DNA of 64,000 nt from Paragordius varius. Taxonomy: Eukaryota > Animalia > Nematomorpha. Shown here piece after piece: positions 1 through 64,000 of this stretch. The number at the start of each line of letters is the position of its first letter. Position 1 is the first letter of the stretch. The notes below the pieces were generated by a model. It saw only the letters and a program-made list of their open reading frames with translations. It had not been told where the DNA came from and did no database searches. A program made the translations under genes and the position numbers. The stretch covers positions 7,626,001-7,690,000 of the forward strand of contig OZ176055.1 of assembly GCA_964247055.1 (NCBI GenBank). Direction: 5' to 3'.

Positions 1-42
1 TTGATTCATAATCTTTCGAATACTTGATTTATAAAGTAATAG

Positions 43-1065
43 TTTTTACTCTCGTATGCCTCTAATTGTAAATACACTCTTTGCAAAGCAGTAGCATTAT
101 TTTTGGCTCATGGCTTTCATAATGCCCATAAATTGTTGAGGTTGTGTGAGGGTATGCTTAACTAATAAATATATATTAAGAATCAGACTTTTATTATAAA
201 ATTCGAAAAGTTCATGATGATAACTATGGGCTAATTTTATTTGTATAAGCTCATTATGAGAGCGAGTCCATATAATGTGTTCAATGTACATCAGTAAATT
301 ATGCCTTTTCCAGGTATGCATATACTCCTTTATTGGATAATCCCGAATACGATGACTCAGATGCCGAAGAATATGGATTATCGGGAGGGTACGTTCGTTT
401 AAATAGCAATGGTTTTGGACAAAATGGGACAACCATTGCAAATAAACGTATAATTAGCAATGGTAAGGTAAAGCGAATAAATACAAAAATCAAACCACAA
501 AATAATTTTGGTAATTATGACTCAAACACCTCTTCAGACAGCGAAACCAATCCAAACTTTAACGCTGAGGGCGAAGATGAAATTTTTAATGCAGCATCTG
601 CTAAAGGTATCATAATAAACTTAGTTTATTCGCCTAATTATTTTTGAAAGGTTTAAATCTCACATTAAGTTGATTAGATTTAGATTTTTGATTTCTTATT
701 ACTATTTATTTAAAAATTGCTTTTTTATTTCCATGATGATAATATATGTATAGAAATCTTAAAAGACAAAGCAGCCACCACACAAAGGGATCAAAATTCG
801 ACAAAGGTAGTTTTTTTTACTAATTACTTATAATAATTAAACAATAATATATTTTTTTTCGTCCTAGAACTCAGAAACGAATTCAAACACTATAAATACA
901 ACTAATCTGTTGGAACACACGTATATATTTATATACTATTGCGGTATTGTAGTATTTTAATTTGGTATTAATCTTTTATTAAATTTTTTTAGCTCAATAC
1001 CTAATCTAATTGACTCCGACGACGATGAGCAAATCAAACAGTTTGAAGTTGGAAAAATGCAATAA
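43..1065 (+). CDS. 3' portion of a multi-exon gene of unknown function with a D/N/S-rich low-complexity C-terminus; 5' part lies upstream of the window
   Basis: The last exons splice in frame with GT-AG sites: ...AASAK|EILKDKAATTQRDQNSTK|NSETNSNTINTTNLLEH|TSIPNLIDSDDDEQIKQFEVGKMQ*, with TAA at 1063-1065. Upstream exon 43-151 reads FLLSYASNCKYTLCKAVALFLAHGFHNAHKLLRLCE, followed by a 35-bp intron at 152-186. The junction between about 229 and 314 closes only with a GC donor. No family recognised. Confidence 0.6.
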
Positions 1066-4000
1066 ATAGATATACTATTTTTACTTAATAACAAATAAAG
1101 AAAAAGCTTAAAACATATACTTATAGATATTGTAATTAATTATATAGTTTTATATATATAGAAATAAATTTATTTTTGCAATACGGTTTATAGGAAAATT
1201 AAACAAATTCTTTATAAGAGTGATTGGGATTAGAATATACATATAATTAAAATAAACCCTCAAATAAACTAAAAAGATGCAAAATATGATTTTTTATGAC
1301 AATTTTTGTGCCACATAAAACCTATTTATATATATTTTATTTTTATATTTAAAAAAAATTAATCTTAATTTTACCAAATAAAAATGCCGCCTCAATAACA
1401 AATTTTAAAAAAATGATATTAATTTATTTTGGCATCAAAATGAAATTCCATTAAGAAAAAATAGTATAATTAATATGTAATATTTCTTTTTTTGATGATT
1501 TTAATGGCTAAGGAAAAATAAAATTTTTTTATTTTAAGTACAAGTTTAAGTTAGTTAAAATTAAGGCCGTGGTATATTATGCAAAATCAAGATGTGTTTA
1601 AGGTTATATTAATTTCATTTTTTATCAAATTTCACTTAAAAGAATTCAAAATTGTAAATATTTGCTCTCTCTCATACTTAAATTTATTTATTAACATTGA
1701 ATCATAATCAATTTTTGTAATATGGGGCTTCAAAAAAATATATTGAATATAAAACGCTTATTGACAGAAAGTATAATTATTGCAGAGATATTGTCTTGAT
1801 TGTAAATGAAATCAAATTATATTTTATTTCACACTAATTTTATTTAACAAATTTTGGAATTTTCTAATTATCCCAATACTAATGAATCAATTTAGTATTA
1901 ATTTATAGTTTTTAGCTCGAAAAATGTTATGACAATGGTTTGAAATGAATGAATAAATAAAAATAACAAGATATTTGGTTTGTATTTAGCTTCTTCCAAA
2001 AAAACTATTTATCATAATGTGCCCGTTATTAGATTTTGATTTTGGCTAATTGTGAAGATAATGCAATTTAAATTGATACCGTTTCTTTCAGTAGTTTTAA
2101 AAAATAAACTATAATAGAGATTGGGGTCACTTTATACCCCAATTCGAATCAAAATGTAAAAAATGACACACAATCGAATCTTGAAGCGTTTCAAATATGC
2201 TTATAAAAAAAATTTCACAATATTAATTAACAAAAAAGGAGTTTGGAATTCTCATTTCTTCCATAAAATTTTTTCTTATAGACTGTAAATTGGTTAATTT
2301 GTAAATAGCACAGCCACTGTGTTTTAATGCATTTTAAATATGTCAATATTTGCGCACACTAATTTGAGTCCACCATAATATACTTAGTTAATAAATAATT
2401 ACCGCTCTTTTTCACAGTCACAACCAACCTGTAGCGATATCATAGTTTTGTTAAAAAATGGAACATTTTTAATTTTAATTAAAACACATACAAATCTGAG
2501 CCGACCCAAATTTATCTAATTCCTTAATGTTCATTTATTAAAAATAAATGTTTGGCCCAAATTCTGACTGATTTATTTATATTTTTTTAACACATGTCAA
2601 TTGTTATATATATTTTATTTTTTTATCTATGTTTTAGTCTACAACATAATAGATTATTATTATTAAATCAATACTTAGGGCGGTTGATAACATATAAATT
2701 AGTTCTTATGTAAAAAATTACGACAAATATATATATATATATATATATATACTGATAAAAATACGAATATTATATTTGTTCAATAAACCATATTCCTCGA
2801 CTTTACATAAGTGATTAATGTCAAATATTTTGACAATAATGAATTACATTTGATAATGTTTAATTCATACTTTTAAAAAACCCCAAATTAATTAATATAT
2901 GCATATGTAACATATAGTTAGGTAAAACTTTATGTTTATTCATATTTGTATTAAAAAAAATTTCGTAATAATATTAATGCATGTATTTTCATAATGGCTG
3001 TTTTTCAATCTCACCAATTTGTCGTAATATCAGTTTAAAAGGTATATATATTTATATTATACATTCATTCACAATCATAACATTTAAATAATTTTTTAAC
3101 ATAAATATTTTTTGCTTGATTTTTTAACTTGCGATGGTCAATTTTACTAAAAAATATCAGCAATATATTGTAACACTTAAATTGGAGTGAGACCTCTATA
3201 TTTTAACCTTGGTGGTGATGTTATAAATGTGTTAATAAGATATATCACATAAAATGGTAAAAGGACCGCATTTAACTCTTACGCTAGCCATTATTTAAAC
3301 GATTATAATTATGCTACACACTTTATATACGTACCATTTCTCATATAACACATTTTGTACTTAAAATAATTTTTTTTATTGGAAAAAAAATGTTTCATAT
3401 GTATGTAATAAGGTTTGAAATGTATAATAATAATAAGTGGTTTGGTCTATGGTCAAACTTTTATAACAAAATTTGGAATTAAAATATTTTTTTTTCAATT
3501 TTAAAAACTGCAGCGCATATTTAATGCATGGAAAAACCTTGTGTCTACACACTTAAATAATTTTATAATTAATACCATCTTTAATCCATATTCCATCATT
3601 TCATTGTCATTATCAAGGATTTTAATTTAATTATTATTCTTACATCAAACTTAAAAGATGAAATACATCTTATTTCAATTGTGAAAAATTTATTAAAAAA
3701 TTTTGTTTGAACGATATTAACTTTAATAATAAATAATAATTGAACCCTCTTTTTACCTTGAGAAATAGCCAAAAAACTCTATCTGAAATATATTGATAAT
3801 ATTGAATATTCATCACCATTCGTAATTTATTAAGTAAGTTAAATTTAATCAATAAGTGCTAACCCAATTTGCCTATAGATGTTTTATTAATGTTTTATTT
3901 ATTTTAAAAAAATATTTTTGGTGAGTCGTCTTTTGACGATACGATGTTAAAATGCCCCCTGAAAGTTCCATAATTTTGCCTCCGGTGTTTCTAATTTTCT

Positions 4001-4531
4001 AGGGTCAATTTTGATGCAATTCGACAATATATATTAACTTTTAAATATTACTGATATTATATTCATTGTATTAATTAATTTTATACCAATGCGTATTTCA
4101 CATTTTATATATTGTTTATTTTTATTGTTTAAAATTTATTTTAGATAATGCTGTGTTGTATTCCTGATGTGACACATTGATCTTGATTATATAAATTAAT
4201 CCTTCCTGAAAATTGTGATTCAGCCCAAGAAAAACAATATAAAATACATTGAATGTATTGACATCTATATATTAATAGAAAACATAAAAAACCAATAGCA
4301 ATCACATCTAAAAAATTATATATTTTTAAAGCCCGCATTTCTTTATCGCAAATTATTTTTTGAAACTCATGCGCTGTACCACTGTTGAAAAAAACGCACA
4401 TCAATCGGATTAGTCATTTGGAATTCCAAATATCTTACATATTTATTAATCAATAATAGAAAATTATTTAAACTTATTTACAACTAAAACGCATATATAA
4501 ATTGATTTTTTTCCATTATACTTAATTCACC

Positions 4532-7500
4532 ATGAGTGGTAATATAAAATTTGCTAAAAGTTATTTTTGCTTATATTCTGCTGCCATTTTCATATTATCC
4601 CACCTTATAAGTTACGTGTCCTCTCGTCAATGTCCAGGAGTTGACGTAAATTCGGACCCCAATGTACCGCCAAATCCGTTACTTTGGAGAAGTCAACCAC
4701 AAATACATGTGGTTAAATGGATCCCTGACAATCTTTGCAATAACGTACAAGAGTGTTACGGAAATTCTGGTATATATTTTGTTTCTGGGTTACTTTCCTC
4801 AATAAATATGACAATATTTACAAAATGGATTATACTATTTTATTATCTAATATTAAGATAGAAATAAGGTTCAATAAAAACGCTTAAATATGCTAGAAAT
4901 TAGCGAGTAATTTAGGTTAATGTTGCAGAAACACTTATTATTTCATTCATATTTATACAATTCTTTTTAACGGGTATTTTGTTTGATAAAAATGTAATAT
5001 CTACATACATATACTTTATAGGTTTTACGCAATATACAATGTTTTTATAAACGCATTCATAGGAAGTCCGGATGAGGTTTCAGATCACTATCCCCAGTTG
5101 TGTCCGCTCTACATTCAGCACGGAGATCCAGTTTACTTTGTTTCAGGCCCTAATGAAAATGATTACTTGAACCCCATGGCTGTGAGCCAACGTGATTTCC
5201 ATAATTGCAGTTTAATCACTTATCCATATTACGGAAAGGTTACCACGCTTCCCAAACGCCATTCTCTCTTGGTCCCTGCCAAATTTTTATTTCCTCAAAC
5301 ACATCATTTTGTTCAGATACCTTTTCTCGGCTCTCCGGGTTGTGAAACTGGGTTCAGACTCAGGGTTACTGTCAGGACGCAGGACTGTACTGTCGCTTCA
5401 TACTCTAACGTACCATGTTTTGGGAATGGATATTGTGTTTTTATAGATAAAAACGCTCGCTTACGTTCCAACCAATTAGGTGCGTCTAATGGGGCGAATG
5501 GGACAGAATATTGTGAAAAGGATGATGCTAGTGAAGTAATGTGTTTTTCATTAAAATTTTTGCATTTTAATTAATGATAGCCTGATATTCAAATTTTTTG
5601 CATATATACCCACAAAATAATTTAGACAAATGGGACGTCTCAGCTTTTTACCTGCAAATGTCGCGTTCCCTTTAAGGGGCGTTACTGTGAAGATTATGAT
5701 GCTTGTTGGAACAATTCCTGTCTTAACGGTGGCCAATGCCATGATTTACGGAAAGGAATCAATAATAAAGATTATACGTGTACATGCCCTGCTAATTGGA
5801 TAGGTAGGGCTATCTTTTAAATTTGACGATTATGTAAAAGTCAATTAATTATTTAAAATAATGTTTGCATCATAAATGACCTTCGTCATAATATGTATTG
5901 ATATTTCCTTTTTATATGCATTTTATATTTTTTTGAAATTAAGGGAAAAGGTGCGAATTCGTCAAATCTTGTTTCGAAGATCTATGTCAAAACGATGGAC
6001 AATGTTTTTATGATACGTCGCGTCCAGGGCATTATCAATGTGTTTGTCAACCCGGATTCAGTGGTCAACGCTGTGAGCAATCTTCAGCACCCGGGCGGGA
6101 ATACTTACAAAATTTAACGCAAAACTTGATTCGCGAACAAGATGCAAGAGATCGAGCGCTACTGGGTAAAGATGGAGAAATGATTCAAAATTTAGATATA
6201 TTGGGTAGCAATGCTACCCGATTAGTTTATCCACGCATCATTATCCCAGGGTACATTACCCAAGGTGGTCCAAACAATCCACCACCTACCTTCTGTACTG
6301 CTGGTAATCAAGATTGTGCAGAATGTGGTTGTGGTTTTAGCGGAGTGTGCCTCAAAGAAAAATCCACCGGTCCAAATTCATGTTTTTGTCCACCTGGTGT
6401 ATCCGGACCTGCTTGTCAAACCTTGGCAGGTATTTGTACGTATGCGCAGCCTTGCTTAAACGGTGGCACATGTTTAGAACGAATGACCCCTTCAGATCAA
6501 TCAAAACCTCTTACAGTCCCTGGTCAAGATGATGCAGAAGCACTTGTTTTTCAGGCTCCTGGTGAGAATTCTCCACCACAACCAACTATTCCATGGTCTG
6601 TTTTAACTGCCAAACCTTCTCCATCATCTCAACAACAATCGAACATACCTGGTGCAGTTGAAAATTTCCAGCCGCAAACTACTCCTAACGCTCTACTAAA
6701 TGGGGGAGATCCTAATCAAAAACGGTCTTATGTTTGTTTGTGTCCCACCGGCTTTTTCGGACCCAATTGTGAAAATAATATAAATGATCCCTCACTTTGT
6801 ACGACACCAGATGGGCTTATCAAAGGCCAGCAAGAAGGGATAGATTTAGGTAAATAATTATTTTTTGTTTATTTGAAATATTAAAATATATACTTAATAA
6901 TGGTAGGACAAATATGTCAGGCTAGACGAGAAAATAATATTAAGTTTCCTATTACGTCATATCGTAATAACATCCCTCCTTATTCGTATGATCCTCAGCC
7001 ATCGAATCAATATCCTGCCTCGTCACCTAATCATGAGAAATCTTTTGACACTGCACGTGAAGAGCTTGACACTCAACATAGGTTAGAATATGAAAAAGGT
7101 ATCCGAGAAATGTTACTTAGTTGTCAGAACGGTGGAACCAAAATTAATAATGGGAACCCTAATGAGCCATGTAGGTGTCCGGACGGGTTTAGTGGTAGAT
7201 TTTGTGAATCCGCAATAGGAACTAAACGAAACCAGTTTTTTAATCCTGAGGACTATGAGGTAACTTCTGCACCAACTGAAACCATGACTCCAGCTCCGCC
7301 GTTGAGAAATGAACCAATCCCAGCTTATATTACACCTTTGGCCCCCGTTTTCGCTGACATAGCGGGACAAACATCCTATACCCCACCTCCAATGCATAGA
7401 GATATTGGATTTTATCCGCCAGGTATTAATGATACCATCTATAAATCTGAACAATGGTTGCCTTCCTATCCCACACCTTCTCCGCCCATTAATAAAATAG

Positions 7501-10500
7501 CAGTTGTCAATGATCAAAATATTTATGGCCAACCTGTTGCAACAACACCTTCCCCACCCATCTATCCAATTGTTATTGGTATTAATTTCGTTTTGGTACT
7601 GCCTGCACGGATTCCAATCTATTTCCGATCTTTTCCAATGTGTGCATGCCGCCAATTCTTTTAGCCTATATTTCTACCATTTTCTGTAAAAGACTTTGCA
7701 TGGTATTTTATAAATATATACTGTATTTTATGTGTGATTTGGAGTGAGTGCTCATTGTCATAATACATTAGCATATGTTAGAGCATTTCAAATTAATATA
7801 TTTAGAGCAATCACAAACATTGCAGCCTGCACCACCAACTTTACAACCTTTGATAACACAAAATCTTGATAGGCTAAATGACGTATCTAAAGGAGAAGAA
7901 CAAGAAGAAGCTTTTCCGACAATACGCACATTAAGACCTATGCCAGTCATGCACGATGCGGAAGTAATATCAACTACTGAATCATACCATCCGCTTCCAT
8001 CAGCCGAACACGCTCGAAGGCAGATGATTGAAGAATTGAAGGTATCGTGTCAAAATGGTGGCACCCCACAAATATCTCCAAGTTTAAACGTTGAAACTTT
8101 CAAATGTACGTGTCCGCCTGGATTTGCTGGTAGATACTGTGAATCTACCGTCATGATTACAGAAGTTCCTAATCTACCAATAACTACCGTTCCCCCTGTG
8201 GTATTAGTGAGAGAACCACCAGCAACAATATATTCACCTCCTGTTGTTAGTGTTCCTGAAAACGAAAAAGTTTTTTATGTACCAAAACAACTAGAAACGG
8301 ATTCTCGGATAAATACAAATGTAGCACCAACACAAATAGTTGTTAAGCAACAAGTTGGACAGCAATCTGGACCATTACATCCGGTTCAAAACAGTTTTCC
8401 AGACTATGACTCAATAAAACAATATAATGAGTATAATGCGTTACCGGGTCGGATCATCAATACTCGGATCCTTAATGCAATGTGTCAAAATGGTGGCACA
8501 CCTTTTCTAGAACCGAGAGGAGATGTGCGCAATTTCATGTGCCTTTGTCCGCCCAATTTTCAAGGTCGATATTGTGAAACAACTGTCCCATATGTAAACT
8601 ACAATGTCCCAATTCAACCTGAAGGAAATTCGATGGCCTATCAAATTGCCCCAGCACCCTTGCAAACTCCATATGTAGTGGGTGTTAATCAAGGTCAACG
8701 AAAATATTCATACATCGTTCCGTAAAAATGTCCTAATGAAAACATTTTTGCCTTCTTTTTGCGAATTGAATCAAAAGATCTCTTTAAGACACATTAATTT
8801 ATTCATATTTATAACAATTTTTTTTATTGATTATTAGAATTTAACAAAAACTTTGGATCTCGATTCTTACCTAATTAAATTTATAGATGTGCTAATCTTA
8901 TCCTAAATAAATTTTCCATGTGATAATTAGTCAAATAAATTAACTCAAATACGAAATCTTAATATTAGTAAATATTTAATTATGAAGTGATTTTCACCCA
9001 AAAACTTTTAATTATTCCATCAATGCACGACTTCCCCTTCTTAACTATTTTTAAAAAATACATATATCGTTAATGCACGTCTTAAAGAGATCTTTCGATC
9101 CCTAGTTTTTTATTATTTTATTTGTGAGCACGGAGTGTAAAAATTAGTATTAATACAACAGATAAACAACCAATTCCTTACCCCCATTCACCGGGAAGAC
9201 AGGAATACGATTCTAGTGTATATATAAATACTCCAAATCTAGCGCCTCAATACGATCAAAAAGATACATATGTTGACCAGTATGACAGAGCTAAAACTGG
9301 GCGATTTCCTCATCAATCTAGTGATAGTGATGCCCCAATGACTTATCCAAAAACCATAGTTGTTTCAACTATGAATAATCAAAATGGCCAACAAGATGTT
9401 GCGAATAAGCAACAAAATTTTCCAGCATCCTTTTATGTGCGGTGTCAAAATGGCGGAACACCGTACTACACGACACCCTATGAATCTGGTGTATATTGTA
9501 TTTGTCCAGCCAATTTTTATGGCAAATATTGTGAAAGTGCAGCAAGCCTTCCCCCTCAACTCCCAACACTAATACAACAAACTTATACAGATGGTCCCCC
9601 TATAAACAATGGTTTTCTAGTTATATTTATCCGATCCTATCGTTTGATTTTTTTGCATGAAGAAATAATTGTCTAAAAACTTCCATTTTATTTGTGTTGT
9701 TTAGGAGCACAAACACCATCCACAATGGGACAAACTTTGGAATGCATGAATGGCGGGACACCCGATTTCGTTTCATACGTTTGTCGGTGTCCTCCACGTA
9801 TAGCAGGCTCCCGTTGTGAATTTATGTTAGGTCAACCATCGCCAAGTCCAACGCCTAGCATGGAGCCACCCATGAGTGAATCATCACCTAGTTCAGTTAC
9901 CCCGGTTATCCCAATCGTAGTTGGGGATGTTAGAACATTTGAAACTACCTCCTTTCCATCAACAATGCCACCCACAACGCCTGAACCAACAACATTGCCT
10001 GGTTTAGGTATGAAAATATTAGTTAGCGTTTGTACAATCTATTTTCCTATTTCTGAAATATATTAAAAATACCAATTATCAATGTCAATAATATTTTCTC
10101 ATTATTTTGTCAAAGGTGTATGTGTTGATAATTATGAATGTCAAAACGGAGGCCAATGCATACGAAATACCCTACCCAACGGGCAACCCTTGAATCAATG
10201 CTTATGCCCGTCACCATACTCTGGTAGAATCTGTGATAAAGGTTTTTTAACTATATATATACTTTTTTTCAAAATAAAATTTATATACATATTAAATCTG
10301 TATCTTGTCATGATAGCTAATGATCTAACAAATCCCATGTTTACTGGACAATCATTAGTTACGATTGAGCGACCGATTGCATGGAACCCTGGAGAGCGCT
10401 TAACGATAGATGTAGAAATTAATCCACAATCCGACACAGGCACTATCTTAAAATTGATAAACCCTGGACAGAATCCTCCAAACTCCAACATTTCCTTCCA

Positions 10501-13500
10501 TCTTTACCTAAAAGATGGTCAAATACATTACGATGTTATACATGATCCAACAAACACTGTTTTGGCGCACGTGATATCCAACAACGACATTAAAATTGGT
10601 CAACCAAATAAAATACAGATTGAGTAATTATTAAATTTGCCAGAAATAAATATATAAATATTAAAATATTATAATAAAAATAAATTAATATAAAGCTTTG
10701 GAATTTTTATATTATATTTTTTTTAATTTTGTATCTTTTTTAGAAACACATTTGTTCCGGGAAGTAATCGTTTGGGCTCCGTAAGTCTAGCCGTAAGCAA
10801 TGACCAGGAAACTGCTTTAGATGTGGTTACCATTTCAAACAACACTATGCCAACCTTCAACATTGATATTGCTATGGGTCCGGCCTCTGCTATTTATATT
10901 GGGTCTGGCGGTTCTGATAGACTGTTAACTATCCCAGGCGTCCATCCGGACAATGATAAAGACAGAGGAAATTACCGTGGTACCATAACCAATTTACTTA
11001 TAAATGGACAACCTATCAATTTAGTGTCCGACGCTAGCTCAAGTTTTGGACTTGTACCTTTGGATTCAGGGTCTTGTGACAATAAATGTCGGAATGGTGG
11101 TCAATGCACAATGTAAGGATATTATAGTTTATTTATACAGTGTGTTAAATTATAATTATTGATCAAATGCAGTTTCTATTATAATATTTTATAATGAATA
11201 AAGATTTCTTTTGTTATAAGTATTTATGAGCAAATAATAAAATAAACAAAGTTACAAAAAATTAGATTTTATTATGTCATTATCTTAGGAATGGCTGGAA
11301 CGCTGTTTGCACCTGTCCTTCCGGGTTTCAAGGGGTCTTTTGTGAAAGCCAGGGATGTGATCAATGTCAAAATGGAGGCATGTGTATTAATCTAAGAGGC
11401 AAAAATAGTCACATCTGTTTGTGCCCATACGGTTTCACCGGATTAAATTGCGATCAAAGTATATTGTAAATTACAGTTTTTCAAATCCAAAATAAAACTA
11501 ATAGTTTATGAGAATTTTAATTCCATGCAGTAAAATTAATTATACCCCGTTGACATTTGCCAACATTTGGTAGTATGATGCAGTCTTTTTATATAGTCTA
11601 ATTTTTTACTTAGTATGTCTATCTATTTCTTTTTGAAATAACTATTCAGTAATTCAGATATTTAGCATAACGATTCTTCACCCCATCACATTATTTATGA
11701 GTTTTTTGACAATTATGTTACAGAATTAGAAATGGATACGAAAAACACCTATCAATTTAGTGGTATGAAATACGGTTATACATCTTACGTTCAATTTTCC
11801 CCACCAAAAAACATGGATTTCGAGTTTGAGATTCAGTTCAAATTTATTTCTCCGGCCAATTCTACGGCCTGGAAGAATAGTTTACTTGTGTTTTCTGGCC
11901 CCAATATGATGCAAAGCAAAAATGGTCCTTACTTCGTTGTTGGCATACATGATAACACTCTTGTTTACCGAATCGATCCAGTAGGAGATGATCAAACTGG
12001 TAATTATGCAGCACATAAAACAAATTTCGATAATATTAATAGTTTAATATGCATTGCCAAAAATAAAATCTAACCTATTTTTATACTCTATTTCCTTTAT
12101 TTAAAAATTCTTACGCGTTCGATAAGATTTTCTATCTTTTATAGAGATGTATTAGTTTTATCGCTTTTTTCAATCTTGGTTTAATAGATCAGATGCAAGA
12201 ATTAACTATTCCTCTGGATACCAACTTACCATCGCATGAGGTAAGATTTGGTCGCAATCTTCAAGAAATATGGTTGAGTGCAGATTCCAATCCTGAAGCA
12301 CGGAGTAACTAAAAAATTATTTTATTTAGAAGGCTATCACTACCATTTTTTGAATTTTAAATCCTTATAACAAATTAATACATACCACTTTTTGATTATG
12401 AATCTTTATGTTATAGCCCAACTAACTGGCCCATCAAATGTCAGAATGAATGTTTGGAATGGAATTTTCTTTGGAGGTTACCCAACCTACCTCATGCAAC
12501 TTCTTCCACGGGGTGCTTCCTTGTTCCGTAATGGATTTAAGGGTCAGTTTTTTATGTTATATTTTGCGCAAATTATATTGTCATTTTGAAATTTATTTAC
12601 TCAATCATTGTATGAACCATTTATAACATATCTTACAACTAGGTTGCGTTTATGATATTGCGGTACGTGGTGGCAGTAACAGTCAGCTACGACCTATAAC
12701 GGATGCTGGATCTCGATTAGTTAAAAGTTTGAATACATTACCGTGTTTCAAGGAGCCGTGGTGTGCAAGCGATAACATGGCCCTTTCAACGTGTCAAAAT
12801 GAAGGCGTGTGCATAGATTTAGGTGCTAACTATTACTGCCGATGTATGCCTCAATGGATGGGGCAACGTTGTGAAATACCAAATCCTGCCCTCACAACTA
12901 CTCCCATATCCAATGCCATTCAAACAAGTTTTTTTTCCCTATTAATCCACTATTTATTGAGTTTGTTTGTGGCATGATAGATAAATTATTTTAAAAAATA
13001 TATAATCATTTATTTTGGATAATACAGATATAGGTGGGATTATACTACCTGGAGCAACAGATTTTACAACTCTCCAAGGAGACGCCCAACAAACAGGAAT
13101 AGCGACGCCCATAGATTTGAGTCGGAATCAGTGCGAACTTATCATAGATAATTCATTGAATGAACCCTTTAGTGTTAATATACGGTTTGCTGGCACTCCG
13201 AATTCCGATCAAATCATCATTGTCTTAAACATCGTAATATCTCTTGCCATTTTTATATTTTATATTTTTAAAACAAATTGATTGATGATACATTTACATT
13301 AGATGGCTGAAAATCGATCATTGTACAAATTAACATTCATTTTGGATTTCCGACCCTTAATTAACCTGAAACAGGGTGAATCTGTAGCAATCAAAGATGA
13401 CGTATTCGTACTTCCACTAAACAACTCACTCAAGATACGAAATTTTACATTGTCAAAGTACTGTTTTTATTATCAATAAATTTATTAAATTATATATCTT

Positions 13501-13861
13501 TATTTGATAATATAGAATCAAATCTAAATTGAGTATCAATGTAAATGATGTTGTACACGATCTTAATGTTAATATCACAAATCACGAAATCATTCATAGT
13601 CTATCCCTAGGATTGGGTAAGAATTGTAATTTAAAATAAAAGAAACATTGTTTGTTCACTATATTTTTTGTAAAATTATAAACATATATATATTCTGTAG
13701 GTAATATCAATCGAAACCAATCAAGCCTAACCTTCATGGCTGGAAATGATTTTTGCTATAAAACAGCTGAATTAATTATTCAGAATTCCATTATCAATAT
13801 TGATGATTATTTTAATTGCAATATGATCAAACGGTGTCCTGACACCATGAGGCGACGCTAA
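4532..13861 (+). CDS. EYS: Eyes shut (EYS/spacemaker)-like secreted EGF + laminin-G protein, about 18 exons
   Basis: Signal peptide MSGNIKFAKSYFCLYSAAIFILSHLISYVSS. The N-terminal domain has PQLCPLYIQHGD...CETGFRLRVTVRTQDC, matching my recollection of vertebrate EYS PQICPLQIQLGD...CPLGLRLNVTVKQQFC. About 14 EGF-like modules, then LamG-EGF-EGF-LamG-EGF-degenerate LamG (e.g. IFFGGYP...NGFKGCVYDI). No TM helix. Exons 4532-4769, 5063-5535, 5626-5803, 5944-6849, 6907-7578, 7806-8693, 9162-9611 and onward join in frame to TAA at 13859-13861. Confidence 0.8.
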
Positions 13862-15692
13862 TTTTATCTATAACTTTATATAAATTTTAGCGATTTGACT
13901 GTTTTTTTCTACAAATTTTATTAGTTTAACCACCTATGAACCAAGAACCACTCTTATTTATTATGACAATTAATTATTTGAATTTCTATTATTATTAAGG
14001 TTTAGTTTTATAATACCCACATCTAGTCCCTTTTTAATATATATATATATATATATATATGTAACCTAATTTCATAATTTTTTAAAACCAAGGCTACTAC
14101 TTTTTATATAACTAATAATTATATATTATTTGCACATTCATTGCAATGATTAAAATGCAATACACTATTTATCAATTGTAAAATATAAAATATACCTATG
14201 TAAAGTTATTAAATAAATATCTGATTTAGCTATGCTTTTTATAATATATAATCAATTATCAGTTTATTGTTAAGATAATTTTAGTGTGAGTAAAATACAT
14301 TGCTAGAATCATTGTTTATTGCTAGATAGCATTTACAGCAAAGTGTAATATAACTGTTTAAAGTGGGTGCATATGAAATATATATCTTTTTGTTTTTTTC
14401 TTCCTATTAGCCAATAGAATTGCTTTTTATGTAAAAATATTAATTGCAAACTAGCAATCTATGTTTATTCAAATTATAATTACATGGCAGGACAAACTGT
14501 CGACAATATATTGCGGATATTTCTTTTATATTACGAGTTATAACAGTATATGCTGTAAAAATGGCACTGATTAAATTATTTGTCAATTTATCCGGGATCT
14601 TTATGCTTAGGCTTTTTATTAACCTAAAGTATAAGTTTCAATTATCACATAAATCTAATCATATTTTTTATTAGTAAATTCGAGCCAGAATGATGTATAT
14701 TACTTATGCATGCCAGATTATTTTAATATTTGTTTATATGAAAGAGATTTTGCCCCTAATATTATAATAATTATATAATTATATTATACTTATTAATATT
14801 GCGATATTTTTATTTAAGAATTTAAGTAAAGCCCCAAAATAGAACAAGTAACCTACATGATAATATGAAAATGAAACGTTAAATAGGTGCAGGCCGCCAT
14901 TTAAAGTAATTAATCAACATAAGAGTTAGTGCCGAATTAAGATATTAGCCTAAATCTTACCGAGCATATAAAAATATAAGTTTATCGATATATTCCAATT
15001 ACGATTCAACAAATCAATCATTATGTTTGATTGCATATTTTGTGGTTTTAGAAATTTTGATATATCGGCTATAAAAGATTTAGATATTATTCAAGAACCC
15101 ATCAGACTACAGGATAAGGTATTCAAAGACACACTAAACATTATAATTTTAAGTCGGTAGAGACATCCACTAAGCTCTTGTAATAATTGGTATCAAAAAT
15201 AGGGTAGCTCTTGTAAGGAGATTTTGCGGATCTTGAAATTATCGGCACAATGCATGGGCGAGTTTTATATTCACAAATGAAAATCGAGAACATTACGAAT
15301 CCTTTTCCCAGGTTTAATGGCCATCACCGGTAGGTTTAATAAAATGTGGAACGATGGTAAACCTTTAATTTTTAACCTACATCTCATTTTGTACATTTTT
15401 AGTCATACTGACAACTTTTACTTTAATTGGCAGGGTAATGCTAATTCATACCAATGATAAAAAATCATCTTGCTTTTGTTGGATGAATTGAAAAATAATA
15501 AAACCATTCAAAGTGCAATAGCATACATATAAAAGTAATATAAATGATTACCATTTTGAAATCATCTGATGCGATACTAGATCTCGATGTTTAAATCAAT
15601 CAAAATATAATGCTAATCCGGTCGAGGTGTTTAATAAGTAATATATGAAATATACCGATGTTATTCACTTTTTTGTGATCATTTTTATCAAT

Positions 15693-17166
15693 TTACTAGC
15701 GTAAATCTCGTGCTGCTACGCAGCCCGAGGAAGTCCTTTGGACTTCTGGGGGGGGGGGGGGGGGGGGCTATTTGAAAAAAGGGACAATAAATGATCCACA
15801 TATGTGGATTCTTTCGAAACATTATTTAATAGCTATGATCTCATAGGAATTTAAAACGGTGCATTCATACTAATATATTGTTTACTTGGGGAAAAAATTT
15901 CAAAAAACTATTTTTGTGGATTTTGTTTTTTTGAAAAAAATGGCATATTACGGGGCAAGCGGGTAAAAAGAGGGCCTAAATTAAAAATGCAAACCGACTA
16001 TGTTCGGCGCAATCGAAAATATTTGAAATTGAATGGTCCAACACGTTCTCCGGAAAATTGTCTCAAAGACACAATTTTTGTGGACTTCTGTTTCAAAAAA
16101 AACCGTTTTTTACACGGGATGGGCCCGAACTGGGGGCCTAGTTCAAAAAAGGGCGAAGCTATTGTCGGGGCATTCATTAATGATTATATTATTTTGATGT
16201 TTGGATTTTAATGGGTTTACAAGTTTTCCGGAAACAGAATGCGGCACGAAGTTTTAAAATGATTCACATAGTTTCATTAGTTTTCTGAACTTTGGCTCCA
16301 AAGGTATGCCGTATCGATATGATGGCGCAGTTATAAGCGGGTAGCCCCCTGCCCAGAGGCCAATATAAAAATGTACTTAGATAAAAAAATTTGCCTTTAT
16401 ACCTGTAATCATCGTTCATTCCTAATAGTTTATGGAAGAATGGCTTCAAAACTAAATAATAGTTCAATGATAGCGCATTTTTTAGGGAGTAAAGGGCCTA
16501 TTTAACGGCTAATTCAAAAAATCCGCTTGACTAAAATTTTTGACTTTTTACGTGTAATACTTTAAGCAGTTATTGAACTCATATGGTTGATAGGTTTTCT
16601 GAAATTTAGCTCCAAAAGCACGCTATTTCGATATGACGGGTCAGTTTTTCACGGGTAGCTTCTTATCCAGCAGCTATTATCAAAAAAACGCTTGACTAAA
16701 ATTTTTCATTTTAACAGGGAATACATAGAATCCCTATTGAATTTTTACGGTCTCATACCTTGAGCAAAAAATAGATTAAAAAAATTATTTTTGTGTTTGT
16801 TTTTTGAAAAAAATGGCATTTTACGGGGGAATGGGTAAAAAGAGGGCCTAATTTAGAAAAGCGAGCCGACTATGTTCGGCGCAATCGAAAATAAGTAAAC
16901 AAAAATTATATTTGAAATCGAATGGTCCAACACGTTCTCCGGAAAAATGTCTCAAAGACACAATTTTTGTGGACATGTTTTCAAAAAAAACCGTTTTTCA
17001 CACTGGGTGGGCCCGAACTGGGGGCCTATTTCAAAAAAAAGCAAAGCTATTGTCGGGGCATTCATCAATGATTATATATTTTCGACATCTGGATTTGAAT
17101 GGGTCTACCAGTTTTCCGGAAACAGATCACAAAGCCACCACTTTCCATTTTTATAAATATATAGAT
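15693..17166 (+). mobile_element. Non-autonomous Helentron/Helitron-associated (HINE/DINE-like) element with internal repeats
   Basis: Starts TTACTAGC followed by a hairpin CTCGTGCTGC-TAC-GCAGCCCGAG (15707-15729) and a G20 run (15748-15767). Contains internal duplicated blocks and ends CTTTCCATTTTTATAAATATATAGAT, which resembles the termini of this element class. No transposase. Confidence 0.45.
15905..17126. repeat. Direct repeat of about 340 bp (15905-16238 and 16782-17126), itself made of two related ~165-bp subunits; a second repeat pair lies at ~16287-16400 and ~16597-16720
   Basis: Long shared strings, e.g. ccgactatgttcggcgcaatcgaaaata, aatggtccaacacgttctccggaaaa, gggcccgaactgggggcct and aagctattgtcggggcattcat. 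ORFs 15987..16211 and 16912..17187 are near-identical translations of the repeat. Confidence 0.9.
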
Positions 17167-20100
17167 AATATAGATATTAAATATTAATCTCAATAACTAT
17201 TTTATAGGCATCAATTTAACAAGGAGCATAATAATTTCAAACAAGAAACTAAATAAATATTTGGATACAATTGCGTAAGTTAGTTTTCCAATCCAAGTAT
17301 TTGTGTAAATTTGTTTTCAATCATAAAATTTATGAGTCAAAAAACATTTGGGGTCATGCCTGAGCATTGCATTTTTTGTTAACCAAACTTTAAATATTTT
17401 GATTAATAATTTTTTCTGACTTATATATAATTTTTAACATATAAAATCAATTGTTTTTGATACATATTTTTAGATTATATTAGTTCCGGCAGAATCCCTT
17501 CATGACCGACCGTGATTGTGTCATTGATAAAAATTACCAGTCAAAAGCCTTCATAATATGTTAATTAATACATTAAAATAAAATAATGAAAATAAAATAA
17601 ATTTAACCCAGTCCTAAATCTGATATAATAAAAAAAAATGATTACAAATATTTGGAAATTATAATTCGCAAAAAAATTTTTCCCAAAAAAGTAGCATGCG
17701 ATGGCCAAATTCTATCCGAAAATAGATTATCTAAATGCTATGTACTCAATGTTTTTTAGCAAATTCTTAATTCTCATTTTATATTGATAATCGTTTAATT
17801 AATTAAATCAAAAAATTAGTTAACAAAAATATTATATGAATTTAGTTAGAAATGTTAATTTTAATATATTTTTTTACAAGATTAAAGATGGTTTGAAATT
17901 ATATATTTTCACATTTTTCGAGGGCCAGTTATTTATCCCCTGGTTTGTTTGTCTTTAAGATTATTAGTATTATTATAATATATGTCGCATTATTGTTGGG
18001 TTACACTTATGTTTTAAGTGCTACGTAATCTAAACATCATATATTATTAATGAAATGGAATCCTGTTAAAACTTTTAAAATTTGATGCTTTTTCACAATA
18101 ATTAAATATAAATTAAATATTAATTAAAATTAATGGTTTTTAACATTATTTTCTTATATATCTTTTATTAAAAATTAATAAAATTTAAATTGCGTTTTTA
18201 TTAAATCTAAAATATTCGGATGCAATTGATAAGATATGCATATAAAAATATATTAGATTTACAATTTCAAAGTGTTGCTTTAAATTTCCTTTTATGCCTT
18301 CTGAATAATATTTAAGTTGTCTCATAAATTTTAAATCCTAATTACTTGAATTAACACATTTACAAAACGAAATGTAAAATTTTAGCATAAATAATTTATA
18401 AATTTTCGGATTTATCGGAAAAAAATAATTTTTTAAATACCCTATTTATCTATTTTTGTTAAATATTCTACTTAATAAAAAATAATTTGGGTGATTTAAC
18501 AATGAAAAATTTTATATGGTGTCTTATTTTCTTCTTTACACCCCTCCTCTGCAATTTTATTACCGGGCAAGGATATGATAAACCGAGATTTCATAAGATT
18601 TTGCTACCCGAACCTATGTATAAAATGTATCGAAACAAAGGTTTTTCTCTATATGATAACAGGTAAATTTTATTATATATATATATATATAATTTAACTA
18701 CGCATTCACTAGGAATTGTATTTAATGGGAGGTTTAACTTCTCAAAAACAATTCTATAATCGGTTTCAAGATTTTGGGACCACTCAGGTTATATAAAAGA
18801 TCTAACCCCGTTTTTCTGAAGCCATATTGAATATAAGTGGGTTTTCAATAGTTATATTTTAGTAAAAATGATAAATTCCAATTTAGTTGATACCCTTTAT
18901 AATAGCATACCGTTTAGTACGTAAGGATATTTTTCAGTTATTAATTTTTCGACTCAAACACATTACGCGTGATATTTGTTATAATTTGAATAGAATCTTA
19001 TATTTAAATTATTTTATATACACCCCCTTCGCCGAAAAACGGTGAATAAAAAAATATGTTTAACATTAACTAAGATACAGACGTGAGACGTGATTGTAGA
19101 GTCGTTATGCATTGGACTCGCACCTTAAGTGTGTGAGTATATCCAAGTTAGATACGGAAAACTGCACTTTTTCATCCTCACTGTTAGCCTTGGGCAGTCG
19201 CGTTAAGCCTTTAAGGGCCCTGAAAATATATCAAACCTTTACCCTTTACTTTAAAAAATCTACTCTGTACATTTTTATTTAATTAGATATATTCGCTTAC
19301 TGATTACTTCAGTATGCGGAACATATAAATATTACAGATACAAAAAACTTCATAATCAACAAATTACACTTTTTCATCATAAAAAATATCAAAAACTTTT
19401 TTGTTTTTTGCATAATTAATTTTAAAAAGTAATATTTATATTCTTTTAGCAACTTTTACAGAAGATTCAATCTTTAAAGTAGCTGATTGTGTTAAAAATT
19501 TAATACGGTAACTAAATGTTTAGTAAATCGACATCTCACTTAAGTAAAGAAAGAATTATGTAAAGCGTTGTTAAGGTAGTAAGTAACATAGTAGAAACGT
19601 TTATGATCAATGACACATTAAATATGAATGCTATTCTATAATCCCATGCCCAAGAAACACATATTGGTTAATTATTATGCTCATAACCCCCGAAAACTGA
19701 ATTATTTTGAACTCAAAATAAAACATGTTTGGAGAATTTTATGATAATATAAACTACTTGTTCTAATAACCCTAAAAACGCTTATTTTTTAATTATTTAA
19801 GTCCACAGTTGCAATCCCATTGTAAAAATTATATATGCATACAGTGTACATAATTGAGGGATATAAAAAAAATCATGATAAAAATAAATGTGTTCTAATA
19901 GAAAAATGCATCAGGATTCTATTAATGGTGTGCTTATAGATATGAAAAAGGAAAACCCTTTTTATGGCATGTGACCCAAAATTAATATTACACATTGGGA
20001 GGAGTGATTTAATATTAGGAAACACTGTTTCCTTAGCTTTTTTAATAGATTTCTTAATTTGGAGTGAATAAAAAACTAAGGGAACCCTAAAAAATTAACA

Positions 20101-20766
20101 TTAGTTTTTAGGAAACACTTGTTTTCAAGTGAATAAAAAATATATTAAAGGAAATCCGACATATTTTTAGAATCCTTAAATATATATAAATTTTATTGCA
20201 GATAGTAGAGGATTAAACAAGGCAATTAGAGCTAATATGGTTTTATATTAGATTCAATAAGTTTTAAATTTTAGGCTTCAGAGTATTTATATATTTTAGA
20301 TTTTTCTAGTATATTTGGACTACAGTGTAGAAATATTCAAATTAATTAAATGTTTGCTCCGCGATCTTTGATAAAAAAACAAAAAAACATATAAAACACG
20401 CAAGAGAATCAATATATCTGAAATAAAATGAATTCCAAACAATAAATTTCATGACAAAATATTTTTCCCTGAATCCGATGAAAGAAGAGGAGGAGCCCTG
20501 AGTCCGCGACAAAAATAAGAATTTTTTTAAGATTTCCTGCAGATCCAGGTCATCAAACTACTATTAAGCTAGTTTTTGGGGTGTATTTTTAAACAAATCT
20601 CATTTCTTATGTTGTGCAAGCCACAAAAATTTAAAGTCAATTAGTATCTTATGTTCTTGTCAAATGAAAATTTGTATAGTAATAAACTATTAATAACATT
20701 TATAAATCAAAATTTACTATTTATTATCAGAAAATGTGAAATAGATTGTCATAATAAGTTAGGATA

Positions 20767-20898
20767 ATTTCTTTCGATTCTGCACGATATTTTATGATAA
20801 AGTTTTTAGGAAATTTCTTCCAATTCTGTGCGATATTTTATGATAAAGTTTATAGAAAAATTCCTTCCGATTCTGTGCGATCTTTTATGATAAAGTTT
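20767..20898. repeat. Tandem minisatellite, about 3 copies of a 46-bp unit
   Basis: Unit att(t/c)ctt(t/c)c(g/a)attctg(c/t)(a/g)cgat(a/c)ttttatgataaagttt repeated head to tail. Confidence 0.85.
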
Positions 20899-22150
20899 CC
20901 GGTGGTACCTTGTATTTTTTTAATTACGCTTTTCATGTTATCGGTTTTCCTAATGTGATCCATTTCATAAATATCATATGTTTCTATTTTTCGCAGCACT
21001 ACATATGGATTATAGATTTATTTACTTTGGGTTATTTAAAATATATTAATTATTAAATTACTTTACTAGAAGTGCTATTAATTTTTCCATAGGTATAGTA
21101 TCATATATCAGATTTGGGCATGTTTTTTGTTTTTAGGAAACACAAGGGTAAATCAGATGTTTTTTCATTAATGATAAGGAAACCCTTTCTTTGAAAAAGT
21201 GAGCATAGGAAACACTTAAAGGGTTTCCTTTTTTATTCAATTCACCCATTGTGGATAAAAAATCTTATTTTTGGTGGGGACAGATTACACCATTCCAAAA
21301 ATTAAAATATATCATAGCCGAGCTCCGGTCATACATTTTTGGACTCCGCTAATATGGGATAGATTTTTTTTATTATTAAAAATTGGGAAAAATTATCTAA
21401 TTTGGGTCTAAAATCAATTTGATAATTCTGATTCGAAACCTTAGGGTGGCTTTTAATAGGTAATATGTGGTTGAATCAGTTTAATTAAATATTTTCTTTG
21501 AAACATATTTTTGCATCTCACCAGCATGGGGTCTAATTAATTCATTTTGAAAATACTAATCTCTATTACATATATGTTAGGATGAATTCCAATTATGATT
21601 CGAATAAACTATTTAAATATACCGATGGTTTGTACAAGGCTCTGAAGGGCATCAGGTTGATATACCATACAACAAAAATAATTTTCTCAACAATTATGGA
21701 TTACATTTTTTATATTCATTTATAGAAGGGATAACATGGTGCCAAGAAGAATTAAGAATGAAATTTATACATTACAAACCGATTTTGATGGAAAGTAGCC
21801 GTAAATAATATTAAAATTATGGCAAAAAGCATGCTTGTAATTTATCATATATATAAATTATTTTATTGACCTTAAATGTATTTAAAATAAAATATAAATG
21901 AAATATTAATATAAATCAAAATTGTGTTATTATCATAATTGTATTCCTATTTACAAAAAAAAAGATTAAAAAAGTAAGTATGTAAAAATAAAACACTCAA
22001 TTTGACTATATGTAGCTTAATGCGGTTATCCTAGGTAGATGATATGTAATGAAAATTAAAAGTCAATTTTTTTTAAAAAATAATATTTGTTAAAAACAAT
22101 AAAAAAGGCTTAAAATATATAATCACCAGGGTATATGTGGGATAGATGTG

Positions 22151-22966
22151 CTAAAATATGGTTAAAAATAGAATTAATGATAGAAGGGTATTAATAACCC
22201 CAAAAGAAAACAATTTGAAGTTAGGAACTGAACCGGAGGAGTTTAAAAAATAATTTGGTGGCTTGGCAAAAATGATATCCATGATAGGCGCTGTAGTTGG
22301 CTCCATGTTTTCTGCAAAAAAATATGGAAATATATAATTTTAGTAATATTTCAACGACCACCAAAGGGAACATCTACCCATACTTTTTATACTACAGGTG
22401 TTGGGCCTTATAAAAAATTCGAAAAAATATTATCCAAAATTTTCTGATAATATAATAATGGTTATTTTTGTCGTATGAGAAATTATCAAACCTGCTTTGG
22501 TTACTGGTGGAGGTGGTCTAGTTGGTAATTTGAATTTTGGCATATAATATTTTTTATTTGTGATATCATTCCCATTTTGTCGGTTAGACATTGTAGTAAT
22601 AAATGGCCAGGATCTTGTGGTAGTTTTAATACTGTGTTTGCGATAGAGTGTTGATATAGTAGGTCGAGTGGCCAATGATGATTTAAAGGTAACATTTTTT
22701 ACTCTCTGAGTTTCATATAACTTTGAGTTTACTGTGCTTGTTACAGCCTTGTTCGATTTGATCTCAGGTGATTTCCTTATAGCTGTAACATTTTCAAAAC
22801 TGAATGATGTGTAAGTCGGTGTGTTAGTTGAAGTAGTTGTATTGTTAAAAGAGAAATTAATGTATGTGGATTTGAGTTTAGGATTACTAGTCCATGAGCT
22901 TGTTTGCGTATATGATGGGGGAGAATTCGTGGTAAATATTATGGTTGGTTCATTTGTATGAAGATC

Positions 22967-22997
<31 letters not shown>

Positions 22998-25708
22998 AAA
23001 TATAATTAAAATGTTGATTAGAAAATCTGTCTGTGAGATTAAAAAATTTACCATCAATTAAGAGGGCCCTGGTGTCCATATCATAAAGTTTAGTAGTGCT
23101 ATGTGTAGTGACATCTGAATCTCGATAAAAGTTACGATAGTTACGTATTTCTTCTAGCAATTTGGTGAAGTTTTGAACCTGAGTAACTAACGAATCATCA
23201 TTGTTGATTGTTTTAGCTACTATATTTTCTTTTTGCATCATCTCAGATGATTTTACATTGGGCAATTGGTGATGGACAATAGGGACTGGATTGTATTTTA
23301 TTGTGGGCATATGCTTTTGACCATCCTCTAAATACTGTAAAAGAGGATGAGTCGAGGTTATTTCATCGGTATTGGATAAAAAACCTCGAATAAGAGATTT
23401 GGGATTAGATCTTAGAAAAACGGGTTCTCTAGGAGTAACATAAGTTCTTTTTATAGGTCTTATAGTTTTTTCATCTCCAAACCTATTTGTGGTTTTGCTA
23501 CCTATTAACAAAGGAAAAGTTTTCACTGGTCTTGATGTAGCACGATTCAACTTATATAAATAGTTATAACTGTTATCATTAGTTAAGTTATTATAATAAT
23601 TATTATCATTAAATCCAGTTTTATATTCGTAGTCTTCATATAAATTATTTTTGGATTGTATGAACTGGTTCGGGCCTCGGTTATAACGTTGTAGATTCGG
23701 TCTCCAGCGTGTACCGTATGAAAAGGGAGCTCGTTCGAAGTTGAGCTTTTGTTTGTAGTGCGATTCCTCACCGTTCACTGTAGTTGGATTTCTTTGATCT
23801 AATTTTCTCAGGCGTTCCAAAAATCCACGGTTTGGTTTCGACCGTGAAGGACTCTCTAATTCCATGTCGTTATCATTTATTTTATCGCCTTCTATAATTA
23901 AGGGTTCTTCCGGTAAAATTTCTTCAAACGGTTTGTCCGGTAAAGGTTCATCGCCAAATGATATATCCAAAGGAATATCATCTAGCAAAGCTTTACCGGT
24001 TTGTGGATTCTGTTCTTGTTTATCGTTTGGTGATCTTACAATTTGAACATTATCATTTAACTGTTGAACGATAACGCTTTTACTATTGTGCTCCTCTAAA
24101 TTCTCCAAGTTGCCATAGTTTTTCGCAGACTCATCATTTCTGTAGTCAGATTCCGACTCTTCAAACGTTCTTGCATTAAATATACTTTTTCCCTCGTTTG
24201 GCGGCTTTTTATGATTTGGGTCATCTAGTCTGTCTCCGTTAACAATTTTTCTGACATGATCCCTGTTGGTAGGAAGTCGAGTAGGTTGTCTCTGGTTTAA
24301 GCGCTCAATTTGAGTAAAGGTTTGAGCATTGATAGGAAATTCGGGTGATAGGTCGGCTTGTGCATCGTTACCAAATATGTCTTCATTCAGAGAGAATTCT
24401 GATTGCAAACGTTGTCCTTCCCATTTTGAAGGTGTAAGAGAGTAGTTGTTGAAATTTTTCGATTCTGAAATTTCTAAATTATGATTTGGATATTCAGAGC
24501 CCCATGCTTTTATTGAAGAAGATGGTTCAATCAGTTGGGAGTATTCATCTTTGTAAATATTGGGTGATTTATCTCTAATTTTTTGTTCTTTAAATATGGC
24601 AAACATTTCCACGTTATTTGTGGATGCCGTAGTACCATTTATGTATTCTAACATTTGACTTTGTATGGTCGAGCCACATTTTGCTACAAAATGGTATAGA
24701 AAAAAGGGTAAAAACAATAATAAACGAGAGCTATTATAGACTATTTAGTTATTTGAAATTCCTAAAATGGTGTTTAATTTACTCATTGCCATGTATGAGA
24801 TTTTTTATTTTCATGTTACATAATTAATTAAACCACATTCAAGATGCTGGTAAAAATGAAAAATTACATATCTGTCAACAGACATGTAAATTAAATCCCC
24901 TTTTATCTTTTTGAAATACCTAAATGGCCTATAATAGCTCTCACTATATAAAAAAAAATTTATACCAATTTGAATGAGTTCAAATATAAACGCGGGTTTT
25001 ACAATATCGAACCCGAATTTAAGGAAAAGGGCATAGGAATGTGCATTACACTCAGTATCATCTGTTATTATGATTCGAAGCCGTTTACTTTCTGGATTCA
25101 TATTTTCTATAAACTAACAATGCAATAAAATGTAAAAATTAAAAATTATATTTTGGTTAAAATTTTACATATGGAAAAAAATTCCAAATAATTCGCTTCC
25201 TTATGATCTATAAGTAATCACGGAAAGAATTACAACTATCTAACATATAATATAAGAAAATATTTAGTTACGAAAATATGCGCAGCCTTTATGCCTTGTC
25301 ATAAGCAAACTTTCGAGTTTTTTGTGAAATCCTTCTTCCCAAAAGTTAAACAAGATTTTATCGATTAGGTAATATAAACCCTAGGCATTTAAAAAGAACT
25401 TTGATTTACCATTGGTATTTTGATTTTTAAATTATATAATTGTTTTTTGTCGCATAACTGCCTATTAAAAGATCGTATCTAAATCACCATTGCTACGGAA
25501 AATTCCTTTAAGGACATAGGCTTTGAACATCAATATATAAAAACGCGTAACAACCTATACCATTTTATCTGTTAATGTGGTTCATATAAACTAATACTTA
25601 CCCAACAATAAATGTGTCCATCAGAACTTTGGGTCAATAGTATTCTTTTGAGACTCGGAATAGTCGGTACGCTTGATAACAAACAAGTGTGACCTATGTT
25701 CGCAGGCA

Positions 25709-25740
<32 letters not shown>

Positions 25741-28700
25741 AATTAAAATTACCAAACATTTATATATACTTGTTAAAATGGATTGAAAGTCGGAGCATTC
25801 GGCTTTGTCAGAATCCATATTTAATATTGAGTTGTCTAAACAATCATCGAGAATATAACGACAATATTCTTTGTTAAACCGCGAAGTAGTAATCGACTGT
25901 ACCATTGACAATTCATACTGCCCATCTATGTGACAGGGAATTGGGGTATGAATCCCTGATGAATCTAAAAAATTTGTATATTAAACAAATCGATTTTTAA
26001 AATAATTTTTAATTGTCACGGCATTTTTCAAACTATAAAAATGGGTTTATGCTTTGCAAAATAATATGCATTCCATTGATTTTCACACAAACGCGGCTAA
26101 TTTTTAAGATTATCCCGGGATTAAAAAAATAATATCAATATAATACTGTTAATAAGTAGAGAGGCCGCCCTTAAACAGGTATAAAAATATAAAAAGTACC
26201 CAAAACAACTTTCATTTCCTTGTTTCGATATCTATTAGAATATGGAGGGTAATCATCTACAAAGCTATCCTCATCGCACACAACTTCCTCCACAATGGGT
26301 AGAGTATCAAAACTTTGCCCTATTCGATAACCCATTTGACTTAGGCTCTTGCGTCCACCAAGGACAGCTTTTGTATTATTGAAATTATAAGTAGGTTTAG
26401 CGAATTGCAAACAGGTAAATCGCGGTTTACATTCTGTGTTTTGGGACGGTACAACAAATTTACTATAAACTATGTAAGTGTATAAATTTTGTTCATCTTC
26501 ACCATATTCACCATTTTGTGGGGAGGAAACCTGCAATGTTTTTCTATAAAGACTCACACATTGAAAAGAGGATTGATGTTTGGGATGATGGAAGGTGGAA
26601 TTTGCTATAATAATTTCTTGGTCTGTCCCAGGAATTAGCCATGAGCCTTGCAATTCGGGTGCAAATTCACAAGGAGGTGTAAAGACTTCACGTTTGTCTA
26701 AAAGTAAAATATTATAATTTACAGTTCAAATTCACCCTAAAAATTAATTATGTGTATTCGGGCTAATATAAGTCATTATTATTTAAATGTAATGTATCTT
26801 TATAACGTATTATATTATTTTTTCAGCATTATATAAATTTTAAACAGAATTTATATTTTAAAAATATATAAAAAGTAAATTTTTCTCTTAAAAAAACACA
26901 TAATTTATTTTGTGAATTTGAATTGTTTTAAGGTGAATTTCAATTGTTCACGGGTGAATTTAAATTGATTAAGGTTGAATTTAAACTGTAAATGGTATAT
27001 TTAAATAAAAAAGCGTTTCAAAACCATTAAATGTTAAAAAATATTTTGGCTAAGTGTAAAATTTATAAATATATTCTCTGTTATAATCCATAATTTAGTG
27101 ACTTTTGGTATAAAAAAAACTCAAATTTACTGCATATGCCACACGTTTTTAGACAAGATAATTGTTGAAGTTTTTGATCACAGTAACCCAAGGGTTTTAA
27201 ACTTTCACATGTGTCGGTTTCGTCGGCGCAAAATCCTGTTTCTAGATTTGTCATATTAACAAATTATAATCATTTTTCTACACTTATGGAGATTCTAATT
27301 GCTCCATTACTTATAAATAAAATACAATTTAATGAGTTTGTTTTAGAAATTATATATTAAAATATGATTGGCAAAAGTGTTGTTTGATATATAATACAAT
27401 CATTATATCGTAATTTAGATTAAGTTTTATAATCTATTTTTCTGAAGTAATCATTTTTTAAAGATGGGCTCGAAAAAGCTAGATATCAAATTAAATTGGG
27501 CATGTGAACCATAGTTTACGATTATGTATCATTAAATTTAATAAAAATAATTAAAACCTGCCGGCCAAAATGTTAAACGGTAATGTCGTATGCTTTTTGG
27601 TGATGGTTCTGGAGAAGTATCGCATTTCATATCTAAGAAGATGTATGACGTTTTAGAATTCTCCAATATCGCCGAACCGGTGGATTTAAAATTTTTGGGG
27701 AATCGCTAAAAAATATTTACAAAATATATTTTAGTACACATGGTTTATAATTAACCGAAACAATATATCAACCTGTAGGTGGCTAAATTACTTTATCATT
27801 TTTAAAAATTTTAAAATCACATAACTGGTAGGTATATATTTTGTGATGGGCTAAATTTAAAGTAGGTTTCCTATTTACACAGAATATAGATTGTTCTTAA
27901 TAGAAATTTATTAAATAATAATGATGTAAAAACTTAAATTACCAAACACCATTCTGTCCAAGGGGGTGGCTCTCTATCGGCATCAACTCTTGCGGCAATA
28001 ATATATATCTGATCATCGCTTGTCCAAGATGCAAAACATTGTAAGTTTTCAACTAACCAATTTTTATCAATAATATAAATTAATTTTTACATAAGTGCCC
28101 AAAAATAAATTATATTTTCGGTAATAATTTTTTTCAAAAAATCAAATATTATGTATCGCTATATTTTTCCGTATTTTAATGATATCTTTATAGCTATAAA
28201 TTCCTCTCACAAATGTAAATGATCTTGATTTATCGTTCTATATTATCCAGAAAATATTTAACAAAATTCACTAAAACACAGCCCATAATCTTTTAGATTA
28301 AAAAATATCGATTTAGCTATATTAAAAACGAGCTGTATCTAATGTAAAGATTTACACAAAACAAAGGCTTTCAATCGGTCGCAAAAAAGTGAAACCGGAA
28401 CCTGGCTGATTCCTAAGAATTAAAAAATAAACAAGAGTGGATCCTAAAATTGGAAATGGAACCTGGGTATGAAACTGAAACCGGATTGGTTTCAACCCAA
28501 CGGAACCGGTTCCTACTAAAAGAACCAGTAGTTTCCGTGTTGCCACGGTTTTGGTTCGAAGCCCTGCATAAAACTTATTTTTTTATCTAAAATAGCTGGT
28601 ATTTTTATACAATTTAAAAAGTAAATTGTTTTAATACAACGTTATAAGGAAAATCACGATATATTACAGACGTTGGGCAAAAAAGAAGTCTAATTTAAAG

Positions 28701-31301
28701 TTACAAAAATGCTATAGGATGTTTGGTGTGAAAAGAAAAGAACAAAATTAAGAAAGATATTAGCGACATTCATTATAGCGATATAAAAATCAATTACAAA
28801 AAAGCCAAAATTATGTGCATATTAAAAGTTTCCTATATTATATTTTAGAATTCGAAAGAAAATATACCTAACACTCTTAAAAACGTTTACAGCTAAAAAT
28901 GATTTAAAGAGAGTTTGATAACGAAACAGGTTGTTTTACGGACTTTTGAGAAATAACATGTTACGTAATGATAAAATAAATTTATGAATTAGTAGAAACG
29001 TCAAAAAGTGTTTTTGTTTGAACGTTTACCTTTTGTTAAGGGATATCCAGCACATTGAGGAAATCGGAAACGAAATCCTTCATCCACCATACAACCTGCT
29101 TGTAACCTTGGTCTTAGCCAATGTCCTTGGCAATTCATCTAATTGAAACAAAGGTTATCTAAATGTCACTTTGAACTGTGTTGTCATAAGCATATATAGA
29201 TAATTTAACATATTCTAAAATGTTACGAACCTGATCAGTTTGTGGATCATAGATAGAAAAGTAATAATTCCCAGTCAATTCTACCGGACAAGGGATCCGA
29301 TATCTTCGAAATGATGCGACTAATATAAATATGTAAAATTATTAATATGTTAAAAATCTTCTAACTAATAATTACTATTTAAAAAATGATCAATAATATA
29401 TACGTAAAAGGGGCCATTCATTTAAAACGAGGCCGCTTTCATCACACAATGAAAGATGTGGGACTTGTGCCATATCTCCTAAAAAAATATTGTTTATTTA
29501 TAATTAAATTTTAAATTTAAAATAAAAATATTTGAATCATACCGCTTTTAATTTGAACAACTCCTCGGTTTCGTACGATAAATTGCATGCAGACATAATA
29601 GGTTGAGCTGTGTTTGGGACAAAAATATAAGATTAATAGCTTTGCTTAGGAAGAATTTATCGAGAACATTCAATCATTATAATAATTTTTCGATTTATTT
29701 GCCATTATAAATTTTTAAGTAACTTATATATATTTTTAAGGGTAAAATTATCTGACCTACGACTGTGACTATGGTCGCTTTTATTTACAATCACACAAAC
29801 ATTATTTGGTCAACATATGATACAAAAATAAAAATATTATATTAAAAATAAATATATTAACATTTATATCGATTTTAGATCAAATTGTAGGTAAGGATAG
29901 AAAAACCTATTTGTTTTGATAAACTCCTTGCTTTGGAACCGTTTTAAACTAAAATACGGACACGGGACAATGATTTCTCATTAAAAATTAATCTTTTTAA
30001 TATCTCTTTTGAATTTATAATATGATTTTTGATATTGTTTCCAGATTCATTTGAATTGAATATTTTTTAAAATTCAAGTATACAATCAATTTTTATGGCT
30101 TATTCTTTCAAATATTAATTGTCATTTATTGATAATGGAACGAATTGGACTGTATTTGAATCTAAAAAAATGAACCAAATCAAAATCATTTGGCTAACAA
30201 AACAATGTAACTGAAACAAATCATTTTCGTATCGAAACCAAAACTATTTTTCCGAAATTTTTTATCAAGAAGTATCTTGAACTGGAGCTCATCTGATTCC
30301 AGCTGATTGATTTAGAACAAACACTGCTTCGAATCCCGAATAATTCCTTTCACATAAGATATATTTCTCAATATTTATCGTTTAATTATTGACGAAAATC
30401 GGTTATTTTAGGATTATCAAATCTTAACTCTGGAAGTCATTTTAAAATTTCTTGATGCGCAAAAATACATTTCATTTTTTTTCAATTTTATTAAGCAAAT
30501 ACTTATCCTCAGGTGAGTTGACTTTAAGGGTTTCATCCCTATACGGCTAAAAAAATAAAAGCACCCAATTACTTGTTAATAGTTCTTTGCCTATTGTGGA
30601 GAGAGGCGTCAAAGTATTAACCGGTATTCGGTGTGGAAATAAAAAAAAAGACAAACATCCCATTTAATTTATCTTTTATATCGAATTATTAAATTTTTAA
30701 TATGTCTTGTAATCCTTGTAAATAAATATTAAAAATGGGGGGTTTATTGTAATTAAATATATGATATTTTTTAAAACTTATTCCAGAGTTTACTTGTAAG
30801 TAGTGTCATTTTGAGCGACGATGTATTTATCACCATGCGTTTGAACACAACTCCGATTAAATGATAGTAAATTGTAACCGTAAACAGTAACGTTACTGAA
30901 TTCTTTGGCAGTGGCCTACAAATAAAATATTTAAATTATTGACAAAATATTTTTTTACAAATCTGGACTTAGATTTTTAATTTTTAAGATTGTTAAAAAG
31001 AAAAAAAACCTGCATAAAGCCGCCATAAAAAAGAACACTGTGATAGGATGATCCCTTCATTTCATTGGTATACCACATGTCCGTTGGGTTTGTCGGATCA
31101 TTTTGCATGTATTTAGGAAATTTACATATTTCCGCACCTTAATATTGAAAAATATTATCTAACACACACTATTAAATTAATTGAAAAACCTAGTATACAA
31201 TTTTTGATTTTTAATATAAAAGGATAAAGTTATGAAAAAATGCTGTTACCTGTAAAGTGGAAGATTAAAGAACACAATACAAATGTAAATGAGTTATACA
31301 T
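22151..31301 (-). CDS. Secreted, probably GPI-anchored surface protein: about 5 Cys-patterned modules (APCDD1-like/DUF7042-7044-like), one ShKT domain, ~700-aa N/T/P-rich stalk
   Basis: ATG at 31301 gives signal-like MYNSFTFVLCSLIFHFTG. Modules begin CKFPKYMQ..W, IVPCPYF, IPCPVELTGNY, PCEFAPELQGSW and IPCHIDGQY, with internal motifs such as YVCMQFIVRNRGVVQI, LCDESGLVLNEWP, RPRLQAGCMVDEGFRF and LQCFASW. ShKT CADETDTCESLKPLGYCDQKLQQLSCLKTCGIC at ~27133-27240. Large stalk exon in ORF 22966..24717. Last exon ends NSSGSVPNFKLFSFGVINTLLSLILFLTIF* (stop 22151-22153). Exons around 30200-30700 and 24800-25550 are not fully resolved. Confidence 0.75.
26713..26999. mobile_element. MITE (TA-flanked) with 21-bp subterminal repeats, copy 1, in an intron of gene 3
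   Basis: Left end tataatttacagttcaaattcaccc and right end gaatttaaactgtaaatggtata are inverted. The interior aligns with the copy at 39976-40310. Confidence 0.75.
28363..28566. mobile_element. hAT-type MITE in an intron of gene 3
   Basis: Imperfect TIRs (AAAGGCTTTCAA and the reverse complement of TTCGAAGCCCTG), internal GAACC/GGTTC motifs, and 8-bp flanks CACAAAAC / CATAAAAC (7/8 match). Confidence 0.6.
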
Positions 31302-31932
31302 TAACAGTGCCTTGTATGACATAATCTTTGGTGTTATACATTAACTATTTTAGTTGTTATCTTGCCTTCATCGGCTAACCAATATTCCATTACAATCTAA
31401 TAAACAATTAAATAGGTTAAAAATTAAACAATTTATATATATTTTCAATAAAATACTTGTGAATACAAATAAATCCGTATCCGATTTTCATTTATATTTA
31501 ATACAAATTTCCTCTTTTCTACTACCTTTTTTATAAAAATTTCTAACATTTCTAATTAATCTGAATTAGGTGTCAGTATACTTTAATTAGTATTTTATAG
31601 TTAAAACACAATAATTTAATAAAAAAATACGGTTGTTCAATATATTTTACATATGTAAACCTTATCAATCATATAGCTAGTAGTAATATTGTCTCATTTT
31701 TATTAGTCTCTATGTCACCTATAAACATTTTTTATCGATATAATATCTACATATTTTATTTTTATGATTGCTTTTTTTCTGAAGGATGTGAGAATCAAAC
31801 CTTTTTGTAGATATAATTTGTTAAACAAATTAAACCGATATTTTTTTAGGACCATTTTTAACACATTATAAATATTAAGTATTTAATTTAACAAATGCAT
31901 GGAGATTAGCATTTTTTAATTTAACTAAGTTA

Positions 31933-32990
31933 TATCGGGTATAGTCATAAGCCCTTACCGTTTTTTTAAAAAACAGGTAATGAATTATTTATTTTATTTA
32001 AAATATTAAAAACCACATTCCATTTTCGTCGTCTTTGAAATCATTAAAATGCTGATCTACGCGTATGTTTCACTATGAAAAAGAATTAGATCAAATTTGA
32101 TCAAGGAAAGTATTAGCAGATGCGGAGAATTTCCCATCAGAGAAGGTGTCTTTCGCCTGTTTCGTTTTGTTTAACGGAGCATTTTCATGTAGGAAAATTG
32201 CTTTTCCATGTCTTTTGTCCTAATATTACGGTCGTTGTTAATTAATTGTTGGCGATATCTCTGTTTATTCGTGATTTTACCGTGTTGTAAAAGTTCATAA
32301 TGCACAATACCGCTCTGATCCCAGAGACACACTGCATTATCTTTTTGACAGGGCCATTGGGCTTTGTGTTGAAGGATCGGCCTACTAGGTGAAAGGTTTT
32401 GGATTTACAAAATAAAATCACCTTCATCACGCGTCACAATATAATATGCAATAATGGTTTTATTCTGTGATGAATCAGGATTTCGTAAGTCACTTTCAGA
32501 TTTTTGAACGTTAATTCAAATTATTTACAGAGCTTATTGGTCTTTCCCATAGCTTGCCGACGTCTAATGTTTGTTTTTTATTACTTGTAATGATTCTGCC
32601 CATTGCCGTTAAGTATGATGAATGATTATCCAATAAATTTTGTACCTTATCGTCTTTGAAGCCATGTGGTTTACCAAAGCGCTCTCCTTCACATTAAAAT
32701 CACAACTTTTGAAATTTTAAAACTTTGTTTCACAGTTTTAATCGATAAGGCATGTTCACAAGTTTATACCAGCAAATGACTTACAACTTTTTTCTACCGA
32801 TCGAATATTTTTAGGCAAAAAACTCGACATGATTACTGAATGATAAAAGTAAGACACATCATTTTGCCGACTCAACTTGTGTTTTTGTAGTTTAGTATTA
32901 TGAACAAAATGGGGTCTGTGTCCAATTGGTATCCGTTCCTTTGACTGATGTAATCTTTTAACATGTAATGGTTTATGACTATACCTTGTA
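31933..32990 (-). mobile_element. Decayed mariner transposon (Mos1/mauritiana-like), internally deleted
   Basis: TIRs TAtcgggtatagtcataagccc / TAcaaggtatagtcataaacca with TA ends. Frameshifted transposase fragments on the minus strand: MSSFLPKN (ATG 32830; Mos1 begins MSSFVPNK), GERFGKPHGFKDD, IVTRDE (first catalytic D, IVTGDE), VCLWDQSGIVHYELL, RYRQQL, LHENA and WEIL. Confidence 0.85.
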
Positions 32991-35140
32991 TATGGGTTGA
33001 TTAACATGAAAATCTCAGTTAATTTAAAATTTGCTTTCTAAAATAATTGTTGTTGAGTTTAGATTAAATTAGCAAAACTTTTTTGTTGGCTATTGACACG
33101 GAAAAATAATTAAATAAAAGAGTTCCATCAAATTTAATTCTTAAGCTCTAAGTATCCTCAGATATGAAGTGTAAAATAAATTTTTATCAAACAATATAAT
33201 CTTATATGGCAGCAAAAAAAGCCATATGATTTTTAGTGCATATAATTTAATAAAGTATCGTTTTGATTTGCAAGGGTGTCAATACTTATATGGAAAATTT
33301 GGACTAATTTAGCCTATAACAAAAAAAATTTTGATGTATAATTATTTTTCATAAATTATATTATTATAGGTATATAAATATATATATATATTATCGAACT
33401 ATATGTAATTCAGCAATGCTTAACCCGCAATGCATTTAAACTATTTCCCTCAATTAATCAGGTGTTTTATAAATATTTTGAAAATTACAATAAAAATCTT
33501 TCAAACAATTAAAAATTTAAATCTTTAAATTATGTAAAAATTGTGTATTGTTCTAATTAATTAATCCATAAAGTTAATTAGTGTTTAGTTAATACAAATA
33601 AAAGTTAATAATTTGAATGCTAAATAAAAATTTGACTTAATTTCTATACACTTTAAAGAAGATAAATATACGGAAATGCACTTAATTAGCTTATAGAATA
33701 ATATAAAAAGGAATCAAATTTATATTCCTACATCATTATCTAGATTACCCCCGCCCCCCTTTCTCACTAAATTTTAATGGGCTCTTCCGTAAAACCCAAA
33801 ATTTACTTGAATTCGATTCGGTAGCTAACAATTTAAAAATAAATACATTTCCTGAATTCTCTTAAGCCAGCTTATTATAAAATTAAAAAATATGGCTTAT
33901 TAAATGGCTAAAAATATTTCTAACAATGTACCGTTTTCGCGAATTCGTTCCGAATAGATATTAATTGGGGGGAATCAAAAAAAGTGACGCTATCGAATGT
34001 GTATGTTAGATTTAAGATTTATGCAGTAAAAGTATTGAAATAATAATTCTTTTTTAAACAGCGAATTTGGAATATAACAACATTATTTCCCGGAATAAAT
34101 AAATAAATATGTAGATATTTATAAAACAAAAATATTTTTATAATAACACAAAGTTGTCAACTTTTTTGTATCGTGTGCTTATGTAACTTTCTAAGGTTTT
34201 CTAACGCAAAATATAATAAAATGTTTGCGGTTGTTTGTTTAATTTATTTTTGCATTAGGGGATGATAACTGTAGAAGCATATTAATATTTTCCAAATAAT
34301 AGCTGTGTATATTAATTAAATTTTTTAAACAAATTTTCTTTCATTATCTATCAGTCTGATAGTATTTGAAATATTTATAAAAGGATGGATATTCATTTTT
34401 TTATATTATTTTTTTTAAAAAAAAGAATAATTTAAACAGTTATTATAAGATATACGTTATACGTTAACAGTCTGCTGCACCAATCAATATAAATAATTAC
34501 TAGGTGTGCTGATTATTTTAAAATATCAATGAAATACCTTTGCAATTTATGTTGCATAAATACAGGAAAATTTATTACAGAGAAAGTTCAACAAAGTTGA
34601 AACTTATATATATATATACATACTTTATTGTTTTAGTTTCAATTATATATGTGCTTAATCATTCCAATATATATATATATATATATAAATATATTAGAAA
34701 TTTAAAAATATATTTTCGTTGAAATTAAACCTATTTCTGATTAGATATAACATATAATTCGCTATTATATAAATGTGGATAAGGCGCTGCTGACAATATT
34801 AAGGACTTAAAGCTTCAAAAAGAGTTGACTTATAGATTATGTTATTAGAATTATATAAAAATACATAAGCATGTATAAAATAAATAAAATAAAATATTAA
34901 CCTTAAACCTTACTCACCATGCTTATGTATTGAAACAAAAGAGGAAAGAAAGTTTCAACAAATCTTTTCTTCTGTAATGCTAAAATTATATGTAACTCTG
35001 ATTCTTATTCTACAGATCATTGTATTCAGGAAAGTGACAAATAGCTGTGATAGATAAAATAGGTATGAATGCATTTATACCTACTTTAAAGTTTAATGAC
35101 TTTACGCAAAAAAATTTGTTTTATATGAATAACTTATTTT

Positions 35141-35143
<3 letters not shown>

Positions 35144-35184
<41 letters not shown>
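35144..35184. repeat. (TA)n microsatellite
   Basis: Uninterrupted TA run. Many shorter TA runs occur throughout the window. Confidence 0.95.
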
Positions 35185-35190
<6 letters not shown>

Positions 35191-36772
35191 TTTTAATACA
35201 TATTTAATAGATATATCTTGGGTTTCTCTTTTCAAACCGTAAAAAAGCCATTTGAAATCGGAAATTATTTAATTGATCTTTTATGATTATTTTTATGCGG
35301 ACTAATTTTTATTGCTAATAATTAATTATTTGTTATTTATTAAAGCTACTAAGATTCAATAAAAAGAGTTAATAAAAATTAGAGTCCGATTTTTTAAACA
35401 TGTGTCGCCAACATTGGCATGTTATATTGAGAATCATTTTACAAAATTTTAGTCATTTTGAAATAAGAGCTTGAATATGTGAGAAAATAATTATATATTA
35501 AATAATCATTATTAAATCAATCCTATTTTTATTGTCTAATACATTTGATAAATATTACAAACTTAAAATAATTAAAAAATGATAACCTACTATGATATAA
35601 CAAGAATCTTATCGCTACATTTCAAGACGCGCTTATTAAATAACCAAATTTTATTCTTTTTAGCACTATATATTAAATAATACTTTTATCTGATAAATTC
35701 TAACGCATCATGCAACAAAGTATGACGAGGCAAAGCCGACGTATAAAAATTGTGTCAAATTATAGATTTGTCGTATATTCTGTTAAATATATATTTTTTA
35801 GAAATTAAACAGATATAGGCTTTTATAATAACAATTTTGTAATGATAACATAACATATATTTATTTTCATGTATTTTTCTTGTAAGTGCATTTCCTTCCA
35901 ACCCGTAACCTATCAAAATTTCAAAAGGGGAGACATTGGAACAGTTTTAACAAATATTATTTAAGAGCGAGGAATAGGATTACATTTCAGCCCTAGAATA
36001 ATATAATCCAAAACGAGTTTATTTGGAAGAAACTGCGGGTTTGGATACCGCAAACTATTAGCCTGATACCCCAGTTTTAAAATTTAAGAAAATCCTAAAT
36101 TGCCTTAATTACAAACCTGGAAAGACTTCCTTATAAAAAAACCATCTTTGTGTCAATTGTTGATTTTATGTTTCGTCAAAGTTTAACTATCTTAGCGATT
36201 GCGCTTCACAGATATTTCCTCATAAAATAATTTGAATTCTGACATGATAAGCAAATAAGTAATGTTACCAACTGAATATAGGATGGTAAGGAGTTTTAAA
36301 ATATTTGAAAATTTTGTTAAAAGAGTTGAATGAAAGATTTAAAATCTCCCAAATTTTGAATATTAATGACCAGTTAAATTTTCCCAAAAAATAACAAGTT
36401 AAATTTATTTTATCTTAATGGTGTTTTAAAAAATCGTAAATTTTTTTAACATTTTTTAGTGCTATTTTGCGTTCTGAAAAAAGCGTGTTGGACATCCCTG
36501 CTTTTTATATAAGCTCTGAAAGCTTCATATTTCATGCCCAATAAAATGGGCTATATTCTGGGAGGATTCCGCGCCAAGAATATGTAATTTATGTTTGATA
36601 TGGCATCATTTTTTCATTAAAAAGAGTATAAATGCTTTTAAAACATAACGTCAGGAGCACTCAAGTATATAGAAATTTTTATATTATATATGCTTAAAAA
36701 AATCACAAATTGCCATAATTTTAGATTTTAAGTAAAAATATGCATTTTAAAATTTATTAGTATTATCTAGAG

Positions 36773-37018
36773 CAGTGGTACTCACCAAAAAAATTTGACG
36801 GGCCAAATAAAATATACTTTTTTTTCAAGGGCCATGAACTTTATAATGGTAAATATTCCATAGCTATTTGACACATTTGCACATATTTATAATCTAAATC
36901 AGTGGTACTCACCAAAAAGACGGGCCAAATAAAATATACTTTTTTAAGGGCCATGAACTTTATAATGGCAAATATTCCATAGCTATTTGACACATTTGCA
37001 CATATTTATAATCTAAAT
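36773..37018. repeat. Tandem duplication (~127 bp) of the hAT terminus
   Basis: 36773-36899 is repeated at 36900-37018. Both copies start cagtggtactcacc and end catatttataatctaaat. Confidence 0.9.
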
Positions 37019-38971
37019 CAACACAATGAATTTTTTGCGGATCGCATGTAAATCCAGATAAAAACTCGTTTTGCACCATTTAGTTTAAATAATTAAAAAA
37101 TTTTGATAACAACATTTATTTTGATAGCCAATAATTTTTGAAAAATTTAGTTTCGCTTCATAACAGGCCAAACATAATAAGTCGTCCATATGATCATCGG
37201 TTAAGCGATTTCTGTATCTATTTTTGACATACTTCTTTTTTAAAAATGCCGTCTCACATGTGTAGGCTGAGGGTAAAACATTTAGGATAACTTGAGAACA
37301 TTTTTTTATATTATATTTATTTGGCACATCTTGCCAAAACTCTACATATCTTTCTTCTCTTCATATCTTTCTTCTCTACGATTCTCCTTGAATATAGCCT
37401 CCAAATTGAAATCATTTTTAAAATCAACGAATTCTTCAATGATATGGGCCTGATCAAAACCGAAATGCTCAAATTGCTTAATATTGGATATATATCCATA
37501 TGCCATGGATTTTCAACGAGTTTTAAGTAATTTTTAATATTTCTTAATTCTTGAAATCTGAATTTCATCCCATTAGATAAAAATATTAAATGATTGTTTA
37601 TTATTAAATTAACCTCGGTAAATTCCACTTTTTCTTCATAAATCGTTTTAAGTGTTGGAAAATATAGGAGTGTTTTATTTAAAATCTTGTTTTATATATT
37701 AATTTTTTTTCAAAAGCAAATATTTGATCACAAATTGGGATATTATTTTGCTCCCTTGAAGACTTGTATTAAAAATACTAAGTTTATAAGTAATGTCGAG
37801 GTAGGCTGATAATTCCCACCACACTATTAATTTCCCCGTCAAACTTTCTGTTATCTTTTATAAATAATATTATGTCTTAAAACAAAAAATCTATTTATTA
37901 CTTTGCTAAGGCTTAGCCATCTCACAGAGGTGTACAAAAGAATATATTAAATTCCCTGTGGATTTTCAGAAGGTTTTTACGGCGGTTGAATCTGCCACGG
38001 ATTGTTAAAAATATATTTAGACATATTTTGAATGCGTCGAGCACATGTTGAATCAGAAAGTTGAAGTTTTTTTAATTTGCCAAATGATTTGATCTTTAAT
38101 ATCAAATAGTGCAACCATTTATTAGACATTCTTTTATTAGTTGGGAATCAGTAAACGGTTTCATATTTTTTCCTGAAATATAGAAAATTCATACGAAGCT
38201 AAGTTACAGCTTTTTCCTGGAAGAAAGCTATGGACATAATAAATTTTTCTTTCTTGTATAATTCCATAATCTTTTTATATTTTTCGTTTCTTTTTTCATG
38301 ATTTTCTGGTATTTATGAAAAGGATGGATCGTAAAATGTCTTTCAATATTGTATTTTTTTATAATTATGTTGTCCTTACATATAAGGCAGGTAACAACGT
38401 TTTAATTTAACAAAGAATTTTTCTTCTTATTTTTTTTAAAAGAGCGATTTTGACCGGATAAGTTACGTTTTTTAGCATTAGATGTCATCCTTTAAATTTA
38501 TGTTTAAATATTATGTAAATTTTTTCAAAAAATAGCAATATAATTTGAATTATGCTATAAAAAAACAGGTCGAAATTAAATGATGTTGATTCGAAAAATA
38601 TTTATGGGAATGAGTTATAAAAAATGATGCTGGATAACAATGAAACAGAATATGCATATCCAAGTTTGGGTGAAAGGCTTGCTTAAATACAAAAAAGGAA
38701 TGCAATAAAAATTTCAAAATAGAAAAGAAAATAGAATACAGAAACAGAAACAACGTGTGCCAAAATTTTGAAATCATTTTAATGTAGGGAAGTTTTTCGA
38801 CATTAACATACAAATTACCAAAATTAAATCTACAGAAAATAATATTAAAATAAGCGAAAATTCGTTTATGTGTAAAAATTCATCAATAAAAAAAGGATAG
38901 GTATTAATATGGTCATAGGGCAATTAAAGCACTCTTAATGCGGCCCGCAGGCCGCGGTTTGAGTATCACTG
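36773..38971 (-). mobile_element. hAT transposon of the Buster/Charlie (SPIN/ZBED8-like) group with decayed transposase
   Basis: TIRs CAGTGGTACTCA / CAGTGATACTCA. Perfect 8-bp TSD ATCTAGAG at 36765-36772 and 36972-equivalent right flank 38972-38979 (nnnTAnnn pattern). Minus-strand transposase remnants YTSVRWLSLSK (cf. VRWLSRG), FRFQEL...ENPW and LPSAYTCETAF...KNRYRNRLTDDHMDDLL (hAT dimerisation domain). Confidence 0.92.
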
Positions 38972-39782
38972 ATCTAGAGTAAAAAAAATTCTTATCGCGC
39001 AACATCAGACCTTATTCGTTTATTTCAAGCATTTTAGCCGGATGGTGTCTAAAAATGATATTTTTTGACTCAACATCTAATAATTAAAATAAATTCATTA
39101 TATTATTTAGCCTTTTAATATACTAAATAACATTAATTTGTAAAATATTTTGCTTTTAAGGCTTTAGCTTCTACCATATTTGATTTACTATTACAGTTTA
39201 AATAAAACAATTTGGTTTAAAGCTTGTGCACATATTCAGGGGCAAGTGTGACAAAAAAATCACTACCGGATTAGGTTTAATTTTATGTTTGAAAGTCGAT
39301 TTTAAATGTAAATGCAAATCATTTTTCAAAAGAATGCAAACACATTTTTTTGAGGTATGACTGTTTATAAGGGTTATGATTATAAAATGTGCTCAATCTT
39401 ACAATGATATAAGCATTAATATATTTTTTTGATTGGTGTTAAGGCAGATCTAACCGGTTTTTTTGGCAATGTTCCAAAAACCTGTAAAATCTTTTTAATT
39501 TACCGTTTAATTATTTGAAGGAATCATGTATTACATGATTGCTATAAATAAAATGTAATATTATATCATGCACTAATTTGACAAATATTTACCAACGGAC
39601 ATGGTAATTATATAGTCTTTTATCAAATGTTAATTGGTTAAAATTTTTTAATTGATCAGTCTCATTTACTACTAAACAAACAGTAACACAATATACGTCA
39701 ATATACGACCGGCGTTTATATAATCCATTACAAATAGGGTAGACAGTTATTAAAATTTACAAATTATTTTTTCCCCTTGCTA

Positions 39783-39835
39783 ATGTATTTGGTTATCATC
39801 TTACTTTCAATTCTTTCGGTTAAAGGTAAATCATT

Positions 39836-39879
<44 letters not shown>

Positions 39880-42800
39880 CAGAATTAATAATATTTTTAT
39901 TTAAAGGATCAAAATTAAAACCGTTATCAGCCTTAAATATTCAACTAATTTTAAATTCATTTTAAAAACTAAGGTTATACCATTTACATTTCAAATTCAC
40001 CCTTAAACAATTCAAATTCACCCTCGAACAATTCAAATTCACCCTAAAAATAAATTATGTGTTTTCGAACTAATATAACTCATTATTAATATAAAATAAT
40101 CTTTATGGCATAATTTATTATTTTTTCAGTATTATTTTAATTTAAAATAAAATTTTATTGTTTAAAAATATATTAAAATATAGGTAATTTTTAATCTGAA
40201 AAAACATGTTATTTATTTGAGGGTGAATTTGAATTGTTCAAGGGTGAATTTGAATTGTTCAAGGGTGAATTTGAATTGTTTAAGGATGAATTTGAACTGT
40301 AAATGGTATAGTTAACCAATATTGGGTTATAGGGTATTAATTTGGTTTGAGTCATAATATGGGCGAAATCGGAAATACAGACTGATTTCTATAATAATGA
40401 TGATTTGTTAAAAAATTATCCGCTCTTAACACATTATGCTGATGTAAGGGCCAAAACAATTAGAAAATATATTATTTTGGATATTAAATTAGAAATTTTC
40501 TAAACGTAAAATAAAACATTAGCATAATAATGAATGTAGTTTAAATTTACCTTGAAATAAATATTTTAACAATTCTTTTAGATCAGGGGTGGTCAATCTT
40601 TTTTCCCGCGGGCTACTTTTTTGGGAGATTAAAAGATTCATCAACTTACACAAATATATATACATATATATATATATATCTATTTACGGATTGGGTGACT
40701 AGCACAGGCCATTTTAAAATAAATATTACAGAAAATAATTATTGAATCTTAAATTTCTTAAAATATAGATGATCAAAACGAAATTTATATAAAATGTGCC
40801 CCAAAATGTATTTTTAAATCAATAGTTATTGAAATGTTAGTCAGAAAAAACGGAAAAGATTTAGACCAACTACATAAAAAAAATTTCTTTGGTTAAAACT
40901 TGAAAGACATAAGCCACTATATAAATACGATTTAAATGTGTATAAAATAATAAAATATAAATGAAATAGATAATTTTAAAAATAGAACAATATCGACTAG
41001 TAGTTTCGAATCCTCAAAAGGGGATTTATTTGCAAACTGATTATATGAGTGTATAAAAATAATCTGTATATACAGCTATAAAAATATTTAAAAAAATTTA
41101 AATATCTAATAGAGCATACATTGGTTAAGATGCATTTTAAATTAATAGGTAAAATATTCCACGATGAATTGATGGTATATCCATCGTTCCAGTTAAAATT
41201 TTTGGCCTTATATGTTTTTTGTCCCTAATATTCAATCTTTATAATTATTAATATTAATACAAGTAACATTGTTTAAATCAATTTAATGGTCATAATCCAA
41301 AGCATGCTTTGCTGCACTGCCTTTAACATTGGAATTTATTAAACAAGCCTTGTGTTTGTTAATTCTCGTATTTATTTTTCTATTGGTTTGTCCCACATAA
41401 ACTTAATCACAACTTTCCTAACATTGTGTTTTTCTCTTAGAGAATTCGATCACTTGACATGACTAAAATATGTTAACGTATATATATATATATATATATA
41501 TATAATAGATGGCTTATAATATCCATAAAGCGGGCGGGTGCTTATATAAAACGAAATTGAAATATGAACCAAACATAAAATTTAAAAATTTTATATTTTT
41601 TAGTACAATGTTAACAGGATTTATATTGTTTTCTATTATCAATCATTATTTTATATTTTTTAAATATTTTAAGAAAAAAAGCAGCACAGAATAGTTTTTG
41701 TCTGGATATTTATATACAATTCAGAAAATTAAGATATCTGTGCAAAAATGAAACCGTCGGGACTGTTTGACCAAAAATGATTGGGGACCAGATCATACTT
41801 GGCGGAAAGATTTTTTCAAACCGTAATTTTAGAGCAATAAATGACTGGCTGGAAGCATAAATATATTCCAGTTCTGATCCCTGATCCCTGATACATATTA
41901 TATATATTATATTTAATTTAGGAGCCATTGTTGTGGAAAGGCCACCATTCATATATGATCATTTGACGTATGGATCTTTATACAACAAAACATACGTGCT
42001 GTTAGTTCGTTACCATGATAAAAATGGAACTTCCTTGAGAGATGTAATCGAAAATAAGGCCTATGATAACATACATTTATTAGCTAGGATCTTTCCTTTG
42101 CGCATTGACAAAAATGGTTATTGCATAAAATTATATTAAAACCTATTTTTTTGCACTATTATTTTGAGATTTTGTTATGCTAATATTTTTTTATCACTCA
42201 CACATTTTTAGAAATTCTCTATGACATTAAAGCACGGTGGATTAATTCATCTGTACTAATTCATACCACGAGATTAAAACAGTATCCTAATCTGAAAAGT
42301 AATTATTAATTAATTAACTATAAATATGGACTAAATGGGTATGCAGCCTGAATAATCAGCTTTGATAAGGCATTTTGGTTTTTGCATGATTTTGCTTATA
42401 TGGCTTTGATGCCCATTTTTTTATTGACATTAAAAAATTTAGTTTACTGGGTACAAACAGGGACAAAAATTTGAAAACAAATATATTACATCTATACTTT
42501 ATAAATTGGCAGAAACATATCTGGATGCGAAAAATGTTAGGGCGATATGTCGAAACTATATACTTAAAAGTATGGGAATACACATTATAATCTAGATAAT
42601 ATTAGTGGTTCTGTTATATCATACAAAGTGAAACAAGGGTACCGGAAAAAATATTCATTAGAAATCTTTGACTCAGGTATTTTATCATTTAATATACTAC
42701 ACTAGAATGTTAAGAAAAATATATTTTTATCAATACAAACACCTTTACTTTTTGACAATTTTAGAGCACAAATCAATGAATAAAATTATTGCTGGAATGG

Positions 42801-45800
42801 TAGTTGTGCCCATTAAATCTAATGACTCTACATATGCGGTTGGTATAAAGTCAAAAAATTCCACAAAAACCTATTTTAATGCTCGAATACATTCGCGTAA
42901 AAATTATCGTGTTAAAAGAGGTAATGAATATTTTTGACCTTTTATTACAGCCCCTTAAACTATATATATAAATTAATTTTATAATATTCACCAATATTAA
43001 TATTTTAAACAAATTAGTTATGATATCACGGAATTTTATCACACGGTCCACATAATTCTTGATAAAACATATATTTTCTGATATTAAAATACATTATGAT
43101 TCTCCTTTAGTCGGCCACACGAATCATTTAAGAAAAATAAGATTTTTTTGTGTGATTATTGCGACACATCTAAAAATCGCAAAATTTGCGCACAATATGC
43201 TAAATATATATTTTACGTTAAAAGCTAATGTTTCATTTCAAAATATATCATTAATGATTATTCAAAATAAGATTATGATATAAAATAAAATTCCGGAAAA
43301 GATTTGGTGTCAAGTATCATAAGAGAATTACAATAAAAAAAACAAAAAATAAAAAACAGCCTTTTATTTAAATTGACTATAACCTTTAATGCAAATCCCT
43401 TTAATATTTATATCATATGTTTTATAAATATAACTAAATTTAAATCAAAAAATTTATAAATTTTCCAATATTTAAACTATGGTTTTGCCAAATAAAATCA
43501 TCCAAAAACCCCGGTAGTCAAAAAATATGTTAAATAAAATTTTTATTGTATATGAAATTTAGTATTTGATTTTAAAAAACTCTTAAAACACTATTAGGTG
43601 CAGAGATGTACCGCGTGATATCGAATAAAATTCGGCGTAAAAATTTAAAGTTTAAAATTAATTATCCATTAAAATTGTAAAGGCACCCTAACAAGTTTTG
43701 ATTGGTTTGGAAAATTCAAACAAAAGTATAATACTTATTTAACTATTTTTGAATACCTGGATCTTTTAAATATTAATATGTTAAGATTTGAAACCATCAA
43801 AACAGTTTTTTTTCAAAAATTTATATTTTTTTGAACTTCAACTGTATTGGTATATAATGTTTCTTATATATATACAAACATATGATCAAACATTTAAGCG
43901 TTTTGCATTTAACTATAAAAATTATAGTTAAAATACTAACAGCTGTTTATTTATTTTGTAGTTTTCTGCAGTTATTTCTCTTATATGGCGCTTAACACCA
44001 ATTTGTTTCGGCTTTTGAATTAAAAAATTAAACCTATTAAGGCGTACAAGGGTTAATTTCAGTTTTGAAATACTGACTACATATAATTGATTTTTTTATT
44101 AGCTGGTAGCCTTCCGCCCAACCCTAACAGTAAAATTAATTTGTCAAATGTTACTATTTTATACCATATATAGTGATTGGTAAGTTTTGGGAAAATTCAT
44201 AATTAATATTTTTTGCTAAATATATGTGTACGCACAGGACAAGCAGTTGACAATGTTCTTGAAATTCTAGATGGAGATTTATTGTTTGAGCTACATAATC
44301 CAAGTAATTAAAGTTATTCTAATTATCCTATATATTATTATATGAATCAATCAATATATTAAAATCTTTAAATCTAAAACAAAATTTTACAAAAAATATA
44401 TGTATCTTAAGTGATGAATGATATCGAAGCCATGTTGGCAGAAATGCACGCGGAATTACCTGCAGACATAGGTGAACCCTTGTCCCCATTGATCGATGAA
44501 GTCATTGATGAACCCTTGTTTGATTGGGGTATATATGAAAAAATTCAACACTGAACATTATATTTTATTTTACTAATATTTTAAATTTAAACTGTTTTTT
44601 TTCAAAAAACACGTGAATTATTTTATAAATTTAATAATGCAATATGATTAATATAAAAAATATATTTATATTAGTGCAAGTACTTCAACAGCAAGGTAAA
44701 TTTACTTTATTTTCGTTAATGACTAAAGTTGGTAACCCGTCAAAAAAAACCATTAAAGCTGGTTTCAAAAGTTTTAAAGGGCGTAAAAAATATATTTTTT
44801 GTTCAAGGACTATATACCGATAAAGTTGCATAACTAATATACATAAAATTAAAAATAATCAGAGTCTTAGAAAAGCACTTTGGCCGCATGCGGCCAATGG
44901 GCCGCGGTTTGAGTATCACGGATTAAACAGACCGCTTGTGAATGCGATTCACTTATAATCAATTTGATTGATCCCTGAATAATGAAATATATGTTGTAAT
45001 TTTTAAGTAGTCTGGGAGCTTTAAATTTGTAAAAATAAACTATTAATAAAGATTTTTTTTATAATTTTTACACATTAAACATTTATGTTAGATAAACAAT
45101 TTAATTTGAGAATCTAAAATTTAGAAGGCGCTTTAAATCGAGAGAGAGACACAGCTGATATTATTTATATATCCAAACGCTAATGTAAAAGCATTTATTT
45201 TTGATTTTTTATCATAGAAGGTTTTTGTCACCATCTTTTTAAATTTGGCGGCAAAATATTTGACATGGCTGTTTTATATTTTACTTTTTTATTGAAATAT
45301 TTAAGGCGCCTTAAAGGGAATGGATATTTAATATTTGACCATATTAATTAAGATATTTAATTTAAAATCTCAAGTAGTCATGAAATATGCTAATTAGTAT
45401 TCCACCTTAGAGTTTTAATATAGAATTTACAATATTTAATTTTTATATAGAAGTCATAGATGAACCTGGACCTAATGGTAGAATATTATATTAAAAATTT
45501 TAGTGGAAATGGAAGAAAATTTGGAGGCTGATGGTAATTTTCATTAATTATAGAAAGGTTCTGAATCTGTTTCCGAACAAGAGCTGTCCTCCGGTAAATT
45601 ATCTGATTATACATTAAAACTTTTAATTATAATAAAATAATTAAATACTGTATTGGCTTTACGAATTTTAGTCTATTCCATTTTTATGTGTACTTTTTGA
45701 TTGACATAAAAGGAATCAGTTTATTTTTATATATCACTTCTGATAATAGATTTGGACGAAATGACAGATGTCGCTAGTGATGAAGAAAACTCAATCGATT

Positions 45801-48800
45801 CTCCTGAACAATCTGGTAAGTAAAAAATTTTATTATCAACTTTAACCCGTAAATTACGATTCATTTTTTTCAAAACGCTAAATATTCTATTTATCTATAT
45901 TATTGCTTTTTACATTGTTGAACCTCAATGGGGGTGTTGATTTTGATTTATCCAAATTTAAGGATCAAATACACCTTTTCCCCACTGCTTTTAGGAGAAA
46001 GAAAATAGCCATTACAAAAAATTAATATTTAATTTTTCATAATCTCATAAATGCAACATCTTTAACATCAATATCATTGACAATTTAAACAAATCCAGTT
46101 ATGAAAATCGTATTATTTTTTGTATAAAATTATTAAATAAAATAGTTTTGTTGAAAAAGATGACAAACCATTTAAAATAACACTTAAATAGGTATAAAAA
46201 ACAGATATTACTATAAAAATGTATTACGGAAATCTTGATCATAATTTTAAATGGATTTAGTCTCATGTGGGGTATACTTGCGTAGCATTTTAATTTTTCG
46301 GATATCGATTAGGCAATTTTGAACCAAAACAAATATTTAGAGTCCATTTATTTTAACCTGGATAGATACTGATGAAATGACGAATGAAGCAAGTGATGAT
46401 GACACAAACTCATTAGATTCAAATGAATCAGGTTTTTAAAATTACCCAAACAATTGTGTAGCAAAAATATTATTTAAAAGTTTTATTGCTACTAAACTAA
46501 TATCATTGATTAATTTATAGATAATAAGAACAGAAAAAGACCGCATTCGGATACATCATCTGACAACGAGAGGAAAGAAAAAAGAGGTTTTAATATCTCG
46601 TATTTTACACATTCTTTTAGTCAAACTTTCAGAGGAAGATTCACCTGAAAATGAAGGTATTTTAAAATATTTATTATCGAACAACACATACGCTTAAAGA
46701 TGTTTAACATTGAAATAAATTTCTTATATAATTATAAAGTCATATATATAAATCGATAATTTAGATGAAATGACAGATGAAGCGAGTGAAGATGGGGGTG
46801 AGTCTGATAAAGATGAATCAGGTGAGATAAAACTAAAATCATTTATTGATTTCGTTTAATATAAAAATTTTAAATATCGGTAGACAAATGAATACGCATA
46901 GCTATAACCTAGTGGTTTCTCTAAACTTTGCAATTAGTAATTTAAATAAGCAAGGCATTTCTAGAAAATAAGATTTATTGAACTTAAGCTGTATAATAAA
47001 AAAACACAGAGTTAACTATGAAGTTTAAAAATTAGTAACATAAAACTATTTTTTTATAGATTTGGATAAATTAACAGATGAAGCTAGTGATGATAACGAA
47101 GATGAACCTAAAGATTCAGGTTTGAATGCTAATGTTATATTATGAGTGTCATTACATAAAATCTCGAATATCTATTAAAATGATATTATTATTATTATTA
47201 TAAAATTATATTTTTTATTAATGAATATGGTTTTAATAAAATTAATTAAAACGTATAATTTGCATTTTGTTCCAATTAATTTCTTATATATGATTATGAT
47301 AAACATAATATGAAGCAGTAATAATATCTTTAGCGTGTTCGACAAAAACAATTTAAAAAATTTAATTTCGAGCATTAGAAATCGATTTAGCTGACTGTAA
47401 TATTAAAAATATAAGTAAAAATATCATCTATTAGATCATAACGAACCGAGCAATGAAAATGAAGAGGCATACCCCGACATGGATCAATCGCCATCCGATT
47501 CTGATGGTGATGAGAACAAAAGTTTTCCTATTGATTGATTTCATTTTAATTGTTTAGTTAAAGTATCAGATAAACAGCCAAAAGAAGATGTACCCAAGGA
47601 AGAAGGTAAATTATAATAAATTTTGATATCAATTAAAAAATTATTCTATGGTAAGAATAATATGAATGTTTTCCTAACATGCAGATAAAACACAGAAATC
47701 AGCCCCTGATAGTGATGGTATTTATCGATGACTAATTTTAAGACACCGATAATGAAGATTCGGAAACACAGCCTGTCAGTGAGGATGATATTGCAGGTAT
47801 ATTACCATTTAAGTTCCCAATTATGTGATAGCCAAACAAATAAATTTTATTCAATAGTGAACATATTTTATGGATATTTTCATTATACATATATTGCAAG
47901 AGTCTAATATTGGCAAACTTTTTCTGGTTGAAAATAAAATGATTCAAAAGCGTATAACTCAGAAGAAAAAGATTTGTCTTTGATAATTTTATAAAAACAG
48001 TAAATTAAATTTTTTCTCGATCATACTCAAAAGAAATAAAACTTTTTTTATAATTATTCATATACCACTGTGTGCAAAAAAGAAAGTTAATTTTTTTTAA
48101 CAATTTTTTTTATGAGATAGCTTATGACCAGCGAATACATTTGCCACAAAATTTTTAATTGTTGACAACCTGTTTTTGATATAAAGAGAGAAAATTAAAA
48201 TGGGCAAAAAGTGATAAACAAGGATAATTAAAAAAATAATGATAGAACTTGAGATATGGTTAATTACCATTTTAGCAGATATTGACATTATAAATAGCCT
48301 AAAATATAGTTAGGGTTAAATTCAGCTGACAAACATTTATTTATGAAATTATATTAAAATATTTTTTTTAATTGTTTACTAACTCAACTCACTATTAAAA
48401 TCTTAATTTTCTATATACAAAATAAAACTAAAAAATTTTGTTTTTAATTTTTTTGATTTTTGTCATCTGGTTTATGGGTGTATAAAAAATTTACCGTTTT
48501 ATTTTGGAGTCTTACAAGAGCGAGTATTATAAAGTATATAAATTAATGCAAATTTAAAAGTAGTGGAATAACCAACAATCCGCATAAATCCCTATAACAG
48601 GGTTGTTAATTTTTACTGGGATTTGTGCGTTCGGTTATTCCACTACTTGTAAATATTTTGATTAATTTATTTATATAATTTTCGCTCATGTATGACTCCA
48701 AAATAACAGTAAATTTTTTATACACTCATAAACAGATGACAAAAATTGAAAAATAAAAAACAATATTTTTTCAATTTTATGTTGGTATACAAGTTTTTTT

Positions 48801-51800
48801 ACTGAATAAAACATGAATATTAAGATTTTAATAGTGAGTTTAGCTAGTAAATAATTAAAAAAATTATTTTAATATAGTTTGATAAAAAAAATTTGTTTTT
48901 TAAGTATGATAATAGAAAAACGCGATTTTTTATCTGAATTTAACTATATGATTTTAGGCTATTTATAAATTCTAAATATCTGCTAATATAATAAACCATA
49001 TCTCAAGTTCTATCATTATTTTTTAGTTATCCTTAGTTTTCACTTTTTGCCCAATTTTGATTTTCTCTCATTTTACCGGAAACCGGTAAAAACTTATGAA
49101 TACGCCTTGGTATATCTTGCAATGACAATAAATTAGCTATTAGATTAACACTTAAAAAGTGGATTATCACATCTTTTTCTTGTTTTTTGTGAAACCCATG
49201 TCCAGTGTGTTGGTGTTCAACTTGACCGAAACCGTTACCTGCTTTAAAAGGGGTTTTGAATAAATATTTAATTCAAAAGCAGATTGTAGTTAAATTAATG
49301 TAAAACTTTATGGCCCGCATATCTAAATTTTCTTTCATAGATATGGACAAAATGACAGATGAAGTGAGTGAAGAAGAAACTGCCCCGGCCGAATCTCAGG
49401 AACCAGGTTAAAAATTTGTTCTGACAATTATCATTATATTTAAAAATATAATTTGATGTTAATTCTATAGCAATTATCGGTGTGGCTATATTTTTTAGTA
49501 TATTATTGTTTAACCAAAATTTGTAGAAAAATTTGAAAGTTTAAAAATTATGAACAATTTTTTCAATGAATACATCAATTTTATATCGGTAGGTAAGGGT
49601 TTTCGATTTTATAACAATTATTACACTAATTGGTTTTTTATTTAATAGATGATGCTAGCAACAACAATGAAAATACCGATAATAGAGACTCAGATGAAAA
49701 TCTATCCAATAATGAAGGACCAGATAAAAAAGGTTTTTATAATCTAGATATTGAATAAATCTATCAATAATACAGTGGACCGGTTTTATAACCCTAATTG
49801 TCCAATGTATATAATAAAAATAAATTAAATTTAGCAGTAGATATAAATAACGCCTCTATTTGACTAAAAATTAGGGAATAAAATGATGTAATAGTTTGAT
49901 GTCAAACTTTTTTCTTAATGCTAAAATTATTTATATATTACAGTTTATTAAAGATATTTTTTATACGATTGAAGCATTAAATTAAATTAAGACCGTGCTT
50001 TTTTATAGTTGTATAACAATATCAATTAAGTTCGCCTAGGGTAACCAATTACCCGATTCCGATTGAACTGTGATAAACTAAACTTTTTAAATGACTTTAA
50101 TACAGTAATACATTTTAGGAGTATATCAAAATATTTTTAAATTATAACAAACTAAGGAGGTACATAAATGCTAGAAATACATTCTTATTTCATTCCACCA
50201 GAATTAATTAATTTAATAATTAGCATACATTAATCAAAATAATTTTCTTTGAAAATTTTTTATTTTTATAGAAAAAAATGGCAGAACAATAAAATTCCCG
50301 AAAAACGACGTTAAAAGTTAGTTTAAATCTAATATCTCTACAGACAAACCCAACAGTCAACCTAAAGGTAATTTTTATTTACATTCATAAGAATAAATCA
50401 TGCTAATATTTTTGCATAGAATCTTTTATCATAGTGGTTATTGTTTTGGAGTTTAGAAGTTATTTAAAAAATATTCCACTTTTGTGCTTACTCCATATCG
50501 AAAAAGCGTAAAAAGAGCATATGCTATACTTTTACAAAAGCTAAAAGCTTCATTCTAAAGGCATATCTTTAAAATATTTAAAAAACTCTATTGAAAACCT
50601 AGCCCATTTTTATATTACATATTTTTAGACGTAGGCTCCGAAAGTTTTAAATTTTTAGGCCCCTCTTAAATGAACTTTTTCTAATTAACAAAAAATGCAG
50701 AGATTGAGCAACAACTATTGTAATTATGATATAAAAAGAAGTTATTTATGAAACGATGCATTTGCATGAAGATTTATTTTTGAGCAAAATTTACGCATAA
50801 ATAGAATTTTAACGTAGGGAAACGGTACAAACAGTATATGATCTCAACAATCACCCTTTTTATACAATCAATGATGCTAAATATTTCTATGCCTCAGAAT
50901 TTGAATAAATGTTGTTTGATTTCAAATTAGCTAATTTTTTATGAACACTTAAATTTGAAAGCGAAAGTATATTTTAATAAATTTTGAGGTTGTAGAAATC
51001 TTTAGCAGTCAATTATGGAAAAAGAGGCTTTTTTATTGTCTTAAAATGCACCATGCTATATCACAACAAAATTAAATTAAATTTATAAATAAAGTATGCA
51101 TATTCCAAAAATAACTATTTTTAATGTCATATGCTAGCTTATTTTTCAATTATTGCGAATCTCTGCATCGGAAAACCGATTGAAGGGGGTCGAAAAATTT
51201 AGTCGCATTTAAAAATTAAATTTTTAGTTTATTTTTTAAGTTTATTTTAACAATCACAATGATCACTTGTTGTGTTCTAACACAAGTTTTTTAATTCAAT
51301 TATTGCTGTTGATTCAATTATTAAAAAAAATTGTAATATATATTTGCTTAGCAGATGGTATTTTATATAATTAAATATTTAGCTTTATTAAAAAAGAGCA
51401 TATACTAATTTTGCCATTGTTCAATATGGAGCAACTACCACAAAAGCGGAAATAACTTTCTTAAATCTCTTCGTAAATCCTAAATCTACCTTTCTACTGG
51501 AAAATTATTTATTAGTATTTTCGAATGGAAATAAGCCGCCTTTTTAATAATAATTTTTCGCATATACTTACAAATATTGTTAAAAAAATTTAAACCTTAC
51601 AAATTTAATTACAAAATTTATCAGAAAAAAACTTCAAGACTTAGAAATCTATCTTCAGTTGTCATATTAAACAATAACTTTATGACTTAATTAAAAATAG
51701 GTTCTCGCAATCATAAACCAAATATAAGTATTTTAATTTGCTAATAATTTTCTCTAAAATATTTGATTTTTATAATATTTTACACATTCTTGTAAAAAAC

Positions 51801-54800
51801 AGTACCATCATCCCCAAAGTCTGGAGTATCAGGAGGAGCAGCATTTGGCGCCTTAGCTGGTATGAACTAAAACTAATGGTTCTTTTTATAATAAATTAAC
51901 CCATAAAGTTCTCTATAATAAACAATTATTTTTTGTAACATGTAGGTAAACTTACTGCATTAGGTATATTTTACAATGCTTTAGATTTTCTAGAAATATA
52001 TTTAACTATATACATGAATAACGCTATATAATCGTTAATTTTTAGCGGCGAAAGGTAAAAATCTTAACATTGAACTTTATTTATATTTCCGTCATTATTA
52101 AATTATATATGTCTTACTAAATGATTTTAGGTTTATTCACGACTGGAAGTATGATTTTATTGTATTATCAAATTGTAATTTATAGGTGTCCTATTCACTA
52201 TAATTGTCGGTACGTATTTTGATCAATTTGTTTCAATGTCATTTCTCGTATTCTTAATATTTACTAATCGATTATATTATTGTAGGAGGGATTGGAATTA
52301 TTATGTTAGCGGTGGGAGCAGCCATTTCCAGTAATATAAATTATTTTTAAATTCTTACTTGAGAATACCCATTACTTAATACTTAAATATATATGTATAT
52401 ACAGCAAATGACCATAACTCCAAAATTCTCAGCGTTGAAAGTTAGTATTATAATTTTTAATTTTTATATATTTATTAATATTACAAAACTATGCATTACC
52501 CATATATATTTCGTTTAGCAAATCGCGAAGAAAATGGTATATATTAATTGTAAAAATTTATAGTTAAAACTCTTCTCGTTGAGGTTCCTATCCAAAAACA
52601 AGATGGTACAATGAAAGGTAATATATACAACTTATAATAATTAAACTTATATGGAGAAACATAAAAACATAAGGACAAATATTGTTTAAAAGACCTCTGT
52701 ACTTTTCTAAACTTATTTTTTTTAATATAACTCATTGTTTTAAATAGCGTAGTATGAATTAGAGATTACATTTTAATACCGCTCTTCTATAATATTAATT
52801 AGACAAGACTCCACAAAGCCCTCATGTGTATATATCAGAAAATAATGTTAAAACAACTTTGTTATCACAAACGGATGATTGTCTTTTGTTCAAAATTGAG
52901 ATTTCGTTGGCTGGTAATTTAATAGGACATTGATCAATGTCTTATAAATTACTTTTTATATCATATAATTGTGGTATAGAAATGCGGAAAGGTAATTGTT
53001 ATGACAAAAAAAATTCTCTCTATGGAATCCAAAACTACTTTTTGCGTCTTGAAGAGTCAGGAGGATCCAAAAACTTAGTAATTGATTATGCAATGTCGGA
53101 ATCGACTAAGAGTACCACAGCTCTTTTGGATATACATGGACCTTATAACTTTAATCAAAAACAATCTGTAACGGTATGTAGTCTCAATTTTTTATCAATT
53201 TTTATGTATCGTCTCTAAATAACGATTCGCGAACTAAGGGTGACTGAGGGATTTGAAAAATTCTTTGAGTCCTTAAAAAATGTTTGAATTACCAAAACGT
53301 TGAAAACATAATGAACTTTTTAAAAAACTAACGGATAAACTCATTAGCATGTTTGCAATATATTAGGGTTGGTATGAATTATTTTTGAAATATCGTGACT
53401 ATTTTTCAGGATTTTTTAAAACAAAAAATTGAATACAACCGCAAATGAACCAATTTCTGATTTAAAAAGAAGAATATATTAATATGACCATATTTATGCT
53501 TTTATTTGAATAATTAAAACTCCTTGTTGTGTGTGTTATCTTTGGAGAAAAGTAATGTTTTCTGTTTTTATCAGGCTAAATTAAAGTGTTAAATTTTTTT
53601 TACCAAGAATTTTGATAATTTTAACAGATGATAAGAGCGTGAAAGCTAAATAATTTGGCAAATATTATAAACAATATTAATTTTAATTTTTGTAAGAATT
53701 ATAAAATTTTTCAAACTATAAATAAAATTTTATTAGAATCTTTGCAATATATTTTTAATAAAATAAGTTATCATAAATTGAAAACCTAATTATCTGTTTA
53801 ATATTGTGTTAGTCTCAAAATCCAAAATCATTTGTTGTTAATAACTTACGGCCCGGAAAATATACCATGCTTCTGCAAACAACCATAAACGGACAGCAAG
53901 ATTTAGCTCGTCAAATTGATACGAATTTTACATGTAATTAATTAAACAACTAAATGAATTATCCTAAAAAACAAATTTTAACTTTTTTGGATGATTGTCA
54001 TTTATAAAAAATCTATAACTTAATTATATATAATTACAAAATAATGTATCGCTTTTTTTATACAACACACTGAAAATTATTTGCCCTAAAATGATGATGT
54101 GATGGATATCCCTTAATTTGGATACAAACTTTGGGGAAGTTGAGACAGCTTGGACCATAGCATTCTGTTGTAAGATATTTATGCAAGCTCATGATTGAAT
54201 GTGCTCTAATTTTTTTAATCTGATCTAAGTATCGTAGTTTAGGTGGCCTTCCACACTTCCTAGCCCTTTCAGGGCCTAATATACTCCCTTTTTCTAAGTT
54301 ATCAACTCTTACACATGTTCAAAAAATCTGAGTTGCAAGGTATGAATTATTGTAGAGTTTGTTTGGGGTAAATATGTCTAGTATTTTATCTTTTGTTCCC
54401 ATTGTCTACCGAGCATATATATAGGTTCATAATTCAAATGCTGATGGTCCAGGATTCAGAGATATATTGCATTACTGGAAAATTATTGATTCTATTACAC
54501 GATTTTTGAAGGAATCGGGAAATTTTTATTTTTTAAGAATGGATTTGAGTTGAATTTTTTGCAATTGCACCTCTCCTGGTAGCCATTTATAGAAATAAAT
54601 GTTCTGAGGTAAGTTATGTTGTTCTAAGCAAATAATTCACCCCCCCCCCCCAAGTTATAGTAATAAATTGGCTCTATTTGTATGTATAGCGTTTTCTTGG
54701 GGTTAATTTCAGCCCCACTTAATTCTTTCGTGTTCTATTGTTTTTTAAAGTTCGGAGTAAGTCCTCTCGGTAAAAATTGTTGTGTCGTGTCTCGCCTCCT

Positions 54801-57599
54801 ATTTGGATGTCTGCTGAGTCATCTCCGATTATTAAAATGGTTTATGAATATCGAATAATAAACCCGATTTTTAAAAGAATTATAGAATATACATACAAAA
54901 GCCAAAATACTTTTTGCCCAAATTGTAGCAAATTATGTGAATCAATTCGGTTTAAAAATATTTGGTTCTATTGGATTAATTTTTAGCCTACAATAATTTT
55001 ATTTTCTGGACCATGTGATTTGCATTCGACTAGAAAAAAATATATAGGGATATAATAAATATTAAATAAAAGGTCTTAAACTTAAAATTTAAGGAAAAAT
55101 TTTAACGATCTTGTAAGATACATACTAAACAATAATTTAATATAGACTCGTGGAGATCTTCATGGATGGATATGTTATTACAATCGAGTCGGTTTTTTTT
55201 CAATGTTGAGATAAAACTTTTCCATAAAGTGTGTGGCAAAAATTTGTTTTTTTATATATTGTCCATCCACCTATTTGAACTACGCCTACGTTTATTGCTG
55301 ATTTTTCTCAACATCAAAGAGTAATTAGCTAGATTTCATAATGTGGCCAAAGTAAAATAGTTGGGTGCGGATCGATATGCTAAGAGGGTATATTAGGATC
55401 GATTTTATTTAGGATATGTTTGTCAAGCTTGTGAAGTTTCAAAATCGTTAGCATATAAAACACACAAGCGTTCATAGTAGTTCAGAGTCCGCCATTTATG
55501 AAGAATTAGTTGAGTAGGCTAGCCACATATTTTTGTTTTATGAACTGTTATTTGATGTCCAGATTTCGAAAATAATTATGAGCCTTTTGACCATAGCATC
55601 GAGTGTGTATTTATTATCGATCCTATTATGCTCCTTCCGATACATGTATAAATAATTATTATTTCATAAAGGTTAATGGCTATTAAATCATTAGAAACTT
55701 TCGGGCAATTTGCAATATTTTTGTGAGATACTCTTCCTACCATCAATATATTGAATTTTTGTGATAATGACTTTCGATTGTCTGCGAACTGTATCATCTT
55801 TGTAATAGAGGTTAGAATTGTAGTTAGAAAATCCAAAATTAAAATTTATGGCTGTAAATTCTAGAAAAAATAAATATGCGCTTTTAAACATTCCTGTTTA
55901 ATTATTAGTATTCATTTTTTATAGTTTCAGTTATTTTAATATATTAGTTTTAAATATTAATGGGCATCGAATCCCTTATTCTGCAGATATAATAATATCG
56001 TTTGAGCAATATAGCCTAACCTATTTAAGTCCTTCTTTTGAATAGGTTAGGCTATATTTTTTTAATTCTAATTTTTGAGGGCACAAAATCACAAAAAAAA
56101 TTTTTATTGAGATCTGTGCTACACTACAATTATTATTAAATGTCAGTATTAAAGAAGCCTAAAAAATTGTTGGCTCTTGTTATAAATGTATTTATATGCG
56201 TCTTAACTTGATTTTATGGAACTTATTTTTTAACATTTAGACGATGGCGAAACCCTGAAAGGTATAATAGCGTGTAACATGTTAACTATTAATGACAAAA
56301 AATATTTATTATATTAAAAATATTTCTTTTGGGTAAAAAAATATAATTTGCAAAAATATAAATTTTTACAAAGAAAACCGTTACCTATTAAAATCTAAAA
56401 TAGGGTTATTCAGATAATAAAAGATGTACCTTTTAAAGCCAGTCATTTTTATAATATTTTGCTTTAAAATTGCAAAAAGTACTCATAGATAAAAAGTAAT
56501 ATGATTTTCTTTTATAATTGGCTTTGTATTTTGGAAAAATGTTTAATATTATATGAGGTAATAATAAATATTTTACTTATTTTTGACCAACATATTGAAA
56601 AGTTTAGTAAATTTTAGTATCAAAGTTTACGTTTGAATGTTAACCCCATTTTTTGGATCCGAAAACTAGAGTGTTTGCTTATGAAAGCCCCACATTTAAA
56701 AAATTGCATTTTGACCCCAGTCCCTGATAAATATGCCTGATAAATATGCTATAATAATATCAATACATAAGAACAGTTAAAACTTTTTTTATATTCGATT
56801 TGGATTAACTCTGTAATAAATGTTTCAGAAGATAACGACCTTCTTAAAGGTGATTACGCATGTTTAAACAAAACGTCCATTCAAATTTGCACCAACTACT
56901 TGAATATTTATCCCGACAAATCTTACAAAATCTCTCTGCATGATGTAGATGAAATGAGTTTTGTATATGGCACAAATGTTAAGAATATTGTAAGTCAAAA
57001 GTTTATTAAATATAAATGTATCATAATGATGAAAAAAATATTATAAAACTTAGAAAAATTATTTTACCCACAAAATACCAGTAGAAAAATTATGAACGTT
57101 AAAATTTATTAAATTTAAATATCAAAGGAAAAACTATTATGACATTTATATATTTTTTGGTTTGAAATTTATACGGTAATTAAGTTAAATTACAGTATAT
57201 ATAAAATTTATACAAACGAAACATAGGAATATACTCATATATTTTTTTATAAAAGACAACCATACTTTTACAAACTTTAATTATCCTATTAAAAACAATT
57301 ATTAATCATATATATAATTATTTGTGTTACCAATATACATTTCTATTTTTTTTCTTTGGAGTAAAAATTCAGATTAAAAAAGTATAGTTATATTTTATAA
57401 AAAAATATTTGTCTTTATATTACGTTTTGTCTGTATAATTTTAATTATTACTGTATATTGATGTATATTTTAGAGATCCAAATGTATTGAAATAAATATG
57501 GATATGTCCAAGTTGAAAAGTGGCAAAGAATATCTTATTGCGTATAAGCCTTTACATGCATGCTACGAACAGATTGGAAAATTAATAATATTACTCTAA
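39783..57599 (+). CDS. Micro-exon-built secreted protein: signal peptide, prodomain ending RVKR, acidic repeat region, Gly/Ala hydrophobic segment, C-terminal beta-rich/FN3-like domain
   Basis: Exon 39783-39825 (MYLVIILLSILSVKG), then 41922-42116, 42765-42920 (ends RVKR), 44238-44303, 44412-44528 and 44675-44695. About 25 further phase-1 exons of 9-111 nt follow to ~52914, then 52980-53173, 53813-53933, ~56832-56990 and ~57474-57599 (TAA 57597-57599). All joins use GT-AG and keep one open frame. No family recognised. Confidence 0.8.
39976..40310. mobile_element. MITE with 21-bp subterminal repeats, copy 2, in intron 1 of gene 4
   Basis: TIR TATACCATTTACA...TGTAAATGGTATA. Unit caaattcaccct(t/c)(a/g)aacaatt occurs x3 on the left and its reverse complement x3-4 on the right. 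Confidence 0.85.
40584..40625. mobile_element. Solo Charlie-type hAT terminus
   Basis: CAGGGGTGGTCAATCTTTTTTCCCGCGGGCTAC preceded by ttttagat (TA at positions 4-5, as in Buster targets). Partner end not found. Confidence 0.4.
44755..44921. mobile_element. Short deletion derivative (MITE) of the 36773-38971 hAT family
   Basis: Right end ggccgcggtttgagtatcacgg is nearly identical to the right end of the large element. The left end resembles its left terminus (gggc...aaaatatattttt...ttcaagg). Flanks attaaag / attaaac. Confidence 0.6.
48186..49069. repeat. Foldback / long inverted repeat: ~410-450-bp arms around a 25-bp spacer, intronic in gene 4
   Basis: Arm 1 (48186-48592) is the reverse complement of arm 2 (48618-49069). 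Examples: aataatgatagaacttgagatatggtt vs aaccatatctcaagttctatcattatt; gtagtggaataacc vs ggttattccactac; gggcaaaaagtga vs tcactttttgccc. Confidence 0.92.
54085..54560 (-). mobile_element. 3' remnant of an RTE-clade non-LTR retrotransposon
   Basis: Minus-strand fragments ISESWTI, LRFFEHV and RKCGRPPKLRYLDQIKK (cf. RTE C-terminal RGRP..RW.D), with a short (CAT)n tail at ~54090. Confidence 0.65.
55280..55900 (-). mobile_element. Decayed LINE reverse-transcriptase remnant (CR1/L2-like)
   Basis: Minus-strand fragments MIQFADN (cf. YADD), IYTCIGRSII...MLWS (cf. LYKSLVRSILEY...WSP) and LNYYERLCVL (cf. LSYEERL). Many stops. Confidence 0.5.
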
Positions 57600-58663
57600 T
57601 AATCGTTACTCTTTTAATCTAATCACAGTCAATAAATAATTGGTCATATTGTATTTAAATTTAAAAAAAAATAATAGAATCTTATTAAATGCCATGCGTG
57701 TGCACCGAAATCGCAAATTTGGATATATGTACACAATGCACAGAAAAAATTTATTGACGAAATATATATTTTCTGATAGAAAAATACACCAGTCTCATGG
57801 TGCTTTTGGTTTTGGGCTTTGCAAGTCATTAAAGAAATATATATCCATTTTTGTGGTAATTGCTTATAAAAATTACAAAAATCGCGCACATAATTATAAA
57901 TAATTTTTTTTGATGAAAATTAAATGCAATCAAAAAATATAAAATATAATATTTATAAAATTTTAATATTTAGATGTGGGCTCCGAAAGACTTATATTTT
58001 TTCCTACTCTAAAATGAAATTCCCTCAAAAAAACGCAAAAATGCCAAGATTTGGCGATAATTTTTTTAGGATACTATGAATAAAAAAAATATTTTGAAAA
58101 AATGTTACTTTCTAAAAAAATAATTTTTAATTTTTATAAACCTTTTTTTATGGTATTTTGGATGGTCAAAACAATAGGAATATAGAAACACTTTATATAT
58201 ATAATGGGATACACTTAAATGACACCTCAGATTTTTTAAAATATTTCGACCATTTGAGTTTACAAAAGATGTTTTTATAATACTTAAATTATTTAAAGAT
58301 GCAGAATTATAGTCGAAATTCTGATAGCGTCATCCAATTATATATAAATTGTGATTTCTGTCTTAAAATGTCTTTATACAGTTTTCACCATGCTAAAATG
58401 TTTTAACGAAAAATTCAATATCGGAAACTTATTTTACGCTTTAAACCATTAGTAAAATTAAATTTTAGGGAAAAGAATAAAATAATACTGTTTTTAAATA
58501 AAAAAGTTGAGATTAAAAATTTTAGGTCAAATAAAGAAATTATGTTGAAAAATGATAGGATATGTGTATGATACATAGTTTGAATGATAAAAGTTATAGG
58601 GAAAAATGTTGAAGGACCAACTTTAAATGTTGAAAGACCAATTTGAACAGGTTAAAAACACTG

Positions 58664-58667
<4 letters not shown>

Positions 58668-58713
<46 letters not shown>
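58668..58713. repeat. (TA)n microsatellite
   Basis: Uninterrupted TA run. Confidence 0.95.
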
Positions 58714-58715
<2 letters not shown>

Positions 58716-59487
58716 TTCGATAGGAGCACTAGGAAGCTTTTAAAACTTGTAATGAAAACATTTTTGGTTTTTTAGATAATTTAATGGATACTTACAAAAG
58801 CACATTCTAAAAAATAAAATATCAAACTTTATTAATTAAAAAAATTACATCGACCCATTTAAAATATACGAAAATCAGGAGCTATAATTTATCGGCGCCA
58901 AAATCGCAAATCATGATTTTCATTTATTAAAACTCTCTAAATCAAAAAACTATGCGATGGAGGTTTCTGCATTTAATTGTGTAATGAAAATATTAGAAAA
59001 ACGTAATATCACAAAATTTGCCATAAGCGGCATCAGTTCTAAAGTTTGACAGTAAAGCCTGAATTCACAAGTTACGGTATTTTCATCGGGTCGAAACCGA
59101 ATCTTATAACAAAAATTGAAAATACTTTCTTTTATTACACGTCTTGGTACACAGTGGTAATATAGAATTTATTTCTTTAAGTATATTTTATATCAAAACG
59201 ACATTGTATACAAAATATATAATAATGCATCTAAATAAAATATGAATAGCGAAATAAAAAAAACGTATTAAGTTCGACCTTAAAAATTGGGACAGATTGG
59301 TGTGAATAAAAAGTTAATTAATACTAAAAAAATACTAAAAATGGAAATATATTATAGAAAATTGAGTAAAAAAAAGTTGAGACATTTACGATAAAAATGT
59401 GTTACCCTTACATGGAAATACTTGTGTTGTTACATAAAACTAAACAATACTAGATACATCATACAATTGTATTAAAAATATTAAAAT

Positions 59488-62400
59488 TTAAGGATAATCG
59501 ACATTGTTTGGGTTAGAGGTTGAGCACATAGCTATAGGAATATATTTTACATGGGTTTGCCATTGTGGTGTAACTTGGAAGAATTTAACATTTTCCCACA
59601 CCACATTGTCAATCAAAACTGTAAATCGTGCAAAAATTATTAAACACATAAGTAAAAAAAGAAATAAAATTTTAGGGAGTCACTATTACCCTTCAAGGGA
59701 TGAGTATTTGTTTTAGTGGAACAGACAACCAATCTTCTAACATTGTGCGCCTCAAATTTCGTAATACATAAATTTTGATTCAAATTCGGCGTATTATCTT
59801 CCTTTGTCTTCAAGCATTGATTTTTAAAAATTTGATTTTCTTGGTTTTTAAGACCGCTGGTAACTTTCATGGATGATAAATTCTTAACTATATGAACAGA
59901 AATATAATCTTTATTATTCTATGTTATGCCAAAAAAAAGTTATAATTAAATTACATTTAGATTTCTTTCCCTTAAGATCCATTTTTAAAACCAGCAAATT
60001 AGAGTTTTGAATAGTAGATACATTGTTCTTGCTATTACAGTCACGAGTTATTTGAAGGGATTTTAGCCTGTTTCCGGACTTAATACTCCTTTTTTGAAGT
60101 ATGTATTGAGATGTGAAACTAGAGTTTTTCCCGTCAAAATATGTACCGACCAATTTATTTTTCTTTGTAGTTATGTCAGCCTTAATATCATCTCTTTTCT
60201 CATTTCCACCATCATTAGCCAAATCATCAATATCTATGGGAAGCGGATTATTTGCTACATTGTTGTGTTCACGTATCATATGAAAGTTTTTGACTGTTTT
60301 CTTAGAAAAATCTTTGAGTTTCGAAAAATTGAGATTCGATGGAGAAACGAATGTGTAGCGGAATGGATTCAGATCATCAATATATGCTGCGTTTCGGGTA
60401 TAATTAGTCGTAAAATCAAATATTTTTTGATTGCCACTATGAGGATTGAGACGGTTAATGTGCATTACATCTTCCCTAAAGTACCAATAATCAATGTGTA
60501 TATGATGATTCATTGTCATTTCTTTTCTATACCTGTATAAGTGTGTGTTGTATGAGATAATATGAAAGAAAAATTGCAATTAAGCCGAGCATATTTTTTT
60601 TAAAAAACTTTGTTAATTACTTTTGAGTCTCTGGATTGTTTTTGGAGGGCTGAAAAGTGGGATTAAATATATCCATTTTTGGATGCTTAATCGATTCGAG
60701 TAGGTTATCTTTAGTACGATCTATAAACCAATTTATTTTTATACATAACATAATAAAGTTTAATAAAGCATGCATGAAAATAGTACCAGTTAAATCTATT
60801 CCTCGCGAATCGCCTAAACTATTTAGCCTTCTGTGCGATAATCGGCTGTTTGCTTCTTTCGCTAACGAATCACATCCTATAAAAAATATTTCATAGACAA
60901 TGAGGTTATACACAAAAAATAACTTTTTCCTTATAATGGTGAAAAAATCACATTAATAAAGATCTGGCTCATTGCTCCTTTATGGCGATCTTAAAAATGG
61001 TCCACATTATATTTATATTATACGCTAATTTCGAATTAATATCCAATTTTCGAAACAATACTTCATTCCACATTAAAGCAGGACTTGAAAAGCTCTGCTC
61101 TCAGACCCTAACAATTCCGATAACCATACACCATCGATATTGTATGAGCTTACGATCGGGACATATCTATGTTGATGAACTGTTGTTAGCTTCAGAAAAT
61201 TTAACGAGATCAGTCAAGAGTTTAAACTTTGGAAATACTTCCTTGAGTGCCGTGAACTCACGATAAGTATCCAAAAAGTAATGAAAAGAAGAGATATAGG
61301 AATGAAATGAAATACATAGGCTAAAAATTACTGTTAATCTTGGTTACACAATTCATTCTCAGGATTAAAATGAATTTTTTAAATTATTTATGCCCTCCAT
61401 GCTTTCTAGCAAACATTTATATTTCACCCTTATATCCAATTTTAAAATAATGGTGAGATAGAAGTGTAAACAAGTTTACCTTGCTTTATAATTTTCCGCT
61501 CACTAAAGTGTATTAGCCATAGAAAATCGTATTTTCATAGATTAAGAAAGGTTCAGACAATATCAATACATATTCAGCAATTAACACATCTCAAACAATA
61601 TATACAAGCTTGGTATTAGGCCCACAATACATATGCAAGTCAAACGTGGAAAGTTAACAAAACACAAGAATCGACCGACAATATGGAAAAAAATATTAAC
61701 AAAAATAGAGTTGGTGATGCAGCAATAACATGGGGCAAAACAATTTTTACAAGAAAATTGGGGTTGTCAACACGAATAAAAAATTTATATAACAACAAAA
61801 TAAAACCACTTTGTTGAATTAGACTTCATACAAAATTGGTCATAAATAATCCCGTGTTCTATATAAATATAATCAAGATGATCAAGGTGTTTTTGGTTTA
61901 AAGGCTTACGAATGAATTAAGAAACACTACATATTTCACCAAAATCAAATTCGCATAATTTTGGAAAAATCTTTCATAACATCATATAGCAGGATTTGAA
62001 ATTTAAATTTTTTATGAGCACTATGTTATCAGGGTTTATGAAAATAAAAAAAATTATTTTTTTACTAAAAGATGGTGGATCCTTAGATGCAGATAATATA
62101 TTTGAACCTTTCATTTGAATACGTGACGGAATAAGTAATGATCGAACCCGCATAACATCTGTAGGTGTACATGCTTTGATTGAGTTTCCATTATAAGTAT
62201 TATTATCATGAAAATAGTTTGACTTTGGTGGTGGAGTCAATATCAATCTAGCTTCCTAACAATTATTTTAACAAAAATGTTTACAATATGTAAAAGTATT
62301 TATACTGTAAATTAAATGATAGAAAAAACGAATTACAATAAATTAATCCAATTTTTTCCAATAAAAACATATTAATTGAAATTTAAGTTAGTAAAGAAAA

Positions 62401-63539
62401 TCTTAAAAATTAATTCATTTATTTTAACGAGAATAAATGAATATATACTTTGACAAATGGTACAAACATTTGGCGATGGACACTTCTAAAAATAGTATAT
62501 CAAAATTATATTTTATAGAAACAGATTTTTAAAAGGCGTAGGTTAAACGTAATTTCAAAATAAAGTATATTTCTGATACAATTTCAATAAGACATTAACT
62601 CATCATTACTTTTGATTGAAGGTCAATAAAATTTCGCCAAAATCCAATCTTTCCACCCCATTAACATGGCTAATATAATCAATGATCCGATTTACGATTG
62701 CTTGTAAACCTTAATAAATTATGCAGGTACATGTAAAACATATTATCGCCTAAAATCGTATATTAATAAAAAATAGTGGTTGATTACCGTGATTTTGCTA
62801 TGCATTTTTCCATGATAAAAATGACATTTTAAAAAGTTATGCATGATATAATGAATAAAAATATTTAAATAATTTTAACTTAAAAACCATCAATACTTTA
62901 TTTTTTAAAAAATACAACTTAACTGATAATCAACTTACTCAAGTCATCTTGGACCTTTGTGCCATGTTGTAACATTTGCCAATCGTTTGATAAAAAATAC
63001 TCGTGGTATCTTACGTCCATGGAATCGGCAAATATGGGAGAAGTGTAACATTGATCATAGGTTTCAGAATTAAGTTTGAGTTGATGGTCTTCTACTATAT
63101 CTACTATATGTATAGATGATATAAGAAAAAATAACTCTTGAATTTAAATATTAAATTTTTTTTATAGAAATGCCCCCTTTCCAATGAAAGATTTGAAAAT
63201 TAACTACTGTAAAACTAACTTGTGGTGGGTGTTTGTGATGGTATGGGTACAAAAACAAAGGCTAAATATTCAATTAAAGTAGTATCTTTATCACGAAACA
63301 CATCAGCAAACAAGCGTATAAATAATTGCAACGATCTAAAGCTCCCAACGTATGTAAGTAAAAATTTAAGCGATTTATTTAATATTGGTTTCCCTCTACC
63401 CATATCACCAGAGGCATTAATACTGTGTGTACTGAGTGGATGATTAAGATAAGTAGGTTGTGTGGTATTTAGCCCTTCAAGATTACCAAACTCGTGGTGG
63501 CGTGAGCAATTGTGAAAAAAGGGTGGTTGTATTTTCTTG
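59488..63539 (-). CDS. PACS: Phosphofurin acidic cluster sorting protein (PACS-1/2 family), 3' part; 5' exons lie beyond the window
   Basis: The spliced C-terminus VRRLVVCSTKTNTHPLKVLIDNVVWENVKFFQVTPQWQTHVKYIPI matches PACS ISRLICTAK...[31 protein letters not shown]. Further matching motifs: IRLFADVFRDK...EYLAFVFVPI, DSMDVRYHEYFLSNDWQML, IVNRIIDYI..., HIDYWY and LKSLQITR. Stop at 59488-59490. Confidence 0.9.
61520..61900 (+). mobile_element. RTE-like LINE remnant in a PACS intron
   Basis: Frameshifted IRPTI/TYASQTWKVNK (cf. IRPVLTYGSETW). Confidence 0.5.
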
Positions 63540-63627
63540 CTATAAATGAGCAAAAACAAAGTGATTAAGTATTTGGTAATGCATTTAAGTTTATATATTT
63601 TCGCAGAAAGAAAAATACTACTTAGAT

Positions 63628-63700
63628 CAGGGGTGTCGTCCAACACAAATGTGTTCGTGGGCCGCATTCGCAAAATATATGTGCAATAATTTATTAGATA
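63628..63700. mobile_element. Charlie-type hAT terminus in a PACS intron; element may run beyond the window
   Basis: CAGGGGTGTCGTCCAAC...GTGGGCCGCATT preceded by acttagat (nnnTAnnn). Confidence 0.45.
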
Positions 63701-64000
63701 TCAAACATTGGACTGCAAAAACCACTGTTTATTTTAACAACTTTTGCTAGTTCATTGCCAAAATCGGAAAGATATATCAGAAAATATGTTTGAACTTAAA
63801 TTTCGTAAATTTGGAATTTAAAATCTCTCGCAGGCTTCATAAATATTTTCCCGCGTGTTAATCCCCCCTGGCCTAGATTTATAATGCCTTGTCTCCCGAT
63901 AATTAATAGGTTACTTTGGAACTCATAATAAATTTTTTTACATGGTGGTTCCAAAATATTCAATGTTTTTTTTGTCAAAAAAGAATATTTATATAGCCAT

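Follow-up and report, generated by a model that had tools for sequence, protein, structure and literature searches.

Positions 39783-57599 of the 64,000-nt window of Paragordius varius DNA analysed here are rather likely to hold one intact protein-coding gene on the + strand (to which all coordinates refer), its 34, perhaps 35, exons encoding a ~680-aa single-pass membrane protein, as read from the DNA sequence. Independent rebuilding gave 34 GT-AG exons, with AG acceptors and GT donors throughout, that join into a single 2037-nt frame of 678 aa; no frameshift or stop falls inside the exons, and the TAA at 57597-57599 is the only stop in the coding sequence (CDS). An earlier sequence-only reading had traced this run by hand, from a signal-peptide-like exon to a stop ~18 kb on, and the rebuild bears it out. 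The product would be composed of four parts: a signal peptide, a polyanionic disordered region, a Gly/Ala-rich stretch with a transmembrane helix, and a C-terminal domain. Exons 2, 3 and 29 lack an in-frame ATG and have a stop just upstream, so they must be joined to earlier exons; the acidic, transmembrane and C-terminal portions thereby belong to a single gene.

A total of 29 exons are symmetric (phase 1-1, length divisible by 3), namely the 28 successive exons 2-29 and exon 32. All introns but two, which are phase 0, interrupt the frame in phase 1 (31 of 33). The ~30 symmetric phase-1 cassettes proposed earlier, each skippable without a change of frame, are found in these exons; exons 30, 31, 33 and 34, measuring 194, 121, 161 and 126 nt, are asymmetric and fall outside the description. 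All exon sizes listed in that reading are present: 9, 18 (three exons), 21, 24, 27, 30, 36, 45, 54, 57, 60 and 66 nt (five exons). Exons of ≤36 nt account for 14 of 34 and 17.5% of the CDS, and those of ≤81 nt for 27 of 34 and 55%, with typical exons of 48-84 nt and most acidic exons spanning 48-117 nt (median ~60 nt). The name micro-exon gene fits in a loose sense only. Few of the 34 exons are seen in the open reading frame (ORF) listing at ≥40 aa, as had been remarked, and three or four introns of the model are as short as 24-27 nt. Exon ends resemble proto-splice sites, 26 of 32 exons having G as their last base, and most split codons are GAT (Asp). The DNA is AT-rich.

The length of the chain is not discriminating: block-shuffled DNA yields a phase-1-1 chain of ~2.7 kb per 9 kb versus 2.98 kb observed, and comparable totals come from the reverse strand and from control regions. 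Support for the exons beyond chain length comes from GC contrast, codon periodicity, a single open frame and a paralogous exon family. GC content is 0.376 in exons and 0.242 in introns, and across exons 2-20 G occupies codon positions 1/2/3 at 45/8/14%. Stops are absent from the model frame in exons of ≥45 nt, whereas the two alternative forward frames have 27 and 82 and the reverse-strand frames 11-39. Among the top 70 candidate exons by coding score, no high-scoring one is left unused. Placement of the smallest exons (9, 18, 18 and 21 nt) was guided only by consensus splice sites, peaks in local GC and agreement with their surroundings, and individual exons of 9-24 nt and introns of 24-26 nt are candidates.

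The proposed start lies in exon 1 (39783-39825, 43 nt), which encodes an ATG followed by MYLVIILLSILSVK, is signal-peptide-like, ends in phase 1 and exceeds every other ATG..GT candidate of the 17 kb upstream in hydrophobicity. A TATATAA motif (39717-39723), 60 nt upstream of this start, is common in such AT-rich DNA and lends weak support. The exon 1 donor reads GTAAAT, and its junction with exon 2 (44103-44129, 27 nt, phase 1-1, AGSLPPNPN) creates a cleavage-like VKA/GS site. Exon 2, with a GC content of 0.59 versus 0.25 in the intron, needs an upstream exon, and exon 1 is plausibly joined to it over a 4.3-kb intron. By eye, MYLVIILLSILSVKA/G is compatible with a cleavable signal peptide; similar segments are frequent by chance: nine ATGs on the + strand open signal-peptide-like ATG..GT segments, and the control strand has a similar number.

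Exons 2-20, all phase 1-1, encode 344 aa with 35% Asp+Glu, 12% Ser, a net charge of -94, no Cys and 22 S/T-x-x-D/E sites; Cys is absent from residues 1-460. From this composition we infer that the polyanionic region is intrinsically disordered. The acidic, amphipathic exon 3 (44238-44303, 66 nt) precedes exon 4 (44412-44528, 117 nt), which has the top coding score, an alternative in-frame donor at 44471 yielding a 60-nt form, and an EVIDEP motif that recurs in exon 5 (45451-45477, 27 nt). Exon 6 (45504-45533, 30 nt) sits between stop-containing introns of 26 nt, directly after exon 5, and 24 nt, leading to exon 7 (45558-45593, 36 nt). A basic cluster in exon 10 (46521-46586, 66 nt), RKRPHSDTSSDNERKEK(R), shows a bipartite-NLS-like or dibasic pattern, and exon 11 (46621-46656, 36 nt) follows across a 34-nt intron. 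Exon 14 (47435-47506, 72 nt), with an alternative in-frame donor at 47521, and exon 15 (47558-47605, 48 nt) lead to exon 16 (47685-47717, 33 nt), which is separated from exon 17 (47743-47796, 54 nt) by a 25-nt intron (47718-47742) carrying a CTAAT branch-like motif. The Asn/Asp/Glu-rich exon 19 (49649-49732, 84 nt) and exon 20 (50344-50367, 24 nt) complete the region.

Five exons in this region are paralogous copies of an acidic repeat, each a single exon encoding a 19-22-aa module of the form D-[LT]-D-[EK]-[ML]-T-D-E-A-S-D-D...: exon 8 (copy 1, 45750-45815, 66 nt, DLDEMTDVASDEE...), exon 9 (copy 2, 46366-46431, 66 nt), exon 12 (copy 3, 46765-46821, 57 nt), exon 13 (copy 4, 47060-47119, 60 nt) and exon 18 (copy 5, 49341-49406, 66 nt). 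Their cores share 72% identity, while the flanks share 33-35% against a random expectation of 32%, and differences per codon position 1/2/3 amount to 0.22, 0.18 and 0.44. In copy 3, the ancestral ATAG acceptor has become ATAA and a TTGG 6 nt downstream has become TTAG, moving the acceptor by 6 nt with the frame kept. By these patterns the five exons look old and constrained rather than fast-diversifying. The symmetric phase-1 run probably arose mostly by tandem duplication of one phase-1-1 exon, and would have been retained because duplication of an in-frame unit is harmless.

The Gly/Ala-rich segment begins with exon 21 (51803-51859, 57 nt, GC 0.53) and continues through three short exons, all phase 1-1 like the remainder of the segment. 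Exon 22 (51946-51963, 18 nt) has the best combination of GC and splice signals among only nine candidates in its interval; exon 23 (52046-52054, 9 nt), a candidate, consists of CGGCGAAAG between the acceptor TTTTAG and the donor GTAAAA, with a GC content of 0.67; exon 24 (52131-52148) measures 18 nt. The transmembrane helix is divided between exon 25 (52186-52209, 24 nt), encoding its first part, and exon 26 (52286-52330, 45 nt), encoding its core. The transmembrane segment spans residues 394-416, with a 19-residue Kyte-Doolittle mean of 2.56, and none of the five most hydrophobic 19-residue windows reveals a second internal hydrophobic segment. No Lys/Arg cluster follows the helix, which is unusual for type I proteins. 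Exons 27 (52405-52440, 36 nt) and 28 (52519-52536, 18 nt) come next, and a possible extra phase-1-1 exon of 54 nt (52564-52617, GC 0.35, TTTATAG acceptor, GTAATA donor), preceded by a 27-nt intron, stands outside the 678-aa model. The earlier description of a secreted protein does not survive the transmembrane segment, which is followed by a non-acidic, Cys-containing domain of 262 aa; the whole, at 678 aa, is not a small peptide.

The C-terminal domain, neutral in charge, contains six Cys in three near pairs and two N-x-S/T sites. It begins in exon 29 (52803-52913, 111 nt, phase 1-1), where the absence of an ATG and a stop 7 nt upstream imply splicing from upstream and so tie both halves of the gene together. 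Exon 30 (52980-53173, 194 nt, phase 1 to 0) has no Pfam, PDB or Atlas match, and exon 31 (53813-53933, 121 nt, phase 0 to 1) has a weak Y_Y_Y (Ig-like) match at E 0.0077, under the Pfam cut-off; together they form a 1-0/0-1 pair that is a symmetric unit of 315 nt. After exons 32 (56241-56261, 21 nt, phase 1-1) and 33 (56829-56989, 161 nt, phase 1 to 0), exon 34 (57474-57599, 126 nt) ends with the stop TAA, and an AATAAA (57631-57636) lies 32 nt past the stop codon. Feature neighbours of exon 34 in the Atlas are C-terminal beta-sandwich domains (score 0.90, 114 shared features), a lead only. The domain is probably beta-rich and is not assigned to a family.

No recognisable homologue emerged from Pfam, PDB, Atlas or protein word searches or from a metagenome scan, in agreement with the earlier reading. 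Beyond the sub-threshold Y_Y_Y, Pfam returned nothing for any C-terminal exon; sequence searches of PDB gave no match, the metagenome scan found no relative, and the ORF around exon 30 had no match in a word search against 5.8 billion proteins. Atlas matches are weak and of beta-sandwich or lipocalin-like kinds. Against 1.84 billion representatives, exon 30 has a single match, P0001, a 2881-aa bacterial repeat protein with an E-value of 1e-18 that is a sum over nine near-identical repeats, each contributing ~9 bits against the spliced C-terminal region. The alignment runs colinearly over the exon 29/30/31 junctions with two Cys aligned, and hints at an Ig-like beta-sandwich. P0001 was rejected as a homologue, its ~35 bits being far from library-wide significance and no other member of the large bacterial family being matched. 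SUN-domain, TMEM106, LAP1/LULL1, CCDC47 and EMC7 architectures were also set aside, with no Pfam support for any and the wrong domain order for several. Scans of 38-59 kb with Rfam and for tRNAs and tandem repeats turned up no RNA genes; the repeats seen were TA microsatellites and short repeats within introns. Apart from ShK and EGF, no Pfam domain occurs in the neighbouring genes, which are orphans.

Several other accounts of the locus can be weighed against a single membrane-anchored product. The chain might have come about by chance when AT-rich DNA was spliced by hand, or the gene might be dead, and shuffled sequence does match the raw chain length; this account is extremely improbable given the periodicity, the GC islands, the absence of stops in the model frame over 528 codons, the conserved paralogous exons with their third-position bias, and 34 exons free of frameshifts and stops. 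Two separate products are very unlikely: one gene would end at or near the hydrophobic segment, its product carrying a hydrophobic C-terminus such as a signal for GPI anchoring, and a second would encode the C-terminal domain from an ATG at 52937. That ATG is in frame with exon 30, and if the exon 26 donor is read through, a stop follows after six codons (SNINYF). However, exon 29, open over 111 nt with good splice sites, requires a phase-1 exon upstream, phase is continuous through exons 27-30, AATAAA is absent between 52330 and 52800, and the peptide starting at 52937 has no convincing signal peptide. The same gene could instead lack a signal peptide, the exon at 39783 being fortuitous and the real first exon lying elsewhere, placing the acidic N-terminal region in the cytosol or nucleus and the Cys-containing C-terminal domain in the lumen or outside the cell (type II). 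We regard this arrangement as unlikely, though the least so of the alternatives. In its favour, signal-peptide-like segments are about as frequent on the control strand, the acidic region combines a bipartite-NLS-like cluster and many CK2-type sites with a lack of Cys, the C-terminal domain has paired Cys and N-x-S/T sites, and Lys residues flank the helix on its N-terminal side. Against it, the coding-looking exons 2 and 3 need an upstream phase-1 exon with an ATG, 39783, with its GTAAAT donor, leads the candidates in hydrophobicity, the VKA/G cleavage motif is good once exon 2 is joined, and the flanking-charge difference is small, with two positive residues per side.

The remaining alternative concerns the use of the exons rather than their existence. 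Symmetric cassettes might be skipped combinatorially, as in the schistosome micro-exon genes (MEGs), to yield a pool of acidic protein variants, on the surface or secreted, where parasite meets host. Omitting any of the 29 symmetric exons leaves the frame intact, exons 4 and 14 have alternative in-frame donors, and disorder-encoding symmetric exons in human genes tend to alternative splicing (PMC3632108). Diversification of this kind is nonetheless improbable: exons of ≤36 nt make up 17.5% of the CDS here and mostly very small exons compose the MEGs (PMC4350168; PMC10526429), the five repeat copies show signs of age and constraint, and the micro-exon layout runs on through the Gly/Ala-rich and transmembrane part (exons 21-26: 57, 18, 9, 18, 24 and 45 nt), where skipping would destroy the membrane anchor, which argues against a dedicated diversification device. 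Equally doubtful is the broader proposal that the locus is one of a large undescribed horsehair-worm class of phase-1 micro-exon genes, independent of flatworm MEGs and aphid bicycle genes, in which, with the 21-30-nt introns of this genome, cassettes would be combined into many acidic surface or secreted isoforms, perhaps directed against the insect host. The single membrane-anchored product would instead be spliced mostly constitutively.

For this membrane-anchored protein, we infer a function as a polyanionic brush from composition only. A probably phosphorylated, membrane-anchored brush on the luminal or outer face would bind cations, such as calcium, or basic ligands, and the C-terminal domain would anchor or signal on the opposite side of the membrane. 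Should transcripts confirm the model, entire genes are being missed by standard annotation of such AT-rich genomes, since 27 of the 34 exons do not exceed 81 nt and three or four introns measure just 24-27 nt. The micro-exon gene architecture would then not be limited to flatworms and hemipterans, and it would extend through a transmembrane helix, so that exon duplication and a high density of phase-1 introns may produce it with no role in diversification. Transcript confirmation would also supply a defined locus for asking if a non-flatworm parasite uses cassette splicing for protein variation.

The order of parts is the same as in a Calumin/CCDC47-type layout, which comprises a signal peptide, an acidic luminal calcium-binding region, one transmembrane helix and a larger cytosolic domain. 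The resemblance is a lead only, and membership is not supported, as the C-terminal exons have no Pfam match. The schistosome MEGs, like this gene, open with a signal-peptide exon, continue in many symmetric multiple-of-3 exons with much longer introns between them, escape standard gene finders, have an orphan product and belong to a parasitic worm. In MEGs, the coding region consists mostly of very small exons (PMC4350168), 10-20 in number and 6-81 bp long, commonly ~15 bp (PMC10526429), and encodes small, secreted proteins (PMC10526429; PMC4350168). Here, in contrast, exons are typically 48-84 nt, and the 678-aa product combines a transmembrane helix with a 262-aa domain that looks folded. 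The sequences are unrelated, and MEGs are reported only from flatworms. Aphid bicycle/megacycle genes, which are recognised by structure and not by sequence (PMC9168663), likewise combine many small internal exons of the same phase with a secreted-type N-terminus and orphan sequence, but theirs are nearly all phase 2 with paired CYC motifs, whereas the present exons are phase 1 and encode a Cys-free acidic region and a transmembrane anchor.

SCPP genes are built in phase 0, unlike the phase 1 found here, and calpastatin and MAP2 are both cytosolic; none of the three has the present combination of transmembrane helix and C-terminal domain, or any sequence similarity to it. Symmetric 1-1 exons, tandem exon duplication and disordered regions are linked, with calpastatin and MAP2 as examples (PMC3632108). 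The present locus resembles such genes in having one functional, disordered module for each symmetric exon, tandem exon duplication, acidic Ser-x-Glu/CK2-type sites and a 1-0/0-1 pair that makes a symmetric unit (PMC3632108), and its exons 2-20 form a same-phase symmetric run coding for low-complexity sequence that composition predicts to be disordered.

The gene at 39783-57599 (+ strand), modelled by reading 39.6-58 kb and scripting the splicing, comprises 34 exons in one open frame, with a coding sequence of 2037 nt (678 aa) and a single, terminal stop. The chain of small exons noticed in the sequence-only reading is confirmed, and every exon size named there is present. All 33 introns are GT-AG, and 31 of the 33 are phase 1. 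Exons 2-29 and exon 32 are symmetric, being multiples of three (9-117 nt) with a phase-1 intron on each side (phase 1-1). Exons 30 and 31 (194 + 121 = 315 nt) are symmetric only when taken as a pair, with a phase-0 intron between them, and the reading frame is completed by exons 33 and 34. G occupies the exon end in 26 of 32 exons, and the split codon is mostly GAT (Asp).

Three GT-AG introns, internal to the gene rather than at its 5' end, are very short: 45478-45503 (26 nt), 45534-45557 (24 nt), and 47718-47742 (25 nt). Each carries in-frame stops and must therefore be spliced out, and in each a branch-like motif (TTAAT or CTAAT) precedes the AG by ~8-12 nt. A candidate extra symmetric exon of 54 nt (52564-52617, + strand) would create a 27-nt intron (52537-52563) with the same in-frame stops and branch-like motif. 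Second in-frame GT donors at 44471 (exon 4, 60 or 117 nt) and 47521 (exon 14, 72 or 87 nt), both on the + strand, keep phase 1 and are candidate alternative 5' splice sites. Two foldback elements lie in introns: one of ~920 nt (48168-49087), with nested inverted repeats whose arms of up to 99 nt are 76-89% complementary, takes up much of the 1.5-kb intron 17, and another with 21-nt tandem repeats (39961-40310) lies in intron 1.

In such DNA, hand-splicing always yields some chain. Per 9 kb, open phase-1-1 "exons" that do not overlap add up to a mean of 2.7 kb in block-shuffled copies of the region and to 2.98 kb in the actual sequence, and control regions give chain lengths similar to that of the gene, so chain length is no evidence for a gene. 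GC-filtered phase-1-1 chains total 1716 nt in the gene, 1755 nt in 27000-35950 (-), and 1530 nt in 12500-21450 (+), and the latter two intervals may hold more small-exon genes. Coding signal in the model appears in composition and frame: GC is 0.376 in exons versus 0.242 in introns, and codon periodicity across exons 2-20 is strong, with G accounting for 45% of first, 8% of second, and 14% of third positions. Exons of at least 45 nt contain no stop in 528 codons of the model frame, versus 27 and 82 in the other two frames and 11-39 on the reverse strand. None of the unused candidate exons falls within the 70 best coding scores.

None of exons 2, 3, and 29 has an in-frame ATG, and a stop closely precedes each of them, so each needs a phase-1 upstream exon. 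That requirement ties the acidic and hydrophobic parts and the C-terminal domain together. Truncation after exon 26, leaving a hydrophobic C-terminus, is conceivable, as read-through of the exon 26 donor adds six codons before a stop; however, AATAAA is absent after that stop and present 32 nt past the final stop of the full-length model. At the 5' end, the segment at 39783, MYLVIILLSILSVK, has a phase-1 donor (GTAAAT), exceeds every other ATG..GT candidate of the 17 kb searched upstream in hydrophobicity, and together with exon 2 yields a VKA|G cleavage-like site. Signal-peptide-like ATG sites, however, number nine on the + strand and about as many on the control strand; a signal peptide in the 39783 exon is no more than probable.

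The putative signal peptide (residues 1-15) is followed by a 344-aa region composed of 18% Asp, 17% Glu, and 12% Ser, with a net charge of -94 and no Cys. It contains 22 S/T-x-x-D/E sites, two N-x-S/T sites, and a single basic cluster, RKRPHSDTSSDNERKEK, compatible with either a bipartite NLS or dibasic sites for processing. A Gly/Ala-rich stretch punctuated by Lys then leads into a hydrophobic helix (residues 394-416, hydropathy 2.56). Six exons (57, 18, 9, 18, 24, and 45 nt) with regular introns of 37-86 nt between them encode this stretch and the helix; they are the best among only nine candidates in that interval. The last 262 aa, the C-terminal domain, are neutral, with six Cys as three near pairs and a strand-like alternation. 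The product would best be read as a single-pass membrane protein, and the earlier description of it as secreted does not hold.

Five acidic exons (8, 9, 12, 13, and 18; starts 45750, 46366, 46765, 47060, and 49341, + strand) are paralogous. Their 33-nt cores are 72% identical, versus 33-35% for the 40-nt flanks on each side and 32% for random sequence, and the copies differ most at the third codon position (0.44 differences per site, versus 0.22 at the first and 0.18 at the second). Together, these patterns mark the exons as old duplicates that constraint on the protein sequence has preserved. In copy 3 (exon 12), the acceptor has shifted in frame (46755-46770): mutation of ATAG to ATAA removed the ancestral site, and a change of TTGG to TTAG supplied a replacement AG exactly 6 nt further 3'. 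The long polyanionic disordered region would have grown as a symmetric phase-1 exon was duplicated in tandem.

That the product has no recognised homologue stands: Pfam, a word-indexed protein collection, PDB sequences, the Atlas, and metagenome contigs gave no convincing match. An exhaustive HMMER search of exon 30 against 1.84 billion representatives returned one match, a bacterial adhesin-like repeat protein, rejected as a homologue because nine repeats, each scoring only ~9 bits when compared with the spliced C-terminal region, artificially inflate its significance. The match at most hints at an Ig-like sandwich there; the same hint comes from exon 31 (a sub-threshold Y_Y_Y match) and exon 34 (its Atlas neighbours). 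The genome's own protein is absent from the 1.84-billion-representative library, so the gene is apparently unannotated.

The window is AT-rich animal DNA (GC 22-40% across 2-kb bins), in line with the published value for Gordionus montsenyensis, 26.9% (10.1101/2023.06.26.546503). Upstream lies a large EGF-repeat gene (4532-12073, +) with many CxNGGT..C.CP.GF.G..CE modules joined by Pro-rich linkers; its exons are unusually long and GC-richer (up to 40% GC) compared with the micro-exon build. A ShK-domain exon (27132-27233, -; PF01549, E 8e-5) apparently belongs to a minus-strand gene with ORFs at 26171-26653 (-) and 22966-24717 (-); Pfam matched neither of the large exons (160 and 583 aa) of that gene. 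An intergenic mariner-type transposase remnant (32177-32359, -; PF01359 Transposase_1, E 2.4e-10) also lies upstream.

The build resembles that of schistosome micro-exon genes (MEGs) (PMC4350168, PMC10526429), and the proposed MEG-like character fits as architecture; however, too little of the coding sequence lies in very small exons, and the product is neither small nor secreted. Aphid bicycle genes are built alike (PMC9168663) but are defined by phase 2 exons and CYC motifs, both absent here. The literature open to search makes no mention of micro-exon genes in Nematomorpha. Micro-exons inside the membrane anchor suggest a genome-wide style rather than a dedicated device for protein variation by combinatorial splicing, and such a genome-wide pattern would be of more interest than this locus alone. 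A link between class 1-1 exons, duplicated exons, and disorder is known (PMC3632108), and the gene represents it at an unusual extreme, given its small exons, its 24-26-nt introns, and a transmembrane helix split into four or five pieces.
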